Below are positions 1 to 52,251 of a stretch of DNA of 52,251 nucleotides, in pieces (positions within the stretch are counted from its first letter, which is position 1; each line of letters opens with the position of its first letter). The notes below the pieces were generated by a model. That model made no database searches. It saw nothing but the letters and a program-made list of their open reading frames with translations, and was not told the origin of the DNA. The translations under genes and the position numbers were made by a program. Source of the DNA: Candidatus Delongbacteria bacterium. GTDB lineage: Bacteria; UBA4055. The stretch is taken from contig JAFGVM010000008.1 of assembly GCA_016937995.1 (NCBI GenBank), positions 1-52,251 of the forward strand. The letters run 5' to 3'.

Positions 1-2201
1 ACAGACCTCATCTTTTTACCGTGAGCTAAAACCCTGTGCCCTTTGATGATCAGTCCGTTGCAGCTGATACCGTCAATAATTGCGTCAGTGACCGAACCTG
101 TAAAGAAATTCTTTATGCCCCATTCTCCGCTGGCTCCTAGAATAACAAGATCATAACCTTTTGATTCTTTTATGACAGCCGAAACTATCGATCTGCTTTT
201 TGATATTTTTGCCTGACCCAGGATATCAAGATCGCTGATACCGTTTTCGAGAACGGTCATCATTTCTTTTACCTCTTCCGCCGTAGCATCCGTATCGGCA
301 ATTCTTAAAAATGTAACTTCAACTTCAGTATCTGCCGTGATCCGCTTAATTATCTCTATCGTTATCTGAGAATGGTAACCGCCTCCGTAGGGATACAGTA
401 TCCGTTTGATCTTTTTTTCATTTCTAAGCTTTAAAATCGCCACATTTCTCGGAATGATCTCGAGAGCTTTGCAGGCTATACCTCCGAGCATTTTTTTTGA
501 GAGCTGTGATCTGTTCCAGCCGAGTATTACAAGATCCGCATCAACTTCATCCGCAGCTGTTTTTATGGCATGTGCAATATCCCTTGATACAACGGCAACC
601 GGCTCAACAAGGCACTCACAGTTCTTGTTATATTTCTTCACCTCATTTATTACTTCCTCATATTTTGTCATTTCCGATTTTGACTGATCATACTGCGTAT
701 TTAATGGAATTATATCAGGCAGGTTGACAACATGAAGAGGAATAAGTTTTCCCTGTTTTGAAGCGGCAATCTTCCCGCCGAGCTCCAGCAGATATTTTGT
801 CGTTTTCGGACTGGCAATGGGAACAAGAACATTGTAGGTGTCTTCTGAAACAGTATCATCTACTTCTTTAAACTGAAAATCGGGTATGATCTGTGTGGTT
901 ATTCCCTGAGGAGCTTTTTTTAATACAGGCAGAACAACGAGATAATAAACTATCCCGCAAGCAATGAAGATCAAAGCAGCTATTAAGGCAGTTAAGTTTG
1001 TCTTTAGGAGGAGAGCTACTAGAAAGAGGTTTATTATTATTCCGAGAATAGGGGTTATCGGGTAAAATGGTGCCTTAAAAGCTCTTTTTTTATCAGGCAA
1101 TTTCTTTCTGAAAATGATAAGGGCAACATTGACAAGGCTGTATCCTGTTAAAGCAAAAATACTTGTCACAGTAGAAATATTTTCAAGATTTTTCAGAGCT
1201 GTAGCGATAACTACAATTCCTGCCACCGATAATATCGAAAATACAGGAGTTTTGGTTTTTTTATTTATGTTCTTGAACACTGATGGAAGTTTTCTGTCTC
1301 TCGCCATTGCGAACGATGTTCTTGAGCCGGCCATCATAGCTGTATTAATGGATGAAACGGTCGCAAGTATGCCTGCCGTTGCAAAAATATATCCGCCAGC
1401 TCTTCCGGCAATTTTTATCGAAGTATCGATCAGGGGGGTGCTTGTAACTGAAGGGATAAGGTCATTCCAGTTCATAACTGATGTGCCTATGAAAAACACA
1501 AGTGTTTTGATCACGATCACCAGTATAAGCGAAAACATTATTGCTCTCGGGATAGTTTTCTCAGAATTTATTACCTCTTCGCTGGCAGTCGTTATCAGAC
1601 CATAGCCTATGTATGTCATATACAAAAATCCCATGGCACCCAGCATTCCCGACATTTCTTTTGTAAAAAACGGCCGCTGATTTGACATTTCGGAGTAGAA
1701 AATTCCGTAGATTATGTATGAAATCAGGATTGCGAGAAGGATTGTAGTGATAATATTCTGAAGATTTCCTGAATGTTTCATTCCTTTTATGTTTGTATAG
1801 GTAATATATATTATAAGACCGTAAGCACCTACAGTCTGAGGTATGAACGGTATAATGTAATTAAGAAAAGTGCCGAATCCCAGAGCAAAAAGACCGCACG
1901 ACATTGAGTACCCGATCCAGAAACCCCAGCCCGTTACGAAAGCGAGAATTCCGTCGCCTGTAGCTTCTCTAACATAAGCATAACCGCCTCCTGCAGTAGG
2001 AATGATCGTAACAAGTTCTGCGAACGAAAATGCAGTAAGCATCGCCGCAATACCGGCAAGGAAGATCGCAAGAGAGGAACTCGGTCCTGCAGCCTCGAAA
2101 CTCGTTCCGGCAAGAACAAATATAGCGGAACCGATCATTGTTCCTGCACTTATGTTCACCGCTGAAAAGAAACCTAGTGTTCTGTCAAGTTTCTGCCTCA
2201 A
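1..2201 (-). CDS. APC-family amino acid/polyamine permease with C-terminal universal stress protein (USP)-like domains; 3' end runs off the window
   Basis: Not in the ORF track (open at the edge). Manual translation from TTG at 2201 (RBS AAGAGGAG upstream) gives MRQKLDRTLGFFSAVNISAGTMIGSAIFVLAG...FAELVTIIPTAGGGYAYV...ASEEV..SEKTIPRAI...GSRTSFAMARD (APC motifs). It continues into soluble NVLVPIAS...ADLVILGW and RILYPYGGG...YDLVILGAS...FTGSVTD, typical of tandem USP folds. Confidence 0.88.
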   Translation of the reverse strand, partial: MRQKLDRTLGFFSAVNISAGTMIGSAIFVLAGTSFEAAGPSSSLAIFLAGIAAMLTAFSFAELVTIIPTAGGGYAYVREATGDGILAFVTGWGFWIGYSMSCGLFALGFGTFLNYIIPFIPQTVGAYGLIIYITYTNIKGMKHSGNLQNIITTILLAILISYIIYGIFYSEMSNQRPFFTKEMSGMLGAMGFLYMTYIGYGLITTASEEVINSEKTIPRAIMFSLILVIVIKTLVFFIGTSVMNWNDLIPSVTSTPLIDTSIKIAGRAGGYIFATAGILATVSSINTAMMAGSRTSFAMARDRKLPSVFKNINKKTKTPVFSILSVAGIVVIATALKNLENISTVTSIFALTGYSLVNVALIIFRKKLPDKKRAFKAPFYPITPILGIIINLFLVALLLKTNLTALIAALIFIACGIVYYLVVLPVLKKAPQGITTQIIPDFQFKEVDDTVSEDTYNVLVPIASPKTTKYLLELGGKIAASKQGKLIPLHVVNLPDIIPLNTQYDQSKSEMTKYEEVINEVKKYNKNCECLVEPVAVVSRDIAHAIKTAADEVDADLVILGWNRSQLSKKMLGGIACKALEIIPRNVAILKLRNEKKIKRILYPYGGGYHSQITIEIIKRITADTEVEVTFLRIADTDATAEEVKEMMTVLENGISDLDILGQAKISKSRSIVSAVIKESKGYDLVILGASGEWGIKNFFTGSVTDAIIDGISCNGLIIKGHRVLAHGKKMRS

Positions 2202-2226
2202 AATCCGCTCCTCTTGTTAACAAAGA

Positions 2227-2255
2227 ATTATAAGGATTGCGGTAATTTTTTTCAA
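2227..2255 (-). promoter_or_regulatory. sigma70-type promoter for the APC permease
   Basis: Minus strand reads TTGAAA-N17-TATAAT, ending ~25 nt upstream of the TTG start. Confidence 0.7.
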
Positions 2256-2420
2256 CTAAAAAAAAACAGGTCGGTTTTCCGATCAGACCAATCGCGAATT
2301 ATTGAAACAATTATTTCATTTTATGCATCCGGATATCAAATTGCACTTTCCTTTTGTTTTGTAAAACGAATATATAAGTATTATATTGCTTTTATTATTA
2401 ACGATCGCAGATAACACCAT

Positions 2421-5204
2421 ATGAAAACATCAGAACACGCAGACAGGACCGAGAAGCTGGTCGGTATCAGAGCTGAGGATATCCACAAATGGATAGACGG
2501 GTTCTTTGATTTTGACGGATTTGAAGATTTCCTTCGTTCAGAGAAACTTACCGGTTATGATCCATATGACCATAGAAAATTCAGGCATTGTATTGAAGCT
2601 TTGGATGAAGCATACCAAACTTTTGCGGATAAATACACCAAAGAGCAGATAAAAGCTGTCTTTGAATCACATATCAAGGATGATTACAACGGATATATTC
2701 CCCACAGAGAAGATTTTGAGAACGGTACTTTCACTGAGCATTACCATGAAAATGATGGCAGGGAAGAAAGTGAATCGATCCTGAGTGAAACTGAACTTTC
2801 GGATTATTTCAAAGGTAAATTCTATACTCAGAGTAAGAAAAAGAATAAAAAAATTACTACCGGTTTTCAGTTAAGGATCGTTCTACCGACAATTCTGGCT
2901 ATAATTTTATTCGTATCGTCAGTTTTTACAGTGATACTACCGGTTTTCAGAAGCAATATGCTCGAAAGAAAGAAAGAAATGATCAAAGAACTTACTGCAG
3001 CCGCTATAAGTGTCATTGAATTTAACATCGACTTGGAAAAGAAAGGAACTCTTACGAGAGAGGAAGCTCAGAATAAATCGATCATTGAAATAGAAGCCAT
3101 GAGATATGGTGATGAGAACAAAGATTATTTCTGGATCACTGATATGTACCCGAGAATGGTAATGCATCCCTATAGAACTGATTTGAAGGGACAGGATCTT
3201 TCAGATTTTAAAGATGTCATGAACAAGAGTGGAAAATATCTCTTTGTTGAGTTCGTAAAGATCGTAAAAGCTCAAAAAGAGGGATATGTAGAATATCTCT
3301 GGCAGTGGAAAGATGATGAGAGCAGGGTCGTTCCAAAGCTTTCTTTCGTTAAAGGTATTCCTGAATGGGAATGGATCATCGGTACAGGTGTATATATTAA
3401 TGATGTAGAAGATGAGATAGCACTTCTTTCAAAAAATATAACGATAATATTTTCATTCATTGCCGGACTTTTAATACTGATATTGACCTATGTGATCTTC
3501 CAGAGCAGGAGAATAAACAACGATCTTCTAAAAGCTGATGCGGGTCTTATTGAAGCTAAAGACAGGTATAAAGCATTAGTAGAAGCATCAAATGAAGGTC
3601 ATATACTTGAAGTCGAAGGTGAAAATGTCTATTCAAATTTCACTTTGCAGAAAATGCTCGGATACAGCGGAAAAGAGATATCCTCTATGAAAACAGTGGA
3701 TCTTTTAGTCCCGGATTCCAAAGTAAATGAAGAAGGTCTGAATCATCTGAAGAAACTTTCTTCAGGGAAAACTATGTCAGGTGAATTTGAAGCTCAGGTA
3801 TTAACAAAGACCGGAGAGATCCTGGATGTAGTCATCACAACTGCAAGGATATTCTTTCTGAAAAAGAAAGGTCATGTGATCTCAGTCAGAAAAATATTGA
3901 GAAAGAAATCCAATGATATGATGATCTCCTACAGTGGAAACCAATATAATCCCGGAAGTATTTTTGCAACAAAGAAGGTCAAAGATATCTGTAGAAAAAC
4001 CACCGAAGAAGACAAGTCTGACACAGAGAAGATTTCATCAGAAACACCGGTATTTGAAGCTCTCGAAGTAATGAAGAATTCTGAAAGAGACAATCTAAAT
4101 GTTATTGATGAAAACGGAAAGATCATCGGAATTGTAGGCTATTATGACATCGCAATGATGTACTCTGGATTGCCTACAGGAATGCTTTTTGAAATTGAGA
4201 ACAGTGAAAATGTAGGTCATGTTATAAGAACTCTCAATAGATTACCGGACCTTATCAAGGAAATGACAGCACAGGGGATAAGATCTGACACTCTCCGGGA
4301 AACTATAAGTAAGATGTATACTGCTGCAATTAAGTTATTTATAAAAATATCTTTAGAAGAATCAGGAGAACCTCCAGTTAAATTTGCATTTCTTTCTCTC
4401 GGAAGTACAGCAAGACAGGAAATGACAATGTTCTCCGATCAGGATAATGCACTGATATTTGAAGATACACAGGATATAGATAAAGCTAAAAAATATTTCA
4501 TCAGGTTTGCCGATAAAGTATGTACAAAGCTGAATAAAGCAGGTTACCCGTTCTGTCCGGGTGGAATTATGGCAGTAAACCCAAAATGGTGCCTGTCATT
4601 GACAGAATGGAAAGATAATTTCACCGAATGGATCGAAAATGCAACACCGGAATCGATCTTAGAGATCAATGTCTTCTTTGATATTCGTTGTGACTACGGA
4701 GAAGAAAAATTAGTTACGGATCTTCAGGATCATATCAAAGAAAAAACAGAGCAGAACCCGGCATTTTTCATAAATTTTGCCCAGAATTGTCTAAGATACA
4801 GAGAACCTTTGAATCTTCTCGGAAGGATCAAAGCCGAAAGCAAAGATGGAGCTAAAACTTTCAATATTAAGGATAATTTGATCCCGATAGTAAATTTTGG
4901 CAGATTATATGCGCTGAAGAACCATGTAACCGAACCGAGTACGGTCAAAAGATTACATGCTCTTTATGAAAAAGATATTCTAAAGGATAAGGAATATCAT
5001 GAAATAGTGTATGTATTCAATCATTTATGGCATTTAAGATTTTATAATCAGATAATATCTCATTCAGAGTTGAAAAAAGCAGATAACGAGCTTGATCTTG
5101 AGCAGTTAACAGATATTGAGAGATTGAATTTAAGGAATGTGCTGGCGGAGATATCGAATTTCCAGGCAAGGATCAGTAGCGATTTTCTGGATGGAACAAT
5201 GTAG
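2421..5204 (+). CDS. Membrane signal-transduction protein: N-terminal His-rich domain, TM, Cache sensor, TM, PAS, CBS, DUF294 nucleotidyltransferase and substrate-binding domain
   Basis: Cache: YFWITDMYPRMVMHP...GYVEYLWQW...PKLSFVK..PEWEWIIGTGVY. Two TM helices flank it. PAS: RYKALVEASNEG...N..LQKMLGYS. CBS: ETPVFEALEVM...VIDENGKIIGIV. NTase motif LGSTARQEMTMFSDQDNALI and GYPFCPGGIMAVNPKW. Confidence 0.85.
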   Translation: MKTSEHADRTEKLVGIRAEDIHKWIDGFFDFDGFEDFLRSEKLTGYDPYDHRKFRHCIEALDEAYQTFADKYTKEQIKAVFESHIKDDYNGYIPHREDFENGTFTEHYHENDGREESESILSETELSDYFKGKFYTQSKKKNKKITTGFQLRIVLPTILAIILFVSSVFTVILPVFRSNMLERKKEMIKELTAAAISVIEFNIDLEKKGTLTREEAQNKSIIEIEAMRYGDENKDYFWITDMYPRMVMHPYRTDLKGQDLSDFKDVMNKSGKYLFVEFVKIVKAQKEGYVEYLWQWKDDESRVVPKLSFVKGIPEWEWIIGTGVYINDVEDEIALLSKNITIIFSFIAGLLILILTYVIFQSRRINNDLLKADAGLIEAKDRYKALVEASNEGHILEVEGENVYSNFTLQKMLGYSGKEISSMKTVDLLVPDSKVNEEGLNHLKKLSSGKTMSGEFEAQVLTKTGEILDVVITTARIFFLKKKGHVISVRKILRKKSNDMMISYSGNQYNPGSIFATKKVKDICRKTTEEDKSDTEKISSETPVFEALEVMKNSERDNLNVIDENGKIIGIVGYYDIAMMYSGLPTGMLFEIENSENVGHVIRTLNRLPDLIKEMTAQGIRSDTLRETISKMYTAAIKLFIKISLEESGEPPVKFAFLSLGSTARQEMTMFSDQDNALIFEDTQDIDKAKKYFIRFADKVCTKLNKAGYPFCPGGIMAVNPKWCLSLTEWKDNFTEWIENATPESILEINVFFDIRCDYGEEKLVTDLQDHIKEKTEQNPAFFINFAQNCLRYREPLNLLGRIKAESKDGAKTFNIKDNLIPIVNFGRLYALKNHVTEPSTVKRLHALYEKDILKDKEYHEIVYVFNHLWHLRFYNQIISHSELKKADNELDLEQLTDIERLNLRNVLAEISNFQARISSDFLDGTM

Positions 5205-5410
5205 CGGCGTAATTTATTACGCCTGGAACATCCAACATACAACATCCCGATAAATCGGGACAGGCAGGAATGTTCAATTTACAAGGATTCAGTACAGACG
5301 CGATTTATCACGTCTAACCACACACACGAAAAATTTTTTTTACAGGAAGATGGGAAGATAAGGAAGAATGTAGGGGTTTAAAATATGTAACACGACACCA
5401 TTTCCCCTAC
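5201..5410 (+). repeat. Cluster of REP-like palindromes
   Basis: GTAGC-GGCGTAAT-TT-ATTACGCC (5201-5223), TCCCGAT-AA-ATCGGGA (5245-5260), GTAC-AGACGCGAT-TT-ATCACGTCT (5292-5315) and GTAGGGG...CCCCTAC (5370-5410). Related copies occur at 12075 and 34405. Confidence 0.7.
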
Positions 5411-5551
5411 CTATTTTATTTGTTAAAATCGTATTTTTATATTATATTATAATCCCTAAGCATATTTAAATTGGTCAATCAAAAAAAATAAATTGAACGA
5501 AAACAGCAAAATTTTCGTTTACACTGAAATAAAAGAATACTTGGAGATAGT

Positions 5552-5794
5552 ATGGACAGAGATAAATTATCAGTACTAGCTATAAGTGACAGCGGATTCA
5601 TTTTTGATCCGGTGACAGGTCATTCATATACTGCAAATGCAACAGGATTAAGAATTTTTGAATTACTTAAAGAAGATAAGTCAGAAGATGAGATAAAAAG
5701 TATTCTGATGGAAGAATTTGAAACAACAGAAGATGAAGTCAGTGTAGATGTGGATGATTTTATTGAGAATTTGAAAAAATATTTTCTCGTGTAA
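5552..5794 (+). CDS. Stand-alone PqqD-family / RiPP recognition element (RRE) protein
   Basis: 80 aa with three short strands then three helices: GFIFDPVTGHSYTANATGLRIFELL...EDEIKSILMEEFET..DEVSVDVDDFIENLKKYFLV, the PqqD pattern. RBS GGAG. Confidence 0.85.
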   Translation: MDRDKLSVLAISDSGFIFDPVTGHSYTANATGLRIFELLKEDKSEDEIKSILMEEFETTEDEVSVDVDDFIENLKKYFLV

Positions 5795-5805
5795 GAAAAT
5801 ATTTT

Positions 5806-5964
5806 TAGTGGTAAGTGATAAGTGGCAAGTGGTCAGTTCGTATGGGCACAATATATTGTGCCCATACGAACCACAACAAACATGAATGTAGGGAACGCCT
5901 AACAGCCGTTCCCATAAATGCAAAAAAAGATTGCCACGGATTGTTCACCAATCCTCGCAATGAC
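5806..5964 (+). repeat. Intergenic repeat cassette: heptamer tandem, 36-bp perfect palindrome, GTAG-REP, GATTGC...GCAATGAC element
   Basis: TAGTGGT/AAGTGAT/AAGTGGC/AAGTGGT (from 5806); GTTCGTATGGGCACAATA|TATTGTGCCCATACGAAC (5836-5871); GTAGGGAACG...CGTTCCC (5888-5913); GATTGCCACGGATT..AATCCTCGCAATGAC (5929-5964). Confidence 0.85.
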
Positions 5965-5976
5965 ATAGGAAAAAGT

Positions 5977-7014
5977 ATGAAAATAGTCGTAGCAGTCAGC
6001 GGTATTAACGCAGTGGACAACCCGGGTCCGGGAACAGGGATCTGCAAAGCATTGAAAGAAAGTGATCTTGATATAAGAACTATCGGATTGGCTTATGATG
6101 CTATGGAACCCGGCGTTTACATGGACAACATTATTGATAAAAGTTATATCATGCCATATCCATCCGGCAGTAGAGAAGCTTTTATCGAAAGGATCAAGCA
6201 TATACATTCAGTAGAAAAAATAGATGTTATAATATCAGCTTTAGACGCAGAATTACCAATCTATATGGATATAGAACCGGTCCTTCAGGAACTTGGAATA
6301 AAGATGCTGATCCCTACAAAGGAAATGTTCAAAACAAGGGATAAGCTGAGGCTGAAAGAATTGGCGGAAACGATCGGTGTAAAAGCTCCCGAATACAGAA
6401 GCTGTACTTCTATCAGAGATCTTCATGATTCAACAGAGAATGTCGGATTTCCATGCATGGTAAAAGGTCCGTTCTACGAAGCTTTCAAAGCAAATAATAT
6501 CTCTGAAGCGGAAGGTTACTTCCATAAGATAGCAATGGCATGGGGCTATCCGATCATCGTACAAAAATTCATTACAGGTGATGAGTATGATGTCATCGGT
6601 TGCGGAGACGGGAAAGGGAACGATATAGGTGTTTTTGCGATCAGGAAAATGACGATCACAAAACTCGGAAAGGTCTGGAATGCGGTTAGCATAAAGAATG
6701 AAAAGCTCATCGAAGCAACAAGGAAGGTAGTTAAAGGTCTTTCCTGGAGAGGTGGATTTGAGTTTGAAGTTCTGGTCGAAAGTTCATCGCAGGATATTTA
6801 TGTACTTGAGATTAATCCAAGATTTCCCGCATGGGTTTATTTTGCAGCGGGATGCGGTATAAATCTTCCAGAGAGAATGGTGAAACTTCTGCTGAATAAG
6901 GAGTATGAAACAAATTCAAATTACGACAGTGGAAAATTAATGATAAGATTCACAAATGAAATGATCAAAGATATAAAGGATTTTGAACAAATATCGACAA
7001 CAGGGGAAACATAA
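5977..7014 (+). CDS. ATP-grasp ligase (carbamoyl-phosphate-synthase-like); true start at 5977, not 5815
   Basis: Start MKIVVAVSGINAVDNPGPG preceded by AGGA. ATP-grasp motifs RDKL, GFPCMVKG, IIVQKFITGDEY, FEFE and VLEINPRFP. The upstream 54 in-frame codons consist of repeat DNA. Confidence 0.88.
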   Translation: MKIVVAVSGINAVDNPGPGTGICKALKESDLDIRTIGLAYDAMEPGVYMDNIIDKSYIMPYPSGSREAFIERIKHIHSVEKIDVIISALDAELPIYMDIEPVLQELGIKMLIPTKEMFKTRDKLRLKELAETIGVKAPEYRSCTSIRDLHDSTENVGFPCMVKGPFYEAFKANNISEAEGYFHKIAMAWGYPIIVQKFITGDEYDVIGCGDGKGNDIGVFAIRKMTITKLGKVWNAVSIKNEKLIEATRKVVKGLSWRGGFEFEVLVESSSQDIYVLEINPRFPAWVYFAAGCGINLPERMVKLLLNKEYETNSNYDSGKLMIRFTNEMIKDIKDFEQISTTGET

Positions 7015-7017
7015 AGA

Positions 7018-7172
7018 TAGGGGTTAGGGATTAGGGGTTAGGGGTTCGTAGAGACGTTGCCCTGCAACGTCTCACAACACACCACGACCAATAATCCCGT
7101 AGGGGCATTATTTATAACGCCCGAAAAACGAAAAAAAAGATTGCCACGGATTTTAAAAATCCTCGCAATGAC
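7018..7172 (+). repeat. Intergenic repeat cassette: (TAGGGGT)4 heptamers, two GTAG-REPs, GATTGC...GCAATGAC element
   Basis: TAGGGGT-TAGGGAT-TAGGGGT-TAGGGGT (7018-7045); GTAGAGACGTTGC..GCAACGTCTC (7048-7073); GTAGGGGCATTAT..ATAACGCCC (7099-7122); GATTGCCACGGATTTTAAAAATCCTCGCAATGAC (7139-7172). Confidence 0.85.
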
Positions 7173-7195
7173 AAACATAAAACACAGGTGACATT

Positions 7196-8548
7196 ATGAA
7201 AAAAGAATATATTAAACCGTACATTAAGAAACAAACAGCCGGAATTATGAATAAATTCGGTGTTTCTTACAATAAAGGTCACAGAGAAGATATTTTAGGT
7301 ATTCCTATCGGGAATTTCACCGATAAATTCGGATCCCCCGTCTTCGTTCTCAGTGAAAAGCTGATCAGAGAAAGATATAGAAAAATATATTCGCACTTTT
7401 CAAGTAAATATCCCAAAGCAAAAATGTCATGGTCGTATAAGACCAATTATCTCGATGCCGTTTGTTCAATAATGCATCAGGAAGGGGAAACTGCAGAAGT
7501 AGTTTCAGACTTTGAATATCAGAAAGCGAGAAGACTGGGAGTTCCAGGGAATAAGATAATTTATAACGGTCCATATAAACCGATAGAATCTTTGAAAGTT
7601 GCTTTCCAAGAAGGAGCAATGGTCAACCTTGATAATTTTGATGAACTTATAAAAGCAGAAGATGCCGCAAAGAGTATTAATAAAAAAGTTCCCGTCGGTA
7701 TCAGAGTGAATATGGACACCGGAGTATATCCTCAGTGGTCAAGATTCGGATTCAATATAGAAAATAACAGTGCATTCAATGCCGTAAAAAGGATCCAGCA
7801 CAGTGAAAATCTTTACTTAGAAGGAATTCATTGTCATATCGGAACTTTCATGCTTGATCCGAATGCGTACAGGGAAGCTGTGAAAAAAGTCGTTGCTCTG
7901 ATGAGAAAGATCGAAATTATGTTCAAAATAAATATCAAATATCTTGATTTCGGTGGAGGTTTTCCTTCAATGAATAAACTGAAAGGAACATATTTACCTC
8001 CTGAAGTTTCAGTTCCACCTGTTGAAGAATTCATTGATGCAGTGGCAGATACCTTATTAGAGGAACTTAAACCGGATGAATATCCTGATGTTTATTTAGA
8101 AACCGGTAGATCTATCATTGATGAAGCAGGCTGGTTGATAACTTCAGTTGATGCAGTGAAAAGGCTTCCCGACGGAACAAAAAGTTATATAATTGATGCA
8201 GGTGTAAATTTATTATATACTTCGACCTGGTACAATTATAAGGTCGAAATTGACAGAGAGCTTCACGGAGCTTATGAAAATTCAGTGATCTACGGACCTC
8301 TCTGCATGAACATTGATGTCGTTGTTGAAAGTGCATTTTTACCACCTTTACCAATAGGTACAAGGCTGATTTTATCTCCAATGGGAGCTTACAATGTTAC
8401 TCAGTGGATGCAATTTATAAGATACAGACCTGCTGTTGCAATGATAATGGAGGATGGTTCACTTGAGGAAATCAGAAGACCTGAAACTCTTGATGATGTG
8501 GTCGGACCTGAAAGAATACCAGAAAAATTAAAGAAGTTTGAGCTATAG
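7196..8548 (+). CDS. Fold-type III PLP-dependent decarboxylase-like enzyme (LysA/BtrK-like), substrate unknown
   Basis: PLP lysine in WSYKTNY; SRFG; HCHIGT; DFGGGF; ETGRS; GPLCMNID; MGAY. Lacks the Cys-Glu/Asp pair of true LysA/ODC, so no gene symbol is assigned. Confidence 0.85.
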   Translation: MKKEYIKPYIKKQTAGIMNKFGVSYNKGHREDILGIPIGNFTDKFGSPVFVLSEKLIRERYRKIYSHFSSKYPKAKMSWSYKTNYLDAVCSIMHQEGETAEVVSDFEYQKARRLGVPGNKIIYNGPYKPIESLKVAFQEGAMVNLDNFDELIKAEDAAKSINKKVPVGIRVNMDTGVYPQWSRFGFNIENNSAFNAVKRIQHSENLYLEGIHCHIGTFMLDPNAYREAVKKVVALMRKIEIMFKINIKYLDFGGGFPSMNKLKGTYLPPEVSVPPVEEFIDAVADTLLEELKPDEYPDVYLETGRSIIDEAGWLITSVDAVKRLPDGTKSYIIDAGVNLLYTSTWYNYKVEIDRELHGAYENSVIYGPLCMNIDVVVESAFLPPLPIGTRLILSPMGAYNVTQWMQFIRYRPAVAMIMEDGSLEEIRRPETLDDVVGPERIPEKLKKFEL

Positions 8549-10624
8549 ATGCGAGAAAAAAATAAAATCATCGTACTATTTGAAGACCTTACGGGGTCAT
8601 TTTCGAATTTGATCTTCATCAAAAGTAAAATTGTCGGACTTTTGCTTTTTGTCTGTACACTTTTCAATCTGAATATTGCATCTCAGGGAATTATCTCTCT
8701 AGTTGTGGCTGTCCTGTTTGCAAGGTTCATCGGCATAAAAAAGGATGACCCGATAAATAAATTATACAGTTATAATGCTCTACTGACCGGTTTCGCAATA
8801 GGATTCTTATTTAAAGTGACTTATCTGTCTATTATTATGACAGTTGGAATGAGCATAATGACAGTTCTTCTAACCTACACATTGAGCTCGGTACTGTATA
8901 ATTTATTCAAGCTGCCGGTACTGAATATCCCATTCACGATCTCAGCAACAATAATTTATTTATCTTCAAGTAAGTACAGTAATTTGATCGTAGATTCGTT
9001 CTACAGGCAGGATCATTTTAATTTAGATTTTATTCCCGGATACATTCAGGGATTGCTCAGAGCAGCAGGAATACTGGTATTCATGCCTTACGATATTATC
9101 GGGATAGTCGTACTTCTGGCAATATTGTTCTATTCCCAGATAACTTTTTTTGTCACGATATTTTCATATTATACAGGGATATTATTTCTGGCATTATTGA
9201 AAGGGAGTCTTCCTTTAGCTTTTGCAGAGATATCTTCATTTAACTTTATACTGGTCGGTATTGCTCTCGGTGGAATGTTCCTTATTCCATCTAAAAGGAC
9301 CTATCTGCTTACTTTCACTGCAGTATTAGCTTCAGTGTTTATCATAGACGCAACTTCAGTATTCTGGGTATCTTTCGGAATACCAGTATTTACACTTCCG
9401 TTCAACCTTACGGTTCTGTTATACATCTATGTCCTGGGCAGTGTGAAATATCCAATGATGAACTATACTTCTCTGGATCAACCTGAAAGATCACTGGTAA
9501 ATTTCCTGAACTACAAAAACCGTTTCGACTGGATCACTCCGTCAATAAATCTTCCATTTATGGGTAGATGGACAGTATATCAAGGATTCAACGGGGAGTG
9601 GACACATAAAGGTGTGTGGAAATATGCCTATGATTTTGTCATTGAGGATGATGAAGGTAAAACTTACAAAGGTAACGGATCAGAAAAAGAGGATTTCTAC
9701 TGTTTCGGTAAACCGGTAATCTCTCCAATTGACGGAACTATTGTTGAGACATATGATGACCTGGAAGATAACGAACCAGAGCAGGTCGATAAGGACAACA
9801 ACTGGGGGAATTATGTAATGATCCATTCCCCGCTGGGATATTACATTGAAATATCTCACCTGAAAAAAGATTCGGTCAAGGTAAAAATAGGAGATTATGT
9901 CACAAAAGGAACACCATTAGCAGAATGTGGTAATTCCGGGTACTCACCTCAACCCCATTTGCATATTCAGCTGCAATATTCTCCATATATAGGTTATGCA
10001 GGATTTGAGTTTAAATTCAACAGTCTAAAGTTAGCTGACAGTGGTACAATAGATCCTGATTTATTAGTCAAGGGCAACAAGGTAATTCCGCTTACATCAT
10101 CCAAAACGATCAGCAGGAAATTTCAGTTCATTCTTGATGAGGAATTCAATTATGATATTTATGAAAATGATGTAAAAGCAGCTGAACTCAGTTTAGCAGT
10201 TAAAATGGAATCTGATGGAACTTATTATTTCTCTGATACTGATGGCAATAGACTTTATTTCGGCAAAGACAAAGACAGATTCGTATTCTTTAAATATTCA
10301 GGTGACAAAAGAACTTATCTCAGATATTTTATGATCGCGATGCCTTCTCTGTCACTAACAGATGAAAATAATTTCACATGGTCCGAATATTTATCTGATG
10401 ATCTTTTGTACTCGAAATTTCCTAAAATACTGAAATCATTCTATCATTCTTCTGATACGACCACTGGCAGGTATACAAAAGTTAAGGAAAATATTATTGA
10501 AGGTAAGATCATTAAGAATAAAACAGGTCTTTTTGATACTGAGATCACACTTTGCGACTTCAAAGGGTTTAAGGATATCATTATAAATGAGAGTGAAAAG
10601 AAGATCTGGATGACAAAAGTATGA
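8549..10624 (+). CDS. Urea-transporter-family membrane domain fused to an M23 metallopeptidase domain plus an uncharacterised C-terminal region
   Basis: About 10 hydrophobic helices with duplicated UT-type motifs (LYSYNALL...LPVLNIPF; SFNFILVG...IPVFTLPF). Then M23 features THKGVWKYAYDF, PVISPIDGTIV, WGNYVMI, SHLK..SVKVKIGDYV and CGNSGYSPQPHLHIQ. Confidence 0.82.
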   Translation: MREKNKIIVLFEDLTGSFSNLIFIKSKIVGLLLFVCTLFNLNIASQGIISLVVAVLFARFIGIKKDDPINKLYSYNALLTGFAIGFLFKVTYLSIIMTVGMSIMTVLLTYTLSSVLYNLFKLPVLNIPFTISATIIYLSSSKYSNLIVDSFYRQDHFNLDFIPGYIQGLLRAAGILVFMPYDIIGIVVLLAILFYSQITFFVTIFSYYTGILFLALLKGSLPLAFAEISSFNFILVGIALGGMFLIPSKRTYLLTFTAVLASVFIIDATSVFWVSFGIPVFTLPFNLTVLLYIYVLGSVKYPMMNYTSLDQPERSLVNFLNYKNRFDWITPSINLPFMGRWTVYQGFNGEWTHKGVWKYAYDFVIEDDEGKTYKGNGSEKEDFYCFGKPVISPIDGTIVETYDDLEDNEPEQVDKDNNWGNYVMIHSPLGYYIEISHLKKDSVKVKIGDYVTKGTPLAECGNSGYSPQPHLHIQLQYSPYIGYAGFEFKFNSLKLADSGTIDPDLLVKGNKVIPLTSSKTISRKFQFILDEEFNYDIYENDVKAAELSLAVKMESDGTYYFSDTDGNRLYFGKDKDRFVFFKYSGDKRTYLRYFMIAMPSLSLTDENNFTWSEYLSDDLLYSKFPKILKSFYHSSDTTTGRYTKVKENIIEGKIIKNKTGLFDTEITLCDFKGFKDIIINESEKKIWMTKV

Positions 10625-12045
10625 TACCAAGGTTAGTTTATTTATTTTTTGTTCTGATATTAAACAGTGTATTGCTTTCTTCTCAGATAGATGAGTTGAT
10701 AAATAGAGGCAACGAATTATACTTTAACGGTGATATTGAAAAAGCTCTGTATAAATTTTACGAAGCGGAAAAATTAAATCCTTTTGACCTAAGACCCAAG
10801 GAGGGTATTTACAACTCCTGTATCTATTTGGGTAAGTACAAAACTGCGAACAAATACGCAAAGAAGCTATTTTCTCAGTCAGCTTCAGATATAAATACCG
10901 ATCGTGTGATATATACTGATGCTTTACTGGGTAAAACAAATGAAGCTGATAAATTACTGGATTCAGATCAAAGTTATGAAAGAAAAAAATATCTATTGTC
11001 TTTGACGGGTTGGGGACTATACAACAGCGGACATTACATAGAAGCGTTAAAATGGTTTGAAAAAGTTAGGAACCATGGTTTTAGGAGTTCCGATTTTTCT
11101 GATGGTTATTCTTTATCCAGAGATAAACTGCGGTCAGAAAGGAAAGTTGCCGACATTTCAATTTCACCATTTATTTTTAACGGAAGTCAGAATTTTGATG
11201 GTGGATTAAACTTAAATTATAATTTCAATTACGGAAAGTATGACAAAAGGTATGACCTCGACCTGGTAATGCAGTACACAGTAATGGACCCCTCGAGAGT
11301 ATCGGAAAACCCCAATTTTTACGGAGATATAGGTCAGTACGAAATATTCTGGAGTTATGAGCGCTTAAATTCTTCCACAAATTCATTTTATAATGCAGGG
11401 AAATTGAGTTTTATAACAAATGACTATGTGAAATTTTCTCTTACGGGTCTAAGTGGTCTGAAATATAGAGTGAACGATCAATGGTTATTCGACTCTTACC
11501 TTTCAGGTTCGATAATAGGTTATGCATACTATGATATTTTAGATGTAAGTATTTTCACTGGAAAGCAACCACCTCCACCAAGAGCTAATTTCAATGAATA
11601 TTACAATACTTTGTTTTCAATGCAGTCAACCACAAATGCAACTTATTACACAGATTATTTTTATATCAATGGAGAAATATCTTTGATAAAATTATTGAAC
11701 TCATCTTATTTTTCTGATATGAGAATTTATGATGACAGAGATGATCTGCCTGATGAAGTGGTCGATTCAGATATAATTGAATATTTCTATACCGTAAGGG
11801 CGGGTATAACGACAAGAAATCTCGATATTTTCGGAAGTTTTTCAGAGGGGAATAATTTTTTATTGAACTCAGATGGCGGTAGGTTTTTGAATACAACAGA
11901 ATTCGGTTATGAAAATGGTTTTAGCGGCGGAATAACTTTTAATAAACTATTTCATAAATGGGTTGTATCATATATATTTTCACAGAGTAATTATGAGGAT
12001 TATAATATAATAACTAACACATTGGTCGCGAGTTACAGCTGGTAA
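10621..12045 (+). CDS. Secreted protein with N-terminal TPR repeats and a probable C-terminal outer-membrane beta-barrel
   Basis: Signal peptide; TPR-like helices (GNELYFNGDIEKALYKFYEAEKLNP; GWGLYNSGHYIEALKWFEKV). The rest is Tyr/Gly-rich alternating strands ending LVASYSW (terminal aromatic, BAM-type). ATGA overlap with the upstream gene. Confidence 0.6.
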   Translation: MIPRLVYLFFVLILNSVLLSSQIDELINRGNELYFNGDIEKALYKFYEAEKLNPFDLRPKEGIYNSCIYLGKYKTANKYAKKLFSQSASDINTDRVIYTDALLGKTNEADKLLDSDQSYERKKYLLSLTGWGLYNSGHYIEALKWFEKVRNHGFRSSDFSDGYSLSRDKLRSERKVADISISPFIFNGSQNFDGGLNLNYNFNYGKYDKRYDLDLVMQYTVMDPSRVSENPNFYGDIGQYEIFWSYERLNSSTNSFYNAGKLSFITNDYVKFSLTGLSGLKYRVNDQWLFDSYLSGSIIGYAYYDILDVSIFTGKQPPPPRANFNEYYNTLFSMQSTTNATYYTDYFYINGEISLIKLLNSSYFSDMRIYDDRDDLPDEVVDSDIIEYFYTVRAGITTRNLDIFGSFSEGNNFLLNSDGGRFLNTTEFGYENGFSGGITFNKLFHKWVVSYIFSQSNYEDYNIITNTLVASYSW

Positions 12046-12074
12046 ATAAAGAATGAATATTCAATATCGAACAC

Positions 12075-12230
12075 GTCCCGATTGATCGGGACAATGTCCA
12101 AATAAAACCGTAGGGAACTGTTTCAAACTGTTCCCGAATGTACACAGGGACGAACCCATGTGTTCGTTTGGAAGGGTTGCCGTTAATGCATAAATAGATT
12201 GCACGGATTTCATAAAATCCTCGCAATGAC
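12075..12230 (+). repeat. Intergenic repeat cassette of REP-like palindromes plus GATTGC...GCAATGAC element
   Basis: GTCCCGAT-TG-ATCGGGAC (12075-12092); GTAGGGAACTGTTT-C-AAACTGTTCCC (12110-12135); GGGACGAACCCATGTGTTCG (about 12147-12166, matching 35537); GATTGCACGGATTT..AAATCCTCGCAATGAC (12197-12230). Confidence 0.8.
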
Positions 12231-12255
12231 AAATAAAAAAATAGGAGAAAAATAG

Positions 12256-12864
12256 ATGAAGTACAAATTAATAACATTATTGATAATATCTGTAAGTTTA
12301 TTTGCTGAGTTAAGTTTCAAGGATATTCAAAATGCATACACGAGTTCATATTCTTACGAAACTGCCCAAAAGTACGATAAGGCCATTTCAAGCTTGAACA
12401 AGGTCATAACTGCTTATCCAAACGGATATACAGTTAATTATAGGCTAGGTTGGTTATATTATCTTGCAGGAAATTATGCTAATTCGGTTAAGCATTTGAA
12501 TGCTGCATTATTGATCTATCCATATTCTGTAGAAGCTTTGAATACTGTAAATTTAGTCAATGTTGCAAAATTGGACTGGGATAAAGTTGAAGCTCAATCA
12601 ATTAACATTTTCAAGATAGATTATTACAATTATTATGCAAATTACTGGTATTCTGTTGCTCTAATGAGGCAGAAAAAATACGATCAGTCCATAAAGATCG
12701 CAAATAAAATGCTTGGTGTTTTTCCTACTAATGTCACTTTTTTAAATATTTTAGCTGAAAGCACATATCTTTTGGGAAGTACTGAAGATGGATTGAAGAT
12801 ATTTGAGTCTGTGGTTATTCTGGATAAGGATAATGAGACAGCGAAATATTATCTGAATAAGTGA
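12256..12864 (+). CDS. Secreted TPR-repeat protein
   Basis: RBS AGGAG; signal peptide ending SLFA; TPRs such as YRLGWLYYLAGNYANSVKHLNAALLIYP and LAESTYLLGSTEDGLKIFESVVILDKDN. Confidence 0.8.
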   Translation: MKYKLITLLIISVSLFAELSFKDIQNAYTSSYSYETAQKYDKAISSLNKVITAYPNGYTVNYRLGWLYYLAGNYANSVKHLNAALLIYPYSVEALNTVNLVNVAKLDWDKVEAQSINIFKIDYYNYYANYWYSVALMRQKKYDQSIKIANKMLGVFPTNVTFLNILAESTYLLGSTEDGLKIFESVVILDKDNETAKYYLNK

Positions 12865-12869
12865 TGAAA

Positions 12870-13343
12870 TCATTCTTCAGTTTTATCTATTGAATGATCA
12901 GAAGCTTCATCTAACGGCTCGATCTTACTTTTTAGAAAGTTATATACTTCATTTCTTTTATCGGAGGGGATCCTGAGCAAAATTCCTCTGAACGACTCCA
13001 TACGTGTGGAAATTCTGTAAGGAGATAAAAATACACCGTTCTTATCAAGGGAAACCTTCTTATAATAGTCATAGTCATGCCTGATCTTATAAAAAAATCT
13101 GTCGACGACCAGTCTATCATCATACAATATATATCTAAAAGAGAAAAATATCTCTGTAAGTGATAAAATCGTAAGGACCAGGGCAATAACTGCATAAGTT
13201 GGATTGAACATATAGTAGATCATGATATTGACGATGAATACAGCTAAAACACCTTTGAAAAAAGTCTTAGGATCGTCCTTCAAAGTATTTTGTACAAAAT
13301 GGTATACTGGTTCTTTTTTATCGGTCATTTCGTTTATCTCCAA
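12870..13343 (-). CDS. Hypothetical membrane protein (2 TM + small soluble domain)
   Basis: 157 aa directly downstream of dut, with RBS GGAG and two hydrophobic segments. Confidence 0.7.
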   Translation of the reverse strand: MEINEMTDKKEPVYHFVQNTLKDDPKTFFKGVLAVFIVNIMIYYMFNPTYAVIALVLTILSLTEIFFSFRYILYDDRLVVDRFFYKIRHDYDYYKKVSLDKNGVFLSPYRISTRMESFRGILLRIPSDKRNEVYNFLKSKIEPLDEASDHSIDKTEE

Positions 13344-13345
13344 GT

Positions 13346-13777
13346 CTATATTCCAGTTGAACCAAAACCGCCTTCACCACGGCTTGTATCGCTCAGGTCC
13401 TGAACTTCACTAATATTAACACTGTAAGTTGGTTTAATGACCATCTGGGCAATTTTCATACCTTCAGTGACAGTAAAATTTTCCTTACCATGATTTATCA
13501 TAATAACTCCGATCTCACCTCTGTATCCTTCATCAATTGTTCCGGGAGTATTTGTTAATGAAATTGTGTGTTTAAGAGCTAATCCGCTGCGGGGTCTTAT
13601 CTGTGCTTCTGTATTTTTTGGAAGCTGTATGCTGATACCGGTCTTAACAAGAAATGACTTTCCCGGTTTAAGAACTTTATTTTCGATAGAAAAAAGATCA
13701 AGACCTGCATCTCCGGAGTGTGCAAAAGAAGGTAATATTGCTTTATCAGATAATTTTTTTACTTTAACTTCAAACAT
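13346..13777 (-). CDS. dut: dUTP diphosphatase
   Basis: [25 protein letters not shown] and [10 protein letters not shown] motifs. Confidence 0.97.
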
Positions 13778-14261
13778 CCATATTCCTTTCGATAATTAAT
13801 TTACACTCGTTACAGATACCATAGATCTCAAATCTGTATTCAATATCTGAAAAATTATTATTTGATGCCGCTGAGTTTGCATGCCTTTTAATGGAAGGAC
13901 TTTTAAATTCCACAACTTTTCCGCATTTTTTACATACCAGATGGTGATGAAATTGGCTGACCTGACTGCACAACTCATAGTGAAAATGATTTTCACCGAA
14001 CTTCGATTTTCTAAGAATACCAGCATTAGTAAATAAAGTGAGATTTCTAAAAACAGAGGCTCTGGAAATTAAATAGTCACGTTTTTTCAATTCCCTATAT
14101 ATCTCTTCAGCTTCAAAATGAGATTTTAAGCCGTTTCTCCCTGTGCATAAAAATTTCAATAGCTCATCACGTGAATCAGAATTTCTTAACCCCAATTTTT
14201 GCAGGTGATCCTTCAAAATGTACTTGAAAAAATCGTATGGTTTTAAATTAGTAATCATCAC
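13770..14261 (-). CDS. Fur-family metalloregulator
   Basis: [33 protein letters not shown] and YGICNEC. The Fur/PerR/Zur subfamily cannot be resolved by eye. Confidence 0.92.
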
Positions 14262-14292
14262 TCACTATTTTTTAGACAGGTCTCGTATATAT

Positions 14293-15570
14293 CTAATCTT
14301 TGAAAATAGACTGACTTCTTTCAGGACCGACAGAAACAATGCTAACCGGAACTTTAGTTACATTTTCTATGTATTCAATGTAACGTTTTGCATTTTCAGG
14401 AAGATCTTCATAATTTTTAATATTTGAAATATCTTCTGACCATCCATCAAATTCCTGGTATACAGGTTCGCTATTTTCAAGAACTCTGGCCACAGGTATA
14501 AAATCATGTAGTATTTTACCATTATAATTATAGGCAGTACAAACTTTGATTTTATCTAGGCTTCCAAGAACATCAAGCTTAGTTAATGCGATTGAGGAAA
14601 TGCCATTAATTCTTACAGCATATTTTGCGATTAGAGAATCAAAGTAACCGCATCTTCTCGGTCTTCCTGTGGTTGCTCCGACCTCACCGCCTTTTTCAGC
14701 CAAAAATTTCCCGACCTCATCATGCAGTTCCGTTACAAATGGACCATTTCCAACCCTGGTTGTATAAGCTTTCATAACTCCAAGAATTTCTGTTATCTTT
14801 GTTGGATTTATTCCTGCCCCAATACAGACACCGCCACTGATAGTGCTTGATGAAGTAACGTAAGGGAATGTTCCGTGATCAATATCTAAAAGAGTTCCCT
14901 GTGCTCCTTCAAAAAGGATATTTTTATTATGTTCAATAGCCTCATCCAGAAGAATTGAAACATCTTTAACATATTTTGCTATTATTTCAAATTTTGAAAA
15001 ACAGTCACTTAAAATATCATCATAATTAAATTTTTCACTTTCACCGTATAATCTTTCAAAAATAAAATTTTTCTCTTCAATATTTTCTTTTAATTTTTCA
15101 GCAAAAAATTCTTTATCCAAAATATCGATCACTCTAAAACCACATCTGCAAATTTTATCCTGATACGCAGGACCGATACCTTTAAAAGTTGTTCCGATTT
15201 TCGTGGTTCTTGCGGATTCTCTGGCTTTGTCAATTTCTTTGTGATATGGCATTACGACATGAGCGTAAGGGCTTATAAATAATTTCCCGTCGGGATCAAT
15301 TCCACCTTCTTTCAAAGTATTCAACTCCTGAATGAAAGAATCATAGTCAAATACGACACCGTTACCAATTGCAGATATAACATTATCATTCAGAACACCG
15401 GATGGTATCATGTGAAGAACGAATTTCCTGTCTTTGATCTTTACGGTATGACCTGCATTGGCACCACCTTGGTATCTTACGATAAAATCTGCCTGAGCTC
15501 CTAAAAGATCGATTATTTTTCCTTTACCTTCATCTCCCCATTGTGCTCCAACTGCTATTTTGACGCTCAT
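14293..15570 (-). CDS. purA: Adenylosuccinate synthetase
   Basis: GAQWGDEGKGK, GGANAGHT, FEGAQG, GATTGRPRRCG, TKLDVL. Confidence 0.98.
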   Translation of the reverse strand: MSVKIAVGAQWGDEGKGKIIDLLGAQADFIVRYQGGANAGHTVKIKDRKFVLHMIPSGVLNDNVISAIGNGVVFDYDSFIQELNTLKEGGIDPDGKLFISPYAHVVMPYHKEIDKARESARTTKIGTTFKGIGPAYQDKICRCGFRVIDILDKEFFAEKLKENIEEKNFIFERLYGESEKFNYDDILSDCFSKFEIIAKYVKDVSILLDEAIEHNKNILFEGAQGTLLDIDHGTFPYVTSSSTISGGVCIGAGINPTKITEILGVMKAYTTRVGNGPFVTELHDEVGKFLAEKGGEVGATTGRPRRCGYFDSLIAKYAVRINGISSIALTKLDVLGSLDKIKVCTAYNYNGKILHDFIPVARVLENSEPVYQEFDGWSEDISNIKNYEDLPENAKRYIEYIENVTKVPVSIVSVGPERSQSIFKD

Positions 15571-15582
15571 AATATCTCCTTA

Positions 15583-15626
15583 GAAAAACAAAACAAGTTT
15601 AGAGATCGAGATCTCTAAACTTGTTT
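15583..15626 (-). terminator. Intrinsic terminator after secDF
   Basis: 17-bp perfect inverted repeat AAACAAGTTTAGAGATC-GA-GATCTCTAAACTTGTTT (15591-15626), followed by a T-rich run on the minus strand. Confidence 0.7.
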
Positions 15627-15653
15627 CAGTGATTTATTTTATAATCCCAAACC

Positions 15654-16595
15654 TTAAGCTTTTTTTAACTTTTTCTTCTTCTTTGTCATGTTATTCCAGG
15701 CAATTACAACCGGGGATGCGACAAAGATAGATGAGTAAGTACCTACGATCACACCGATCAACAATGTTATTGAAAGTCCTCTAATAACTTCTCCACCGAA
15801 TAGAAAGAGCACGAACACAACGAAAAGAGTTGTCAAAGAGGTTAAAAGGGTTCTGGATAATGTTTCATTTATAGATACATTAACAAGTTTTTCGAAATCC
15901 ATACCTTCTAGAGTTTTAATATTTTCTCTTATTCTTGAAAAAACAACAATAGTATCGTTAAGTGAATAACCCACTATCGTCAAAAGTGCTGCAATTACCG
16001 ACAATGAAATCTCATAATCGAAAAAGTATCCAAGGATCGATAATACTCCGATAGTTATAGCGACATCGTGAAAAAGAGCTACAATAGCAGCAATTCCATA
16101 TCTGAATTGGAATTTGATAGTAATATAAATCAGAATAAAAAGTAAAGACCAGAATATTGCCTGCACTGCAGAATTTTTTAATTCCTCTCCTATTTTTGGA
16201 CCGATACTTGATGCTTGTCTGATCTCATATGTGTCTCTTCCGTATTTCTCATCTAAAGCAGCAATGATCTTAGACTCTATCTCTTTAACATTCTGTTCAT
16301 TCGTTTCAACTTTTATTACTACTTCAGTTTTATAATCGGCATTAGCTGTATTATCACTAAATTCCTGTAATTGGAATCCTTTTATATCATTTTTCTGAAT
16401 AGTGTTTCTAAGTTCTGCGATATCAATAGTTTTGTTAAAACCAGCATGCATCAAATATCCACCATTAAATTCGATATTATAATTCAAACCTTTTTGTATT
16501 ACTATGAATAATACACCTATCAAGATTACAGTAATTGATAAAATAGCCGCTAATTTACGCTTTCCAACAAAATCAATTTTTCTATTTTTTGACAT
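15654..16595 (-). CDS. secF: Protein translocase subunit SecF
   Basis: IEFNGG, IGPKIGEEL, ALFHDV, IVGYSLNDTIVVFSRIREN, GTYSSIFVA. Confidence 0.96.
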   Translation of the reverse strand: MSKNRKIDFVGKRKLAAILSITVILIGVLFIVIQKGLNYNIEFNGGYLMHAGFNKTIDIAELRNTIQKNDIKGFQLQEFSDNTANADYKTEVVIKVETNEQNVKEIESKIIAALDEKYGRDTYEIRQASSIGPKIGEELKNSAVQAIFWSLLFILIYITIKFQFRYGIAAIVALFHDVAITIGVLSILGYFFDYEISLSVIAALLTIVGYSLNDTIVVFSRIRENIKTLEGMDFEKLVNVSINETLSRTLLTSLTTLFVVFVLFLFGGEVIRGLSITLLIGVIVGTYSSIFVASPVVIAWNNMTKKKKKLKKA

Positions 16596-16628
16596 ATTTA
16601 AACTCCTAAATTTTTTCTGCCGTAGCTG

Positions 16629-18662
16629 TTATACACTAATTTTTGTTGAATTTTTGTTAATATACAGATCTGCCATCAACCTAGTCATTACAACAGCTGT
16701 AAACATACTCCACATGATCCCGATCATTAATGTTAATGCAAATCCTTTAATTGGACCCGTACCGAATTGATACAGAGTAATACCTGCTATAAAGGTTGTA
16801 ATGTTTGCATCAAATATAACTTTGAAAGCCTGCTCATATCCTGCATTAACTGCAGAAAGGACAGTTCTTTTTTCAAGTAATTCGTCTTTGATCCTTTCGA
16901 AGATAAGAACATTCGCATCAACTGACATACCGATAGTAAGAATTATACCTGCAATACCAGGTAAGGTCAAAGTTGCTCTGAAGTAGCTTAAAGTTGCAAT
17001 TGTAAAAATCAGATTCAGGATCAAAGCTATAGCGGCAAATACACCACTGAGCTTATACCAGATTATCATAAATAAAATCACAATCGCTACACCAACGATG
17101 GAAGCGGTAACACCACTTTTAATTGAATCTGTACCTAAAGAAGGTCCGATAACTCTTTTTTCCATTATTTCCAAAGGAGCTTCTAAAGCACCGGCCTTTA
17201 GAACGATCGCCATATCTCTTGCTTCAGTCGGTGTTGAATTCCCCAGAGTAATGACACCTCTGCCATTAGGTATTCTGACCTGAATATTTGGAGCCATGTA
17301 TAATTTACCGTCAAGAATTATTGCAAGTCTTCTTCCCACATTGTTTCCTGTAATGTCAGCAAATCTTCTACCACCCTGTTTATCCAGCTCAAAAGGAACT
17401 TCCCATCCACCCATTGCTGAATTTCCTGAAGCAACAGTCGCATTTGCCTCAATTATAGAAGTACCATCCAATTCAGCTTTTTTCAGAACAAGGAATAATT
17501 CATAGTACTTATCATCATTAAGGATCACCGGTTTGTTTTTCCATACAAATTCATATTTTCCTAAGATGCCTCGGACATTGTCTTTTTTAATGATCTCATC
17601 GATCTTAAGCTTATTACTTTCCTTTACTAAAATTTCACCGCCACGACCACCTACGAGTAACGCTTTGAAAGGGTGTTTTTTTATCATGTCGGAATCTGAT
17701 AAAGCCATATCTGTAGAATCTGATGTTGTGTCAGAAAGTAACTTTGTAGCATCTTCAGCAACAGAAGAATCTGTATTTGATATCTCTTTTTTATCAGGTT
17801 TTACTAATTCTTCAGTAGAATCGGTATCTTTCAAATCATCAGGCATGTTTGGGGAATCACTCAAAAGCGCATTGTCAATCTCGTCAAATTTCTTTTGAAT
17901 ATCCTCATTTTCAGCAACAAGTTTAAATTCCAGGAACGCTGCTCTATTGACAAGGTTTGCAGCTCTTTCCTCATCTTTAACACCCGGAAGCTCGACAATT
18001 ATTCTATGGTTCCCACGTTTCTGAATAGATGGTTCTGCTATTCCGAATTGATCGATCCTGTTTCTAAGTACTTCCAAGGTTGTTATTACTCCTTTTTTCG
18101 CAGCACTGTCTAGAGTGGCAATGATCTTTTCGTCAGAATCATTACTCTTGCCAAAATACAGGTTCATAGGAATATTCTTTGATGTGAAAGCCGATCTTAC
18201 CTGATTGAAGTATAGGGATTTATTATTCCCCGATTTACTTTTTGCAATAGCAAGTATATCGTCAAGCTGCTTGTCTTTAACTTTTGCTTTGTTCTTCAAC
18301 AGTTTGTCATAATCTATCTCAAGTACAAGATGCATGCCACCTTGAAGGTCAAGACCTAAAGCTAAACTTTTTTGGTTAAGTTTGTCAAATTCCGCGATCT
18401 TCTCGATTTCCTCTTCCGCTAAAGTAAGATATTCCGGATCATTTCCAAAATTCTCAAATAGATTATTCTCCAGAACAGTAAGTTTCTCACCCTGTTTTTT
18501 CTTCTGAATGATCTTGTCGACATCGACTTTTGTTTTGACTTTTTCGATCATATCTTTTTCTGATGAGAAATATACTTTATATGTCGGTACCAAAGAATAT
18601 AGAGCCCATGAAAATAATAGTGCGAAAACCACCCATCTCACAATGTTATTATGTTCGTTCAT
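16629..18662 (-). CDS. secD: Protein translocase subunit SecD (start corrected to ATG at 18662)
   Basis: LGLDLQGG, RNRIDQFGIAEPSI, IIVELPG, IGPSLG, LTLPGIAG, GMSVDANVLIFERI, DANITT. RBS GGAGG precedes 18662. Confidence 0.96.
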   Translation of the reverse strand: MNEHNNIVRWVVFALLFSWALYSLVPTYKVYFSSEKDMIEKVKTKVDVDKIIQKKKQGEKLTVLENNLFENFGNDPEYLTLAEEEIEKIAEFDKLNQKSLALGLDLQGGMHLVLEIDYDKLLKNKAKVKDKQLDDILAIAKSKSGNNKSLYFNQVRSAFTSKNIPMNLYFGKSNDSDEKIIATLDSAAKKGVITTLEVLRNRIDQFGIAEPSIQKRGNHRIIVELPGVKDEERAANLVNRAAFLEFKLVAENEDIQKKFDEIDNALLSDSPNMPDDLKDTDSTEELVKPDKKEISNTDSSVAEDATKLLSDTTSDSTDMALSDSDMIKKHPFKALLVGGRGGEILVKESNKLKIDEIIKKDNVRGILGKYEFVWKNKPVILNDDKYYELFLVLKKAELDGTSIIEANATVASGNSAMGGWEVPFELDKQGGRRFADITGNNVGRRLAIILDGKLYMAPNIQVRIPNGRGVITLGNSTPTEARDMAIVLKAGALEAPLEIMEKRVIGPSLGTDSIKSGVTASIVGVAIVILFMIIWYKLSGVFAAIALILNLIFTIATLSYFRATLTLPGIAGIILTIGMSVDANVLIFERIKDELLEKRTVLSAVNAGYEQAFKVIFDANITTFIAGITLYQFGTGPIKGFALTLMIGIMWSMFTAVVMTRLMADLYINKNSTKISV

Positions 18663-18747
18663 AAATTTTAAATCCTCCGAGTAAGTAAGCAAATAATTTA
18701 ATATTCCCCAGGAAACAGCCTAGAACACAGGTGTCTTCCAAGAAGGT

Positions 18748-18779
18748 GAAAATATAATGTATATATAATATTTTGTCAA
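18748..18779 (-). promoter_or_regulatory. Promoter of secDF
   Basis: Minus strand TTGACA-N17-TATATTTTC. Confidence 0.65.
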
Positions 18780-18912
18780 TACAAATAATAAACCGGTAAA
18801 AGGATCGAACTATCTTAAAATACTGAAAGCGAATTTAATGCTACAGTATATCTGAAACAAGGTCATGAACTTGGTAAATATAAGGAATGGAATAAAATCT
18901 TAAGATAACATC

Positions 18913-18943
18913 TTGACTTTACTGTTTTATTACATTATATTTG
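18913..18943 (+). promoter_or_regulatory. Promoter of rplU-rpmA
   Basis: TTGACT-N17-TATATTTG. Confidence 0.65.
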
Positions 18944-18980
18944 CACTCTCGAAAAAATTAAACAACAAACGAGGCTTGGA

Positions 18981-19295
18981 ATGTACGCAGTGGTTGAGAT
19001 CTCAGGAAAACAACAGTTAGTTAAAGAGAATGAGATAATTAAAATTGACAGATTACCGTATAATGATGGTGATACTTTCGAAATTACCAATGTTTTGGCA
19101 ATTGGAGAAGGTGAATCAGCTAGTTTTGGTACACCATATATCGCAGGTGCTTCTGTAAAATTTTCAGTGGTTGAAAACAAGAAAGATAAAAAAGTTATTG
19201 TCTTCAAGAAGAAAAGAAGAAAGGGCTATGAAGTAAAGCGTGGTCACAGACAATATTTATCTGTTGTGAAAGTGGAAAAAATAGTAACAGCTTAG
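18981..19295 (+). CDS. rplU: 50S ribosomal protein L21
   Basis: MYAVVEISGKQ...KVIVFKKKRRKGY..KRGHRQ. Confidence 0.97.
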   Translation: MYAVVEISGKQQLVKENEIIKIDRLPYNDGDTFEITNVLAIGEGESASFGTPYIAGASVKFSVVENKKDKKVIVFKKKRRKGYEVKRGHRQYLSVVKVEKIVTA

Positions 19296-19321
19296 TTTAA
19301 TAAAATTATATAGAGGATATC

Positions 19322-19582
19322 ATGGCTCACAAGAAAGGTGTCGGTAGTTCTAAGAACGGAAGAGACAGCAATCCTAAGATGCTAGGAGTTAAATTATACG
19401 GTGGTCAGACTGCAAAAGCAGGAGCTATCATCGTTCGTCAAAGAGGAACTCAATTTCATCCGGGGAATAATGTAGGTATCGGCAACGACCATACTCTTTT
19501 CGCAAAAGCAGAAGGAATTGTTATATTTGCAAGAAAGGCAAAAGGTAAAAAATTTGTATCGGTAGTTCCAAGGGAACAATAG
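19322..19582 (+). CDS. rpmA: 50S ribosomal protein L27
   Basis: [24 protein letters not shown]...IIVRQRGT. Confidence 0.98.
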
Positions 19583-19601
19583 TAGTATAAGTATAGAATT
19601 T

Positions 19602-19628
19602 AAAGGTCTTGTTTTAAGACCTTTTTTT
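19602..19628 (+). terminator. Intrinsic terminator after rpmA
   Basis: AAAGGTCTT-GTTTT-AAGACCTTT followed by a T run. Confidence 0.8.
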
Positions 19629-19647
19629 ATTTACAGGCGTTTTTAAT

Positions 19648-20124
19648 ATGAGTTATGGGCATTGGCTAAATATCGTTCTATTTGAACCCGAAATACCCGC
19701 TAATACAGGGAATATTGGAAGGCTTTGTGTTGGATTAAAAGCGAAACTTCATCTGATCGAGCCTTTAGGTTTCAGCCTGGAGCAGAAAGAGGTAAAAAGA
19801 GCAGGTCTGGATTATTGGAAAAATTTAAAATTGCAGGTTTACAGTTCACTGGAAGATTTCTTAAAAGTAAATAAAAATATCAGTTATTACTATGCTTCAA
19901 CTAAGGCATCCAAACCTTACACAGCTGTGAAGTACCAACTTAATGATTATATTTTCTTCGGGAAAGAAAGTGGAGGATTGCCTGAAATATTCCACAAATA
20001 CCATTCTGAAAAAGGTATAACATTACCGATGTCCGACCAGATAAGGTCCATAAACTTAAGTAATTCATGTGCTATCATATTGTATGAGGCATTCAGGCAG
20101 TTATCTTCCAATATAGACATATAG
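19648..20124 (+). CDS. trmL: tRNA (cytidine/uridine-34-2'-O)-methyltransferase, SPOUT family
   Basis: EPEIPANTGNIGR, LHLIEPLGF, RAGLDYW, FGKESGGLP, RSINLSN. Confidence 0.95.
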   Translation: MSYGHWLNIVLFEPEIPANTGNIGRLCVGLKAKLHLIEPLGFSLEQKEVKRAGLDYWKNLKLQVYSSLEDFLKVNKNISYYYASTKASKPYTAVKYQLNDYIFFGKESGGLPEIFHKYHSEKGITLPMSDQIRSINLSNSCAIILYEAFRQLSSNIDI

Positions 20125-20346
20125 TGTCAAAAGTTCCAGAATTTCAGGGTATGAGTTATATATTATCAGCGACTGTAAAATAAAAAAAAAAATCCTTGTC
20201 CAAGTTTATTTTAGTGTATATATTTACTCACTGATACCTTATAGTCATAGCTATGTTTACACGTGAGCAGATGTGTAAATGAGTTTGTGGTATTAAATTG
20301 TGTAAAAAAAAATAATATAAAAAATAGAATTTTAGGAGGAAAAGGA

Positions 20347-21798
20347 ATGAAAATTCTAAAAACAGTATTGATAGCTCTATTGTTTCTTGTAGGCTTGGTT
20401 AGTGCTCAGATCAAAGCTCATTCAATAGACATATCTCCATTAGTGGGTATTTATGTTTTCGAGCAGAATATGGACATTGACCTTGAAAACAAAGGTTATT
20501 TTGGAATGCGTTTCGGTTACAACATCACAAGCAATTGGGCGGTAGAAGCCACAGGAGCATATTCAAAAACTCAGACTTTAGAAAACTGGAGAACTCCGTA
20601 CGGAAGAACTTTACTAGCGGATACTGGAGTTGATTTTTATTTATTCCACATGGATTTCTTATACCATATAAGTCCACAGGATGTTGTGACTCCTTACGTT
20701 GCTTTCGGTGGTGGTGCATCAAATATAGATCCTGAAGGATTTGACAGTAACATAACACCTATGATCAACTACGGAGTTGGTTTTAAGTATTCGATAATAG
20801 AAGTATTGGCTTTTAGAGCTGACATGAGACATCTTTTAGCAATTGATACTTTTGAGGACTTTGACACAATGGGTAATGATTTTCATAACCAGTTATCTAT
20901 TGATGTGGGACTAACTTACGCTATAGGTGGAGAGAGTACTGATATAGACAAGGACGGTATTGTTAATAAAAAGGATAAATGTCCTACAGTTCCTGAAGAT
21001 AAGGATGGTTTTGAAGATGAGGACGGATGTCCGGATCTTGACAATGACAAGGATGGTATAGCGGATCTTAAGGATAAGTGTCCAAATACACCTGAAGATA
21101 AAGACGGATTTGAAGATGAGGACGGTTGTCCGGATCTTGATAACGATAAAGATGGTATCTTAGACGTTGACGATAAGTGTCCAAACGATCCTGAAGATTT
21201 TGACGGATTCCAGGATGAGGACGGTTGTCCGGATCTTGACAGAGACGGAGATGGTATCCAGGATGTTGATGATAAGTGTCCAGATGATCCTGAAGATTTT
21301 GACGGATTTGAAGATAAAGATGGATGTCCGGAACCTGACAATGATAAAGATGGTATACTTGATCCAGTTGACAAGTGTCCAAACGATGCTGAAACATTTA
21401 ACGGATTTGAAGATGAAGATGGTTGTCCGGATGCTATAATATTAAAGAAAGATGATACTATCAACCTTGACAATATTTACTTCAAAACAGGAAAAGCTGA
21501 ACTTACTGAAGCTTCATTCCCGACTTTAAATTCAGTGAAGAGAATATTTATTGATAACCCTGGAATCGTAATCCAGATAGAGGGTCATACTGACAGTCAA
21601 GGAAGTGCCGCTTACAACAAGAGCCTTTCAGGAAAAAGAGCTGAATCAGTTATGAATTATCTAACAACAAAGCTTAATATACCTCAAAGTCAATTAACAG
21701 CAGTAGGTTTTGGAGAAGATAAACCGATAGCTGATAACAAGACTAAAGAAGGAAGAGCTAAGAACAGAAGGATCGAATTCAGAGTAATGTCAAGATAA
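20347..21798 (+). CDS. OmpA-family outer membrane protein: beta-barrel, thrombospondin type-3 repeats, OmpA-C peptidoglycan-binding domain (start corrected to 20347)
   Basis: RBS AGGAGG; signal peptide MKILKTVLIALLFLVGLVSA; DxDxDG..D.CP repeats; IYFKTGKA, IEGHTDSQG...LSGKRAESV, GRAKNRRIEF. Confidence 0.92.
   Translation: MKILKTVLIALLFLVGLVSAQIKAHSIDISPLVGIYVFEQNMDIDLENKGYFGMRFGYNITSNWAVEATGAYSKTQTLENWRTPYGRTLLADTGVDFYLFHMDFLYHISPQDVVTPYVAFGGGASNIDPEGFDSNITPMINYGVGFKYSIIEVLAFRADMRHLLAIDTFEDFDTMGNDFHNQLSIDVGLTYAIGGESTDIDKDGIVNKKDKCPTVPEDKDGFEDEDGCPDLDNDKDGIADLKDKCPNTPEDKDGFEDEDGCPDLDNDKDGILDVDDKCPNDPEDFDGFQDEDGCPDLDRDGDGIQDVDDKCPDDPEDFDGFEDKDGCPEPDNDKDGILDPVDKCPNDAETFNGFEDEDGCPDAIILKKDDTINLDNIYFKTGKAELTEASFPTLNSVKRIFIDNPGIVIQIEGHTDSQGSAAYNKSLSGKRAESVMNYLTTKLNIPQSQLTAVGFGEDKPIADNKTKEGRAKNRRIEFRVMSR
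20941..21435 (+). repeat. Five tandem 99-bp coding repeats (33-aa TSP3-like Ca-binding units)
   Basis: Unit DxDxDGIxDxxDKCPxxPEDxDGFEDEDGCPDL repeated five times in the translation. Confidence 0.9.
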
Positions 21799-21815
21799 TC
21801 TGACAACTTTACGAT

Positions 21816-21849
21816 AAAAAAGGGCTACAAAAATGTAGCCCTTTTTTTT
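21816..21849 (+). terminator. Intrinsic terminator after the ompA-family gene
   Basis: AAAAAAGGGCTACA-AAAA-TGTAGCCCTTTTTTTT. Confidence 0.88.
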
Positions 21850-21915
21850 ATCATTTAAGTTGATTTTTAGAAATAGTGTAATTACTTTTGGTTAAATTTT
21901 AGAGATGGAGTTCAT

Positions 21916-23289
21916 ATGAATTATGATGTATTAGTTTTAGGCGGTGGTCCCGGAGGTTACACAGCTGCAATCAGAGCAAATCAGTATGGATTAAAAACAG
22001 CAATCATAGAAAAAGATAAGCTGGGAGGTACATGCTTAAACAGAGGATGTATCCCTACGAAATCTATCTTATCTTCTACAGAATTACTGTCAAAGATAAA
22101 GAAAAGTGAAGAGTTCGGTATATCTGTTGAAAATGTAAAGGTCAGTATCGAAAAGATCATACAAAGAAAACAGGAAATAGTTGATAGTTTAGTTGGCGGG
22201 TTGGATAAAATATTTAAAATGAGAAAGATAGAGGTCTTTAACAGCTTTGGCAAACTTACAGGAAATAATGAGGTTACCTTGGATAATGGTGAAAAACTCA
22301 CTTCCAAAAATATTATTCTGGCAACAGGATCGGAACCATTAATAATTCCATTTTTCAATATTGACCATAAGAATGTAATATCAAGTGATGATGCATTACA
22401 AATGAAAGAGATACCTGAAAAGTTATTGATAATAGGTGGAGGTGTAGTAGGTTGTGAATTTGCTGGAATATATAACGATCTGGGTTCTGATGTAACAGTA
22501 GTTGAAATGCTTAAAACTCTTATTCCGACTGAAGATGTTCAGGTTTCAAGAACATTGCAAACTTCCTTCAAGAAAAAAGGTGTAATACTTAAGCTGCAGA
22601 CTAAAGTTGAGAAAATAGAGATCATTGAAGATAAAAAGATAAAAGTATATTTTAATGATTCCTCAGAGGAAGTATATACCAAAGTTCTGGCTGCCGGAGG
22701 CAGATCGATCAATATTAAGGGCAATGGAATTGACGAACAGAACATTATGATTAACGAGAAAAACTTTATTGAAATTAACAGTAAAATGCAAACATCAGTT
22801 TCAAATATATATGCGATAGGTGATATCACAGGAAAGTGGATGCTTGCTCATGTTGCTGCTACTCAGGGTCTGGTTGCTGCGGCAAATATTGCCGGAATCA
22901 AAAAGGAGATAAATTACAATAACGTTCCTTCTGCTGTATTTACCAACCCGGAAATTGCATCTATTGGTGAAAGGGAACAAGATCTGAAAGAAAAAGGGAT
23001 TGTTTATAGAACGGGAAGATTTTCATTTGCTGCTAATGGTAAAGCAAAAGGTTTGGGCGAAACGGATGGATTTGTAAAGATATTAACAGATATGTCGGGT
23101 GAAAAAGTATTAGGTGCTCATATTATAGGACCTCATGCTTCAGATCTTCTTCAGGAGCTGGTAATAATAAAGGAAAACGATCTTTCTCTGCATGATCTGA
23201 TAGATTCTATACATCCTCATCCTACGTTATGCGAATCTGTTCTTGAAGCAGCAGAAAGTGTATTTAAAATGGGAATTCACAGTATATAA
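21916..23289 (+). CDS. lpdA: Dihydrolipoamide dehydrogenase
   Basis: GGGPGGY, redox motif GGTCLNRGCIPTK, GGGVVGCEF, IHPHPTLCE. Confidence 0.95.
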   Translation: MNYDVLVLGGGPGGYTAAIRANQYGLKTAIIEKDKLGGTCLNRGCIPTKSILSSTELLSKIKKSEEFGISVENVKVSIEKIIQRKQEIVDSLVGGLDKIFKMRKIEVFNSFGKLTGNNEVTLDNGEKLTSKNIILATGSEPLIIPFFNIDHKNVISSDDALQMKEIPEKLLIIGGGVVGCEFAGIYNDLGSDVTVVEMLKTLIPTEDVQVSRTLQTSFKKKGVILKLQTKVEKIEIIEDKKIKVYFNDSSEEVYTKVLAAGGRSINIKGNGIDEQNIMINEKNFIEINSKMQTSVSNIYAIGDITGKWMLAHVAATQGLVAAANIAGIKKEINYNNVPSAVFTNPEIASIGEREQDLKEKGIVYRTGRFSFAANGKAKGLGETDGFVKILTDMSGEKVLGAHIIGPHASDLLQELVIIKENDLSLHDLIDSIHPHPTLCESVLEAAESVFKMGIHSI

Positions 23290-23318
23290 AAAAATGCCGG
23301 TTTTACCGGCATTTTTTT
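23288..23318. terminator. Bidirectional terminator between lpdA and ptsI
   Basis: AAAAAAATGCCGG-TTTTA-CCGGCATTTTTTT between convergent genes. Confidence 0.88.
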
Positions 23319-25086
23319 ATTTTATCATTCTCTCCCCAATGGTATTGGTAAAAAAATCTGAAAGTATTTTATTTATTTTCCTTCCGCTTCCATTCTGCAA
23401 ACATTGTTCTGCCAATTTTTCACAGTCTGATACAAGTTCTCTACGAATGATCTTTTTTACCACAGGTACTAAAAACGGTGTTACACTAAAATTTCTAAGT
23501 CCAAGTCCTAGTAATAAAGGTATGGCTATTGGATAAGCTGCCATCTGACCGCAAAGACTTATATATTTATTGTGTTTATTCGCAGATTCAATGGATATTT
23601 TTATAAGTTGGATCACTGCGGGATGAAGTGAATCAAAAATATGACTTACTTTTTCATTTCCACGGTCAGCAGCAAGGGTATATTGAGTAAGATCATTTGT
23701 TCCGATACTGAAAAAATCCACCAAAGGAGCTATATGATCAACGATCATCACAACAGACGGTATCTCAAGCATAATTCCAATTTTGATCTTTTTATCAACA
23801 TTATAACCTTCTGATATCATTTCATTTTTTACCCGACCAATTATCCCTTTTATCCTTTTAACTTCATAAATATCTGTAACGAAAGGAATTATTATCCAAA
23901 TATTTTTTCTATGTGAAGCTCTTAAAATCGCTCTAAGGTGAGATCGAAGAATATCCGGATGATCAAATAACAGTCTTAAACCTCTTACTCCAAGGAAAGG
24001 ATTATCTTCTTTGAGCCTTAATTTATCCTGCAGTTTATCTCCCCCAATGTCAAGAAGTCTGATTATAACATTGTTCGGGAAGATATCTTTACTGACTTTA
24101 TCATATATACGATATTGTTCCTCTTCCGATAAAATGCTTAAACTGCTTTCAAACAGGAATTCCGTTCTAAATAAACCGATACCCTCACCGGACCATTTCA
24201 GAACACTTTCTACTTCATCATCAGTTTGAATATTACATGAAATACTAACCTTGTGCTTGTCCAGAGTTTCTGACTTTAGTTTTGCTATGTTCAGATCTTC
24301 AAGGTATTGTTTTTCTTCAGCATGCTGCATTTTTTTATATACTTCAAAGGTCGTAGGTGTAGGATTGATGATGACTTTGCCGGTATATCCGTCTACAATA
24401 ATTAAAGAAGTATCATCGATCCATTTTCCGATCCCCTGAACACCGACGATAGCAGGTACGGCCATACCTCTCGCCATAATGGCGGCATGACTTGTACTTC
24501 CCCCATATTCAGTTATGATACCCAGAATATGTTCTCTGTCGAAATTAAGCGTGTCTGAAGGAAAAAGTTTCTTTGTTATAATAATTTTTTTACCGTTCAG
24601 CACAGTTGTATCATGTACTTCGTTTTTTTCTTCCGCTATAATATTGCTGATGATCCTTCTGCAGACATCCTCAACATCGAATGCTCTCTGAGAAAAATAC
24701 TCATTCTGTAAATTTTCAAAAGCAGTCTGGTAATCTTTCATTACCTTACTTACTGCATAAGAAGCCTGTACGTTCTGATTTGAAATAATTGAAATAGCTT
24801 CATCGATCAAAACAACATCATCAAGTATAAGAAGATGTGCATCAAAAATTTTAGCAGCATCTGCACTGTTATTTTTTAATGCCTTTTTTTTGTCATCAAT
24901 AATTAATGCTCGGGATTTTTCAATAGATCTTCGGTACTTTTGTATTTCCTGCTCTATTTCATGATCCTCAATAACATTTCTGGAAACATTCAAAGTTTCA
25001 TGGACATAATGAAAGGGGGTGCCTATACTTATTCCAGGTGATGCAGGAACTCCTTTTAATATTTTTTCTTTTCTCAGTTTAGGCAT
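23317..25086 (-). CDS. ptsI: PTS enzyme I (PEP-protein phosphotransferase)
   Basis: GVPASPG, phospho-His motif GGSTSHAAIMAR, GIGLFRTEF, DIGGDK, NPFLGVRG, SIGTNDLTQY. Confidence 0.96.
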   Translation of the reverse strand: MPKLRKEKILKGVPASPGISIGTPFHYVHETLNVSRNVIEDHEIEQEIQKYRRSIEKSRALIIDDKKKALKNNSADAAKIFDAHLLILDDVVLIDEAISIISNQNVQASYAVSKVMKDYQTAFENLQNEYFSQRAFDVEDVCRRIISNIIAEEKNEVHDTTVLNGKKIIITKKLFPSDTLNFDREHILGIITEYGGSTSHAAIMARGMAVPAIVGVQGIGKWIDDTSLIIVDGYTGKVIINPTPTTFEVYKKMQHAEEKQYLEDLNIAKLKSETLDKHKVSISCNIQTDDEVESVLKWSGEGIGLFRTEFLFESSLSILSEEEQYRIYDKVSKDIFPNNVIIRLLDIGGDKLQDKLRLKEDNPFLGVRGLRLLFDHPDILRSHLRAILRASHRKNIWIIIPFVTDIYEVKRIKGIIGRVKNEMISEGYNVDKKIKIGIMLEIPSVVMIVDHIAPLVDFFSIGTNDLTQYTLAADRGNEKVSHIFDSLHPAVIQLIKISIESANKHNKYISLCGQMAAYPIAIPLLLGLGLRNFSVTPFLVPVVKKIIRRELVSDCEKLAEQCLQNGSGRKINKILSDFFTNTIGERMIK

Positions 25087-25352
25087 TATTCTTCATGAAA
25101 TTTATTTTTTATAAGATTAACAATTTCTTCCATACACTCATCCTGATCATCCCCGTCACATTTTATAGTAATGTATGAGCCTTGTTCAGCTGCCAGCATC
25201 ATTACTCCCATTATCGATTTGGCATTTACTTCAAAACCATCTTTTTCTATGAAAACATCACAATCAAAACGTGTGGTAATTTTCACTAATTGAGCAGCGG
25301 GTCTTGCATGTAATCCAAGACTGTTAATTATTTCAACTTTCTTCTCGGTCAT
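25086..25352 (-). CDS. ptsH: Phosphocarrier protein HPr
   Basis: GLHARPAA (His15) and NAKSIMG (Ser46). Confidence 0.96.
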   Translation of the reverse strand: MTEKKVEIINSLGLHARPAAQLVKITTRFDCDVFIEKDGFEVNAKSIMGVMMLAAEQGSYITIKCDGDDQDECMEEIVNLIKNKFHEE

Positions 25353-25451
25353 TTGTTCAATTTCTTTACCTTAAATTTTTAGTTCTTCTTTTCTTTAATA
25401 ATGTAACGCCTTGAATTGAAAAAAACAATGATAATGCAAAAAATTATATTA

Positions 25452-26213
25452 TCACAAATAATAACTGAAAAAAATCAGATAGAAAACCAGAGTAATAACT
25501 GTGCTTACCTCTCTATAAATAACCGGTAGGAATTTAACAAAATAAAATATTAAGAAAGCACTGAATATCAAATTTAATAAATTCAAGCGGTTTTCTATAG
25601 GTTGATAAAGAAAAGACATCAAATTTACAATTAAGTATCCTGCTAAAATATCTCTTACATAAGATAATGTCTTGAGTATAGTTCTATACTTGTCACTTTT
25701 GAAAATACTTAGAGATTTATGTCCAAACTTATTACCGTGAGATATTCCGTAGAATCTTATTGAGAAATTGAATATATTAAAAAGCAAAAGGAGAAATAAT
25801 ACAAAAAACAAAGAAGATAAATCAAATGAGAGTCCGTTCATTATCATGATATTCAGTGATGCAAAAATAATTAACGGCATTATTGTTTTATTAATGAGAT
25901 TATCTCCCAATGCACCCAAAGTACCCGATAAAGTGTTTTTAATCCTTTCAAGATGTTCTAACGATTCTGATTGTTCCAATTTTATTATGATGCCAATTGC
26001 AAATCCGGATAAAAAGACATTTGTATTGAAAAAAGACATATGTCTCTGAAAAAAATCTTTATCATTCTGATCATTACAGAAAGACCTTTTGCCAACAGGT
26101 AATAGATTATAACAAATACCAACTCCGAACAAGTTCTTGTAATTATAAAATAATCTTATGAAAAAGGTCCTGAAAGTAAGTATTAATATTTCTTTTTTTG
26201 TCAGCACATCCAT
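25452..26213 (-). CDS. PTS mannose/fructose/sorbose-family IID component (divergent)
   Basis: YNYKNLFGVG, RHMSFFNTN and LSGTLGALGD correspond to IID motifs; adjacent to ptsH. Confidence 0.78.
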   Translation of the reverse strand: MDVLTKKEILILTFRTFFIRLFYNYKNLFGVGICYNLLPVGKRSFCNDQNDKDFFQRHMSFFNTNVFLSGFAIGIIIKLEQSESLEHLERIKNTLSGTLGALGDNLINKTIMPLIIFASLNIMIMNGLSFDLSSLFFVLFLLLLFNIFNFSIRFYGISHGNKFGHKSLSIFKSDKYRTILKTLSYVRDILAGYLIVNLMSFLYQPIENRLNLLNLIFSAFLIFYFVKFLPVIYREVSTVITLVFYLIFFSYYL

Positions 26214-26222
26214 AGTAATTTC

Positions 26223-26873
26223 CTAAACCAATAATATAATGAGACCTATTATGATCCCGGTAAATGATGCTTTAAATTTTTTCTTTGAAAATAAATAGGG
26301 TGTGAACATTCCAAGGAGTATAAAAATAATAAGATCGTTCATAGCAAGTGAAAGTTCTGATGGGGCTAAGAACTTGAACAGCAGATTTTTAGATAAATAA
26401 ATCAAAATTAAAGCGAATGTAGTGAATGTAACTATTGAATATGTAATCCTGATTCCCAGAGACAGTCGAATACCCAGTTTTTTCTCATCCGTAATGAATT
26501 TTTCAATAAATTTCTCAATATACATTCTCTTGTAGTAAACGTATGTTGCAGTAAGTCTACTCACAATTATTATAAGTGCGAATGTAATAAGTGTTAATAA
26601 TCCGATATTTGGTTCGAACTGTGCAATAATCTCTTTTGTAGATGAAATAACGACAAAAAAGGAAAATGGATATTCCGGATATTTAGTTGCACCTGAAGGA
26701 ACGTAATGTATGTAAAAAAAATGGGTTAGTGCAGCGGTTATAAAAACAAAATAAGGATCAAATCCTAAGAAAACCAACAGAAAAGATACCATGAAAGGTT
26801 GTGACAACATGCTCTGACCAATCTCTCTGCTTTCGATCAGTATCAGAGAAGATATTAATGCTGAAAATATCAT
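26223..26873 (-). CDS. PTS mannose-family IIC-like membrane protein (highly divergent)
   Basis: Hydrophobic; GQSMLSQP and PSGATKYPE resemble IIC motifs; lies immediately upstream of IID. Confidence 0.6.
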   Translation of the reverse strand: MIFSALISSLILIESREIGQSMLSQPFMVSFLLVFLGFDPYFVFITAALTHFFYIHYVPSGATKYPEYPFSFFVVISSTKEIIAQFEPNIGLLTLITFALIIIVSRLTATYVYYKRMYIEKFIEKFITDEKKLGIRLSLGIRITYSIVTFTTFALILIYLSKNLLFKFLAPSELSLAMNDLIIFILLGMFTPYLFSKKKFKASFTGIIIGLIILLV

Positions 26874-26933
26874 TTATGCTCTAACTATAATTAGTTCAGC
26901 TATTATGAATATTGAATTGTTAATCAGATACGC

Positions 26934-26966
26934 AAAAACCGTGAACTTAAAAAAATCCACGGCTTC
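26934..26966 (-). terminator. Probable terminator after the gyrA-hypothetical pair
   Basis: Minus strand GCCGTGGA...TTCACGGT followed by TTTT. Confidence 0.5.
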
Positions 26967-27001
26967 TAAATAATTTTAACCTGAAGCTGTAGAGCTTCTG
27001 T

Positions 27002-27499
27002 TTATTTGATATAATCGATCCAGTTGTCAAGTCTTGATGTTATCACAAGATCTCTGATGACCAGAAGGATGATAGTACCAATAAAAAACAGTCTCGACAT
27101 CTTAGATTCAAACGGTTTATCTTCTTCAAGATCGTTTGATTGAGAATGAAGTGTTTTTAAGGCAACAGCAGCCAAGATCAAAATAAGCCACCATGTAGTG
27201 TTTATCCAATCCCAACTGAATAATACAGCACATAGTAGAATCACTGATGAGATAATGCCGATTTTTGTCTCGGTTTCAAATCTTACAAATCTCTCAACGA
27301 TGTTTAAAGATTCACCTTCGCCGTTGAAATCATCATTGTCAACTACTTCTTCAGTGTGTTCGTTAACGATCTTCTCAACGATTATTTTCTCAGGTTCTTC
27401 ATCGATCATTCCAACTTTCTCGTCTTTTACTTCTTTGGGAGTAGCTTCCACAATATCTTTTTTCTCAGTCTTTTTTTTGGTTCCTTTCTTTGCAGGCAT
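27002..27499 (-). CDS. Hypothetical membrane protein with a charged, low-complexity N-terminus and ~3 TM helices
   Basis: RBS GGAGGG; Lys/Glu-rich N-terminus followed by hydrophobic segments. Confidence 0.72.
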   Translation of the reverse strand: MPAKKGTKKKTEKKDIVEATPKEVKDEKVGMIDEEPEKIIVEKIVNEHTEEVVDNDDFNGEGESLNIVERFVRFETETKIGIISSVILLCAVLFSWDWINTTWWLILILAAVALKTLHSQSNDLEEDKPFESKMSRLFFIGTIILLVIRDLVITSRLDNWIDYIK

Positions 27500-27527
27500 A
27501 ATACCCTCCGAAATTTATTGAAATTAT

Positions 27528-30116
27528 TTAATCTGTTCCTTCATCGGTGTTGATCTCATCAGTATTTATCTCGGGAGATTCTTCAGAGCTTCCATCAGCT
27601 GCGGTAACGATTTCTTCTACGATTACTTCAGGTTCTTCGTACTCAGGAAGTATACAAACATCAGCGATATTATCACCTTCTCTGAGCTTTATCAATCTTA
27701 CACCCTGAGTGTTTCTGCCCATTACCCGAATATTTGACATGGACTGTCTTATAACAGTACCGTTCACTGTCATTATCATAAGGTCGTTATCATCATTTGC
27801 TTTTTCAAGATAGATCATTTTACCGGTCTTTTCAGTAACGTTCAAGGCTTTTACACCTTTTGAGCCTCTTTTTGTTTTCCTGAATGCTCCAACTTCTGAT
27901 CTTTTACCGTAACCATTTTCACTCATAACAAGGATTGATTCCTCTTCACTATCTGAAACGACCATACCTACAACTTTATCACCTTCTCTCAGGTTTATTC
28001 CTTTTACACCAATAGAGTTCCTTCCGACCTCTCGAACAAGACTTTCATGGAATCTGTTGGCATAACCAAAATATGTTCCTAAAAGTATCTCATTATTTCC
28101 ATTGGTGATCCTTACGTTCAGAAGTTCATCATCATCTCTCAGGTTTATAGCTATGATACCTCCGATGTTTGGTCTGGAGTATGCCATTAATTTTGTTTTT
28201 TTGATGATTCCGTTCCTTGTTGCCATAACAATAGATTCACCGTCTTTTTCAAAATCTTTAACAACAAGCGCTGCTTTTATCTTTTCACCCTGAACCCTTT
28301 CAAGGATATTAACGATCGGTCTTCCTTTTGATGCTTTTCCCATCTCAGGTATCTGCCATACTTTTTTCCAATAGCATTTACCTCTATCGGTAAAGAACAT
28401 TACATAGTTGTGATTGGATGCAGTGAACATAAACTCGATCTCATCATCATCCTTACTGTCAGCACCTTTTGCTCCAACACCACCTCGACCCTGCTGTTTA
28501 AATTCAGCAGCATTTATCCTTTTTATGTATCCTGAGTATGAAAGTGTTACAATAACATCATCATCAGGTATCATATCCTCAACTGTCAGGTCATCGGCAA
28601 AGTAAACAATTTCAGACTCCCTCTTATCTCCGTATTTGTCAAGGATCTCCTGAACTTCATCTTTTATTATTTGAATTCTTCGGTCTCTGCTTCCAAGAAT
28701 CTCTTTGAGGTCTTCTATCTTTAATTTTAGTTCTTCGATCTCATTTAATAATTTTTCTCTTTCAAGAGCTGTAAGTTGGGATAATCTCATTGCCAGTATA
28801 GATGTAGCCTGTATTTGCGAAAGACTGAATTCTTCCATAAGGGCTGTTTTAGCAAGATCAGCGTTTGAGCTTCCCCTTATTATTTCTATCACTCGGTCAA
28901 TATTGTCAAGGGCTATATTCAAGCCGAGAAGAATATGTATCCTATCCTCTGCTTTTTGAAGATCAAATTTACTTCTTCTAACAATTATTTCTTCTCTGTG
29001 GAGAATGAATTGCTCCAGAAATTGTTTTAAGTTCAACTGCGTTGGTTTTCCGTTAACCAGAGCGATCATATTACCACTGATAGAAGTTTGTAGTGGTGTA
29101 TATTTGTAAAGTAAATTGATTATTACATCTTCATTCGCATCTTTTTTCAGTTCAATGACTATTCTTGTATCCTTGCTGGATTCATCATTAACATCAAAAA
29201 CACCATCGATCCTTTTATCTTTTACCAGCTCGATTATCTTTTCGATCAAACCCTTACGGCTCACCTGATAAGGTATTTCAGTGATAACAAGCCTGCTCCG
29301 TTCACCCTTCTTCTCAGTAATTATCTTTTCGATCCTGCCTCTTAGAACAACCCTTCCTCTACCTGTCAGATACATCTCCTTGATACCGGAATAACCGTAA
29401 ATGATACCCTTGCTTGGAAAATCAGGAGCCTTGATATAGTGCATCAATCCCAACTTTTCTTCAATACCGAGCTCTTCATCAGCTTTTACATTGTCAATAG
29501 GTATTTCAGGATCATCTAAAAGTGCCAGTGTTCCCTGGAGGATCTCAGTTAAATTATGAGGAGGGATGGATGTTGCCATACCCACTGCAATACCCTGTGC
29601 ACCGTTGATCAATAGATTGGGTACTCTGGTCGGCAGTACTGAAGGTTCCATAAAAGCATCGTCATAATTTGGTACAAAATCAACTGTTTCCTTGTTTATA
29701 TCAGCAAGCATTTCATCTGATAATCTATTAAGTTTGGCCTCTGTGTAACGAGGAGCAGCTGCAGGAAGGTCGACGTTACCAAAGTTTCCCTGTCCGCTCA
29801 CTAACGGATATCTGTATGTAAAAGGTTGTGCCATTCTTACTAAAGCTGAATAAATCGCCTGGTCGCCGTGAGGATGATACTTACCCATAACCTCACCGAC
29901 AATTCTGGCACATTTGTTCTCTTTCTTGTTGTAATGCAGTCCAAGTTCATTCATTCCGTAAAGGATCCTTCTCTGAACTGGTTTTAAACCGTCTCTAACA
30001 TCTGGTAAAGCACGGGAAACAATTACCGACATTGAATATTCAATATATGACCTTTGCATCTCGTCTTCGATAAATGCTTCAATGATATTTTGATCTACAG
30101 GTACTTCGAAACTCAT
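27528..30116 (-). CDS. gyrA: DNA gyrase subunit A
   Basis: [23 protein letters not shown], catalytic [12 protein letters not shown], GyrA-box-like QGRGGVG, C-terminal pinwheel repeats and an acidic tail. Confidence 0.95.
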
Positions 30117-30332
30117 TAATTTCTCCGATATGTTAATTTATTTATAGTGGTTCATTTAGTAGCTAACAATAAAAGCAAAATTAACCAATAAAGCAACAGA
30201 AATATAATTAATTATTATAGTTATTTATAAGAGTATTGGAGTCGAAGAAAACTGATCGATTATTTGGTGTTGATATATTTGCATTGAATCGTTAAATTGC
30301 ATACGGACATTAATATTTTAGAAGTTGTGATC

Positions 30333-32459
30333 ATGAATAAGACCAAAATAAAAATACTGGCTCTAAGTATACTGATATCAATGCTTTCCCTGATCACGGT
30401 AACAAATTTTTTTGACAGGTTCGAAAATCAGTTCACTGATCTGAAGTTCAAAGAAAGATATTACGACAAGGTCAGAGAGAATTCGATCGACGATATAGTT
30501 ATTACAGATATTGATAGCAGATCTGTTGATAAACTGGGGAAATATTTTGAGTGGCCGAGAACTTATTTGGCTGAAACAGTGAAAAATCTTGCAAAGGGAA
30601 AATCAAAAGTCGTAGGTTTCGACCTTTTATTTGATCGAAGTAGATTTACTGAAGATGATTCCATACTGTGTGAAACAATTTCAAATGCAGATAATGTTGT
30701 TGCAGGTTACAATTTTCAGATGGAAGATAAATACGATTTTATCTATGCAGATACTGTTGAAACAGGGATACCGTCAATTATAAATTTTGAAGATCCGGGA
30801 TTCTTTTCGGAATCGAAGGATATTTTGGATTATGGATCAAAGGATATTATAAGTTCAGCAACTTCAAGCGGCTTTCTTGGAATTACAAGTGATGAAGACG
30901 GAGTTTTCAGAAGAACACCTCTGATCAGAAAGTACCTGGGCAAACTGTATCCTGCCCTGTCTCTTGTAGTATGTATGAAATATCTCGGAGTTTCTGAGAG
31001 TGATATTGTTTTCAATGACAAAAAAAGTATAGTTCTGAAGAATGCAACTATCGACAGCGTTAAAAAGGATATTACAATTCCACTTGATAATGAGAACAGG
31101 ATGCTGATCCACTACAAGGGTACCTGGAAGACCTATAGAACCGTATCTTTCTACGATGTAATGAAAAATCGAGTAGGAAGAAAGACTTTTAAGAACAATA
31201 TCATTCTCCTGGGATCTTCACTGAGAGGCTTAATGGATCTGAGATCGACTCCAATTCAAAAAGACTTTCCCGGTGTTGAAGTTCATGCTAACATTATCAA
31301 TACGATCATAAAAAATGATTTTATTTCAGAAGTGGACCTGATCTATATAATTTTGATCATGCTTCTTCTATCTCTGATAGTGAACCTATTAGTGACAAGC
31401 AGACTCCATATGTTCTTCTCAACTATGTTCGTTATTATTTCTTCTATCACGTACTATAAGTTATCATTCTATTTGTTCAACACTGAAAATATTCTTCTCG
31501 ATATTACAAGACCAATATATTCTATCGTATTCTCATTTCTTGTAACCTATACGATAAGTTATTATAATGAGAACAAATCTAAAAAATTCATCAAAAGTAC
31601 ACTGGGCAGATATGTACCTGAGGTAGTTTCAAAGGAAATGCTAAAGAATCCTGATCTTTTAAAAGTTGGAGGGGTTAAGAAAGAAATTACAATGATGTTC
31701 TCTGATATTCGTGGCTTTACTTCTTACAGTGAAAAAACAGATCCAAAGACTTTGGTAGAATTTTTAAACCATTATCTGAAAGAAATGACTAAAGTTATTA
31801 AGCTTAATCAGGGAACTTTGGATAAGTACATGGGTGATGCTGTTATTTGTTTCTTCGGAGCACCTCTTGATTGTGATCATCCACATTTAGCATGTAGATC
31901 CGCATTGAATATGCTGGAGAACCTTGACGAAATGCGCCCTCACATAAAAGATGAAATATTCAGAGATATCGAGATAGGACTAGGTATCAATACCGACGTA
32001 GTGACCGTTGGAAACATTGGTAGTGATGAGCTTTTCGACTATACCGCGATAGGTGATGGAATGAACCTCGCATCAAGATTGGAGGGATTGAATAAATACT
32101 ATGGAACAAAAATTCTGACAAGTGGTACGACTTATGAATATGTAAAAGATGATTTTATTTTCAGAGAAATAGATCTAGTATCGGTCAAAGGTAAAAATAA
32201 ACCGGTCAGAATTTATGAGTTGATAGATTTTAAGGACGGTAAACTTTTCACTGTTGAAGTTAAGGAGAAGCTGAATATTTATAACAGAGGTCTGAATCTG
32301 TACAGAGAGGGTGATTTCAAGCAGGCGCGAATGGTATTTGCTGAAGTAGCTGAGAAATATAAGGATAAAACTTCAGAGATGCTGGTTTACAGATGTGAGC
32401 AGATGATTGCCGATCCACCGGTTGACTGGAAAGGTGTTTGGAAAATGGAAGGGAAATAA
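30333..32459 (+). CDS. CHASE2-domain class III adenylate cyclase (start likely 30333)
   Basis: CHASE2: IVITDIDSRS...WPR, DEDGVFRR, PGVEVHAN; TM helices. Cyclase motifs FSDIRGFT, DKYMGD and DYTAIGDGMNLASRLEG; the Lys/Asp specificity residues indicate ATP. Confidence 0.93.
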   Translation: MNKTKIKILALSILISMLSLITVTNFFDRFENQFTDLKFKERYYDKVRENSIDDIVITDIDSRSVDKLGKYFEWPRTYLAETVKNLAKGKSKVVGFDLLFDRSRFTEDDSILCETISNADNVVAGYNFQMEDKYDFIYADTVETGIPSIINFEDPGFFSESKDILDYGSKDIISSATSSGFLGITSDEDGVFRRTPLIRKYLGKLYPALSLVVCMKYLGVSESDIVFNDKKSIVLKNATIDSVKKDITIPLDNENRMLIHYKGTWKTYRTVSFYDVMKNRVGRKTFKNNIILLGSSLRGLMDLRSTPIQKDFPGVEVHANIINTIIKNDFISEVDLIYIILIMLLLSLIVNLLVTSRLHMFFSTMFVIISSITYYKLSFYLFNTENILLDITRPIYSIVFSFLVTYTISYYNENKSKKFIKSTLGRYVPEVVSKEMLKNPDLLKVGGVKKEITMMFSDIRGFTSYSEKTDPKTLVEFLNHYLKEMTKVIKLNQGTLDKYMGDAVICFFGAPLDCDHPHLACRSALNMLENLDEMRPHIKDEIFRDIEIGLGINTDVVTVGNIGSDELFDYTAIGDGMNLASRLEGLNKYYGTKILTSGTTYEYVKDDFIFREIDLVSVKGKNKPVRIYELIDFKDGKLFTVEVKEKLNIYNRGLNLYREGDFKQARMVFAEVAEKYKDKTSEMLVYRCEQMIADPPVDWKGVWKMEGK

Positions 32460-34328
32460 ATGAAAAAAGATTTTGATATAATTGTTGTCGGGGCGGGTCA
32501 TGCAGGTGTTGAAGCGGCATGGATATCGGCTCAGATGAAGAAAAAAGTTCTGCTGATAACTCAAACTGTGGATCAGATCGCCCAGATGTCATGTAACCCT
32601 GCAATTGGTGGTCTTGCAAAGAGTCATTTGGTCAAAGAGATCGACATTCTCGGTGGTTTAATGGGTGTAGCGGCAGACAGAACGGGTATTCAGTTCAAGA
32701 CATTGAATTTGTCGAAAGGACCGGCTGTATGGGCTCTCAGAGTCCAGTCAGATAAGAAAAGATACTCCGCGTTTGTCAGGTCTAAACTGGAAAATCATAA
32801 GAATATTGATATTCTTCAGGATGAAGTTCTTGATCTTGTAATAAAGGACAATGAGTGTAAAGGCGTAAAAACAGAGATAAACGGTATCGTTCACTGTAAA
32901 AAAGTGATCATCTGCTCAGGAACGTTTTTAAAAGCTGTAATTCACATCGGAAAAAAACAGATCCCTTCAGGAAGGTTAGGGGAAAAATCCTCTTATGCTC
33001 TTTCTAAGCATATGCAGAAGCATGGATTTGAAGTCGGTAGACTAAAGACCGGTACTCCTCCGAGAATTGCAGGTTATTCTATAAATTTTGAAGGTATGGA
33101 TATTCACGGTTCAGATAAACATATTATTCCATTCTCATTCCGGCACAACAAAGCCTTTTTGAAACAAACTCCATGCTATGTGACGAATACTACGAAAGAA
33201 ACACATTCTATTATTGGAAGTAATTTAGATAAAACCGCTTTATTTTCAGGACAGATAAAAGGTACAGGACCAAGATACTGTCCCTCAATTGAAGATAAGG
33301 TTTTCAGATTCAAAGAAAAAATATCCCATAGATTATTCCTTGAACCGGAAGGTCTGGATACAAATGAATTCTATATAAATGGATTTTCATCAAGTTTACC
33401 TGTGAATATTCAGAAGAAAGCCCTCCACACGGTTCCCGGAATGGAAAATGCTCATTTCGTAAGACCGGCCTATGCTATTGAATATGATTATTTTCCTGCT
33501 TATCAGATCAAACTTGACCTTGAGACAAGAAAGATAAAAAGTTTATATTTCGCAGGTCAGATCAATGGAACGTCAGGATACGAGGAAGCTGCGGCACAGG
33601 GTTTGATGGCGGCAATAAACGCAGTATTGAAAATTGACGGCAAAGAAAGTTTTATTCTTCAGAGAAATGAAGCCTATATAGGAGTTCTGATTGATGATCT
33701 AATTACAAAAGATATCAGAGAACCGTACAGAATGTTCACATCATTGGCAGAATACAGGCTTGAACTACGTCATGATAATGCGGACTCAAGATTATTAAGA
33801 TTCGCAAAAAAATATAAACTTCTAAAGAGAAGTGAAATAAAATACCTGGAAAGCAGATTGAAAAATATAGATGAGTTACTAGAATTTTGCGGTAAGAAGA
33901 AGATAAAAATGAGTGACCTTAATGCTATGCTGAAAGGTCTCGGGGAAAAATTGTCCGGTGAGGGTCTGAAGATAGAAAAATTCTTAAAAAGACCCGAGGT
34001 GTCAATTGATATGTTGCTTAATAATTCTGTAATGAACTTTCCTGAGAAATATTCTTATTATGAACTAAAGCAGGCTGAGACACTGATAAAATATGAGGGA
34101 TATATTGCCAGACAACAGGATATGATAGATAGATTTAAGAAGAATGAGAAAATAAAATTATCACAGGACCTTGATTATTCGGAGTTCAAAGGTTTAAAGA
34201 ATGAGGCAGTGGAGAAATTGAACAGGATAAAGCCTGTCTCGATCGGTCAAGCGAGTAGAATTGCAGGAATTTCACCGGCAGATATTTCTGTGATATTGGT
34301 CAATATGAAAAGCAAGGGACTACTGTAG
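32460..34328 (+). CDS. mnmG: tRNA uridine-5-carboxymethylaminomethyl modification enzyme
   Basis: GAGHAGVEAA, MSCNPAIGG, RLKTGTPPR, GPRYCPSIEDK, AGQINGTSGYEEAAAQG. Confidence 0.98.
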   Translation: MKKDFDIIVVGAGHAGVEAAWISAQMKKKVLLITQTVDQIAQMSCNPAIGGLAKSHLVKEIDILGGLMGVAADRTGIQFKTLNLSKGPAVWALRVQSDKKRYSAFVRSKLENHKNIDILQDEVLDLVIKDNECKGVKTEINGIVHCKKVIICSGTFLKAVIHIGKKQIPSGRLGEKSSYALSKHMQKHGFEVGRLKTGTPPRIAGYSINFEGMDIHGSDKHIIPFSFRHNKAFLKQTPCYVTNTTKETHSIIGSNLDKTALFSGQIKGTGPRYCPSIEDKVFRFKEKISHRLFLEPEGLDTNEFYINGFSSSLPVNIQKKALHTVPGMENAHFVRPAYAIEYDYFPAYQIKLDLETRKIKSLYFAGQINGTSGYEEAAAQGLMAAINAVLKIDGKESFILQRNEAYIGVLIDDLITKDIREPYRMFTSLAEYRLELRHDNADSRLLRFAKKYKLLKRSEIKYLESRLKNIDELLEFCGKKKIKMSDLNAMLKGLGEKLSGEGLKIEKFLKRPEVSIDMLLNNSVMNFPEKYSYYELKQAETLIKYEGYIARQQDMIDRFKKNEKIKLSQDLDYSEFKGLKNEAVEKLNRIKPVSIGQASRIAGISPADISVILVNMKSKGLL

Positions 34329-34478
34329 GGAACTGTTCCCTACAAAATGTCCAATATCCAAGGGAAACTGTAGGGGACGATTTCTTTTCGTCCCCAAACA
34401 TCCCGTAAAGACGTGATTTATCACGTCTCGTATAAAATAAATAGATTGTCACGGATTTGTATAAATCCTCGCAATGAC
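34325..34478 (+). repeat. Intergenic repeat cassette between mnmG and rsmG
   Basis: GTAGGGAAC-T-GTTCCCTAC (34325-34343); GTAGGGGACGA..TCGTCCCC (34370-34395); GTAAAGACGTGAT-TT-ATCACGTCT (34405-34428); GATTGTCACGGATTT..AAATCCTCGCAATGAC (34444-34478). Confidence 0.85.
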
Positions 34479-34491
34479 ACAGGAAAAATAT

Positions 34492-35103
34492 ATGAACCAC
34501 GGAATAACGAATTTGATTCATGAATGTGAAGATATCTTAGGTATAAAATTTACGGAAGAACATTTTAATAATATTGAAAAATATTACAATTTCCTATCAG
34601 AATGGAATAAAAAGATCAATCTTATATCACGTAAAAGTGAAATTCCTGTTCTAAAAAATTCATTGCTGGAAGCTTATTCATTGTACGAAGTACTGCAATA
34701 CGAAGAAGGGGTTTTCCTGGATGTCGGGACAGGAGGAGGACTGCCCGGTATGTTAATAGCATGCTTAATGCCTGATGTTAAGATCGATTTGCTTGATGCT
34801 ACAAGAAAAAAGACGGTATTTCTACAACTGGCAATAGATGAGCTTAATTTTGAAAATGTGTCTGTGATCAATGGTAGACTTGAGGAACTCAGTAAAAAAG
34901 ATTATGATGATAAATATGACATTGTTTTTACAAGAGGGGTTGGGAATTTTAAAGTAATTACTCCTCATTTATTAAGGGTCATAAACGAAACAGGAAGTGT
35001 TTATATCCTGACCGGGGAGGATAATGGAGAATTTTTCAAAAATTATCAGATCTTCGAAAATCCCTACTTGGATACAAGAATTATTGTTCACCTGGAAAAG
35101 TAA
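34492..35103 (+). CDS. rsmG: 16S rRNA m7G527 methyltransferase (start likely 34492)
   Basis: WNKKINLIS, LDVGTGGGLPG, LLDATRKKTVFL, GRLEE; canonical position after mnmG. The ATG at 34474 lies within a repeat element. Confidence 0.93.
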   Translation: MNHGITNLIHECEDILGIKFTEEHFNNIEKYYNFLSEWNKKINLISRKSEIPVLKNSLLEAYSLYEVLQYEEGVFLDVGTGGGLPGMLIACLMPDVKIDLLDATRKKTVFLQLAIDELNFENVSVINGRLEELSKKDYDDKYDIVFTRGVGNFKVITPHLLRVINETGSVYILTGEDNGEFFKNYQIFENPYLDTRIIVHLEK

Positions 35104-35466
35104 ATGTTCCGAATATTAGACATATTATTCTACATCCTGATCGTTATTGCAATAGTTTTACCATTTCTAAGAAACCAAGAACTAGAAAATCCACAAATAT
35201 TTGTCACGGCAGGAGATAATTTCTCTAAATCTCTGGATCCAGGAATAGATTCAACATATCATTTTCATAATGAGAAACTTGATATTGAGGTTCAGGTCAA
35301 AGATGGAAAGGTCAGAATGACAGACTCTCATTGCAAGACTAAATATTGCGTAAAATATGGTTGGTTAGGTAAAGATGACAATGGAAAGATCGTTTGTATG
35401 CCGCAGAAAGTGATAATAAAGTTCACAGGGGAAAAAGAAAGTAAAATAGATGCTGTTGTAGGGTAA
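35104..35466 (+). CDS. NusG domain II-containing membrane-anchored protein
   Basis: N-terminal TM, then VKDGKVRMTDSHCKTKYCVKYGW...IVCMPQKVII (C-x4-C...C-x-P pattern) and a C-terminal DAVVG. Confidence 0.82.
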   Translation: MFRILDILFYILIVIAIVLPFLRNQELENPQIFVTAGDNFSKSLDPGIDSTYHFHNEKLDIEVQVKDGKVRMTDSHCKTKYCVKYGWLGKDDNGKIVCMPQKVIIKFTGEKESKIDAVVG

Positions 35467-35473
35467 AAATAGG

Positions 35474-35570
35474 TATGAGTTATAAGTTATGAGTGATGAG
35501 TTCGCAATAGTATCTCTAAGTTTTACATCTAATATTGTAGGGTCGAACCCATATGTTCGACTGGATGGGT
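35474..35570 (+). repeat. Heptamer tandem plus GTAG-REP-like palindrome
   Basis: TATGAGT-TATAAGT-TATGAGT-GATGAGT (35474-35501); GTAGGGTCGAAC-CCATAT-GTTCGAC (from 35537). Confidence 0.7.
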
Positions 35571-35577
35571 TTTATAT

Positions 35578-36105
35578 ATGAAATTTACATATTCATCACG
35601 TGTTTATATTATTGCAGTGTTCTCAGCCTTAGCATCCATGCTTCAGTTGCTGGAGATATTTATAATTCTCCCAATTCCATTTATTAAGATCGGTCTGGCA
35701 AATTCAATTACATTATATTTTCTAAAGAAACGCGAATATTTATCCGCTTTTTTCATTAATATGATAAGAATATTCGTTGGAGGGTTTTTCAGTGCTAAAC
35801 TTTTCTCTCTGCCCTTCTTATTTTCTCTGAGTGGAGGAATTATTTCTTTTTCAGTAATGTATTTTTTAATAGTTTTTTTCAGAGATAAAATCTCGATAAC
35901 TGTAGTAAGTATTTTTAGTGCTGTAGCTTTTAACCTGACCCAGTATTTTTTATTTTCAAAGATCTTCGGAGGAGTGATGGAATATGATACTACTGTTTCG
36001 GTTATTATTCTACTGAGTATCCCAGCCGGGATCATAACAGCGATCGTTGCGAACGGGATATTGAATCTGAATGTTGATATTGTTATAACGAAAAAAGGCT
36101 CGTAA
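35578..36105 (+). CDS. Gx transporter family protein (annotated elsewhere as heptaprenyl diphosphate synthase component I)
   Basis: LE...PIPFIKIGLANSITL, RI...FSLSGG and SIFSAVAFNLTQ; this family typically partners NusG-II proteins. Confidence 0.8.
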   Translation: MKFTYSSRVYIIAVFSALASMLQLLEIFIILPIPFIKIGLANSITLYFLKKREYLSAFFINMIRIFVGGFFSAKLFSLPFLFSLSGGIISFSVMYFLIVFFRDKISITVVSIFSAVAFNLTQYFLFSKIFGGVMEYDTTVSVIILLSIPAGIITAIVANGILNLNVDIVITKKGS

Positions 36106-36122
36106 TCAAACGAGCCTTTTTT
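36091..36122. terminator. Bidirectional terminator between the Gx gene and dnaK
   Basis: AAAAAAGGCTCGT-AATCAA-ACGAGCCTTTTTT. Confidence 0.85.
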
Positions 36123-36177
36123 CTGGGAGGATTTCTGTCTAAGACCCTACCCCGATAGAGCGGGAGGAGTATATTAT

Positions 36178-38106
36178 TTATTTGTCATCGTCAACTACTT
36201 CAAAGTCAGCATTCTCAACATCTTCCTTACTGTCAGCTTTAGAATCACCTTTTGGCTGGTGCTGAGAAGGATCGAAATCAGTCGGGCCACCCTGTCCAGG
36301 TTGTGCACCTGCAGCCTGTTGCATTTTCTGACTAATTTCGTGCCATACCTTATTATGCTCTTCGGTAGCCATTTTGATAGTTTCGATATCATTACCTTTA
36401 AGAAGTTCTTTCAATTTTTCAACACCTGTCTGTAATTTTTCTTTATCAGCGGCATCGATCTTACCTTCAAGGTCTTTCAAAAGTTTTTCAGTCTGGAAAA
36501 CTGACTGATCTGCAGTATTTCTAACATCTGCAATTTCTTTTTTCTTCTTGTCTTCTGCTTCATGAGCTTTTGCATCAGCTTTCATTTTCTCTATCTCGTC
36601 ATCAGTAAGACCGGAAGAGAACTCGATCTTGATATTCTGAGTTTTGCCTGTTGCTTTATCTTTTGCGGAAACACTCAATATACCGTTCGCATCAATATCA
36701 AATGTAACTTCGATCTGAGGAACACCTCTTGGAGCAGGTGCGATACCGTCCAGTTGGAATCTGCCGATAGTCTTATTATCCGGTGCCATTGGTCTTTCAC
36801 CCTGAAGAACATGGATATCAACAGCAGGCTGGTTGTCAGCAGCGGTTGAGAATGTCTCAGTTTTCTTAGTCGGAATAGTAGTGTTTGCATCAATAAGCTT
36901 TGTCATTACACTTCCCAGAGTCTCAATACCAAGTGATAGCGGAGTAACATCCAATAAAAGAACATCATGAACATCACCTGCTAAAATACCTGCCTGTATT
37001 GCAGCTCCCAAAGCAACGACCTCATCAGGATTTACGCTTTTATTAGGTTCTTTGCCGAAGAAATTTTTCACAGCTTCCTGAACTGCAGGAATTCTTGTTG
37101 ATCCACCAACAAGTATAACTTCTTTGATCTCACTCAACTCTATACCTGCATCTTTTAGAGCAATTTTACAAGGTTCAATAGATGCTTGAACCAGGTCACT
37201 TGTAAGGTCATTGAATTTAGCTCTTGTAAGTGATATATCCAAATGCTTTGGACCATCTTGAGTTGCAGTAATGAACGGCAGGTTGATCTGAGTCTGAGTT
37301 CCGGATGAAAGTTCCATTTTAGCTTTTTCAGCAGCTTCTTTAAGTCTCTGAAGAGCCATTGGATCTTTCTTAAGATCAATGCCATCTGATTTTTTAAATT
37401 CATCTGCCAGATAATTTATAAGTCTCTGGTCAAAATCATCACCACCAAGATGAGTATTACCGTTAGTGGATTTTACTTCAAATACTCCGTCCCCGATTTC
37501 AAGGATAGATATATCAAAAGTACCACCACCAAGGTCATAAACAGCTATAATTCCTTCAGTTTTCTTGTCCAGACCATAAGACAAAGCAGCAGCTGTAGGT
37601 TCATTTACGATCCTTTTTACATCCAGACCAGCGATAACTCCTGCATCTTTTGTTGCCTGTCTCTGTGCATCATTAAAGTAAGCAGGTACTGTAATGACAG
37701 CTTCTGTTACTTTTGTTCCAAGATAATCTTCAGCAGCCTGTTTTAGTTTCTGTAAAATAATAGCGGATATCTCAGGTGGAGTAAATTCTTTGTCATCGAT
37801 CTTTACCTGTACGACACCATTTGCATTCTTTGTTACTTCATAAGGTACTTCCTTTATTTCCTGTCCCACCTCGTCAAATTTTCTTCCCATAAATCTTTTT
37901 ATTGAAGAAATAGTTTTATGAGAATTTGTGACGGCCTGTCTTTTCGCAGGTCCACCAACTAATCTTTCACCATTCTTAGAAAAAGCAACAACGGATGGAG
38001 TTGTTCTTCCACCTTCTGCATTAGTTATTACTACCGGTTCATTTCCCTCCATAACTGCGACACAACTATTAGTTGTTCCCAGGTCAATACCAATTATCTT
38101 TCCCAT
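36178..38106 (-). CDS. dnaK: Chaperone DnaK (Hsp70)
   Basis: [46 protein letters not shown]. Confidence 0.99.
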
Positions 38107-38162
38107 TTTGTGCTCCTTATATTAATTTTATTGTATCACTCTCATCATACGACAAATATCAA

Positions 38163-38178
38163 TACAAATAACGTGCCA
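38163..38178 (-). promoter_or_regulatory. Candidate sigma54 (-24/-12) promoter for dnaK
   Basis: Minus strand TGGCACG-TTAT-TTGTA versus consensus TGGCACG-N4-TTGCW (one mismatch at -12). Confidence 0.55.
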
Positions 38179-38340
38179 AATACCTCAGAGAATCAAAATA
38201 GCTACAAATATGTAATTTACGATCTTAGAATATTCCTAAAATTCATCAAAAAAACAGGTCATGTCATGATTTTGTCAGTAAAGCTATGTGTCATCATAGG
38301 CGAAATTAATTGCATAACAGAAGTAATATGATTAAATTAG

Positions 38341-39219
38341 ATGAACCTGTTAAAAAACCGGAAAATTTATATGGAAAGTTTTCAATCATGGTGGCAAACA
38401 ATACCTTACAGGATCGATCCTACAATTTTTTCAGTGGGAAGTTTTCAGATAAAATATTACGGTCTAATGTATATACTGGCATTTTCTTCAGTTTATCTGA
38501 TCTTAGGTCACAGGATCAAGAAGGAAAAACTCAGCTACACGAAAGATATCGTAGAGAACTATATCTTCATAATAATAATATTTGTACTTATTGGTGGAAG
38601 ATTAGGTTACGTACTATTTTATAACCTGAATTATTTCATTCAAAATCCACTGGAGATATTTCTTCCGTTCAGGTTCAAAGGAGGTTTTAAATTTACCGGT
38701 ATCGCAGGTATGTCATATCACGGGGCTACAATAAGTGCATTTATCGGAACCTATTATTTTACCAAGAAAAATAAATTAAATTTTTTTGAATTTTCAGATT
38801 TTGTAATACCTGCGGTTCCTCTTGGATATACTTTTGGCAGATTGGGAAATTTTATAAACGGGGAATTATACGGCAGGATTACTGATAGCTGGATTGGTAT
38901 GTATTTCCCTATGGCGGGGGATGATACTTTAAGACATCCATCTCAGCTGTATGAAGCTTTTTTTGAAGGTATATTTTTATTTTTTGTTCTTTGGTTTTTG
39001 AGAAAAAAAGAAATTGTAAAAGGTAAATTATTAGCCCTTTATCTCATCTTTTACGGACTGATAAGATTTTTGATCGAGTTTGTTAGAGAACCGGATGAAC
39101 AGCTTGGATTTGTCCTGTTCTCTTTTTCTATGGGCCAGATACTCTGTTTTATCATGGTCATATCCGGAATAGTACAAATTATGATAAATAATCTTGACAA
39201 GAGAAAACAGATTTTTTAA
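38341..39219 (+). CDS. lgt: Prolipoprotein diacylglyceryl transferase (start 38341 or 38371)
   Basis: YYGLMY, GGRLGYVLFY, GMSYHG, GRLGNFINGELYGR, RHPSQLYE, RFLIEFVREPD. Confidence 0.97.
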   Translation: MNLLKNRKIYMESFQSWWQTIPYRIDPTIFSVGSFQIKYYGLMYILAFSSVYLILGHRIKKEKLSYTKDIVENYIFIIIIFVLIGGRLGYVLFYNLNYFIQNPLEIFLPFRFKGGFKFTGIAGMSYHGATISAFIGTYYFTKKNKLNFFEFSDFVIPAVPLGYTFGRLGNFINGELYGRITDSWIGMYFPMAGDDTLRHPSQLYEAFFEGIFLFFVLWFLRKKEIVKGKLLALYLIFYGLIRFLIEFVREPDEQLGFVLFSFSMGQILCFIMVISGIVQIMINNLDKRKQIF

Positions 39220-39258
39220 AATTGTATACCGAAATTAGAAAACTAAGGAGTTATACTG

Positions 39259-41172
39259 ATGAAAAAATATTTTAAATTGATAGGAATCCTGTTAATTCTG
39301 ATCATCAACACCACATTATTTTCTGTTGACCGTACAATGGGTGTACTTAAAAACCTTGATGGTGTTTATGAAGGTTATACCTTATTCAATCCGGCTTCAA
39401 CAGGTAATACTTATCTTATAGACAATTATGGAAGAATAGTCCACCAGTGGGAAAGTTTATATGCTCCTAATCTCAGTATATATTTACTTGAGAATGGAAA
39501 TCTTTTAAGATCTTTTTATACTGCTGATTCAGATTACGGTGTTGAGTTAATTACATGGGATGGGGATGTTATATGGGAATACTACTATCCGGATGCTTTA
39601 GATTATCAGCATCATGATATAGAACCAATGCCTAATGGTAATGTTCTTTTGCTGATAAGGGATATTAGGCTAAGAGCTGATCTTGAAGATGCTGGTAGAG
39701 ATCCATCTTCGATATCTACTCTTAGATTATGGATAGAAAAGATCGTTGAAATAGAACCAACAGGATTAAATACTGGGAATGTTGTATGGGAGTGGCAGAT
39801 ATACGACCATCTGATACAGGATTTTGATCCTGCAAAGGATAATTACGGAGTAGTAGAAGATCATCCGGAGCTAATGGATGTGAATTACACTCCAACAACA
39901 TTAAGGGAATGGCTTCACGCAAATGGTATTGACTACAACAGTGAACTGGATCAGATATCCATAAGTTTGAGAAATATTAATGAATTCTGGATAATTGATC
40001 ACAGTACAACAACAGCAGAAGCAGCCGGTCATACAGGCGGGAACTCAGGAAAAGGAGGAGATATACTCTACCGTTGGGGCAATCCTGAAACATACAGAGC
40101 TCAAACGAATAATGAACAAAAATTCTTTGAACAGCACGATGCCAGATGGATCCAGAGCGGGTATCCGGGCGAGGGGAATATTACTGTTTTCAATAACGGA
40201 ACCATAAGACCTGAGGGACTATATTCTAGCGTTGATGAAATAATTCTACCTGTTGATGAATACGGGAATTACACAGTACCTTCTACCGGGAACTCATTTG
40301 AACCAGTAGATCAAACATGGGTATATACTGACTCTAATCCTGAAGATATGTTCTCTCCGCACATATCCGGAGCTCACAGATTGCAGAATGGAAATACAGT
40401 AATCTGTCAGGGAGATGACGCACATTTTTATGAAGTTAAACCAGATAAGACCATTGTATGGGAATATATAAGCCCCATAGATGTAAACGGAGCTGCAACT
40501 CAGGGAGATGTAGTAAATCCGTTAACTTCATTCAGATGTCATAAACATTCATTGGATTATCCTGCTTTTACCGGGAAAGACCTTACTCCTAAGGGATACT
40601 TAGAAATAAATCCGATCACTTTTGAAAGTACACAGAATTTGCCAATTAAACCCTCAGAGTTGGACGAAGTGGTTATTACATCAAAAATATACGATGATGC
40701 CGGTATTTCCCTGGCGGAACTTCATGTGTATTTTGATTCCGATTCCTTGATCATACCAATGAATGATAGTGGGACAGAATATGATTCATCTGCAGGAGAC
40801 TCGATCTTCACAGCTGTTGTTCCTGCCTTACCGGGTGTAAGTTCGGTAGGTTATTACATAAAAGCAGTAAAAATGGTCGGAGAAACTGTTACTGTGTTCA
40901 ATGATCCTCCTTTTGCTTCACAGGATTATTCTTTCAGTTATGAACTATTGTCAGCTACACCTGTAAACATTTCAATAACAAAAACTTCAAGTACTACATT
41001 GATCGAATGGGACCCGGTAGATGGAATAACAGCTTATACAGTTTACTCTTCAATAGATCCTTATAGCGGATTTCAGCCGGATAATTCAGGAAGTTTTAAT
41101 GGAGAAAGCTGGACAACCGATACTGATGAAACAAAAAAGTTTTATTACGTGAAAGCAGTCAGTTCAAAGTAA
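39259..41172 (+). CDS. Secreted aryl-sulfate sulfotransferase (ASST)-family protein with C-terminal accessory domains
   Basis: Signal peptide; QHHDIEPMPNGN, WLHANGIDY, LYRWGNP, QHDARW, SGAHRLQNGNT. Followed by a MNDSG...AGDSIFTA module and the shared ~70-aa C-terminal domain. Confidence 0.85.
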   Translation: MKKYFKLIGILLILIINTTLFSVDRTMGVLKNLDGVYEGYTLFNPASTGNTYLIDNYGRIVHQWESLYAPNLSIYLLENGNLLRSFYTADSDYGVELITWDGDVIWEYYYPDALDYQHHDIEPMPNGNVLLLIRDIRLRADLEDAGRDPSSISTLRLWIEKIVEIEPTGLNTGNVVWEWQIYDHLIQDFDPAKDNYGVVEDHPELMDVNYTPTTLREWLHANGIDYNSELDQISISLRNINEFWIIDHSTTTAEAAGHTGGNSGKGGDILYRWGNPETYRAQTNNEQKFFEQHDARWIQSGYPGEGNITVFNNGTIRPEGLYSSVDEIILPVDEYGNYTVPSTGNSFEPVDQTWVYTDSNPEDMFSPHISGAHRLQNGNTVICQGDDAHFYEVKPDKTIVWEYISPIDVNGAATQGDVVNPLTSFRCHKHSLDYPAFTGKDLTPKGYLEINPITFESTQNLPIKPSELDEVVITSKIYDDAGISLAELHVYFDSDSLIIPMNDSGTEYDSSAGDSIFTAVVPALPGVSSVGYYIKAVKMVGETVTVFNDPPFASQDYSFSYELLSATPVNISITKTSSTTLIEWDPVDGITAYTVYSSIDPYSGFQPDNSGSFNGESWTTDTDETKKFYYVKAVSSK

Positions 41173-41187
41173 TTTTTTATATATTGT

Positions 41188-41221
41188 AAAAAAGGGCAGA
41201 TAAAGTTATCTGCCCTTTTTT
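41188..41221. terminator. Bidirectional terminator between the ASST gene and glnA
   Basis: AAAAAAGGGCAGATAA-AG-TTATCTGCCCTTTTTT. Confidence 0.88.
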
Positions 41222-41224
41222 AAA

Positions 41225-42712
41225 TTATCCGCAATGTAAATATTTTGCGACGAGTTCCTGAAGCATAACAGTATTACCTTCCATCATCTCACTAAGACCA
41301 AAGTCGTTATAGGATTTCAGATCTTTTATTATTCTGGATATCATACCTTTAGGGAATATTCCATCTTTCTGATATATTTCTCTGTCTTTTTCAAGAATAT
41401 CTGCTGATTCAGAGCATGATAGAGGTAAATGAGCAAGTTCTTCCATTTCGCTTGCGTTAACAGTCACATACAAAGAATTTGCAGCTTCTTCGCCATTTTC
41501 CATTTCAAGACCATGTATCACAGCAACTGTTATTCCTGCAAGTAATTGATGAACATTCGCACTTCCGTCCGGATTCCTGAGCTCTACCGTTTGATTATTA
41601 ACAAAAGTTTTTCCGTCATTTACCTCTAAAGGGTTCGCATCGAGAATGATCTCCTCAGCTCCCTGCCACCCCAAAGGAACTCTGACAAGAACAGATCTGT
41701 TCCTGTCTCCCCAGCAGATTTTAGTCGGAGCTTCCTGGTGAGGAACTAACCTTAGGAAAGATGTTGGTACTGTGTTGGCGAAAGCCGTTAATGACGGTGC
41801 CAGAGCGAGAAGACCTGCAATAAGTTTCTTTGCCACAGGTGTTAAGCCTTTATCTCCAGCTTTTTTCATGGCGTTTTCACCGTCTTTTAAAAGTCTCATA
41901 TGAATATGCAGACCACTTCCTGCCTGTCCTACCATTATCTTTGGTGCAAAACTTACTTCAAGACCGTATTTATATGCTGTCTCTCTAACAGCCCATTTTG
42001 CCAGAGCGAGCTGATCAGCTGCATCCTCTATGGGTACCGGTAAAAATTCTATTTCATGCTGAACCATTTCAAGATCACCGTTGATAATATTACCTACCTC
42101 TGCATGACCGTATTTAATATTTCCACCGATCTCACTGATAACTTTCATTGCTTCGATACGGATAAATCCCCATTTTGCAAAAGGGTGTGATTCATGGTAA
42201 CCTTTTTGTTCAATTATAGGATAAATAGAATCTATTTCAGAGAATAAATAATATTCTAATTCTCCCAAAGCTTCCAATGAGTAGCCGGTTTTCTCTTTAA
42301 GTATCTTATGAGCCTTCTTTACAATATGTCCAGGTGATCCTTCCAGCGGTTTTCCGTCAGCTGTATAAAAAGAACAGAGAATATCGACAGTAGGAATGTC
42401 TGTAAAAGGATTTACAAAAGCGGTCTTGTACCGTGGAACAACGTAAAGATCACTTGAAACCGCATCTATGAAAGTAAACAAGCTTGAACCGTCAACTCTT
42501 TCTCCCACTGTAAGTACTTCTTCAAGATGTGATAATCCGTTGATAACAAAATTCAAAGTTTTTAGTCTTCCATCGCCACCAACATACCTGAAGTTCAACA
42601 TTTTAATCTCATTCTCAATTATAAATCTGATTATATCAGCTTTAGTGAACTCCTGAGGTAACTTATTAAGGTATTTAGCAATTTTGTTAGGGCATAATGT
42701 CAAATCGCTCAT
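41225..42712 (-). CDS. glnA: Glutamine synthetase family protein
   Basis: DGSS, GELEYY, HAEVG, QHEIE, APK...AGSGLHIH, SFLRLVPHQEAP, NRSVLVRVP, ELRNPD. Confidence 0.88.
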   Translation of the reverse strand: MSDLTLCPNKIAKYLNKLPQEFTKADIIRFIIENEIKMLNFRYVGGDGRLKTLNFVINGLSHLEEVLTVGERVDGSSLFTFIDAVSSDLYVVPRYKTAFVNPFTDIPTVDILCSFYTADGKPLEGSPGHIVKKAHKILKEKTGYSLEALGELEYYLFSEIDSIYPIIEQKGYHESHPFAKWGFIRIEAMKVISEIGGNIKYGHAEVGNIINGDLEMVQHEIEFLPVPIEDAADQLALAKWAVRETAYKYGLEVSFAPKIMVGQAGSGLHIHMRLLKDGENAMKKAGDKGLTPVAKKLIAGLLALAPSLTAFANTVPTSFLRLVPHQEAPTKICWGDRNRSVLVRVPLGWQGAEEIILDANPLEVNDGKTFVNNQTVELRNPDGSANVHQLLAGITVAVIHGLEMENGEEAANSLYVTVNASEMEELAHLPLSCSESADILEKDREIYQKDGIFPKGMISRIIKDLKSYNDFGLSEMMEGNTVMLQELVAKYLHCG

Positions 42713-42746
42713 CGGAACTCCTGTGATAATAGTATTATTTTTAGGT

Positions 42747-43181
42747 TTAAAAGATATATCTGAAACTTATCCCGCCAAGAAGATCGAATTCCATCTCGCT
42801 TCCTATATTTAATCCAGGGGCTAACTCACCTGAAAGAGAGAAAGGAATAGATTTGAACTTATAGTACAGTCCGAAAGGAAATTTAAAGCCAAGAATAAAT
42901 TCGTTACCGGAAGCTTTTAATCTTCCTCCGGGACCATAGAAAAAAGTTAAAGGTCTGCTTTCAATTCTTGTACTTGTCTGATTATGGAATAAGTATGCGC
43001 CATGAATATCAAAATTCTCATTTCTAGTACTCCAGCCCAGTTGAAAATCCATTGCAAGAGATTTGCCATGCCATTGTCTGAAGCTGACCCCTGTAGGTTC
43101 ACCTAAAATAATTCCAAGCTCTATGGCGTAACTCATCGATAAACTGATAGTTAATAGAGTTAAAATAATAATTTTTTTCAC
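42747..43181 (-). CDS. Small secreted outer-membrane beta-barrel-like protein
   Basis: GTG start with RBS AGGAGG; signal peptide; LGIILGEPTGVS; amphipathic strands; ends FRYIF. Confidence 0.65.
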   Translation of the reverse strand: MKKIIILTLLTISLSMSYAIELGIILGEPTGVSFRQWHGKSLAMDFQLGWSTRNENFDIHGAYLFHNQTSTRIESRPLTFFYGPGGRLKASGNEFILGFKFPFGLYYKFKSIPFSLSGELAPGLNIGSEMEFDLLGGISFRYIF

Positions 43182-43228
43182 GATATCCTCCTTAAAATAA
43201 TGTAATACAATAAAATTATCACACGTTC

Positions 43229-44533
43229 TTAATTTTTATAGGCATTAATTTCATTAGAAATGTTTTTAATGTCAAGCATTACTTTTTCTAAATCTAATTT
43301 CAGGAATTTACGTTTTTTCAGAATTAACTTACCGTTAATGATCACCGTATCCACATCACTACCCTTTGCACAATAAGTTAAATGCGAGTACGGGTCATAC
43401 ATAGGTGTTAAATGAGGTTTTTTCACATCTATCATTATAAGGTCTGCTTTTTTTCCTACTTCCAAAGATCCGGTCAAATTATTTATACCAAGTACCTTTG
43501 CTCCGTTAATAGTTCCCATTTTCAATACTTCCCTGGCATTCATAACAGTTGAATCGTTGTAAAGCGCTTTATGGATCTTCACCGTTATACTCATCTCTTC
43601 GAACATATCCAGATTGTTATTGCTTGCAGGTCCATCAGTTCCGAGAGAAACAGTTAAACCGCTTTTTATCATTTTTGGTACTTCAGCTATCCCGCTTGCC
43701 AATTTTAAATTACTTTCAGGTGAATTCACTATCCCAACATTTCGTATTTTTAGGATATTTATATCATTATCAGTCAAATGAACACAATGAACAGCAATTG
43801 TTCTATGGTTCAGAAAATCAATACTGTCAAGATATTCAACAGGTGTCATTCCCGTCCGGTCTTTTATCAAATTTACTTCATCCAGTGTTTCAGAAATATG
43901 AATATGAACCGGTAAATTATTTTCATCAGATAATAATTTTATTCTTTGAAGCAGCTCTTTACTGCATGAATATGGAGAATGTGGAACAATAGAAGGTATA
44001 ATCAGATCATCATTTGAGTATTTCTCGATGAACTCAATAAAATATTTTTCGGATGTTTTTTTTACAGATGCCGGAAAATCTATGACAGCCTCTCCAAGAA
44101 CAGCCCTCATTCCAATTTCTTTACAGTTCTCTGCAGTTGTACCGGTAAAGAAGTACATGTCATTGAAAGTTGTAGTTCCAGACAATATCATTTCAGCTAT
44201 TGCAAGCTTTGAAGCTATTCTGACATTTTTCTCTGTCACGAATTTATCCTCGAGTGGCCAGATATAATTATTCAACCAATTCATCAAAGAAAGATCATCT
44301 GCTACACCCCTGAACATGGTCATACCTGAATGAGTATGTGAGTTGATCAAACCGGGCATAATGATATTATTTTCCGCATCAATGATCTCTTCGGCACTAC
44401 AGTTAGGTTTAGTTGCACCTAAGTAAGTTATTATATCATTTTGGATCCCGATAAATCCATTATCGAATAAAGTCATTTTACTATCCATCGTCAGTATGAC
44501 GGCGTTCTTTATCAAAATGTCAAATTTTATCAT
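43229..44533 (-). CDS. Amidohydrolase, MtaD/5-methylthioadenosine-SAH deaminase-like (start likely 44533)
   Basis: MPGLINSHTH, SGTTTFNDMY, PHSPY, HISET, ESNLKLASG, LGTDGPASNN, GSLEVGKKAD. Confidence 0.9.
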   Translation of the reverse strand: MIKFDILIKNAVILTMDSKMTLFDNGFIGIQNDIITYLGATKPNCSAEEIIDAENNIIMPGLINSHTHSGMTMFRGVADDLSLMNWLNNYIWPLEDKFVTEKNVRIASKLAIAEMILSGTTTFNDMYFFTGTTAENCKEIGMRAVLGEAVIDFPASVKKTSEKYFIEFIEKYSNDDLIIPSIVPHSPYSCSKELLQRIKLLSDENNLPVHIHISETLDEVNLIKDRTGMTPVEYLDSIDFLNHRTIAVHCVHLTDNDINILKIRNVGIVNSPESNLKLASGIAEVPKMIKSGLTVSLGTDGPASNNNLDMFEEMSITVKIHKALYNDSTVMNAREVLKMGTINGAKVLGINNLTGSLEVGKKADLIMIDVKKPHLTPMYDPYSHLTYCAKGSDVDTVIINGKLILKKRKFLKLDLEKVMLDIKNISNEINAYKN

Positions 44534-44708
44534 TTTACAGTAACCTTTTTTATTCTTGAGTCCTTTCATTATAATAAGAATACGATACAAAAGCAAAATA
44601 TTATTATCATTTCTGAACACTGTTGGATCACAACAAAATATCGATCAAGTTCGTGTGAAGCTATCATTAATCATACTGTAAGGGATCAAGTGTACTTATT
44701 TTACATTT

Positions 44709-44804
44709 GCCTATTAAACCAAGAACATAACAATCTGTTCACGCTAGTTGTTATGGCGCAACGCCAAATTGAAGTAAAAAACTAATTAATCATGAGGAGG
44801 ATTC
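44709..44804 (+). promoter_or_regulatory. Conserved structured 5' leader, copy 1 (candidate cis-regulatory RNA)
   Basis: GCCTATTAAACCAAGAAC identical to 48489; stem CATAACAA/TTGTTATG; GCG-CAA-CGC; GAAGTAAAAAA; TAATCATGAGGAGGATTC. Confidence 0.6.
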
Positions 44805-47800
44805 ATGAAAAAATTCCTTGTTGCAGTTTTAGTTATTTCAGCCATGCTGTCTGCCGCTTTTGTAGATCAGACCAGAGCTAAAAAAGTAGCTGAAAATTAT
44901 TACAAGAACTACGCACCGGCTTCCGCTAAAGGTAACACAGTGCAAAAAGTAGCTGAAAAGTTATATAATGGTCAGGTAACATGGTATGCAGTATCGTTCG
45001 ATCAGGGATTTGTTATCGTTTCAGCTGATGATGCAGTGAGATCGATACTGGGATATTCGTATGATGGTGAGATCACAGAAGATCTTTACAACATGCAAAA
45101 TCCATTCATTAACAGATTTGACGCATATGACAAGCAGATCGTAGAGGTTAGAGAAACAGGTTATGTGGACAATGATGCACAAACTGAGTGGAAAAATATC
45201 GAAAATAATATTTTTCCAAAAGCATCAAAAGCAATTGTTGTTGATGCTTTGGTAGAATCAAGATGGGGTCAGGGATGGCCGATGAACACATTATGTCCTC
45301 TTGACGGTGGTGTTGAAACAGCTGTTGGTTGTGTTGCAACTGCTATGCATCAGATCATGAGATTCCACAGAGCTCCATTGAATGGTATTAGTTCACATTC
45401 ATATTTCTGGACAGGTTCATCAAGTTCAGGAACTTTGGCGGTAACATTCTCTGATTATAGCTATGATTATGATCTTATGCCATTAACAACTTCAAGTGTA
45501 ACACAGGCAGAGCTGGATGAACTTTCAAAATTATCTTATCACTGTGGTGTTTCTGTTGATATGGATTATGATATTTTTGCGAACGGTGGATCCGGTGCAT
45601 ATTCTACAGATGTTGTTTATGCTTTAGAAACTTATTTTGGTTTCTCAACAGATGCGACATATATATCTGTAAATACGCCAACCGACCCTACAGTTCAGGC
45701 AACAAACATACAGACTGATCTTGACAACAGTCGACCAATATATTGGTCAGGCTCAGGTGTCGATGGTGGTCATGCTTTTATTCTTGACGGCTATACAAAT
45801 GACTACTGGTATCATTTTAACTGGGGTTGGAATGGTTCTTCAGATGGTTGGTTCCAGCTTACTTCATTAAATCCAAATAGTGACTTCACATCAAGTCAGG
45901 CAGCAGTATTCCACATATGGAGTAATGAATCCGAATATGCAGAATGGCCGGCACCTTCAAATTTGGGTGGTTCTATTGCCAACGGAGAAGATGTAACATT
46001 AACATGGACAGCTCCAGCTGGTACAAAGTTAGCTACATTGACAGGTTATAAGATATTTAGAGGTGGTGTTCAAATAGCTACTACTAATGCCTCAACAACT
46101 ACTTATCTTGATGCTGACCTTTCAGCCGGATACTATAATTATTTAGTCAAGGCAACTTATTCAGGTCCGGATGGAGAATCCCATATTTCAAATAACTACT
46201 ATGCAGCAATCGTACCTGATGAAAATTACCCAATTCCTTTGTACGTTGAAGCTACAGTAGCACCTTTTACAAGACAGGATGTAGATCTTGTTTGGACAAA
46301 GCCGTTTACACTTCCAGTATATTTCACAGAAGATTGGGAAACAACATCTTTCGAAACAGACTGGCTGACCAGAAGAACAACCAGTGTTTATGGCGGGAAT
46401 AATGATAATTTCCAAGATGGCACTCCAGCTGATCCAAACTGGTTCCATGAAGATGGCTCAGGTTTAGGTGTAGAGTATATTCATTCAGGATCATGGTCTG
46501 CGGCAATTGGTTATACAGCCCCGGATTTTACATGGTTGTTTTCACCGTTTATTGATATAGGTGCAAACTCAGAATTAAGATATTGGGTATGGTGTACAGG
46601 TAATGCTGGAAGTGGTTGGTTGACCAACTACTACATTAACCTTTATAACGGAGATATGACAGAAAGAAACCCTTCAGGTAACGTATACAATGTTGCTCAA
46701 TACATAGGTATAGATGAAGTTTCCGGACAGCAGTATGAAACTGAAGTTGTAGTTGATCTTTCAGCTTACACAGGTAGTTATCGAATTGCCTTTGTTTATG
46801 ATTACACTGACGGATTTCAAATGGCTATAGATGACATTATGGTTGCTGCTGCTTCAAAGCGTGCTCCTGCTGTAAATCCGAATGCGTCACACGAAGTACC
46901 GGAAAGAATTGCAGTTTCTTCGATTTCACCGGATACTTCAGATTTACCGGCAATGAAAGTAACAAAAGCTGCAAAAGGTGACGAACCTACTTCTTATGAC
47001 ATTTATAGGAATGGTTCGTTCGTAGAGAATGTTGCTGTTACCGGTGCTTCGGAAGTTTATTCTGATATTGGTTTCGTTGACGGTAATAACGAATATTTCG
47101 TTAAAGCTCTATATCCTACCGGAACATCTATTGCTTCCGCAAGATCTACAGCTTTCATGGATGCAAATCCAAAACCAGATTATCTTACCGGAATTTTGAA
47201 TGGTTCCAACGATGTGGATCTAAGCTGGTACAAACCTTATTCAAATCCACCGATGTGGTACACATATGCACCAGAATTTGACAGTGCATGGGATTTTATT
47301 GATGGATATGAGACACGTTTGAACAGAACAAGATTCCTAAGTGACCTTGGTTATTTCTATCCTTGTACTGTAGACTCTATAGCAGCAGCATTCTATGAAT
47401 ATACAGATGATCCTTGGCTAAGTGACCAATTCACATTCAAAGTTTACACAACTGATGGTGCCGGAGCGGATTCACTTATCTGGGGTCCAAGTCCTGCTCA
47501 AACAGCTACAAGTGGTTTTTTTAACACATTGGTAGTACCTTCATTATATATGGTCAAAGGATGGTGGGTTGAAATCGATCCTGCTGATAATACAAAAGGA
47601 CATCCTGCTATCATGGTAGACATTCATGATGAAGCAGGTGCAAGTACCAGTTCTTCGACTTACTTAAATGACGGAGCAACAGTTGATGGTTGGTATTCGA
47701 TCAGCTTTGGTGATGAAGGGTATCCTGGAGACTGGATGATCATGAGTTACATTACTTCAGCAACAGCACCTGACGTAACTAAGAGTGGATGGGTCGGTAT

Positions 47801-48308
47801 CACTGAAAGCATGAAATCAACTTCATCTGAGATATTAAATGCGAAAGCGAAGGTTAAAGAAGTTTACGGAAGTGTTGAAAGTAAAATTGATACCAAAGGA
47901 ATGACAAACTATAACATCTACAGGAACGGATCATTACTGGGTACTTCAGCACTTACGACTTATACTGACCTTAATCCAGTTGCGGGTGACAACACTTACT
48001 ACGTAACAGCAGCTTACACTAACCCTGTTGGGGAATCAGCTGGAACTAACTCTGTTGTCATTAATGTAACCGGTGGACCTGTAATTCCGGAAGTTCCTGC
48101 AAATGTCGTTACAAGTATTGTAGGTTCTAACTTGGTAATAGATTGGGATGTATCCGCTGATGCAACAGGATATGATGTTTACTCATCAGATGATCCTTAC
48201 GGAACATTTACATTTACTGCTTCTGTAGGTACAAATCAGTATACCGTTGCAGCAAGCCAGGCGAAACTGTTCTATTACATTATTGCAACAAACACCACAA
48301 AGAAATAG
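44805..48308 (+). CDS. Secreted C10-family (streptopain-like) cysteine protease with prodomain, FN3-like and cleaved-adhesin-like domains and the shared C-terminal domain
   Basis: Signal peptide; prodomain GFVIVSADD...ILGYS; WGQGWP, catalytic VGCVATAM, GGHAFILDGY, HFNWGW. FN3-like VTLTWTAP..GYKIFR; adhesin-like FTEDWE...WLFSP...IAF...IDDI. Confidence 0.9.
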   Translation: MKKFLVAVLVISAMLSAAFVDQTRAKKVAENYYKNYAPASAKGNTVQKVAEKLYNGQVTWYAVSFDQGFVIVSADDAVRSILGYSYDGEITEDLYNMQNPFINRFDAYDKQIVEVRETGYVDNDAQTEWKNIENNIFPKASKAIVVDALVESRWGQGWPMNTLCPLDGGVETAVGCVATAMHQIMRFHRAPLNGISSHSYFWTGSSSSGTLAVTFSDYSYDYDLMPLTTSSVTQAELDELSKLSYHCGVSVDMDYDIFANGGSGAYSTDVVYALETYFGFSTDATYISVNTPTDPTVQATNIQTDLDNSRPIYWSGSGVDGGHAFILDGYTNDYWYHFNWGWNGSSDGWFQLTSLNPNSDFTSSQAAVFHIWSNESEYAEWPAPSNLGGSIANGEDVTLTWTAPAGTKLATLTGYKIFRGGVQIATTNASTTTYLDADLSAGYYNYLVKATYSGPDGESHISNNYYAAIVPDENYPIPLYVEATVAPFTRQDVDLVWTKPFTLPVYFTEDWETTSFETDWLTRRTTSVYGGNNDNFQDGTPADPNWFHEDGSGLGVEYIHSGSWSAAIGYTAPDFTWLFSPFIDIGANSELRYWVWCTGNAGSGWLTNYYINLYNGDMTERNPSGNVYNVAQYIGIDEVSGQQYETEVVVDLSAYTGSYRIAFVYDYTDGFQMAIDDIMVAAASKRAPAVNPNASHEVPERIAVSSISPDTSDLPAMKVTKAAKGDEPTSYDIYRNGSFVENVAVTGASEVYSDIGFVDGNNEYFVKALYPTGTSIASARSTAFMDANPKPDYLTGILNGSNDVDLSWYKPYSNPPMWYTYAPEFDSAWDFIDGYETRLNRTRFLSDLGYFYPCTVDSIAAAFYEYTDDPWLSDQFTFKVYTTDGAGADSLIWGPSPAQTATSGFFNTLVVPSLYMVKGWWVEIDPADNTKGHPAIMVDIHDEAGASTSSSTYLNDGATVDGWYSISFGDEGYPGDWMIMSYITSATAPDVTKSGWVGITESMKSTSSEILNAKAKVKEVYGSVESKIDTKGMTNYNIYRNGSLLGTSALTTYTDLNPVAGDNTYYVTAAYTNPVGESAGTNSVVINVTGGPVIPEVPANVVTSIVGSNLVIDWDVSADATGYDVYSSDDPYGTFTFTASVGTNQYTVAASQAKLFYYIIATNTTKK

Positions 48309-48379
48309 CTAAGACCTAACATGATTGTGATGCAATTATGAAGACGATAACTTTATCTTGGTAGTGCAATCATATCTCA

Positions 48380-48420
48380 CATGCAAGAACCCTGTTCTGG
48401 GGTTCTTGCATGATTTTATT
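48380..48420 (+). terminator. Intrinsic terminator after the first C10 gene
   Basis: CATGCAAGAACCC-TGTTCTG-GGGTTCTTGCATG followed by ATTTTATT. Confidence 0.8.
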
Positions 48421-48452
48421 TTGAAAAAATCACCTTCAATTAAATTTAAAAC

Positions 48453-48585
48453 TTGACAACACCTCATTTTATTTTGTATTTTTACTTCGCCTATTAAACC
48501 AAGAACATGGTAGATCTGCAAGGAATTATCATGGCGTATCGCATACTGGAAGTAAAAAAACTTAAACTAATCATGAGGAGGATTC
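48453..48585 (+). promoter_or_regulatory. Promoter plus conserved structured 5' leader, copy 2
   Basis: TTGACA-N18-TATTTT, then from 48489 GCCTATTAAACCAAGAAC; stem CATGGTAG/TTATCATG; GCG-TAT-CGC; same RBS block as copy 1. Confidence 0.62.
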
Positions 48586-51500
48586 ATGAAAAGATTCCTT
48601 ATTGTAGTGCTAGTAATTTCTGCAATGTTGTCAGCTGCATTCGTTGATCAAGACGGTGCAAAACAAGTGGCAGAGAATTACTATAAAAATTATGCACCGG
48701 TTTCTGCTAAAGGAAACGAGGTGAAAGATATATTTGCTCATAAGTACGAAGGGCAAATAACATGGTACGGTGTTTCATTTGATCAGGGATTCGTTATTGT
48801 AACTGCTGATGATGCATTAAAGCCGATCTTAGGTTATTCATTCGACGGTAAACTTGTAGATCCTGAAGTAAGGGACGGCGGATTTGCTTTCAAAGAGTGG
48901 TTTGGCTATATGGACAAACAAGTTTTAGTAGCAAGAAAATATAACTATGTTGATGCTAAGGCTCAAACTGACTGGAAAGACATTAGAAATAACATCTTCC
49001 CAAGCTCATCAAAACTTACTTATGTTGATGCATTGGTAAAATCACACTGGGATCAGGTCTATCCTTGGAACGACTTATGTCCTGAAAAATCTATCGGTAC
49101 ATGGACTTATGTTGGTTGTGTTGCTACAGCAGCTTCAATGATCATGAGATATCATGAGTGGCCTCCTACAGGAGATGGATCAAATTCTTACTCTTGGGAT
49201 GGTCGTACTCTTTCTGAAACATTCTCAAATTATACATTCGATTACACAGTGATGAACCACGATGTAAACATAGAGTGGGGACTTTATCCTGAGTACTGGG
49301 AAACTATTGATATGGATGCGGCAGCTATTCAAAACCTGGCAGAATTGAACTATCTTGTAGGTCAGTCTTTTGACATGAACTATGGTGATACTGCTGATGG
49401 TGGATCCGGTGCTAATATGAGCACTGCTTCTACTGCGATGAACACTAACTGGAGATATGTATCTACATACAATACTGTTGGAACACCGACAGATCCATCT
49501 TACATTGCTTCAACTATCCAGGCAGAGCTTGATGCTAAGAGACCTTGGTGGTGGGCAGGTGGAGTTCACTCGTTCATCCTTGACGGATATGCAGATGATT
49601 ACTGGTATCACTTCAACTGGGGTTGGGGTGGTTATCAAGATGGTTGGTTCCAGATCACATTCCTAGTTCCTGACGGTGTTGGATCAGGTGGAGGTGACGG
49701 AGACTATACAGCAAGTCAGATAAGAATATCTTTAGTTCCTGATACAAATCCTTTCACTGCTTGGCCGGCACCAACCGGATTCAACGGAACTTTAGTTAAC
49801 GGTGAAGACGTTCAGTTATCATGGAACGCAGCATCAGGTGCTCAAAGCTATAATGTATGGAAAGCAACTGATATGGCCGGAGCAGTACTTCTTGCGAACA
49901 CTGCAAGTACTTCTTACAATGATAACGATCAAGTGACTGGAGAATACTCTTACTTTGTATCTGCAGTTTACAGCGATGGTGAATCTCACCACACAGACTC
50001 ATACTCAGTTCTTATTGAACCATCGGTTAATTTCCCAACAACAAGATCTTTTGCAGCGGTAGCAGATGGAAGAACAAGTGTTGATCTTACCTGGTTAGAA
50101 CCGTTTACTGGATTTACAAATTTCTTAAATGATTTTGAAGGCGGTGTTATACCTGCAGATTGGTTCCAAAAAACAACAACTGCGCTACCTCCTGATTATA
50201 AAGGCAGTTCAGACAATGTAAGTGATCCAAAACCTCCGGATCGTAGCTGGTTTAAAGACGATTTACTTGATGAGATCAGATTGTTAGATGCTACAACTGC
50301 ACCTCATATTGTATTCAGAGGTGAATATGCATGTATCTTTGCTACTTCAGCGACTACTCATCTATGGCTGATGTCTCCTAACTATACTTTCAATTCAGAG
50401 CATTTCTTCAAATTCTGGACAAGATTCAAGTATGGTGATGGTGCAAGTGGAACTCAGCACCAGATATTCAGTGTGGTTTCTTACGCCGGTGATTTTACTG
50501 ACCAGGCAACTCCAACTACTATCACTACGATAGGTACTTGGGACAGTGCAATTGACCCGACCAACGAATGGGAAAGTGAGTGGAATGTAAGTTTAGCTTC
50601 TCTTGCAGGCCAAACAAAGCACGTTGGTATCATGGTTGAGGCAAATGACAATGATTACTATACTTTCACAATTGACGATATTCTTATCGGTTCTAATTCC
50701 GGTGGAATTGCAGATGATCCAACAGGAATAGCGATCTACAGAAACGGTTCTTTAGTGACTACTGAAACCGGAACTGCTACAAGCTGGACCGATACTAACT
50801 TTGTTGATGGTGATAACACTTACTATCTAAGAGCACTTTACCCAACAGGTGAGTCTTTAGCTTCTAAGTGGATCACAGTGAATATGGATGCAAATCCAAA
50901 ACCTGATTATCTTACAGGCGTTCTTAATGGTTCTGATGATGTTGATCTTGCATGGTATATGCCATACGGAACTCCATCACACTGGGCAACATTGATCGCT
51001 CCTGAGAACTGTACAACTACAGTAGATTACCTTGAAGATACTGATTGTGCTAAAAGAAGAGCTGAAATGAAAGCTGAAAACCTAGGTCTTTATTACCCTG
51101 TAACAATTGATTCTATTGCCGGTGGATTCTTTGAGTGGGATGATGATCTATGGGGATCAAACACTACATTTGTTATCAGACTTTGGGATGGACATCCTCT
51201 TACTGGTTATACTACAACTGTAGGTGATAACTTATTGTATGAAAGTGGTGTATTAACCGCGACACCTGGTGAAGTATACGCAGTTGACTGTGGAACTCAT
51301 GTGTTAAATGGAACTTGGAACGTTGAAGTTGAAACATTTGATACAGCAACAGGTCACCCATCCACTTTAGCAGGTCCTTCAACAGGTGGAATTAACTGTT
51401 ACTTCTTCTACACATTAGAAGATTCATATAACTACTATATTTCTTCAGGTCCAGATCCGTTATCTTACTGTTTAATGGCTTACTGTACAGGTGCGGATCC

Positions 51501-52014
51501 AACAGATCCGTTCAAGTCAGCATGGTCATCATCAGATGCAACATATGAGAAGAAACCTGTTATTGACAATTCAGGAAGATTAGTTGGTGATGCAGTTACT
51601 AGCCCTAAAGCAATCGCTCAGTACAACATTTACAGAGAAGGTGTCCAGATTGGTACTTCTGCTACAACCAGTTATACTGATACAAACCCTGTTGCTAACG
51701 TTGACAATACTTACTACGTTAAAGCTGCTTACACTAACCCTGTTGGTGAATCTGCTGCTTCTAACTCTGTAGTAGTTGCCGGCCCTACAGGCGGTTCACC
51801 TGATCCAGATGTTCCTGCTAATGTAGTTACAAGTATAGCAGGTGCTAACTTGGTTATCGACTGGGATGTTTCAGCAAACGCTACAGGATATGATGTTTAT
51901 TCATCAGATGATCCTTATGGAACGTTCACACTAGCAGCTTCTGTTGGTACAAATCAGTATACTGTACCTGCAGCATCAGCTAAGTTATTCTACTACATTG
52001 TTGCAACTAACTAA
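48586..52014 (+). CDS. Second C10-family multidomain cysteine protease (paralog of 44805-48308)
   Basis: Same architecture; WDQVYPWN, VGCVATAA, GVHSFILDGY, HFNWGWGG; near-identical C-terminal domain. Confidence 0.9.
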   Translation: MKRFLIVVLVISAMLSAAFVDQDGAKQVAENYYKNYAPVSAKGNEVKDIFAHKYEGQITWYGVSFDQGFVIVTADDALKPILGYSFDGKLVDPEVRDGGFAFKEWFGYMDKQVLVARKYNYVDAKAQTDWKDIRNNIFPSSSKLTYVDALVKSHWDQVYPWNDLCPEKSIGTWTYVGCVATAASMIMRYHEWPPTGDGSNSYSWDGRTLSETFSNYTFDYTVMNHDVNIEWGLYPEYWETIDMDAAAIQNLAELNYLVGQSFDMNYGDTADGGSGANMSTASTAMNTNWRYVSTYNTVGTPTDPSYIASTIQAELDAKRPWWWAGGVHSFILDGYADDYWYHFNWGWGGYQDGWFQITFLVPDGVGSGGGDGDYTASQIRISLVPDTNPFTAWPAPTGFNGTLVNGEDVQLSWNAASGAQSYNVWKATDMAGAVLLANTASTSYNDNDQVTGEYSYFVSAVYSDGESHHTDSYSVLIEPSVNFPTTRSFAAVADGRTSVDLTWLEPFTGFTNFLNDFEGGVIPADWFQKTTTALPPDYKGSSDNVSDPKPPDRSWFKDDLLDEIRLLDATTAPHIVFRGEYACIFATSATTHLWLMSPNYTFNSEHFFKFWTRFKYGDGASGTQHQIFSVVSYAGDFTDQATPTTITTIGTWDSAIDPTNEWESEWNVSLASLAGQTKHVGIMVEANDNDYYTFTIDDILIGSNSGGIADDPTGIAIYRNGSLVTTETGTATSWTDTNFVDGDNTYYLRALYPTGESLASKWITVNMDANPKPDYLTGVLNGSDDVDLAWYMPYGTPSHWATLIAPENCTTTVDYLEDTDCAKRRAEMKAENLGLYYPVTIDSIAGGFFEWDDDLWGSNTTFVIRLWDGHPLTGYTTTVGDNLLYESGVLTATPGEVYAVDCGTHVLNGTWNVEVETFDTATGHPSTLAGPSTGGINCYFFYTLEDSYNYYISSGPDPLSYCLMAYCTGADPTDPFKSAWSSSDATYEKKPVIDNSGRLVGDAVTSPKAIAQYNIYREGVQIGTSATTSYTDTNPVANVDNTYYVKAAYTNPVGESAASNSVVVAGPTGGSPDPDVPANVVTSIAGANLVIDWDVSANATGYDVYSSDDPYGTFTLAASVGTNQYTVPAASAKLFYYIVATN

Positions 52015-52039
52015 TTTTCAGTGACAACGTAGAGTTATT

Positions 52040-52067
52040 AAAAGACCCCGATCCGGGGTCTTTTTTT
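52040..52067 (+). terminator. Intrinsic terminator after the second C10 gene
   Basis: AAAAGACCCCG-ATC-CGGGGTCTTTTTTT. Confidence 0.88.
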
Positions 52068-52177
52068 ATTCATATTTTACAGTTATTTTTTATTTTACAC
52101 TTGACAAATTTCAACAAAAAACACTTATTTTTCATAATCAAAAAATACTCATGTGTAAAAAATAATCAGGAGGAGAG

Positions 52178-52251
52178 ATGAAAAAAATTATCGTAACTCT
52201 TTTAGTACTCGTAACAATTCTTTCTGCTGCATTCGTTCCACAGGATGTTGC
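52178..52251 (+). CDS. Start of a probable third C10 paralog (truncated by window edge)
   Basis: RBS AGGAGGAG; MKKIIVTLLVLVTILSAAFVPQDVA matches the LSAAFVxQ start of both upstream paralogs; TTGACA at 52101. Confidence 0.75.
   Translation, partial: MKKIIVTLLVLVTILSAAFVPQDV

Follow-up and report, generated by a model that had tools for sequence, protein, structure and literature searches.

A conserved six-gene operon in Candidatus Delongbacteria and its possible role in the biosynthesis and export of a small amide

Closest described systems and layout of the locus

Iterative chemistry by an ATP-grasp ligase and a decarboxylase of the Orn/DAP/Arg family has been established for closthioamide (PMC7183216, the part available). 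BtrI/BtrJ/BtrK, responsible for the butirosin side chain, and CtaE/CtaD/CtaF, responsible for the closthioamide backbone, represent non-canonical thiotemplated assembly. Their decarboxylases act on tethered or conjugated rather than free amino acids, and repeated rounds of ligation and decarboxylation lead to GABA or beta-alanine amides (available parts of PMC7183216 and PMC7857480). A ligate-then-decarboxylate logic also underlies rhizoferrin synthesis by FigA/FigC (FslA/FslC). The lasso-peptide B1/B2/C/D machinery brings together a separate RRE of the PqqD type, an enzyme that forms amides at the expense of ATP, a peptidase and an exporter in the membrane.

The locus described here occupies positions 5552..12864 of the window, the whole 52,251-nt stretch of DNA that was analysed, on contig JAFGVM010000008.1 of Candidatus Delongbacteria (GCA_016937995.1). 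As in the Btr and Cta systems, an ATP-grasp protein (likened to theirs by description) is paired with a PLP decarboxylase of the Orn/DAP/Arg family, and a small protein of the ~80–90 aa class is encoded beside the pair. Unlike those systems, the cluster has neither a phosphopantetheine carrier nor a transacylase, its small protein is of the PqqD family and lacks the carrier-type Ser motif, and an envelope module absent from the Btr/Cta pathways is coupled to it. It differs from FigA/FigC in having no NIS synthetase, and from the lasso-peptide machinery in having no precursor gene, a ligase that is ATP-grasp and not asparagine-synthetase-like, a peptidase that is M23 and not transglutaminase-like, and an exporter other than an ABC transporter.

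The six ORFs are where the original prediction put them, all in + orientation, and both proposed instances of translational coupling were confirmed: genes abut at 8548/8549, and an ATGA overlap is present at 10621-10624. Three terminator-like sites were located in 5000–13500, where shuffled sequences lead one to expect 4.3 ± 1.7; all are on the - strand and hence none on the + strand, in keeping with the claim that no U-tailed terminator separates the genes. In this genus only, the operon is split by three spacers (~180–210 nt) bearing a genome-wide, imperfect hairpin repeat, GATTGCCACGGATT-N-AATCCTCGCAATGACA; outside this genus the cluster genes abut. The first copy (5929..5965, + strand) lies in the intergenic spacer 5795–5976, 12 nt 5' of the ATP-grasp start, the second (7139..7173, +) 5' of the decarboxylase start, and the third (12196..12231, +), with a 5' arm one base shorter, 5' of the start of gene 6. 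The genome holds 30 copies at <=2 mismatches, nearly all of them 8–25 nt 5' of an RBS and ATG and in the same orientation.

The cytoplasmic proteins

Gene 1 (5552–5794, +) codes for an 80 amino acid RRE-type protein which matches PqqD (PF05402; 47.9 bits, cut-off 23.4, E 1.7e-12). It reaches the cut-off of none of the NCBIfam PqqD models, the best match being the lasso-peptide PqqD chaperone (34.7, cut-off 70), and its C-terminus is neither conserved nor acidic. A profile of the subfamily recovered 607 representatives with E<=1e-10, and almost every one is a stand-alone protein of 78–100 aa. Modelling of the RRE with the ATP-grasp enzyme, as the original prediction had suggested, gave a complex score of 0.32 against 0.00 for the best of three controls, with runs sharing at least 95% of contacts and a partner pLDDT of at least 82; the mark for this test is reached by 58/80 solved complexes and 2/110 mismatched pairs, and at scores <=0.60 by only 7/80 solved complexes together with both passing mismatches. 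The model thus lends weak support to a pairing of the PqqD protein with the ligase.

Gene 2 (5977–7014, +) specifies the 345 amino acid ATP-grasp ligase. Its ORF is open from GTG 5815, and this codon was rejected as the start since 51/51 aligned homologues begin at a Met equivalent to ATG 5977, the most likely initiation codon on this alignment. The protein matches ATP-grasp_3 (33.8, cut-off 23.2), ATPgrasp_Ter and CPSase_L_D2. Among solved structures 2PN1 is the closest to it (E 8.5e-9), ahead of the ATP-grasp domains of carbamoyl-phosphate synthetase. The family is highly conserved, with a mean column identity of 61% over 52 sequences.

Gene 3 (7196–8548, +) encodes a 450 amino acid PLP decarboxylase of the alanine-racemase fold (fold III) with Orn_Arg_deC_N (E 4.9e-34) and Orn_DAP_Arg_deC matches. 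The best solved relative is the N-citrylornithine decarboxylase FigC (7KH2, E 3.6e-57), compared with E 1.3e-43 for DAP decarboxylases and 5e-24 for BtrK, and the protein scores below the cut-offs of both the lysA (198.3 bits, cut-off 297.9) and the NCBIfam FslC (212.5, cut-off 500) models. K82, the GGG loop, T342, W345, C370-M371-N372-I373-D374, Q403 and Q406 are invariant in 62/62 sequences. With residue roles taken from the available part of PMC7857480, Thr342 replaces the Arg that binds the distal carboxylate in DAP decarboxylases, and Met371 the acidic residue beside the catalytic Cys, each in 62/62. FigC has the same Thr on its specificity helix and the same Met beside the Cys, whereas its proposed citrate-contacting residues H357, R387 and N389 correspond to Ile373, Gln403 and Met405. 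The same source groups FigC with SbnH, AcsE, MccE and BtrK, all of which act on conjugated amino acids.

Judged by these scores and residues, the enzyme is not LysA, the ordinary DAP decarboxylase, an identity that had been named among the outcomes refuting the idea. The Thr342/Met371 pattern fits a side-chain-conjugated amino acid as substrate, and so suggests that ligation comes before decarboxylation, in the manner of BtrJ/BtrK and CtaD/CtaF. The analogy with BtrJ/BtrK drawn at the outset gains strength from these FigC-like residues and from the CtaD/CtaF example.

The channel-peptidase fusion and the outer envelope proteins

Gene 4 (8549–10624, +) encodes a 691 amino acid fusion of a UT-fold channel (residues ~1–325), an M23 zinc peptidase (~330–505) and a beta-rich C-terminal domain (~520–691). 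The UT match covers residues 17–295 (E 4.8e-50) and that to Peptidase_M23 residues 387–476 (E 1.4e-12). In the AF2 model (pLDDT 90.3, pTM 0.81) the UT domain aligns with UT-A3, UT-B and dvUT (Z 34, rmsd 2.8–2.9 over 308–311 residues) and the M23 domain with LytM/M23 domains (Z 12–14); the best relatives of the C-terminal domain reach Z ~9 and none is clear. With the urea transporters dvUT, UT-A and UT-B the protein shares the whole-domain fold and the paired YNxxL-type and LPxxxxPF-type signatures. It differs from them in being fused to a 360-aa tail of M23 plus beta-domain, in its score on the urea_trans_yut model (89.1, cut-off 274.6) and in lacking a urease context. The first signature motif has Asn or Ser in place of the Thr of canonical UTs, so that the properties of the pore may differ.

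Across 47 sequences the zinc-site residues H353, D362, H437, H470 and H472 never vary. M23 domains are normally extracytoplasmic, and we know of no characterised precedent for a cytoplasmic one. Homology to UT topology and charge bias agree in predicting a cytoplasmic location for the M23 and C-terminal domains of gene 4, and this prediction speaks against a role for M23 in cutting murein.

Gene 5 (10621–12045, +) specifies an exported protein of 474 amino acids in which a TPR domain (~22–170) precedes a 14-stranded outer-membrane beta-barrel (173–473). The AF2 model is confident (pLDDT 90.8, pTM 0.81) and bears out the TPR-plus-barrel architecture that had been thought probable. Its top Foldseek match is BcsC (2.2e-11), after which come the 14-strand barrels OmpG (TMt 0.61–0.70), FadL and TodX. 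In most phyla the homologues are barrels only (median length 305 aa); 50/53 have an aromatic residue among the last four positions, and 47/53 a hydrophobic N-terminal segment. Gene 6 (12256–12864, +) encodes an exported TPR protein of 202 amino acids, 50/53 homologues of which begin with such a segment; the repeats of both proteins were recognised by family match, gene 6 matching multiple TPR families. The assignments to cytoplasm, inner membrane, periplasm and outer membrane hold. A periplasmic TPR domain joined to, or adjoining, an outer-membrane barrel also characterises the exopolymer exporters BcsC, PgaA and AlgK/AlgE. Exporter barrels of that type have 16 to 18 strands, unlike the 14 modelled in gene 5, and the cluster has no glycosyltransferase synthase.

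Conservation, alternative readings and a possible pathway

A collection of 185,579 species-representative genomes contains 304 UT-M23 relatives. The original prediction had staked itself on co-occurrence in other genomes, and the homologues do travel together in the best 80 of these 304 loci, which span >15 phyla. Within this set tblastn places the PqqD gene at the head of the enzyme trio in 59/80 and finds gene 6 in 67/80, and clustering of ORFs gives five families in 80, 72, 66, 63 and 41 loci, the next occurring in only 10. Among 39 species-level loci with >=4.5 kb upstream and >=6.5 kb downstream, PqqD-like, ATP-grasp and decarboxylase genes all lie beside UT-M23 in 35, the latter two enzymes in 36 and a TPR gene in 36. 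A second sample of metagenome loci, seeded from a distant PqqD (n=24 with >=5.5 kb downstream), has ATP-grasp and decarboxylase in 24/24 each and UT-M23 in 23/24. The six-gene arrangement is conserved far beyond chance. Our literature search found no paper assigning the cluster, in agreement with the claim that it matches no characterised pathway; only the UT-M23 architecture is in print, listed in PMC12998343, the available part of which proposes no function for it.

We tentatively propose, at somewhat short of an even chance, that the six genes form one conserved operon for a biosynthesis-and-export line running from the cytoplasm to the outer membrane. Two Shewanella loci count in its favour as an analogous replacement: they keep the UT-M23, barrel-like and TPR genes (the TPR protein having a weak PgaA model match), and the enzymes are replaced by an unrelated decarboxylase of the fold-I Orn/Lys/Arg type, another kind of ATP-grasp and a C45 hydrolase, with no PqqD gene.

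An unlikely alternative is that a precursor of peptidoglycan, or one linked to lipid, is modified by the cytoplasmic enzymes on the inner side of the membrane, for instance through attachment of an amino acid to the stem peptide followed by decarboxylation. M23 would then bind the stem peptide, and the modified wall would be recognised or held in place by the TPR and barrel proteins. Every solved M23 relative listed is a peptidoglycan-peptide binder or cutter, and the ligase has a weak Ddl-type match in both the model and solved-relative searches, Ddl being among the ATP-grasp enzymes that act on wall precursors. The attachment porin OmpM1 is among the fold matches of the gene 5 barrel, and a 28%-identical UT-M23 homologue in genome G031 stands without enzymes beside LPS-core genes, its neighbours including WaaA, a GT9 heptosyltransferase and two ABC ATPases. 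The rarity of the cluster would, however, be odd for a core envelope trait, and close relatives of the M23 subfamily occur on plasmids of haloarchaea, which have no murein. In addition, conservation of the UT signature residues would fit a pore in use, and none of the cluster proteins resembles Mur, Fem or a flippase.

The usual ligands of PqqD-family proteins are ribosomal leader peptides, and the family assignment of gene 1, with its lasso-type best match, could point to a RiPP-type pathway with the precursor encoded elsewhere. The leader would be bound by the PqqD protein and later removed by M23, and the core would be modified by the ATP-grasp and decarboxylase, resembling lasso-peptide B1/B2/C logic or the MccE step of microcin C; the weak PqqD-ligase signal agrees with this, and MccE, from the same clade of decarboxylases, has a peptide conjugate as its substrate (PMC7857480, the part available). 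We consider this doubtful. Up to 3 kb on either side of the core genes, the only small ORF (12–90 aa) common to phyla is the PqqD gene itself (16 loci), and no conserved ORF of 4–16 aa was found in the 260 nt 5' of that gene in 55 loci, as expected from the earlier statement that no precursor is visible. The RiPP lead taken from the RRE is weakened accordingly. The Shewanella variant dispenses with PqqD altogether, and a folded peptide would probably be too wide for the UT pore.

It is improbable that the locus serves uptake, with a small amide, urea-like or short linear peptide-like nutrient entering via the barrel and UT pore to be cleaved by cytoplasmic M23 before reaching the ligase and decarboxylase. 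UT proteins are bidirectional channels that serve uptake in bacteria, OmpG and FadL/TodX, to which the barrel is similar, are substrate channels, and the peptidase is on the predicted cytoplasmic side. Against this, an ATP-consuming ligase with a FigC/BtrK-clade decarboxylase is biosynthetic in every characterised case in the source material cited, urease, amidase and catabolic genes are not conserved by ORF clustering in the best 80 of 304 loci, and TPR-plus-barrel proteins are typical of export systems such as BcsC.

Hardly any credence can be given to the view that gene 3 is simply the organism's LysA among unrelated housekeeping genes placed together by chance: no match in G000 or in three related genomes passes the curated cut-off for lysA, G000 and two of the three have DapF (not found in G006, ~91% complete) and the relatives' third lysA-like gene, missing from G000, is of the ornithine-decarboxylase type, but the Thr and Met substitutions each occur in 62/62 sequences, the six genes co-travel across phyla and a complete distant genome holds a true lysA (518.3 bits) beside the cluster copy (221.6 bits).

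Returning to biosynthesis and export, several points count against it: the Asn/Ser UT motif, UT-M23 genes that stand without enzymes (as at locus L038), the predicted cytoplasmic placing of M23, a PqqD protein with no leader peptide found nearby, the weak complex result and the narrowness of UT pores, through which presumably only a thin molecule could pass. The cluster also has no carrier protein; 95% of the loci of CtaD homologues have one (PMC7183216, the part available). The dedicated pathway first envisaged gains from the conservation, the non-LysA enzyme, the compartments and the BtrJ/BtrK logic; its RiPP lead, and a murein-cutting role for M23, fare worse.

In the proposed line, the ATP-grasp enzyme would couple an amino acid in the cytoplasm, by way of its side chain, with the carboxylate or amine of a partner, with the PqqD-type protein perhaps acting as a ligase accessory that holds a peptide-like acceptor. 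The FigC/BtrK-type decarboxylase would then strip the free alpha-carboxylate of the conjugate to leave an amine-ended amide, and further rounds may lengthen it, as with BtrJ/BtrK and CtaD/CtaF. At the cytoplasmic tail of the UT channel, the M23 zinc hydrolase and beta-rich domain may trim, release or gate the product, which would cross the inner membrane via the narrow, amide-selective pore and leave through the dedicated 14-strand barrel, with the periplasmic TPR domains as scaffold. These bacteria appear to make a small nitrogen-containing compound, best read as an amine-ended amide, and to pass it out via a urea-channel-like pore and an outer-membrane barrel of its own.

Gene content and conservation of the cluster

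The original prediction placed a six-gene system on the plus strand between nucleotides 5552 and 12864, encoding a PqqD-type protein, an ATP-grasp ligase, a PLP-dependent decarboxylase, a fusion of a urea transporter (UT) fold with an M23 peptidase, a TPR protein with a beta-barrel, and a further TPR protein (genes 1 to 6, respectively). All six open reading frames are present there, and Pfam upheld the domain assignments, with gene 3 as a two-domain decarboxylase of the Orn/DAP/Arg type and genes 5 and 6 as TPR proteins. No model reached its curated NCBIfam cut-off for any of the six proteins, and PADLOC returned no defence-system match for them. Stop and start codons do abut at 8548/8549 and overlap as ATGA at 10621–10624, the features described as translational coupling, and a scan of nucleotides 5000–13500 gave three terminator sites, every one on the minus strand, in agreement with the claim that none separates the genes. 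The ATP-grasp gene most probably begins at the ATG at 5977, a correction to the start shared by all aligned homologues.

A scan of one genome per species yielded 304 relatives of the UT-M23 protein, the best 80 of which were taken as loci. Most relatives of the family have a full-length homologue, and three other genera show synteny of all six genes. In a distant, complete 1.54-Mb genome the UT-M23 protein is 40% identical, and tblastn matched five of the six genes, with room for a divergent gene 5. The best 80 loci belong to Delongbacteria, Cloacimonadota, Desulfobacterota, Thermodesulfobacteriota, Aquificota, Calditrichota, Ignavibacteria/Melioribacter, Fibrobacterota, Verrucomicrobiota, Gemmatimonadota, Planctomycetota, Campylobacterales, Leptospirales, Armatimonadota, WOR-3, Firestonebacteria and others. 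By tblastn of these best 80 of 304, UT-M23 was present in all 80, the decarboxylase in 68, the TPR gene in 67, the ATP-grasp gene in 64 and the PqqD gene in 59, many of the misses being contig ends. Among the 39 well-flanked loci (4.5 kb or more upstream, 6.5 kb or more downstream), 35 carry all three enzymes, 36 the ligase and decarboxylase, and 36 the TPR gene; the exceptions are L038 from a Persephonella MAG, two Shewanella loci, and L051, in which the PqqD ORF was overlooked by tblastn. When ORFs of at least 60 aa from the best 80 loci were clustered, five families were recovered, in 80, 72, 66, 63 and 41 loci, and no further conserved family was found, the next commonest occurring in just 10. 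A metagenome sample seeded from a distant PqqD-subfamily member comprised 24 loci with at least 5.5 kb downstream; the ligase and decarboxylase were present in all 24 and UT-M23 in 23, at 25–33% identity to the UT-M23 protein of the window. Both sets of counts bear out the co-occurrence of the genes across phyla.

The usual order is PqqD (78 residues), ligase (345), decarboxylase (450), UT-M23 (~695), gene 5 (median 305) and TPR (median 208). In some loci of the Fibrobacterota type, the enzyme trio (genes 1–3) comes after the envelope trio (genes 4–6). This is the arrangement in the lineages of L030, L060, L076 and L089 (Fibrobacterota/Chitinispirillia type), where a 265–280-aa MerR-family regulator lies directly upstream of UT-M23.

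Two Shewanella loci (L080, 9983–19703, and L090) keep UT-M23, two TPR proteins and a 296-aa barrel-like protein that begins with a signal peptide and ends in Trp. The PqqD gene is absent, a C45 acyltransferase/hydrolase is present, and the enzymes are a 912-aa fold-I Orn/Lys/Arg decarboxylase (LdcC-like, E 9.1e-65, under its cut-off) and a 510-aa ATP-grasp protein of the PRK06524 type (528 bits, under its cut-off of 684). Since an unrelated decarboxylase and a different ligase occupy this place, we argue that the functional unit is a decarboxylase and an ATP-dependent ligase feeding UT-M23, barrel and TPR proteins; these loci likewise argue that some versions of the system can do without the PqqD protein. 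Other UT-M23 copies have different surroundings. A 728-aa homologue with 28% identity (L016, 7847–13758, genome G031) is accompanied by two ABC ATPases, a WaaA-like Kdo transferase, a GT9 heptosyltransferase and a YHS-domain protein, and no PqqD, ligase or decarboxylase gene was found near it. In L038 (9992–14172) and in L037 from an Aquificales MAG, UT-M23 occurs without the enzymes and is convergent with a 695-aa protein having weak M12/reprolysin-like metallopeptidase matches; the Persephonella loci L049 and L056 contain the complete cluster.

The spacers at 5795–5976, 7015–7195 and 12046–12255 are filled with hairpins, and each closes with a copy of GATTGCCACGGATT-N-AATCCTCGCAATGACA. This element, an imperfect, oriented hairpin (genome-wide form AGATTGCCACGGATT-N3-8-AATCCTCGCAATGACA), has 30 copies with at most two mismatches in the 2.75-Mb genome (G000), nearly all of them 8–25 nt upstream of a ribosome-binding site and start codon in the same orientation. 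Copies in the window lie at 5929–5965, 7139–7173, 12196–12231 and 34464–34479, so that three of the genome's 30 are inside the operon. Elsewhere in the family, other genera have the six genes abutting, with neither the spacers nor the element in the operon. The element could act as a stem-loop in the 5'-UTR, as a processing site or as an operator. Several further GC-rich hairpins occur in the three spacers and at 5243–5262, together with a TTAGGG-like G-rich run at ~7017–7046; three other hairpin types have just 4–10 copies each across G000. In nucleotides 5000–13000 the sole Rfam matches were two to snoRNAs at chance level (E 0.34 and 0.66), and in six other loci nothing reached the gathering score; these searches gave no hint of a riboswitch.

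Encoded 350 nt upstream of the cluster (2421–5204, plus strand) is a 927-aa signalling protein with Cache, PAS, CBS and DUF294 nucleotidyltransferase domains, which is kept with it in none of the best 80 of 304 loci. The neighbouring Fur gene was rejected as a hint of a siderophore role, Fur-like matches being near the cluster in only three of 80 loci.

The ligase, the PqqD-type protein and the decarboxylase

The ATP-grasp ligase is strongly conserved (mean column identity 61%) and generic by sequence. Its best solved matches are 2PN1, a structural-genomics entry labelled 'carbamoylphosphate synthase large subunit', and carbamoyl-phosphate synthetase domains; ESM Atlas gave unnamed ATP-grasp clusters only, and the two matches to longer ATP-grasp forms provided no informative fusion. 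The product of gene 1 scores 47.9 bits with the PqqD model PF05402 (cut-off 23.4), and has the usual pattern of three strands and three helices, with a highly conserved N-terminal strand region. Comparison of homologues revealed no carrier-type serine, and a LysW-like carrier role was rejected for want of a conserved acidic C-terminus. Complex prediction for the ligase and the PqqD protein gave a weak signal (score 0.32; best of three controls 0.00), with at least 95% of contacts agreeing between runs and a partner pLDDT of at least 82. Of 80 solved complexes, 58 passed the mark of this test, as did 2 of 110 mismatched pairs; only seven of the 80, plus both passing mismatched pairs, did so with scores of 0.60 or below.

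A profile of the PqqD subfamily found 607 representatives at E≤1e-10. Among the best 150 of these matches are four proteins of 262–273 aa with a C-terminal PqqD domain (P0269, P0289, P0315 and P0330). The clear TetR N-terminal domain of P0289 (E 5.5e-9) suggests a regulator-PqqD fusion and, since at least one such protein has this domain, PqqD domains may also be used in regulation.

The nearest solved relative of the decarboxylase is FigC/FslC, the N-citrylornithine decarboxylase of rhizoferrin biosynthesis (7KH2, E 3.6e-57), followed by DAP decarboxylases (1.3e-43) and BtrK (5e-24). It scores 198.3 bits with the lysA model TIGR01048 (cut-off 297.9) and 212.5 with the FslC model NF041039 (cut-off 500), under the cut-off in both cases. 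Specificity positions were read from HMMER alignments to 7KH2, 2P3E and 1TWI, using the residue roles that section 8 of PMC7857480 assigns to the DAP decarboxylase and FigC pockets. The specificity-helix position for binding of the distal carboxylate is Arg in DAP decarboxylase, Thr in FigC and Thr342 in the cluster family; that beside the catalytic Cys, which binds the distal amine, is acidic, Met and Met371, respectively. The proposed citrate contacts of FigC, H357, R387 and N389, are replaced in the cluster family by Ile373, Gln403 and Met405. All 62 decarboxylase sequences, from many phyla, share Thr342, Met371, Ile373 and Gln403, along with the PLP lysine, glycine loop, Trp345 and Gln406; position 405 is Met in 58 and Leu in four. 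Because the specificity and PLP-site residues are invariant, the enzyme looks active and, judged from these positions, is no decarboxylase of DAP, ornithine or lysine. It would appear to have a single conserved substrate, with a distal group other than a free amine, a free carboxylate or citrate. In PMC7857480, the FigC clade, including SbnH, AcsE, MccE and BtrK, is described as comprising decarboxylases of conjugated amino acids.

No lysA match over the curated cut-off was found in four Delongbacteria genomes (G000, G005, G006 and G012). DapF was found in G000 and two of its three relatives, and not in G006 (~91% complete); the extra lysA-like gene of the relatives is of the ornithine-decarboxylase type and has no counterpart among the G000 matches. 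This group may have an unusual lysine biosynthesis, or none. We do not count the sub-cut-off lysA result in the four genomes as evidence that the cluster gene is lysA.

The UT-M23 fusion and the outer components

Pfam places the UT domain of gene 4 at residues 17–295 (PF03253, 170.8 bits, cut-off 25) and the M23 peptidase at 387–476 (48.1 bits, cut-off 28.7). In the AF2 model (pLDDT 90.3, pTM 0.81), residues 1–325 superimpose on UT-A3, UT-B and dvUT with Z 34 and an rmsd of 2.8–2.9 over 308–311 residues, and residues ~330–505 match LytM/M23 domains (Z 12–14). Residues 522–691 form a beta-rich domain with middling matches (Z ~9) in a whole-model search that barely probes it; the best ESM Atlas score for this C-terminal domain, 0.76, was too low for use. 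The paired UT signatures are retained, the first LPxxTxPF motif reading LPVLN/SIPF; in each of the 12 sequences of one alignment (A1) its Thr is replaced by Asn or Ser. All 47 sequences compared retain the M23 residues H353, D362, H437, H470 and H472, the first M23 motif having the spacing H-x8-D in place of the canonical HxxxD.

The M23 domain and C-terminal tail are predicted to be cytoplasmic because of where the UT alignment ends, the charge bias of the loops and the existence of stand-alone homologues without signals. UT proteins have both termini in the cytoplasm and a glycosylated loop outside, which aligns with residues ~141–163 of gene 4. Alignment to human UT-A/UT-B extends to residue 322–326, and no further membrane helix precedes the M23 domain. 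Over 47 sequences, the loops canonically inside have 4.57 K+R in 23 residues and those canonically outside 2.40 in 46, with 2.9 in the N-tail. The close homologues P0123, P0126 and P0128 (the last from a Lebetimonas genome), some of which may be fragments, consist of M23 and the C-terminal domain and begin at the M23 domain without a signal peptide. The UT-M23 architecture is named, as an architecture only, in a passage of PMC12998343.

None of 49 records in the plasmid collection spans 80% of the fusion. Haloarchaeal megaplasmids (H6–H10) and a Thermus thermophilus plasmid (H2) encode stand-alone M23 proteins with 34–43% identity to the M23 domain of gene 4. On a Haladaptatus plasmid the M23 gene lies ~1 kb upstream of a nitrile hydratase operon; the gene contexts on the Haladaptatus and Thermus plasmids were uninformative.

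In the gene 5 model (pLDDT 90.8), TPR helices extend to residue ~170 and 14 beta-strands come after them. BcsC was the top Foldseek match (2.2e-11), followed by the 14-strand barrels OmpG (TMt 0.61–0.70), FadL, TodX and CymD. In most phyla gene 5 is a barrel without the TPR domain. Across 53 loci, a hydrophobic N-terminal segment is found in 47 gene 5 products and an aromatic residue among the final four in 50; gene 6 encodes an exported TPR protein, with a hydrophobic N-terminal segment in 50 of the 53.

Relation to known systems and proposed function

The cluster falls outside every family that we considered. By analogy, it works most like the BtrJ/BtrK (butirosin) and CtaD/CtaF (closthioamide) pairs, joined to an export route without a characterised counterpart. 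In those systems an ATP-grasp enzyme and an Orn/DAP/Arg-family decarboxylase are encoded together, as they are adjacent here in the window and in 36 of the 39 well-flanked loci. Passages of PMC7183216 describe the formation of gamma-Glu-GABA by BtrJ/BtrK and of tri-beta-alanine by repeated CtaD/CtaF rounds. Both pairs use a PCP/ACP carrier, whereas the six proteins have no carrier-domain match and there is none among the conserved families; the cluster is therefore not a thiotemplated pathway of either type. The FigC pathway is excluded because neither a NIS synthetase (among the conserved families) nor the citrate-binding residues are present. The BcsC, PgaA and AlgKE exporters combine periplasmic TPRs with an outer-membrane barrel, as does the gene 5 model, but depend on an inner-membrane glycosyltransferase synthase; as there is no glycosyltransferase among the six proteins or the conserved neighbour families, this is not a synthase-dependent exopolymer system. 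Gene 4 shares its fold with urea transporters, yet lacks the first pore Thr and scores 89.1 with the bacterial equivalog model urea_trans_yut (TIGR03441), under the cut-off of 274.6. Full-text literature searches of main texts found no published account of the cluster, and portions of PMC8939145 and PMC12710340 held nothing resembling it. We rate the ligate-then-decarboxylate biosynthetic operon as a known kind and the envelope module as unprecedented.

The best-supported reading, to which we would give slightly less than an even chance, is a biosynthesis-and-export line for an amine-ended amide. The ATP-grasp enzyme would ligate an amino acid through its side chain, and the conjugate would be decarboxylated to an amine-ended amide, possibly in repeated rounds. 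The cytoplasmic M23 and beta domains would then handle the product, which would pass through the UT pore and exit via the TPR-scaffolded barrel. What the analysis shows is the conservation, the folds, the conserved residues and a predicted topology; this chemistry, the direction of transport and the roles of the PqqD protein and the M23 domain we infer.

The enzymes might instead modify a precursor of the cell envelope, as the M23 domain could suggest; we regard this as unlikely. The PqqD/RRE fold in gene 1, on which a RiPP lead had been based, stands (PF05402 over cut-off), while the precursor gene that an RRE-dependent RiPP is expected to have was not found within 3 kb on either side. There, ORFs of 12–90 aa formed no cross-phylum cluster other than the PqqD gene itself, and in 55 loci the 260 nt preceding that gene held no shared ORF of 4–16 aa. 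Having no precursor gene nearby, this is not a standard RiPP cluster, though such a gene could lie elsewhere in the genome, and we consider a RiPP with such a remote precursor rather doubtful. Partner-dependent graspetides (PMC13097080) were rejected as a match since, unlike the cluster, they have precursors. Uptake of a compound through the barrel and UT-fold pore, with assimilation by the enzymes, would suit a channel fold; with the enzymes paired as in known biosynthetic operons, it seems improbable. That gene 3 is an ordinary lysA with chance neighbours, for all its likeness to DAP decarboxylases, is scarcely credible given its sub-cut-off score, Thr342 and Met371, and the true lysA (518.3 bits) that stands alongside the cluster copy (221.6 bits) in the distant complete genome. 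The remaining probability we leave to explanations that we have not thought of.

We also allow a slim chance that the product is a secreted, side-chain-free oligo- or polyamide of the nylon-3 or nylon-4 type, threaded through the UT-fold pore. The ATP-grasp enzyme and decarboxylase would iterate, as CtaD/CtaF do for tri-beta-alanine, with the PqqD protein holding the growing end. The M23 domain, of a peptidase family that includes lysostaphin, a cutter of pentaglycine, would guide or cut the chain. The chain would thread the urea-channel-fold pore, a slot suited to amide groups, and be secreted via the TPR-scaffolded barrel in the manner of synthase-dependent exopolymers. If this reading holds, the chain would represent a new class of secreted biopolymer, and serving as a polymer conduit would be a new use of the UT fold.

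Because the decarboxylase pocket is invariant across phyla, one defined metabolite is probably made by all carriers, which would make the system directly testable by heterologous expression. The labels 'urea transporter', 'peptidoglycan DD-metalloendopeptidase' and 'diaminopimelate decarboxylase' on the cluster genes are probably misleading. The carriers span at least fifteen phyla, mostly uncultured or extremophile. If the proposed biosynthesis-and-export line is correct, the ligate-then-decarboxylate amide assembly of butirosin and closthioamide would extend to a carrier-protein-free, PqqD-assisted form, and the urea-transporter fold would have a role outside urea transport, its pore being joined to an M23 hydrolase in the cytoplasm and linked with an outer-membrane barrel of its own.

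Follow-up and report, generated by a model that had tools for sequence, protein, structure and literature searches.

In the 52,251-nucleotide stretch of Candidatus Delongbacteria DNA analysed here (the window), a lasso-type RRE appears, judging from sequence, to read a leader-like segment that forms part of a 450-aa metabolic enzyme, as though a module for recognizing peptides had been turned to gripping an enzyme. The enzyme is a PLP-dependent decarboxylase, and its N-terminal residues 1-22 are interpreted, at about even confidence, as a disordered leader mimic by which the RRE docks the decarboxylase, with the dock not being consumed. Both proteins belong to a conserved cassette that comprises a PqqD-like RRE, an ATP-grasp ligase, the decarboxylase, and usually a urea-transporter/M23 (UT-M23) fusion. 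Species-representative genomes yield at least 585 stretches with the cassette, and its hosts include Aquificota, Bacteroidota, Planctomycetota, Campylobacterota, and Francisella; Persephonella, Thermovibrio, Thermodesulfatator, and Sulfurimonas are among the cultured carriers. Full-text literature searches and a search by term of an RRE survey paper returned no description of it.

The decarboxylase ORF (7196-8548, + strand) encodes 450 aa, and a Shine-Dalgarno-like hexamer, AGGTGA, lies upstream of its start at 7186-7191. The first 22 residues, MKKEYIKPYIKKQTAGIMNKFG, are encoded by 7196-7261 (+) and are assigned as a leader-like recognition sequence, or tail, on the basis of translation, conservation, and disorder. 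The tail harbors a core motif, Y5-I-K-P8-Y-I10 (7208-7225, +), which is an instance of [Y/F/W]xxPx[I/L/M/F] in an alignment of 78 decarboxylase homologs from more than ten phyla (45-93% identical). P8 is present in 78/78 homologs, position 5 is aromatic in all 78 (Y in 70, F in 6, and W in 2), and position 10 is occupied by I (72), L (3), M (2), or F (1). The same alignment defines a second conserved block, G16-x-M-N-K-F-G22 (7241-7261, +), with G16 retained in 62/78, N19 in 58/78, K20 in 75/78, F21 in 60/78, and G22 in 73/78 sequences. In the clade of high-GC and fused proteins, K20 gives way to Q, R, T, A, or S, and the linker that follows the block (residues 23-29) differs in length between homologs.

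The tail is an add-on to the catalytic fold. The lysA model begins at residue 32 and the FslC model at residue 38, while the alignment of the PDB FslC to the decarboxylase begins at profile position 25. In the AlphaFold2 monomer model (mean pLDDT 88.8), residues 1-28 have pLDDT values of 42-55 and no secondary structure, and the confident fold begins at residue 30. The N-terminal extension ahead of the PLP fold, proposed in the original prediction, is thus real, with profiles starting at residues 32 and 38 and the tail conserved in 78 sequences. A search of PDB sequences with the 28-aa tail gave no match, even with E-values as high as 10 allowed.

Discrete lasso and LPP RREs bind the motif [Y/W]xxPx[L/V/I/F/A], as described in two sources (PMC13381572; PMC6784204). 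The tail has the makings of such a leader, namely Y5-x-x-P8-x-I10 in a predicted disordered N-terminal segment. The identification of YIKPYI as a candidate RRE-binding motif holds up at the level of a conserved sequence match, with P8 and the aromatic position 5 retained throughout. The looser pattern [YW]xxPx[LVIFA] occurs within the first 16 residues of 9/1886 first-ATG ORFs of at least 150 aa in this genome (~0.5%), so one sequence alone would be weak evidence, and it is the conservation in 78 homologs that adds weight.

Pfam, NCBIfam, PDB profile, and AlphaFold2 results concur in placing the enzyme in the FslC/DAPDC clade, and the ORF displays all the hallmarks of a fold-type III PLP decarboxylase of the DAPDC/FigC clade. 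It matches Orn_Arg_deC_N (PF02784, 4.9e-34) and Orn_DAP_Arg_deC (PF00278, 6e-12). Invariant across the 78 decarboxylases are K82, the PLP lysine in WSYKTN, G253-G255 of the Gly-rich phosphate loop, and the catalytic C370, which align with the matching stretches of FslC and Methanocaldococcus (M.) jannaschii LysA. The nearest PDB relative is the N-citrylornithine decarboxylase FslC (7kh2, E 5.2e-91), with BtrK (7ru7, E 7.6e-43) as a further relative. The original description of the enzyme as LysA-like is correct with respect to the PLP decarboxylase fold, but not with respect to its nearest relative, since by these comparisons the enzyme is closer to FslC than to LysA. It belongs to neither family proper: the NCBIfam lysA equivalog model (TIGR01048) gives 198.3 bits against a cut-off of 297.9, and the FslC model (NF041039) gives 212.5 bits against a cut-off of 500, with an ATP-grasp rather than an NIS synthetase as the neighbour. 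Only 1/16 genomes of the window's phylum has a lysA match above cut-off, which is why a plain housekeeping LysA role was considered; it is not favoured, given the sub-threshold lysA score and the presence of the cassette in Aquificota, Campylobacterota, and Francisella genomes as well.

The putative reader is a discrete 80-aa PqqD-like RRE encoded at 5552-5794 (+) and recognized by Pfam PqqD and PDB profile searches. It matches PqqD (PF05402) with an E-value of 1.7e-12 and 47.9 bits (cut-off 23.4), and it is the only PqqD in the whole genome. Its top NCBIfam match is the lasso PqqD chaperone, yet the scores are below the cut-offs (34.7 bits vs 70 for NF033530 and 24.5 vs 80 for NF033536), and the protein is accordingly classed as a subfamily related to the lasso_PqqD chaperone rather than a member. 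A profile of the RRE family retrieves TbiB1 (5v1u, 2.1e-13), TfuB1 (6jx3, 7.2e-12), and PqqD (3g2b, 6e-4) from the PDB, and by these matches the cassette RRE is of the lasso B1 type, nearest to TbiB1 and TfuB1.

The predicted binding pocket is conserved, with N29 in 65/67, D66 in 60/67, F70 in 65/67, and L74 in 66/67 RREs. The leader-gripping residues are N33, D70, F74, and M78 in LppB and G42, Q79, F83, and L87 in PbaB1 (PMC13381572). The four cassette residues map onto these two sets at a constant offset, a presumptive correspondence derived from a constant 18-residue difference in numbering that is put down to a tag. The 5552-5794 protein combines the PqqD signature with leader-binding residues. 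A BtrI-like carrier protein role was ruled out for it, as it has no conserved attachment residue.

Pairing tail position 5 with RRE position 66 gives Y-D in 59 cases, F-Y in 5, and Y-G, W-D, and W-E in 1 each; a second set of 40 distinct pairs contains 38 Y-D and 2 Y-H. In one clade, belonging to Bacteroidales, tail Tyr5 is replaced by Phe alongside the replacement of RRE Asp66 by Tyr. All 6 tips with the swap group together (support 0.994), and with a single origin of this kind it could be hitch-hiking. Beside the tryptophan-type tails (L059 and L081), none of the RRE changes reported for WxxP-specific RREs were seen. The residue pair involved in the F5/Y66 co-change had been predicted beforehand from the literature.

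The tail tracks the cassette. It is present in all 11 cassette-type copies of the window's phylum and absent from the FslC and LysA models and from 15/15 non-cassette, RRE-less paralogs of that phylum, in keeping with the claim that the motif is confined to RRE-associated decarboxylases; the two sequence checks set beforehand were thus both passed, the motif being conserved among the 78 aligned homologs and not equally common in RRE-less proteins of this kind. Species genomes provided 77 motif-bearing loci, of which 71 extend far enough upstream for the RRE to be sought. It lies within the locus in 69 of these 71, and in the remaining two (L015 and L021) it is found elsewhere in the genome. 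The sole homolog without the aromatic anchor, L082, comes from a genome that has neither an RRE nor a cassette-type ATP-grasp. Among 16 genomes of the window's phylum, RRE and decarboxylase are both present in 12, both missing in 2, and discordant in 2, the last two being assemblies less than 90% complete. Co-occurrence cannot tell the RRE and the ATP-grasp apart as partners of the tail, because the genome of L082 lost both together.

The ATP-grasp ligase (5977-7014, +) is identified by Pfam ATP-grasp_3 and ATPgrasp_Ter and by an AlphaFold2 model with a pLDDT of 93.5. Its true start is probably M55 of a 399-aa ORF opening at 5815, since homologs align from about residue 55 onward. Foldseek returns 2pn1 as the top match, followed by CPS, biotin carboxylase, PurK, and L-amino-acid ligases, i.e., generic relatives with no clue to the substrate. 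Natural ATP-grasp::decarboxylase fusions form 13 protein clusters, on account of which the two enzymes are taken to be functionally coupled. The motif is kept in 9/9 fusion sequences read, and in L124, the only fused locus with context, the RRE is retained directly upstream. As fusion should make a mere tether redundant, the persistence of both motif and RRE suggests a role for the RRE beyond simple tethering. The fourth member (8549-10624, +) joins, by Pfam, a urea-transporter-like membrane domain (UT, 4.8e-50) to an M23 metallopeptidase (Peptidase_M23, 1.4e-12) and a further, unassigned C-terminal domain. In most loci this gene follows that of the decarboxylase, and the M23 H..D, H, and HxH residues are conserved in 64 UT-M23 sequences. 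UT-M23 is missing from the high-GC/fused clade, in which the tail persists.

We infer the binding of the tail by the RRE, the reader role of the ATP-grasp, and the cassette chemistry as follows. The RRE would clamp [Y/F/W]5-x-x-P8-x-I10 in its hydrophobic cleft. By homology, Asp66 would hydrogen bond to the Tyr5 hydroxyl, Asn29 would hold the kink at Pro8, Phe70 would part the two pockets, and Leu74 would line the Ile10 pocket. Tail residues after the motif would extend the RRE sheet by a beta-strand. What the next enzyme reads in lasso pathways is the surface made by RRE and leader; by analogy, the ATP-grasp ligase would read the RRE-tail pair plus the GxMNKFG block, such that ligase and decarboxylase act as one assembly. 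The ATP-grasp would join an amino acid to an acceptor through an amide, and the FslC-like decarboxylase would then strip the alpha-carboxylate from the conjugated amino acid.

A leader normally belongs to a precursor, and the search for a separate one bears on what the tail is for. Among 1024 small ORFs from the 1-kb region upstream of the RRE in the related loci, none is conserved, sharing is limited to near-identical genome pairs, and the 8 motif matches are not conserved and are attributed to chance. A tail HMM run over the six-frame genome has the decarboxylase as its sole match (E 1.1e-11; next, E 0.52), and over 80 related loci it matches only decarboxylases. A word search with the window sequence for short free-standing proteins resembling residues 1-44, which distant peptides could escape, retrieved 1 match, a truncated decarboxylase. 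The proposal of an RRE operon with no small precursor ORF is therefore sustained for the genome and the loci. Judged by sequence and predicted fold, the decarboxylase itself does not qualify as a RiPP precursor, which is a short product with a released, modified core, given that the motif is carried by a 450-aa folded enzyme, that the genome has no lasso protease, and that no invariant modifiable residue follows the motif.

An unlikely but substantive alternative is that the tail is the true substrate and the enzyme its own precursor, with the RRE feeding the tail to the ATP-grasp for modification or to the M23 domain for cleavage (e.g., after Gly22). In a possible tethered-arm variant, by analogy with BtrI/BtrJ/BtrK, an amino acid would be ligated to the tail and undergo decarboxylation in cis. 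A formulation we hold to be doubtful makes the decarboxylase an enzyme-embedded RiPP-like precursor/carrier whose tail is handed by the RRE to the ATP-grasp and/or the channel-fused M23 domain; the tail would be decorated covalently, would serve as a swinging arm for an amino acid decarboxylated in cis, or would be clipped after Gly22. UT termini are cytoplasmic and, if this applies here, the M23 domain faces the cytoplasm. M23 peptidases favour cleavage at Gly, and the catalytic residues of the M23 domain are conserved; in borosins, precursor and methyltransferase form one fused protein. The substrate alternative shares all of the support for the predicted RRE binding. The GxMNKFG block equals the RRE motif, roughly, in its degree of conservation and sits where the next enzyme reads lasso leaders, and the motif in 9/9 fusions with the RRE in L124 makes tethering alone seem insufficient. 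Within the clade, BtrK, a relative of the decarboxylase, decarboxylates carrier-bound glutamate after an ATP-grasp step and MccE acts on a peptide conjugate (PMC7857480).

The composition of the tail speaks against its being a substrate. Across the 78-sequence alignment, the fusion proteins, and the metagenome loci, Pro8 is the only invariant tail position and no invariant modifiable residue follows the motif. No tail position has a carboxylate, amine, or hydroxyl side chain in every sequence; E6, K7, and K12 vary, as does K20 in the fused and high-GC clade. With Pro8 alone invariant, the tail looks more like a binding motif than a site of modification. The tail also stays where UT-M23 has been lost, the ATP-grasp is CPS-like and not of a known peptide-modifying kind, and using up an enzyme molecule for every product would be expensive.

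It is likewise improbable, if worth weighing, that the tail serves the enzyme itself as a lid, dimer contact, autoinhibitory element, or site at which the ATP-grasp or membrane protein docks directly, with the RRE having another ligand and the likeness to YxxPxL being convergent. The AlphaFold2 monomer model is blind to dimer contacts, RRE-tail binding is a sequence-based prediction, the tail/RRE covariation amounts to one event, and the RRE is not singled out by co-occurrence, the ATP-grasp having been lost alongside it. Nevertheless, the RRE retains what appears to be a complete YxxP pocket, and neither the genome nor the 80 loci offer it another candidate ligand. The aromatic, Pro, and aliphatic residues at i, i+3, and i+5 are exactly what lasso-type RREs read, and the change of RRE D66 to Y matches that of tail Y5 to F at the pair predicted from the literature. 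A chance likeness, or a wrong start call with the tail untranslated, is very improbable: the loose motif does occur near the start of about one in two hundred long ORFs, but protein-level conservation across many phyla with an invariant Pro, the Shine-Dalgarno-like hexamer upstream of the start, and the motif inside fusion proteins, where it is necessarily translated, all contradict it.

The docking interpretation places the cassette beside several known systems. As in TbiA-TbiB1, TfuA-TfuB1 (FusA-FusB1), and LppA-LppB, a disordered segment has [Y/W]xxPx[L/V/I] at its N-terminal end, and the putative reader is a discrete ~80-aa PqqD-like RRE with the Asn/Asp/Phe/Leu pocket retained. In contrast to lasso and LPP leaders, the cassette "leader" heads a 450-aa PLP enzyme instead of a 35-200-aa precursor, and the sequence after its motif bears no sign of a core peptide. 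Unlike lasso clusters, the cassette has an ATP-grasp, a decarboxylase, and UT-M23 as partners; the genome gave 0 matches for the lasso B2 protease, and its Asn-synthase homologs sit on contigs other than that of the cassette.

The decarboxylase shares the fold of the FslC/FigC clade (SbnH, AcsE, MccE, and BtrK) and likewise has a ligase encoded next to it. In FslC, by contrast, the ligase is an NIS synthetase rather than an ATP-grasp, and both tail and RRE are lacking. The members of the clade are all described as decarboxylating amino acids already joined to a larger group (PMC7857480). Butirosin BtrI-BtrJ-BtrK likewise combines an ~80-aa small protein, an ATP-grasp, and a DAPDC-clade decarboxylase, although the small protein of the cassette has an RRE fold and is not an acyl carrier protein. 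The gene order of the btr cluster matches the cassette trio. Borosins (OphMA) also unite a recognition/substrate segment and a biosynthetic enzyme in one polypeptide; their core is C-terminal, and the enzyme to which it is fused methylates it without an RRE, whereas the cassette segment is N-terminal and putatively read by an RRE.

RREs are used as class-independent beacons in RiPP cluster mining, with a short precursor assumed to be nearby. If the tail is indeed bound, a large set of precursor-less RRE clusters would be explained, the leader/RRE pair would be usable as a general protein-protein docking module, and the tail peptide and RRE would provide a pull-down handle on a widespread, uncharacterised ATP-grasp/decarboxylase pathway. 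Were the tail instead a carrier, the cassette would represent a self-priming biosynthetic machine across more than ten bacterial phyla. A difference in spacing counts against the docking interpretation: in the decarboxylase tail the Gly that follows the hydrophobic anchor is 6 residues away, as compared with 4 in lasso leaders.

The decarboxylase is a fold-type III PLP enzyme (Pfam PF02784 and PF00278) of 450 residues encoded at 7196–8548 on the forward strand, with an AGGTGA hexamer a few bases 5′ of its ATG. Its translation begins with MKKEYIKPYIKKQTAGIMNKFG, exactly as the original prediction had it. The enzyme falls below the NCBIfam cut-offs for LysA (198 bits vs 297.9) and FslC (212 bits vs 500), and its best PDB relative is FslC 7kh2 (E 5.2e-91). 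Because alignments to the LysA and FslC models and to 7kh2 begin only at about residues 25–38, the tail, at least the first 22 residues (7196–7261), is an add-on.

Among the best 120 homologs listed by a word-indexed search, most are ~450 aa long, with 57–93% identity and 98–100% coverage; K7, P8, N19, and G22 are invariant in a 25-sequence alignment. In a 78-sequence alignment drawn from species-representative genomes, the core motif harbors P8 in 78/78, Y (70), F (6), or W (2) at position 5, and I (72), L (3), M (2), or F (1) at position 10, confirming the leader-like N-terminus that had been proposed. The second block, GxMNKFG, retains K20 in 75/78 and G22 in 73/78, and residues 23–29 vary in both length and sequence. 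The AlphaFold2 model based on this alignment is confident for the enzyme (mean pLDDT 88.8), with residues 1–28 at pLDDT 42–55 and without secondary structure. The tail ranks with the best-conserved regions of the protein although it is disordered in the monomer model, as would be expected of a short linear binding motif. A loose form of the motif occurs near the start of 9 of the 1886 long ORFs in the genome, so its presence in one sequence is not rare enough to count; it is conservation, rather than a single occurrence, that gives the motif its significance.

The putative partner of the tail is the 80-aa RRE (5552–5794), the sole PqqD-family gene product of the genome. A profile of 67 cassette RREs matches TbiB1 (5v1u, E 2.1e-13) and TfuB1 (6jx3, 7.2e-12), and is far nearer to these lasso RREs than to PqqD itself (3g2b, 6e-4). 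According to extracts of PMC6784204, YxxPxL is the signal by which lasso leaders are recognized, its Tyr, Pro, and Leu sitting in a hydrophobic cleft of the RRE. Extracts of a 2026 study (PMC13381572) broaden the motif to [Y/W]xxPx[L/V/I/F/A] and describe the LppB contacts: D70 hydrogen bonds to the leader Tyr, N33 fixes the Pro kink, and F74 stands between two pockets, the second of which is lined by M78. The corresponding PbaB1 residues are G42, Q79, F83, and L87, and the G42N/Q79D variant of PbaB1 accepts Tyr-type leaders (same extracts). By HMM coordinates, these positions map with a single constant offset, which we infer to be an 18-residue tag in both constructs, to N29, D66, F70, and L74 of the RRE. 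Because these residues are conserved in the cassette RREs (65/67, 60/67, 65/67, and 66/67, respectively) and direct alignments to TbiB1 and TfuB1 share the same ERD Asp, the cassette RRE, by this mapping, carries a Tyr-type YxxP pocket.

No other ligand for this pocket emerged. The claim of an RRE operon lacking a small precursor ORF holds: of 1024 small ORFs examined in the 1 kb preceding the RRE, none is conserved, and the window itself has no small ORF of note. In a six-frame search of the genome, the tail HMM finds the decarboxylase only (E 1.1e-11; next 0.52), and over 80 loci it finds nothing besides decarboxylases. A search for a short free-standing tail homolog turned up none. A lasso B2 protease is absent from the genome, and its Asn-synthase homologs sit on other contigs.

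A scan of species genomes yielded at least 598 stretches, at least 585 of them encoding a relative, and 80 loci were kept. These show the cassette PqqD-like protein, ATP-grasp, decarboxylase, and urea-transporter/M23 fusion (UT-M23), in Aquificota, Thermodesulfobacteriota, Campylobacterota, Planctomycetota, Gemmatimonadota, Bacteroidota, Cloacimonadota, Francisella, and others. Homologs place the probable start of the ATP-grasp close to residue 55 of its long ORF, at 5977. Two loci lack the decarboxylase N-terminus, one (L082) lacks the motif, and 77 bear it. As had been predicted, the motif is confined to RRE-linked decarboxylases: by HMM, 69 of the 71 motif-bearing loci testable upstream contain the RRE, in the remaining two (L015 and L021) it lies at another genomic site, and the tail is found in 0/15 paralogs of the window’s phylum (one genuine LysA, nine ODC-like proteins, and five that form a third group), none of which has cassette neighbors. 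The locus L053, which ends too soon upstream, has its RRE elsewhere in the genome, beside the ATP-grasp. All 11 cassette-type decarboxylases of the phylum with a visible N-terminus carry the tail. Of 16 phylum genomes, 12 encode both the RRE and the cassette decarboxylase and two encode neither; the two discordant ones are 86–88% complete assemblies. The pattern recurs in 79 further loci, from metagenomes, where the RRE is present in every locus reaching far enough upstream; the 20 without it all end at a contig edge upstream.

In L082 (7001–8254), from a Pirellulales MAG, the motif reads V-Q-A-P-Q-F against Y-Q-A-P-Q-I in relatives, the aromatic anchor being replaced by Val, and neither an RRE nor a cassette-type ATP-grasp was found in that genome. 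This tail resembles a decayed motif. Of side interest, a 927-aa sensor protein (2421–5204; Cache, PAS, and CBS domains and a DUF294 nucleotidyltransferase pair) immediately precedes the window’s cassette and is next to it in 0/80 related loci. The lysA model is matched above the NCBIfam cut-off in only 1/16 phylum genomes (G000, G006–G020), and the window’s own genome has as decarboxylases only the cassette copy and one distant paralog (C65).

D66 was set as the predicted partner of Tyr5 before pairs of tail position 5 and RRE position 66 were tabulated. These are Y–D (59), F–Y (5), Y–G (1), W–D (1), and W–E (1); all five Phe5 loci have Tyr66, and all Tyr66 loci have Phe5. In 40 further distinct metagenome pairs, Tyr5 occurs with Asp66 (38) or His (2). 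The Phe5 sequences group together as a single clade of six tips (support 0.994), and its sister, L026, carries Y and D; the change thus represents one evolutionary event. This co-change at a predicted contact is suggestive of tail–RRE pairing, not proof of it.

The ATP-grasp is fused to the decarboxylase in 13 protein clusters (836–934 aa), which, with one fusion-like ORF joining the decarboxylase to a UT domain, make up P0122–P0135. Such natural fusions link the two enzymes functionally. All nine ATP-grasp–decarboxylase sequences read retain [Y/W]xxPx[I/L] in the linker, where it follows a long low-complexity region, and at the fused locus L124 (454–3123) the RRE is still directly upstream. 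This retention argues that the putative RRE–tail contact does more than keep two enzymes close; candidate roles are orienting the active sites, activating the ligase, or presenting the tail.

The original prediction offered the tail either as a dock or as itself a substrate, and on four grounds it may also be processed or modified. The second block is strongly conserved, as are the M23 catalytic residues in 64 UT-M23 proteins. Moreover, BtrK, a relative of the decarboxylase, takes a carrier-bound amino acid as its substrate following an ATP-grasp step, and the substrate of MccE, from the same clade, is a peptide conjugate (PMC7857480, section 9). In the alignment, the fusions, and the metagenome loci alike, the tail has no universal side chain bearing a carboxylate, amine, or hydroxyl: K20 gives way to Q, R, T, A, or S, and E6, K7, and K12 are likewise variable. 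Such a pattern fits recognition more closely than modification, and a docking role is therefore favored on sequence grounds. The tail as a putative RRE-recognized leader mimic is well supported by comparative evidence.

Characterized FslC-clade members all decarboxylate an amino acid already linked to a larger moiety (PMC7857480, abstract and section 9); thus, ATP-grasp ligation likely precedes decarboxylation. With a pLDDT of 93.5, the ATP-grasp is modeled confidently; its structural neighbors are generic only. A high-GC sub-clade (L124–L126, L128, L132–L136) has the RRE, ATP-grasp, and tailed decarboxylase without UT-M23. Downstream in L133 (8425–10345) are a cytochrome P450 and a TylF-type methyltransferase, which look like natural-product tailoring genes, and in L124 a Ser/Thr kinase takes the place of UT-M23. 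Because other genes replace UT-M23 here, the three remaining genes form the constant core.

UT-M23 (8549–10624) combines a urea-transporter-like 10-TM domain, an M23 peptidase whose zinc and catalytic residues are conserved, and a C-terminal domain of ~200 aa of unassigned kind. If its UT termini are cytoplasmic, as in urea transporter structures, the M23 domain would be intracellular, which is unusual.

In the main text of openly available full-text literature, no paper was found on the combination of PqqD/RRE, ATP-grasp, DAP decarboxylase, and urea transporter/M23, or on a fused leader read by an RRE/PqqD with an ATP-grasp. Extracts of an RRE survey name ATP-grasp only as a neighborhood filter.

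Both cassette spacers (5922–5965 and 7133–7175) contain a short dispersed repeat in which two conserved halves flank a small hairpin, with half-copies near 12216 and 34464; each half has 13–15 exact copies in the 2.7-Mb genome. Since related genomes pack the cassette genes tightly, the spacers appear to have arisen by insertion of a small mobile repeat. The RRE/ATP-grasp spacer also harbors a perfect 36-nt palindrome (5836–5871), and the ATP-grasp/decarboxylase spacer a G-rich, TTAGGGG-like run with a further hairpin after it (7019–7046).

Follow-up and report, generated by a model that had tools for sequence, protein, structure and literature searches.

A predicted pore–peptidase fusion of the urea transporter and M23 families in a conserved envelope gene cassette

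In a 52,251-nucleotide contig from a Candidatus Delongbacteria bacterium, the whole of which is referred to here as the window, a single reading frame joins a membrane domain of the urea transporter (UT) type to an M23 peptidase domain. The fusion raises the question of which side of the membrane the peptidase faces and what the two parts could be doing together. The protein, termed UT-M23, is predicted to be a UT-type membrane pore with a zinc peptidase on its cytoplasmic face, and its setting is best explained if it forms the inner-membrane part of an envelope-spanning cassette that has not been described before. In the literature, nothing on the cassette was found beyond an architecture listing in PMC12998343, so that the arrangement of the domains is all that is published. 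The features of the locus are collected in Table 1.

Table 1. Cassette genes and domains of the UT-M23 protein, with positions in the window
Feature	Position	Strand	Details
PqqD-like (RRE-type) protein	5552..5794	+	80 aa; without signal peptide; Pfam PqqD, E 1.7e-12
ATP-grasp ligase	5977..7014	+	345 aa; Pfam ATP-grasp_3, ATPgrasp_Ter, CPSase_L_D2
Fold-type III PLP decarboxylase	7196..8548	+	450 aa; Pfam Orn_Arg_deC_N and Orn_DAP_Arg_deC
Decarboxylase N-terminal extension	7196..7270	+	About 25 aa; conserved
UT-M23-C-domain fusion protein	8549..10624	+	691 aa; ATG immediately after the TAG of the decarboxylase gene
UT-fold membrane domain	8597..9433	+	Pa, 1a-5a, extracellular loop, Pb, 1b-5b; from Pfam, profile alignment and Foldseek
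Amphipathic helix, pore–peptidase link	9482..9523	+	aa 312-325 (DSSP on model); at the position of the UT C1 helix
M23 metallopeptidase domain	9551..10045	+	aa 335-499; two insertions around the first motif; conserved LPFxGxWTV start
Span of invariant residues	9605..9964	+	H353 (9605), D362 (9632), H437 (9857), C460 (9926), H470 (9956), H472 (9962)
C-terminal beta domain	10046..10621	+	aa 500-691; curved antiparallel open barrel in model
Exported TPR and beta-barrel outer-membrane protein	10621..12045	+	474 aa; signal-like N-terminus; C-terminal ...YSW; TPR matches
Exported TPR protein	12256..12864	+	202 aa; signal-like N-terminus; TPR families

A preliminary description, made from the letters of the window and its translated reading frames, had read the gene as a UT-like membrane domain followed by an M23 domain and a further C-terminal stretch. 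This reading was confirmed by Pfam, by an AF2 model (mean pLDDT 86.5, pTM 0.72) and by Foldseek, which with this model retrieved UTs from Desulfovibrio vulgaris, human, cow and zebrafish and then M23 enzymes. Both Pfam models score above their cut-offs, and UT and M23 are the only families that Pfam and NCBIfam find in the protein. The proposed boundaries, with the UT part reaching to about 9450 and M23 starting at 9551, are also right, position 9551 corresponding to the conserved LPF motif at L335. Among 8000 scored candidates, 1192 relatives were found at E <= 0.001, with conservation extending along the whole protein.

The membrane domain closely follows that of known UTs. Residues 17-295 align to the Pfam UT model (PF03253) with an E value of 4.8e-50 and 170.8 bits, well above the cut-off of 25, and take in positions 7-290 of the 292 in the model. 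A profile alignment covers residues 8-328 of the D. vulgaris channel dvUT and extends to about residue 317-329 of UT-M23; the match spans the whole fold to the C1 helix. In Foldseek, dvUT (3k3f) is matched at E 1.9e-13 with a TM score by target of 0.79, and the ten helices and the Pa/Pb inverted halves are present in the AF2 model, whose TM scores by target against dvUT, UT-A and UT-B are 0.73-0.84. UT-M23 thereby shares with these urea channels (dvUT structures 3K3F and 3ME1) two inverted halves, Pa and Pb, Y(3a), F(3b) and both copies of the LPxxTxPF pore signature, which appears in UT-M23 as LPxx[T/N]xPF. Unlike them, it has the pore glutamines replaced, N or S in place of T(5a), and an added cytoplasmic enzyme module of about 390 aa.

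These replacements bear on what the pore may conduct. The urea-permeation motif of UTs is given in PMC11589576 as Q(Pb)-T(5b)-T(5a)-Q(Pa), and T(5b) alone of these four residues is kept in the UT-M23 family. In an alignment of 116 members, the Q(Pa) column is variable (E28/T20/N13/M13 and others), and the Q(Pb) column holds hydrophobic or small residues (I37/V20/A20/T18). Glutamine is missing from the eight commonest residues of each column, which cover 111/116 and 112/116 sequences, respectively. The T(5a) column reads N85/S31, and scaffold residues are retained: Y(3a) in 112/116, F(3b) in 114/116 and T(5b) in 103/116. Moreover, urease alpha was found in none of the six cassette genomes tested (the source genome, 97% complete, and five others). 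Because both urea-binding glutamines are lost and urease is missing from all six genomes, the cargo of the pore is probably not urea. In addition, the protein reaches 89.1 bits against the NCBIfam equivalog model urea_trans_yut (TIGR03441), below its cut-off of 274.6.

The peptidase domain matches Pfam Peptidase_M23 (PF01551) over residues 387-476 at E 1.4e-12 and 48.1 bits (cut-off 28.7), and Foldseek aligns it to ShyA, lysostaphin, Csd1/2, LytM and StM23 at E 1.5e-6 to 1e-4. The HxH motif (H470/H472) and the "MHL"-type histidine (H437) all align with those of lysostaphin and Csd. The preliminary description had pointed to this HxH and to a lengthened H-x8-D first motif, and both are there, the latter as H353-x8-D362. 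Each of these residues and C460 is found in 116/116 members of the family alignment. The canonical HxxxD first zinc motif is absent, with K358 at D minus 4 and H353 nine residues before D362. H353 and D362 are nonetheless putative zinc ligands; since the alignment to solved M23s begins past the first motif, this assignment rests on invariance and the fold match. It is well supported, as far as conservation can indicate, that all M23 catalytic residues are retained in the family. Compared with LytM-type endopeptidases such as MepM, ShyA, LytM, lysostaphin and Csd1-3, then, UT-M23 shares the fold, the HxH and the "MHL" histidine but differs in its H-x8-D motif and a further insertion of about 22 aa after it, in an invariant Cys before a GNSG loop, in its predicted cytoplasmic location and in having no signal peptide.

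The preliminary description had assigned no fold to the last 200 or so residues, and, indeed, the last 190 or so have no Pfam match. This C-terminal domain is nevertheless conserved along with the full length of the relatives and is modeled at a pLDDT of 90.3. A search of 1.84 billion representatives returned 428 matches at E <= 0.001, and among the 150 matches listed nearly all lie at about residues 495-690 of proteins of about 690 aa or are fragments, so that the domain is almost only found in the UT-M23 family. Foldseek gives weak LolA/YmcC-like matches (best E 6.8e-4, TM 0.25-0.38), and VIA gives a best Z of 9.6 (4fvs, a Bacteroides-group lipoprotein; ApoB), with LolA-type chains at Z 6.3-7.3. 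The single Atlas lead for the domain scores 0.76, under the usable level.

Several observations support a cytoplasmic position for the M23 and C-terminal domains, which the preliminary description had offered as a conditional inference. In solved UTs, as PMC11589576 describes them, both termini are intracellular, an extracellular loop joins the two halves and the C1 helix is intracellular; the same N-in/C-in topology is predicted for UT-M23. Across the 116 members, K+R averages 8.25 in the loops that the UT topology places in the cytoplasm and 3.09 in the opposite ones, and in 105/116 sequences the short loops on the cytoplasmic side hold more K+R. Past residue 300, no hydrophobic segment was found (maximum KD19 0.68), and only 2/116 relatives reach 1.6 in this region. 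N-terminal extensions, which may be up to 56 aa long, are hydrophilic and add no transmembrane segment.

Natural fusions provide a further line of evidence. In 7/9 long forms examined (three complete proteins of Planctomycetota type and four fragments), the UT-M23-C-domain unit continues into a basic linker, then a single hydrophobic helix (KD19 2.0-2.6) and TPR202-like repeats (E 1e-14 to 1e-26). The three complete fusions come from separate contigs, one of them named Pirellulales. Since the TPR partner has a signal peptide where it is encoded as a free protein, and the fusion has a single helix between its parts, the membrane would separate the M23/C-domain portion from the TPR portion. Against a cytoplasmic placing counts the fact that M23 and LolA-like folds are typically periplasmic. 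The UT fold, the positive-inside bias, the lack of a transmembrane segment after residue 300 and the one-helix fusions together support it, and the usual M23 trait of export to peptidoglycan would not apply to this protein: a cytoplasmic M23 domain would have peptidoglycan out of its reach. Split UT-M23 forms without a signal peptide were also considered as topology evidence and largely rejected. In one of these, P0123, a frameshift is likely because it falls in a 90% identity cluster with a full-length 707-aa protein and its other half is on the same contig.

UT-M23 is encoded in a six-gene cassette in the order PqqD-like protein, ATP-grasp ligase, decarboxylase, UT-M23, TPR-barrel protein and periplasmic TPR protein. 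Because stop and start codons abut or overlap (the start of the TPR-barrel gene overlaps the UT-M23 stop as ATGA), translational coupling of the UT-M23 gene to the upstream enzymes and the downstream exported genes is well supported by the gene layout. The PqqD-like protein matches the NCBIfam lasso-type and HPr-rel-A PqqD chaperone models below their cut-offs. For the ATP-grasp ligase, the start at 5977 (MKIVVAV) was chosen from its relatives, the mechanical reading frame beginning at 5815; NCBIfam PRK12767 "CPS-like" models match below cut-off, and the nearest solved chain is 2pn1. The nearest solved relative of the decarboxylase is the N-citrylornithine decarboxylase FslC (7kh2, 3.6e-57), followed by LysA (1.3e-43) and BtrK, and the NCBIfam FslC and lysA models match below cut-off. 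Since FslC acts on an N-acylated ornithine and the carrier-bound BtrK is also related, the decarboxylase of the cassette may likewise act on a conjugate. Its N-terminal extension has invariant Y5, P8, K20 and G22 in 20 sequences.

Downstream, the TPR-barrel protein leads in the Atlas to TPR+YaiO and TPR+BcsC_C barrels, and its residues 171-472 match a cluster of stand-alone 280-aa proteins (TM 0.84). At other loci, its place is taken by a signal-bearing protein of about 290 aa ending in F, W or Y. The first reading frame downstream of UT-M23 has a signal-like N-terminus in 55/66 cases and a C-terminal F/W/Y in 43/66. On the barrel proteins, Pfam gives sub-threshold porin/OMP hints only. An Rfam scan of 5000-13000 yielded two chance-level snoRNA matches, both under the gathering score, and a promoter and terminator scan found nothing above shuffles. 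Upstream of the PqqD gene, no small conserved reading frame for a scaffold or precursor peptide was found in 49 loci, or by eye in 53, and besides shadow reading frames the 80 related loci hold no further conserved family.

Relatives of UT-M23 were found in the genomes of 409 species, which belong to more than ten phyla, among them Aquificota, Campylobacterota, the Bacteroidota group, Desulfobacterota, Planctomycetota, Verrucomicrobiota and Gammaproteobacteria. The hosts of the cassette are double-membraned bacteria. In the 80 loci, UT-M23 is adjoined by the decarboxylase in 66, the ATP-grasp ligase in 63 and the PqqD-like protein in 59, the TPR protein is present in 65, and the gene order is identical in 20/20 selected loci from many phyla. 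Where the enzymes are missing from the locus, a cassette-type decarboxylase (55-65% identity) is encoded elsewhere in three of five such genomes. Two of the seven gammaproteobacterial loci examined (L080 and L096) hold a variant cassette in which the envelope genes are retained, the PqqD gene is absent, and the usual pair gives way to an Orn/Lys/Arg decarboxylase of fold-type I and another kind of ATP-grasp protein. Replacement by such unrelated analogues suggests that the conserved chemistry is basic-amino-acid decarboxylation and ATP-dependent ligation, and the lack of PqqD means that the envelope module cannot depend on a peptide scaffold.

Parts of the cassette resemble several known pathways. 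The rhizoferrin enzymes FslA/FslC and the butirosin side chain enzymes BtrI/BtrJ/BtrK share decarboxylase kin with it, and BtrJ and BtrI are an amide-forming ligase and a small protein, a pairing also seen in the cassette. However, the cassette ligase is a PRK12767 "CPS-like" ATP-grasp protein rather than an NIS synthetase, the small protein is PqqD-like rather than an ACP, and a pore–peptidase and two exported proteins are added. The PQQ, mycofactocin and pearlin systems likewise combine a PqqD-type protein with modifying enzymes and possibly a releasing peptidase; in contrast to these, no scaffold peptide gene was found at the cassette loci, the enzymes are different and the peptidase is fused to a channel. 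In PgaA, BcsC, AlgK/AlgE and YaiO-type systems, too, an inner-membrane component is followed by an exported TPR module with an outer-membrane barrel fused to it or beside it, whereas the TPR similarity is weak and below cut-off and the cassette contains no glycosyltransferase or polymer synthase.

A working scheme can be built from these parts, with each chemical step assigned from family membership. The ATP-grasp ligase would join a carboxylate to a basic amino acid of the Orn/Lys/DAP type, and the decarboxylase would convert the conjugate to an amine-bearing amide. The PqqD-like protein might grip a peptide or protein segment as a scaffold or docking site; as an idea only, the conserved N-terminal tail of the decarboxylase could be its ligand. 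At the pore mouth, the M23 domain would hydrolyze one amide bond of the intermediate, and the small product would leave by way of the UT-like channel in the inner membrane and the TPR/barrel pair in the outer one. UT channels are passive, which counts against a fixed direction of transport in this scheme. That cytoplasmic enzymes build an amide-linked decarboxylated amine that the M23 domain frees for exit through the pore is a tentative proposal, judged plausible but somewhat short of an even chance. The fuller version, a new kind of metabolite release machine in which the ATP-grasp ligase and a conjugate-specific decarboxylase assemble an amine or amide on a protein or peptide handle, from which it is freed by M23 and passed out through the UT-like pore and the TPR/barrel pair, is possible but more doubtful.

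The preliminary description had suggested a peptidase-coupled transporter for a ligated product or leader, working in the manner of peptidase-containing ABC transporters (PCATs). UT-M23 and PCATs both combine a membrane exporter with a peptidase on its cytoplasmic side, and both are encoded alongside proteins that handle peptides. As drawn, this analogy is not supported: the peptidase of UT-M23 is of the M23 and not the C39 family, its membrane part is a passive UT pore and not an ABC pump, no conserved leader-bearing small reading frame was found next to the cassette in the loci examined, and the pore is narrow. A PCAT-like exporter for a PqqD-bound ribosomal peptide, modified and then cut from its leader by M23, is improbable. 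A PqqD/RRE protein is present according to Pfam, the peptidase is part of a membrane protein and is predicted to face the cytoplasm, and M23 enzymes often cleave at glycine, as do double-glycine leader peptidases. These points are outweighed by the missing C39 and ABC domains, by the absence of both a precursor reading frame upstream of PqqD and any extra conserved gene, by the PqqD-free variant cassettes and by the conserved UT pore scaffold. In solved UTs, that scaffold forms a narrow single-file channel, which makes peptide cargo unlikely. The best reading of the analogy is its weaker form, in which the peptidase would free a ligated small product at the channel mouth. An uptake role is less improbable than peptide export but still unlikely: a small amide or ureido compound would be imported and hydrolyzed inside by M23, with the decarboxylase and ligase processing the pieces. 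A cytoplasmic peptidase suits such a post-import role equally well, the outer-membrane barrel could serve as a specific porin, and UT channels are passive and bidirectional according to PMC11589576. Nevertheless, an ATP-consuming ligase is unusual for a catabolic route, and the FslC and BtrK relatives are biosynthetic. TPR-plus-barrel pairs, moreover, are best known from export, with the matches here to the TPRs of PgaA and BcsC weak and below cut-off.

Two further explanations are less probable again. UT-M23 could be an ordinary urea channel merely regulated by its M23 and C-terminal domains, as a published survey suggests for UT fusions generally. The strong UT homology and fold agree with this, but the family-wide loss of both urea-binding glutamines, the score below the equivalog cut-off and the urease-free genomes do not; full conservation of the catalytic residues favors an enzyme over a plug, and the ligase and decarboxylase are tightly linked, leaving a regulated urea channel quite improbable. 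The least probable explanation is a periplasmic, MepM-like peptidoglycan hydrolase on an inverted UT-like anchor, which would remodel the wall where the TPR/barrel complex passes through it. Export and wall hydrolysis are the norm for M23 enzymes, the operon partners of UT-M23 are exported, weak matches to MepM, ShyA, DipM and Pgp models exist, and the C-terminal domain weakly resembles the periplasmic LolA/YmcC folds. The main counterpoint is that the single-helix fusions put M23 opposite the exported TPR module. Furthermore, an inverted anchor is at odds with the positive-inside bias and with N-terminal extensions that are hydrophilic and add no membrane-spanning segment, and the NCBIfam wall-hydrolase models all score far below their cut-offs (MepM, 23 bits versus 341).

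If the fuller, release-machine version is correct, UT-M23 would be the first M23 enzyme shown to work in the cytoplasm on something other than peptidoglycan, and no earlier case would exist of the UT fold serving a single pathway with a cargo other than urea. If the release of a small product at the pore mouth is the correct reading, the textbook view of M23 enzymes as exported wall hydrolases and of UTs as urea channels would be widened. The natural fusions set a topology that is open to reporter fusions, the variant cassette limits the chemistry to ligation and the decarboxylation of basic amino acids, and the operon, at less than 8 kb, is small enough for heterologous expression and metabolomics. 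Present in more than 400 sampled species, the cassette would then represent an unrecognized small-molecule pathway with its own route across two membranes.

The UT-M23 protein joins a complete UT pore domain (residues 17-295; Pfam E 4.8e-50, model positions 7-290 of 292) to a Peptidase_M23 domain at residues 387-476 (Pfam E 1.4e-12), and the profiles thus back the fusion that the preliminary description had read from the sequence. An AlphaFold2 model built from 17 relatives is confident (pLDDT 86.5, pTM 0.72). Its top Foldseek matches are dvUT, the UT of Desulfovibrio vulgaris, and mammalian UT-A and UT-B (E about 1e-13 to 1e-10; TM by target 0.73-0.84), followed by the M23 enzymes ShyA, lysostaphin, Csd1/2 and LytM. 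H470 and H472 of the HxH motif, together with the third histidine, H437, line up with lysostaphin and Csd. The lengthened first M23 motif proposed earlier is borne out as H353-x8-D362, and H353, D362, H437, C460, H470 and H472 do not vary among the 116 full-length relatives aligned. H353 and D362 presumably belong to the zinc site; sequence alignments to solved M23 enzymes start only past the motif that they form. Separately, residues 54-146 of the stretch covering the M23 region and the C-terminus faintly match NCBIfam PRK06148 (E 0.022), a model of a multidomain "hypothetical protein" of about 1000 aa, a hint that further fusion proteins, presumably cytoplasmic, contain M23-like domains too.

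Coordinates of the features discussed (window positions unless a related locus is named)
Feature	Position	Strand	Content
UT-M23 protein	8549..10624	+	ORF, 691 aa
Variant cassette, locus L080 (Shewanella surugensis)	8983-16135		UT-M23, TPR gene, Orn/Lys/Arg decarboxylase, ATP-grasp
Variant cassette, locus L096	2368-11053		UT-M23, 307-aa protein, TPR protein, OKR_DC_1, PRK06524-type ATP-grasp, AAT/peptidase-C45 protein
927-aa protein	2421-5204		Cache sensor, PAS, CBS, DUF294 nucleotidyltransferase pair
Intergenic repeats	5205-5340		GGGGTTAGGG-like short repeats, small hairpins
Palindrome	5837-5870		34 nt, perfect
Intergenic repeats	7015-7195		GGGGTTAGGG-like short repeats, small hairpins
Decarboxylase N-terminal extension	7196-7270		about 25 residues
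Stretch with PRK06148 match	9539-10621		faint match in M23 part
157-aa ORF	12870-13343	-	converges on cassette end
Tandem C10 peptidases	44805-48308 and 48586-52014		about 1150 aa each

The last ~190 residues, termed the C-domain, have no Pfam family in a Pfam scan, are conserved and, folded by themselves, reach a pLDDT of 90.3. The predicted shape is a curved antiparallel open barrel, with weak structural matches to LolA/LolB/YmcC (Foldseek best, E 6.8e-4, TM 0.25-0.38) and, in VIA-align, to a Bacteroides-group lipoprotein and the ApoB lipid-binding sheet (Z 9.6). A C-domain profile found 428 proteins at E <= 0.001 among 1.84 billion representatives. In nearly all of the 150 matches listed, the domain lies at about residues 495-690 of ~690-aa proteins or in fragments, and it therefore belongs to the UT-M23 family.

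A cytoplasmic location of the M23 domain, as suggested in the preliminary description, is well supported by four agreeing lines of evidence, computational rather than experimental. The UT profile spans the whole fold, including the helix after 5b. When loops were assigned in the 116 relatives from UT topology, with intracellular termini, cytoplasmic loops carried a mean of 8.25 K+R vs 3.09 in the others, and the short cytoplasmic loops were the richer in 105 of 116 sequences. No hydrophobic stretch occurs past residue 300 in the window's protein (maximum KD19 hydrophobicity score 0.68), and just two of 116 relatives reach 1.6; the N-terminal extensions, at most 56 residues long, are likewise hydrophilic and contain no signal-like segment. 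The fourth line comes from nine long-tailed C-domain proteins among the 150 matches listed. In seven, one hydrophobic helix (KD19 2.0-2.6) lies 22-47 residues past the C-domain and is followed by one or two domains of the type found in TPR202, the cassette's 202-aa TPR protein (E 1e-14 to 1e-26). Three of these fusions are full-length proteins (1073-1085 aa) from separate contigs, one named Pirellulales, and four are fragments. Because the free TPR protein has an export signal and the fusions a single helix, the M23/C-domain and TPR parts should lie on opposite sides of the membrane, which places the former in the cytoplasm. Of the two remaining long forms, one peaks at KD19 0.46 and looks frameshifted, and the other has a different multi-helix tail. 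The three full-length fusions (P0210, P0228 and P0230) are of Planctomycetota type; each is one chain of UT-M23-C-domain, a single TM helix and two modules like TPR202.

Little weight was given, as topology evidence, to M23/C-domain proteins that stand alone and lack a signal peptide (P0123, P0126 and P0128). P0123 is probably frameshifted, since it shares a 90%-identity cluster with a full-length 707-aa protein and a contig with a 330-aa member. Among its more distant members, this M23 subfamily has forms that are secreted, anchored in the membrane or devoid of a signal, so subfamily membership alone does not settle the compartment.

The pore itself is probably not a urea channel. In UTs, urea permeation depends on the motif Q(Pb)-T(5b)-T(5a)-Q(Pa) (PMC11589576), which was placed on the family through HMMER alignments to human UT-A and dvUT. 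Among the 116 relatives, the Q(Pa) column holds E in 28, T in 20, N and M in 13 each, Y in 11 and S in 10, and the Q(Pb) column I in 37, V and A in 20 each and T in 18; T(5a) is replaced by N (85) or S (31), and T(5b) is retained in 103. Both urea-binding glutamines have been lost. The scaffold is kept, with Y(3a) in 112, N(3a) in 115, F(3b) in 114 and N(3b) in all 116, as are both LPxx.xPF signatures across the family. With the NCBIfam equivalog for urea transporters, the protein reaches 89 bits, short of the 274.6-bit cut-off. No urease alpha turned up in the window's own genome, which is 97% complete and whose one UT gene is that of UT-M23, or in five more cassette genomes of different lineages and unstated completeness. 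Judged from sequence, the UT fold appears to be kept as a pore, yet retuned.

The family is widespread. A word-indexed search with 8000 candidates scored gave 1192 relatives at E <= 0.001; the 120 listed are 39-88% identical over the whole length, and all but one partial carry both Pfam domains. A relative is encoded in 409 of 440 pattern matches (one genome per species). When the window's proteins were compared by tblastn with 80 loci, the decarboxylase lay beside UT-M23 in 66 of them and the TPR protein of 202 aa in 65; the ATP-grasp was its neighbour in 63, and the PqqD-like protein was so in 59. No further gene family was conserved in these loci. The 14 loci lacking the decarboxylase have less than 1.7 kb of upstream contig in 8 cases and at least 3.8 kb in 6. 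All 20 selected loci, drawn from many phyla, share the order PqqD, ATP-grasp, decarboxylase, UT-M23, exported proteins; in a few loci the enzymes lie downstream of the envelope genes (L019, L050 and L054) or on the opposite strand (locus L068). Within the window, the ATG of UT-M23 comes immediately after the TAG stop of the decarboxylase, and the stop codon of UT-M23 shares bases with the start of the next gene (ATGA).

Several features of the surrounding DNA were also recorded. The spacer from PqqD to the ATP-grasp start is unusually long (182 nt; 10-40 nt in most relatives) and contains a palindrome unique in the window. The GGGGTTAGGG-like repeats, together with several small hairpins built as N6-ATTTAT-N6, may represent a short element repeated between genes. 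The 927-aa protein is encoded on the cassette's strand, immediately upstream of it. Of the 80 loci, L028 alone has a homologue (80% identical), there on the downstream side of the cassette. No Pfam family matches the 157-aa ORF, and its sole NCBIfam match is weak and phosphatidylcholine-synthase-like (E 0.0017). Both tandem proteins carry a Spi-type inhibitor domain at the N-terminus, and after it comes a cysteine peptidase domain of the C10 (streptopain-like) type.

The cassette's remaining products are enzymes and exported partners. The decarboxylase is of fold-type III, with FslC, an N-citrylornithine decarboxylase, as closest solved relative (3.6e-57), then LysA (1.3e-43); BtrK, which acts on carrier-bound glutamate, is also among its relatives. 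It is highly conserved (mean column identity 72% in 20 sequences). The N-terminal extension that precedes its LysA-like core (consensus K.YEKP.I.K...G.MNKFG; Y5, P8, K20 and G22 invariant in the 20 sequences) is a candidate for binding by the PqqD-like protein or for cleavage by the peptidase. The ATP-grasp is similar to the PRK12767 "CPS-like" group, itself uncharacterised, and the small product of 80 aa is a PqqD/RRE of the typical kind. The 474-aa protein after UT-M23 has a signal-like N-terminus, TPR repeats and the C-terminus ...YSW; its Atlas leads are TPR+YaiO and TPR+BcsC-type barrels, and residues 171-472 match a stand-alone Atlas cluster (280-aa protein). A ~290-aa protein takes its place in other loci. 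ORFs in this position have a signal-like N-terminus in 55 of 66 loci and end in F/W/Y in 43 of 66; the 202-aa TPR protein has a signal-like N-terminus too.

Variant cassettes indicate which function is conserved. In three of the five genomes with an enzyme-less UT-M23 locus, a cassette-type decarboxylase (55-65% identity) is encoded elsewhere; the other two, Shewanella surugensis among them, have only a LysA-like match (29%). The S. surugensis decarboxylase is a 912-aa fold-type I Orn/Lys/Arg enzyme (OKR_DC_1; LdcC-like at 9e-65, below cut-off), followed by a 510-aa PRK06524-type ATP-grasp. Relatives occur in 8 of 300 gammaproteobacterial genomes sampled, and the flanks of six of these, compared together with the S. 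surugensis locus, give five classic and two variant cassettes. In the second variant, L096, the 307-aa protein is signal-bearing and ends ...ASF; the UT-M23 proteins of the two variants share a mere 44% identity. Since both enzymes are swapped for unrelated analogues and the envelope module is kept, basic-amino-acid decarboxylation and ATP-dependent amide formation emerge as the conserved function, and neither variant has a PqqD gene, which makes the PqqD protein dispensable. On this comparison of gene content, the conserved chemistry would feed, or be served by, the pore-peptidase.

The favoured reading, held at somewhat less than an even chance, is that ligation and decarboxylation in the cytoplasm would yield an amine-bearing amide, possibly while attached to a stretch of peptide or protein that PqqD holds; at the pore mouth, the M23 domain would hydrolyse one amide bond, and the small product would leave through the retuned UT pore and then by the route that the TPR/barrel proteins provide. 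Substrate class, cleavage step and direction of flow are all inferred here, and the same parts working as an uptake route is an unlikely alternative that would reverse the flow. A true RiPP/PCAT-like peptide exporter, to which a PqqD/RRE protein beside a peptidase would point, is improbable: no conserved small upstream ORF that could be the PqqD peptide ligand was found (49 loci clustered, 53 by eye), and the variants dispense with PqqD. A regulated urea channel would account for the intact scaffold and is very unlikely given the altered permeation columns. Least likely is a periplasmic wall hydrolase, which would fit the resemblance to lysostaphin and ShyA and is opposed by the topology evidence.

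A 2026 UT-domain survey lists the UT+M23 architecture, without context or function in its available text (PMC12998343), and a full-text search returned nothing on the cassette's parts in combination beyond that listing. UT-M23 is classed here as a variant of UT pores, M23 peptidases and ligase-decarboxylase pathways with a releasing peptidase, standing outside urea transporters (in function), wall hydrolases and PCATs.

Follow-up and report, generated by a model that had tools for sequence, protein, structure and literature searches.

Stem-loops near the 5' end of the message, together with strong Shine-Dalgarno (SD) sequences, stabilise the aprE mRNA of Bacillus subtilis and the ompA mRNA of Escherichia coli, as described in an excerpt of PMC7509114. 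Both mRNAs have long leaders and come from highly expressed genes for secreted or envelope proteins, aprE encoding a protease; in these respects, as in combining a stem-loop near the 5' end with a strong SD, they resemble the leaders described here. They have no sequence similarity to our leaders, their stem-loop is 5'-terminal whereas ours (P1) lies 17 nt from the probable 5' end, and, unlike in aprE and ompA, the most conserved part of our leaders is a tail predicted to be single-stranded. Ribosome standby sites, such as that of the tisB mRNA of E. coli, offer a second comparison: an unstructured 5' segment is followed by a partly structured ribosome-binding site (RBS). To our knowledge, no standby site has been found to depend on one particular sequence. 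Our leaders likewise begin with a tail predicted to be unpaired (probability 0.70-0.90 in all five copies) and have the SD or the AUG partly paired in every copy; they differ in that the tail is invariant (18/18), which suggests specific recognition.

Delongbacteria possess large arrays of secreted C10 proteases, by which protein degradation in sediments is probably driven. We know of nothing on gene regulation in this candidate phylum, and among the matches listed for literature naming Delongbacteria, no title or abstract opening refers to RNA elements. Here we analyse a stretch of 52,251 nt (the window) from the 2.75-Mb, 97%-complete genome of an uncultured sediment bacterium, most closely related to Candidatus Delongbacteria MAGs; in it, two tandem C10 genes carry copies of one leader. 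We propose that this leader is a cis-acting module that sets the expression of both proteases post-transcriptionally, through mRNA stability or translation, and we give this reading a probability of about one half. The element itself is real, small and restricted to a genus. As a concrete element of ~100 nt it is open to testing, and alone it adds only modestly to the numerous orphan leader motifs of bacteria. A selected leader on two deeply diverged paralogs would mean that the cell coordinates the expression of both at the level of the mRNA.

Architecture of the two leaders

The genes concerned, with their signals, are as follows.

44805-48308, + strand: gene a, a secreted peptidase of 1167 residues in which a C10 domain is combined with an I69 inhibitor prodomain
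48380-48412, + strand: intrinsic terminator of gene a, a 15-pair stem followed by a T run
48453-48482, + strand: promoter of gene b, TTGACA, 18 nt, TATTTT (10/12 matches)
48586-52014, + strand: gene b, a C10 peptidase paralog of 1142 residues (PF01640, E 1.6e-40)
52101-52251, + strand: third tandem paralog, with a TTGACA promoter, a motif-free leader of ~40 nt and ATG at 52178, continuing past the window end

Gene a matches PF01640 (E 3.9e-51) and PF13734 (E 6.4e-12), and genes a and b are deeply diverged paralogs. Each is preceded by an untranslated leader of about 96 bases (a, 44709-44804; b, 48489-48585). The two leaders are identical in an 18-mer and in the ribosome-binding block; they also share an A-rich block and an 8-bp stem, the stem differing in sequence. 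As we read it, the module comprises about 96 nt of 5' UTR and roughly the first seven codons, leaders a and b being copies of it.

44697-44702, + strand: TATTTT, putative -10 hexamer of gene a, read from the sequence
44709-44726, + strand: invariant 18-mer GCCTATTAAACCAAGAAC of leader a, the same in all five copies; the probable +1 is the G that opens it, and bases 1-17 are predicted single-stranded
44726-44755, + strand: hairpin P1 of leader a, predicted with 9 pairs (44726-44734 with 44747-44755), a 12-nt loop and a pairing probability of 0.97
44756-44764, + strand: GCG-CAA-CGC mini-hairpin of leader a, not conserved
44771-44782, + strand: A-rich block GAAGTAAAAAAC of leader a, conserved in alignment A3 with a single A/T change at the sixth base
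44790-44825, + strand: ribosome-binding module of gene a, with SD GAGGAGG (44794-44800), ATG (44805) and codons 2-7
48489-48506, + strand: invariant 18-mer GCCTATTAAACCAAGAAC of leader b, its first G 7 nt past the -10
48506-48533, + strand: hairpin P1 of leader b, predicted with 8 pairs (48506-48513 with 48526-48533) that include two G-U pairs
48549-48606, + strand: A-rich block of leader b, followed by the SD (48575-48581), the ATG (48586) and the first codons of the gene

Across the 2.75-Mb genome the 18-mer has exactly these two occurrences and one extra match at three mismatches on contig C68, and the similarity between a and b ends abruptly 5' of it. The 8-bp stem reads CATAACAA/TTGTTATG in leader a (44726-44733 / 44748-44755) and CATGGTAG/TTATCATG in leader b (48506-48513 / 48526-48533). 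Further downstream, GAAGTAAAAAA (44771-44781 in a, 48549-48559 in b) and the block AATCATGAGGAGGATTCATG are identical between the two. An earlier note on this DNA, which had listed the shared 18-mer, the stem that changes and still pairs, GAAGTAAAAAA followed by an identical RBS block, and a third paralog devoid of the motif, described all of these correctly. It had also reported a second, GCG-NNN-CGC hairpin that changes only in its loop; this is true between a and b, but the middle pair is broken in three of the five copies. No terminator-like site was found in the leaders.

The SD (GAGGAGG) lies 4 nt 5' of the ATG, is invariant in all five copies, is strong like that of an ompA/aprE-type stabiliser, and is predicted to sit in weak local structure. 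Two alternative weak helices are predicted in this module, TCATGAG/TTCATGA or GAGGAG with TTCCTT of codons 4-5; both are invariant and hence give no covariation test. Conservation extends into the coding sequence: between a and b, 18 of 21 bases and seven of seven third positions are identical in codons 1-7, against 5 of 15 third positions in codons 8-22. Because TTC and CTT are common codons of the genome (0.41 and 0.30), their invariance is weak evidence. A helix between the A-rich block and signal-peptide codons, predicted in some copies, was rejected because by eye it is not kept across copies.

Conservation of the leader

Only three further copies of the leader were found; they come from two other genomes of this genus and bring the total to five copies in three related genomes. 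Ortholog leaders are identical at 87/96, 88/96 and 88/96 positions, compared with identities of 0.51, 0.43 and 0.35 at fourfold sites, and the 150 nt upstream of them are 54-63% identical. The paralogous leaders a and b agree at 70 of 94 positions, compared with 0.44 at fourfold sites. Conservation of the leader while fourfold sites diverged indicates purifying selection. The b-lineage orthologs G000b and G001b, with 66/97 identical leader positions, are little above their upstream regions (58%) and fourfold sites (0.53), which places the constraint in blocks rather than throughout.

It is improbable that the leader is functionless, its similarity being a gene-conversion remnant between tandem paralogs in which the pairing was kept by luck. 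Conversion does occur, as the leaders of G001a and G001b (90/97 identical) share derived bases; these point to gene conversion and thus to few independent events. The first 30 residues of b are closer to a (0.80) than to its clade-mates (0.53-0.57). Single-sequence folding energies of the leaders are ordinary (z between -0.9 and -1.2), in keeping with such a remnant and counting against an RNA-level role. However, synonymous sites beside the leader have reached saturation, in comparisons of paralogs as well as of species, and a third-position identity of 0.47 over the first 40 codons of a and b excludes a recent conversion tract for these two leaders. Differences are, moreover, strongly clustered between blocks of at least 20 identical bases. 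When the inner part (22 bases) of P1 in leader b was randomised, an uninterrupted 8-bp stem was kept in 0.89% of 20,000 trials (chance retention, P ~0.009), and a hairpin of equal or greater stability with its ends paired arose in 0.4-0.6%.

Pairing in P1

Across the five copies, 44 of 45 cells of P1 are paired and three of the nine pairs are altered on both sides, whereas slid registers pair merely 28-53% of cells. The six bases substituted between a and b are all transitions, and they amount to the changes claimed earlier: one double change from A-U to G-C, another from C-G to U-A, and two cases of A-U becoming G-U. RNAalifold independently predicts P1, whose 5' arm has a predicted paired probability of 0.64-1.00 in all five copies. 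Its covariation score was matched by 7 of 500 shuffles; five related copies from three related genomes put covariation significance beyond reach, and the independent events are few, roughly one diverged stem and two changes at pair 9. The loop of P1 and the linker that follows are the least conserved columns of the leader, and the loop differs between a and b types in both length (12-14 nt versus 12) and sequence.

The two G-U pairs and the transition-only changes fit an RNA rather than a DNA half-site. We conclude from these substitutions that P1 pairing is kept through compensatory transitions, G-U pairs included, that are meaningful only in sense-strand RNA. Since a single cell carries both stems and their sequences differ, it is unlikely that one DNA-binding protein reads P1 as an inverted repeat in both leaders. 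The earlier proposal of selection on RNA structure thus stands for purifying selection and for P1, and not for the mini-hairpin; its caution about a limited evidence base was apt, the search of related genomes having raised the copies only to five.

The 5' tail and the start of transcription

In the b copies a perfect TTGACA is separated from the -10 by an 18-nt spacer, and the promoter of G001b is arranged as that of gene b (TTGACA, 18 nt, TATTTT). For gene a no good -35 was found, and its TATTTT was not picked up by a promoter scan set at 9 of 12. The spacing TATTTT-N6-GCCTATT is identical in all five copies. Judged from promoter spacing, transcription would start at the first G of the 18-mer, 7 nt past the last base of TATTTT, and the invariant 17-nt tail would form the free 5' end of the mRNA. 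The tail may then serve as a sequence-specific site for ribosome standby loading or for some protein or RNA, while P1, acting with the strong SD, would shield the message from decay and adjust initiation, and the SD or AUG could be transiently masked through pairing with the start region.

A second -10-like hexamer, TATTAA, occurs inside the 18-mer and could put the start near 44724 or 48504.

This hexamer counts against the start proposed above. P1 would begin at +18 from the TATTTT-N6 start or about +3 from the alternative one; known 5' stabilisers sit at the 5' terminus, so a P1 at +18 also counts against our reading of the leader. If transcription started at ~44724/48504, or if the tail were processed off, P1 would be a classical 5'-terminal stabiliser and the 18-mer a promoter or a discarded piece. 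The TATTAA hexamers (44712-44717, 48492-48497) do lie 6-7 nt 5' of the AAC that opens P1, the genome encodes RNase Y and an RNase E/G homolog, and the stabilising stem-loops of ompA and aprE mRNAs are 5'-terminal (excerpt of PMC7509114). We nevertheless consider it rather unlikely: the TTGACA of the b copies is spaced 18 nt from TATTTT and not from TATTAA, no -35 fits TATTAA, and invariance at 18 of 18 positions is more than promoter function needs.

Contigs of four sequencing runs, two of them RNA libraries, were compared with the locus. One contig of a DNA run matches from 48466 onward and has a different sequence upstream. The RNA libraries gave one contig on leader b. This contig of 151 nt (48509-48659, three differences) joins leader b from +21 to the coding sequence. 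It is a weak hint of transcription of leader b, with DNA carry-over possible, and the absence of RNA-library contigs from leader a and the a-b spacer is uninformative. No partner factor of the leader turned up, which counts against our reading: searches of the genome detected neither CsrA nor Hfq. Among RNases, they gave no RNase J. A search for a trans RNA complementary to leader a gave nothing above chance: words of at least 11 nt are scattered genome-wide, and the longest, of 13-14 nt, are estimated to be at about chance level.

Comparison with known leader classes

The leaders share their position 5' of a protein-coding gene with the cis-regulatory families of Rfam, but no model matches them. 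At gathering thresholds Rfam gave no match in the whole window, in agreement with the earlier note, which had recognised no known family; at E up to 10 it gave seven sub-threshold matches in 44400-48800, none overlapping the leaders.

The riboswitch-like role floated in that note did not hold up, and we regard a riboswitch or other ligand-sensing RNA as very improbable. In favour of one, the leader is conserved, precedes two co-functional genes, contains a structured element and may mask the SD. A ligand-binding core of several helices with conserved loops or junctions was looked for, but P1 is the single supported helix, its loop and the linker are variable, and the invariant parts are single-stranded runs rather than junctions. 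As to an expression platform, the predicted SD-masking helices are invariant and unlinked to P1, and there is no terminator after the leader.

Control by CsrA/RsmA finds little footing, as a search for PF02599 was positive in control genomes and negative in this 97%-complete one, and GGA is absent from the P1 loop of leader a. A leader-peptide attenuator or upstream ORF starting at the AUG in the 3' arm of P1 was rejected: it has no SD and no terminator, and neither frame nor length is conserved (10, 10, 38, 39 and 6 codons, with a 1-nt insertion shifting the frame in G001b). The candidate for an RNA thermometer is the 7-bp TCATGAG/TTCATGA hairpin, which is predicted in some copies, lacks covariation and is weakened at two pairs in G001b, one being G-U and one unpaired.

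Distribution and related leaders

Covariance model R1, searched against all 16 genomes of the phylum, recovered the five copies at E 8e-15 or better and no others, the next match having E 0.3. BLAST with the leader matched five of 41 genomes, the window's own included; matches are full length in the genus copies only, and those in G013 and G008 cover only the SD block. With up to two mismatches, the 18-mer was found in the 16 genomes at the five copies and at two unrelated places. Its exact sequence occurs at 19 loci in metagenome contigs, none with the rest of the leader. In the data searched, the leader module is confined to one Delongbacteria genus. No general signal of a 5' hairpin was seen in other C10 leaders, judged from 11 with a recognisable TTGACA promoter among 21 upstream regions (z of the first 60 nt, -1.78 to +1.09). 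The 11-mer TGCCAAACTCA is also present in short gene-to-gene spacers that lack a recognisable promoter.

C10 genes of other Delongbacteria genera carry leaders of a second kind (type B), which resemble those of the genus studied here (type A) in having a sigma-70-like promoter, GCC at the probable +1 with AAAC within 10 nt, an A-rich composition, a length of 89-107 nt, and an SD GAGGAG(G) with TTCATG or TTTATG. They differ in that the invariant 5' word is not the 18-mer but the 10-mer GCCAAACTCA, found at the same place in six of six type-B leaders; they have no P1-like hairpin and contain an internal purine-rich element resembling GGGGGAGGA. Homology of the two types is a conjecture.

A different word at the same place is what a start-site operator would look like, and the 18-mer could be such a DNA-level operator or core-promoter element, read by one transcription factor for both genes, with P1 separate or incidental. 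Its fixed distance from the -10 in all five copies and the -10-like TATTAA within it agree with this. However, the 18-mer has no dyad or direct-repeat symmetry, conservation exceeds that of a typical operator in extending through the closing pairs of P1 and the A-rich block as far as the first codons, and the compensatory changes with G-U pairs in P1 would go unexplained. The presence of TGCCAAACTCA in spacers that look promoterless also argues against an operator, which we therefore hold to be unlikely.

A broader form of the RNA-level reading is speculative, and we put it forward as a doubtful possibility: in Delongbacteria, some of the secreted C10 proteases, and a few further secreted proteins, may have mRNAs that are marked by an invariant 5'-terminal word. 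The word would be GCCUAUUAAACCAAGAAC together with P1 in one genus and GCCAAACUCA in others, and would be read by a dedicated RNA-binding regulator or a ribosome-loading mechanism. If true, such marking would represent a new class of post-transcriptional regulon signal, specific to the phylum. The type-B leaders are found on genes that fall in the same clade as gene b.

A shared 5′ leader precedes two C10 protease genes

The window has a tandem run of three C10 protease genes (44805-52251), each with its own promoter. Genes a (ATG 44805) and b (ATG 48586) encode large secreted peptidases, each joining an I69 prodomain to a C10 catalytic domain. Direct reading of both copies bears out the observation of the earlier note that an identical 18-mer opens the two leaders.

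Leader 18-mers and gene terminators in the window
44709-44726, + strand: 18-mer of leader a, GCCTATTAAACCAAGAAC
48489-48506, + strand: 18-mer of leader b, GCCTATTAAACCAAGAAC
48380-48412: intrinsic terminator of gene a, strong
52040-52064: intrinsic terminator of gene b, strong

In both copies, the 18-mer is followed by a hairpin (P1), a short GC-containing linker, GAAGTAAAAAA and the block AATCATGAGGAGGATTCATG. Pairwise alignment of the two leaders shows similarity starting sharply at the first G of the 18-mer, with unrelated sequence upstream. The third paralog (start 52178) does lack the motif; it sits behind a terminator and has its own promoter and a short unrelated leader. Further C10 paralogs of this genome are found on contigs C2, C80, C23 and C24, and the protease-gene relatives in public genomes belong to MAGs titled Candidatus Delongbacteria.

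The exact 18-mer occurs twice in the window's genome (2.75 Mb, 35% G+C, 97% complete). Among the 16 genomes searched, which represent both the family and, as sampled, the entire phylum, its exact copies are confined to the window's genus, with two further tandem copies in genome G001 and one in G002. A covariance model, one of the checks proposed in the earlier note, was trained on these five leaders, taking P1 as the structure; from the 16 genomes it recovered the same five (E 8e-15 or better) and no other match below E 0.3. An exact 18-mer scan of a metagenome collection returned 19 loci, none with the rest of the leader. No Rfam family matches either leader, in keeping with the initial impression of a new element. 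The 5′ leader is real, under selection and restricted to one genus, has a single supported hairpin, and is absent from Rfam.

Transcription start

In all five copies, TATTTT is followed by six bases and then the G of the 18-mer, and the b copies have an additional perfect TTGACA at an 18-nt spacer. From this spacing and the TTGACA we infer +1 at 44709 and 48489, so that the invariant 17 nt would form a free 5′ end; this tail is predicted to be unpaired (0.70-0.90). The rival of a 5′-terminal stabiliser with a downstream start draws on a -10-like TATTAA within the 18-mer, which could start transcription 2-3 nt before P1 and has no fitting -35. A 151-nt metatranscriptome contig on 48509-48659 joins leader b from +21 to the coding sequence; it fits a start upstream of P1 and does not itself prove transcription.

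Near-identical contigs from two sediment metatranscriptome libraries of different studies match parts of both protease genes with 1-4 differences (45131-49200). This suggests that both genes are expressed in nature, with DNA carry-over possible. About 35-45 nt ahead of the inferred start, the a orthologs have TCATTAATCATA in common (window 44660-44675; upstream regions of loci L041 and L047), and a similar word, TTAATCATGA, adjoins the Shine-Dalgarno sequence (SD) inside the leader. This could be an UP-like element or a site for a protein.

Hairpin P1 keeps its pairing, probably as RNA

In the five-sequence alignment, P1 comprises columns 18-26 with 39-47, and 44 of its 45 cells are paired. 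Of the nine pairs, three are changed on both sides and two vary on a single side by way of G-U, which upholds the claim that pairing is kept while sequence changes. RNAalifold predicts P1 independently. The covariation score was reached in 7/500 column shuffles, and the percentage paired likewise in 7/500; with the 3′ partner shifted by 1-3 columns, pairing fell to 28-53%. When CAU and AUG were fixed and the 22 inner bases randomised, an 8-bp run persisted in 0.89% of trials and an equally or more stable hairpin with paired ends in 0.4-0.6%. The six bases substituted between the a and b stems are all transitions, pair 9 is C-G, U-G or U-A across a-type copies, and the two predicted stem energies are nearly equal (-7.8 and -8.0 kcal/mol). 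Counting against P1 are the single-sequence folding z-scores of only -0.9 to -1.2 and the small number of independent events behind its changes.

One rival reading is a start-site DNA operator, in which the 18-mer would work as DNA. The G-U pairs and the presence of two different stems within one cell argue for P1 acting as RNA rather than as a protein-bound DNA inverted repeat. The suggestion of a riboswitch fares less well, since a single supported hairpin does not make the leader riboswitch-like. The proposed GCG-NNN-CGC mini-hairpin, thought to change only in its loop, is also dropped, its middle pair being intact in just 2 of the 5 copies.

An AUG in the P1 3′ arm opens ORFs of 10, 10, 38, 39 and 6 codons. 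We reject a leader peptide because these ORFs lack an SD and the frame is shifted in G001b, the b copy of G001.

Selection on the leader and its origin

Differences among the five leaders are clustered, not spread: columns 1-20, the P1 closing pairs, GAAGT-AAAAA and the last ~20 bases are invariant, and the inner stem, loop and linker vary. Among the a orthologs of three species, the leaders are identical at 87/96, 88/96 and 88/96 positions, compared with 0.51, 0.43 and 0.35 at fourfold-degenerate sites of the same genes and 54-63% in the 150 nt upstream. The window paralogs a and b agree at 70/94 leader positions and 0.44 of fourfold sites. Their similarity is not a fresh conversion tract, as identity at third positions is only 0.47 over the first 40 codons. 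Codons 1-7 share 18/21 bases, including 7/7 third positions, and third-position identity falls to 5/15 in codons 8-22. A leader without function is the rival to selection. The b leaders of the window's genome and G001 are only 66/97 identical, which counts against uniform constraint.

Genes a and b fall in separate deep clades of the family (support 87/91 and 100/100, respectively) in a maximum-likelihood tree built on 24 N-terminal regions, from which G001b and some partial genes were omitted. Gene b is a mosaic: 48586-48675 resembles gene a (44805-44894), and the remainder resembles its clade-mates G001c and G001d. Its residues 1-30 are 0.80 identical to a and 0.53-0.57 to the clade-mates; from residue 90 the relation is reversed (0.21 versus ~0.8). 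This indicates that an old recombination in the genus ancestor carried the leader and signal-peptide start between the paralogs. In G001, the a and b leaders (L041, L015; contig C12) are identical at 90/97 positions and have derived bases in common in the P1 loop and at pair 9, evidence of later conversion between tandem copies.

Possible mechanism

A gap of 4 nt separates the SD GAGGAGG from the ATG. Folding predicts two weak helices here that exclude each other, TCATGAG/TTCATGA, which holds the AUG, or GAGGAG with UUCCUU of codons 4-5; both are invariant, leaving covariation uninformative on either. TTC and CTT are common codons in this genome. We consider it about an even bet that the leader acts after transcription on mRNA stability and translation, with the invariant tail as a putative specific recognition or loading site. 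The closest working analogues are the leaders of aprE and ompA, where a 5′ stem-loop and a strong SD occur together (PMC7509114). The window's genome (97% complete) encodes RNase Y and an RNase E/G homolog; RNase J, Hfq and CsrA were not detected in it, and no candidate for a complementary RNA partner stood out.

Leaders of other genera

In each of six genomes of genera g4 and g5, a single C10 gene carries another type of leader (type B), 89-107 nt long.

Type-B leaders
L114, G010:C22
L116, G015:C159
L117, G009:C80
L120, G005:C12
L115, G012:C5
L096, G006:C72

All six open at the inferred +1 with the same ten bases, GCCAAACTCA, and have a TTGACA-type promoter at the same distance as for the 18-mer. 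Further along each leader come a purine-rich GGGGGAGGA-like element and a strong SD; no conserved hairpin was seen in the six. In the tree, these genes belong to gene b's clade. As a conjecture, the genus-restricted leader may derive from the type-B form (GCC..AAAC.CA).

Exact matches to the 11-mer TGCCAAACTCA number 15 across five genomes (reversed control, 2). Of 14 inspected, five are type-B leaders, and a further three lie 50-65 nt before other genes with signal-peptide-like starts and have no recognisable promoter.

Short spacers with the 11-mer
L095, G010:C74
L100, G010:C74
L093, G009:C80

The two G010:C74 spacers begin right at the stop codon of the upstream gene, and CGGAA/TTCCG stand on either side of the 11-mer in G010; in such spacers it could be a processing or binding site. 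The ORFs behind it stop after 64 codons (L095, 1550-1741) and 69 codons (L100, 1546-1752). The second reads ...FFGEDW immediately before the stop; this resembles a W-x-x-x-C site of the thioredoxin type in which a selenocysteine codon, read through, might take the place of the first Cys.
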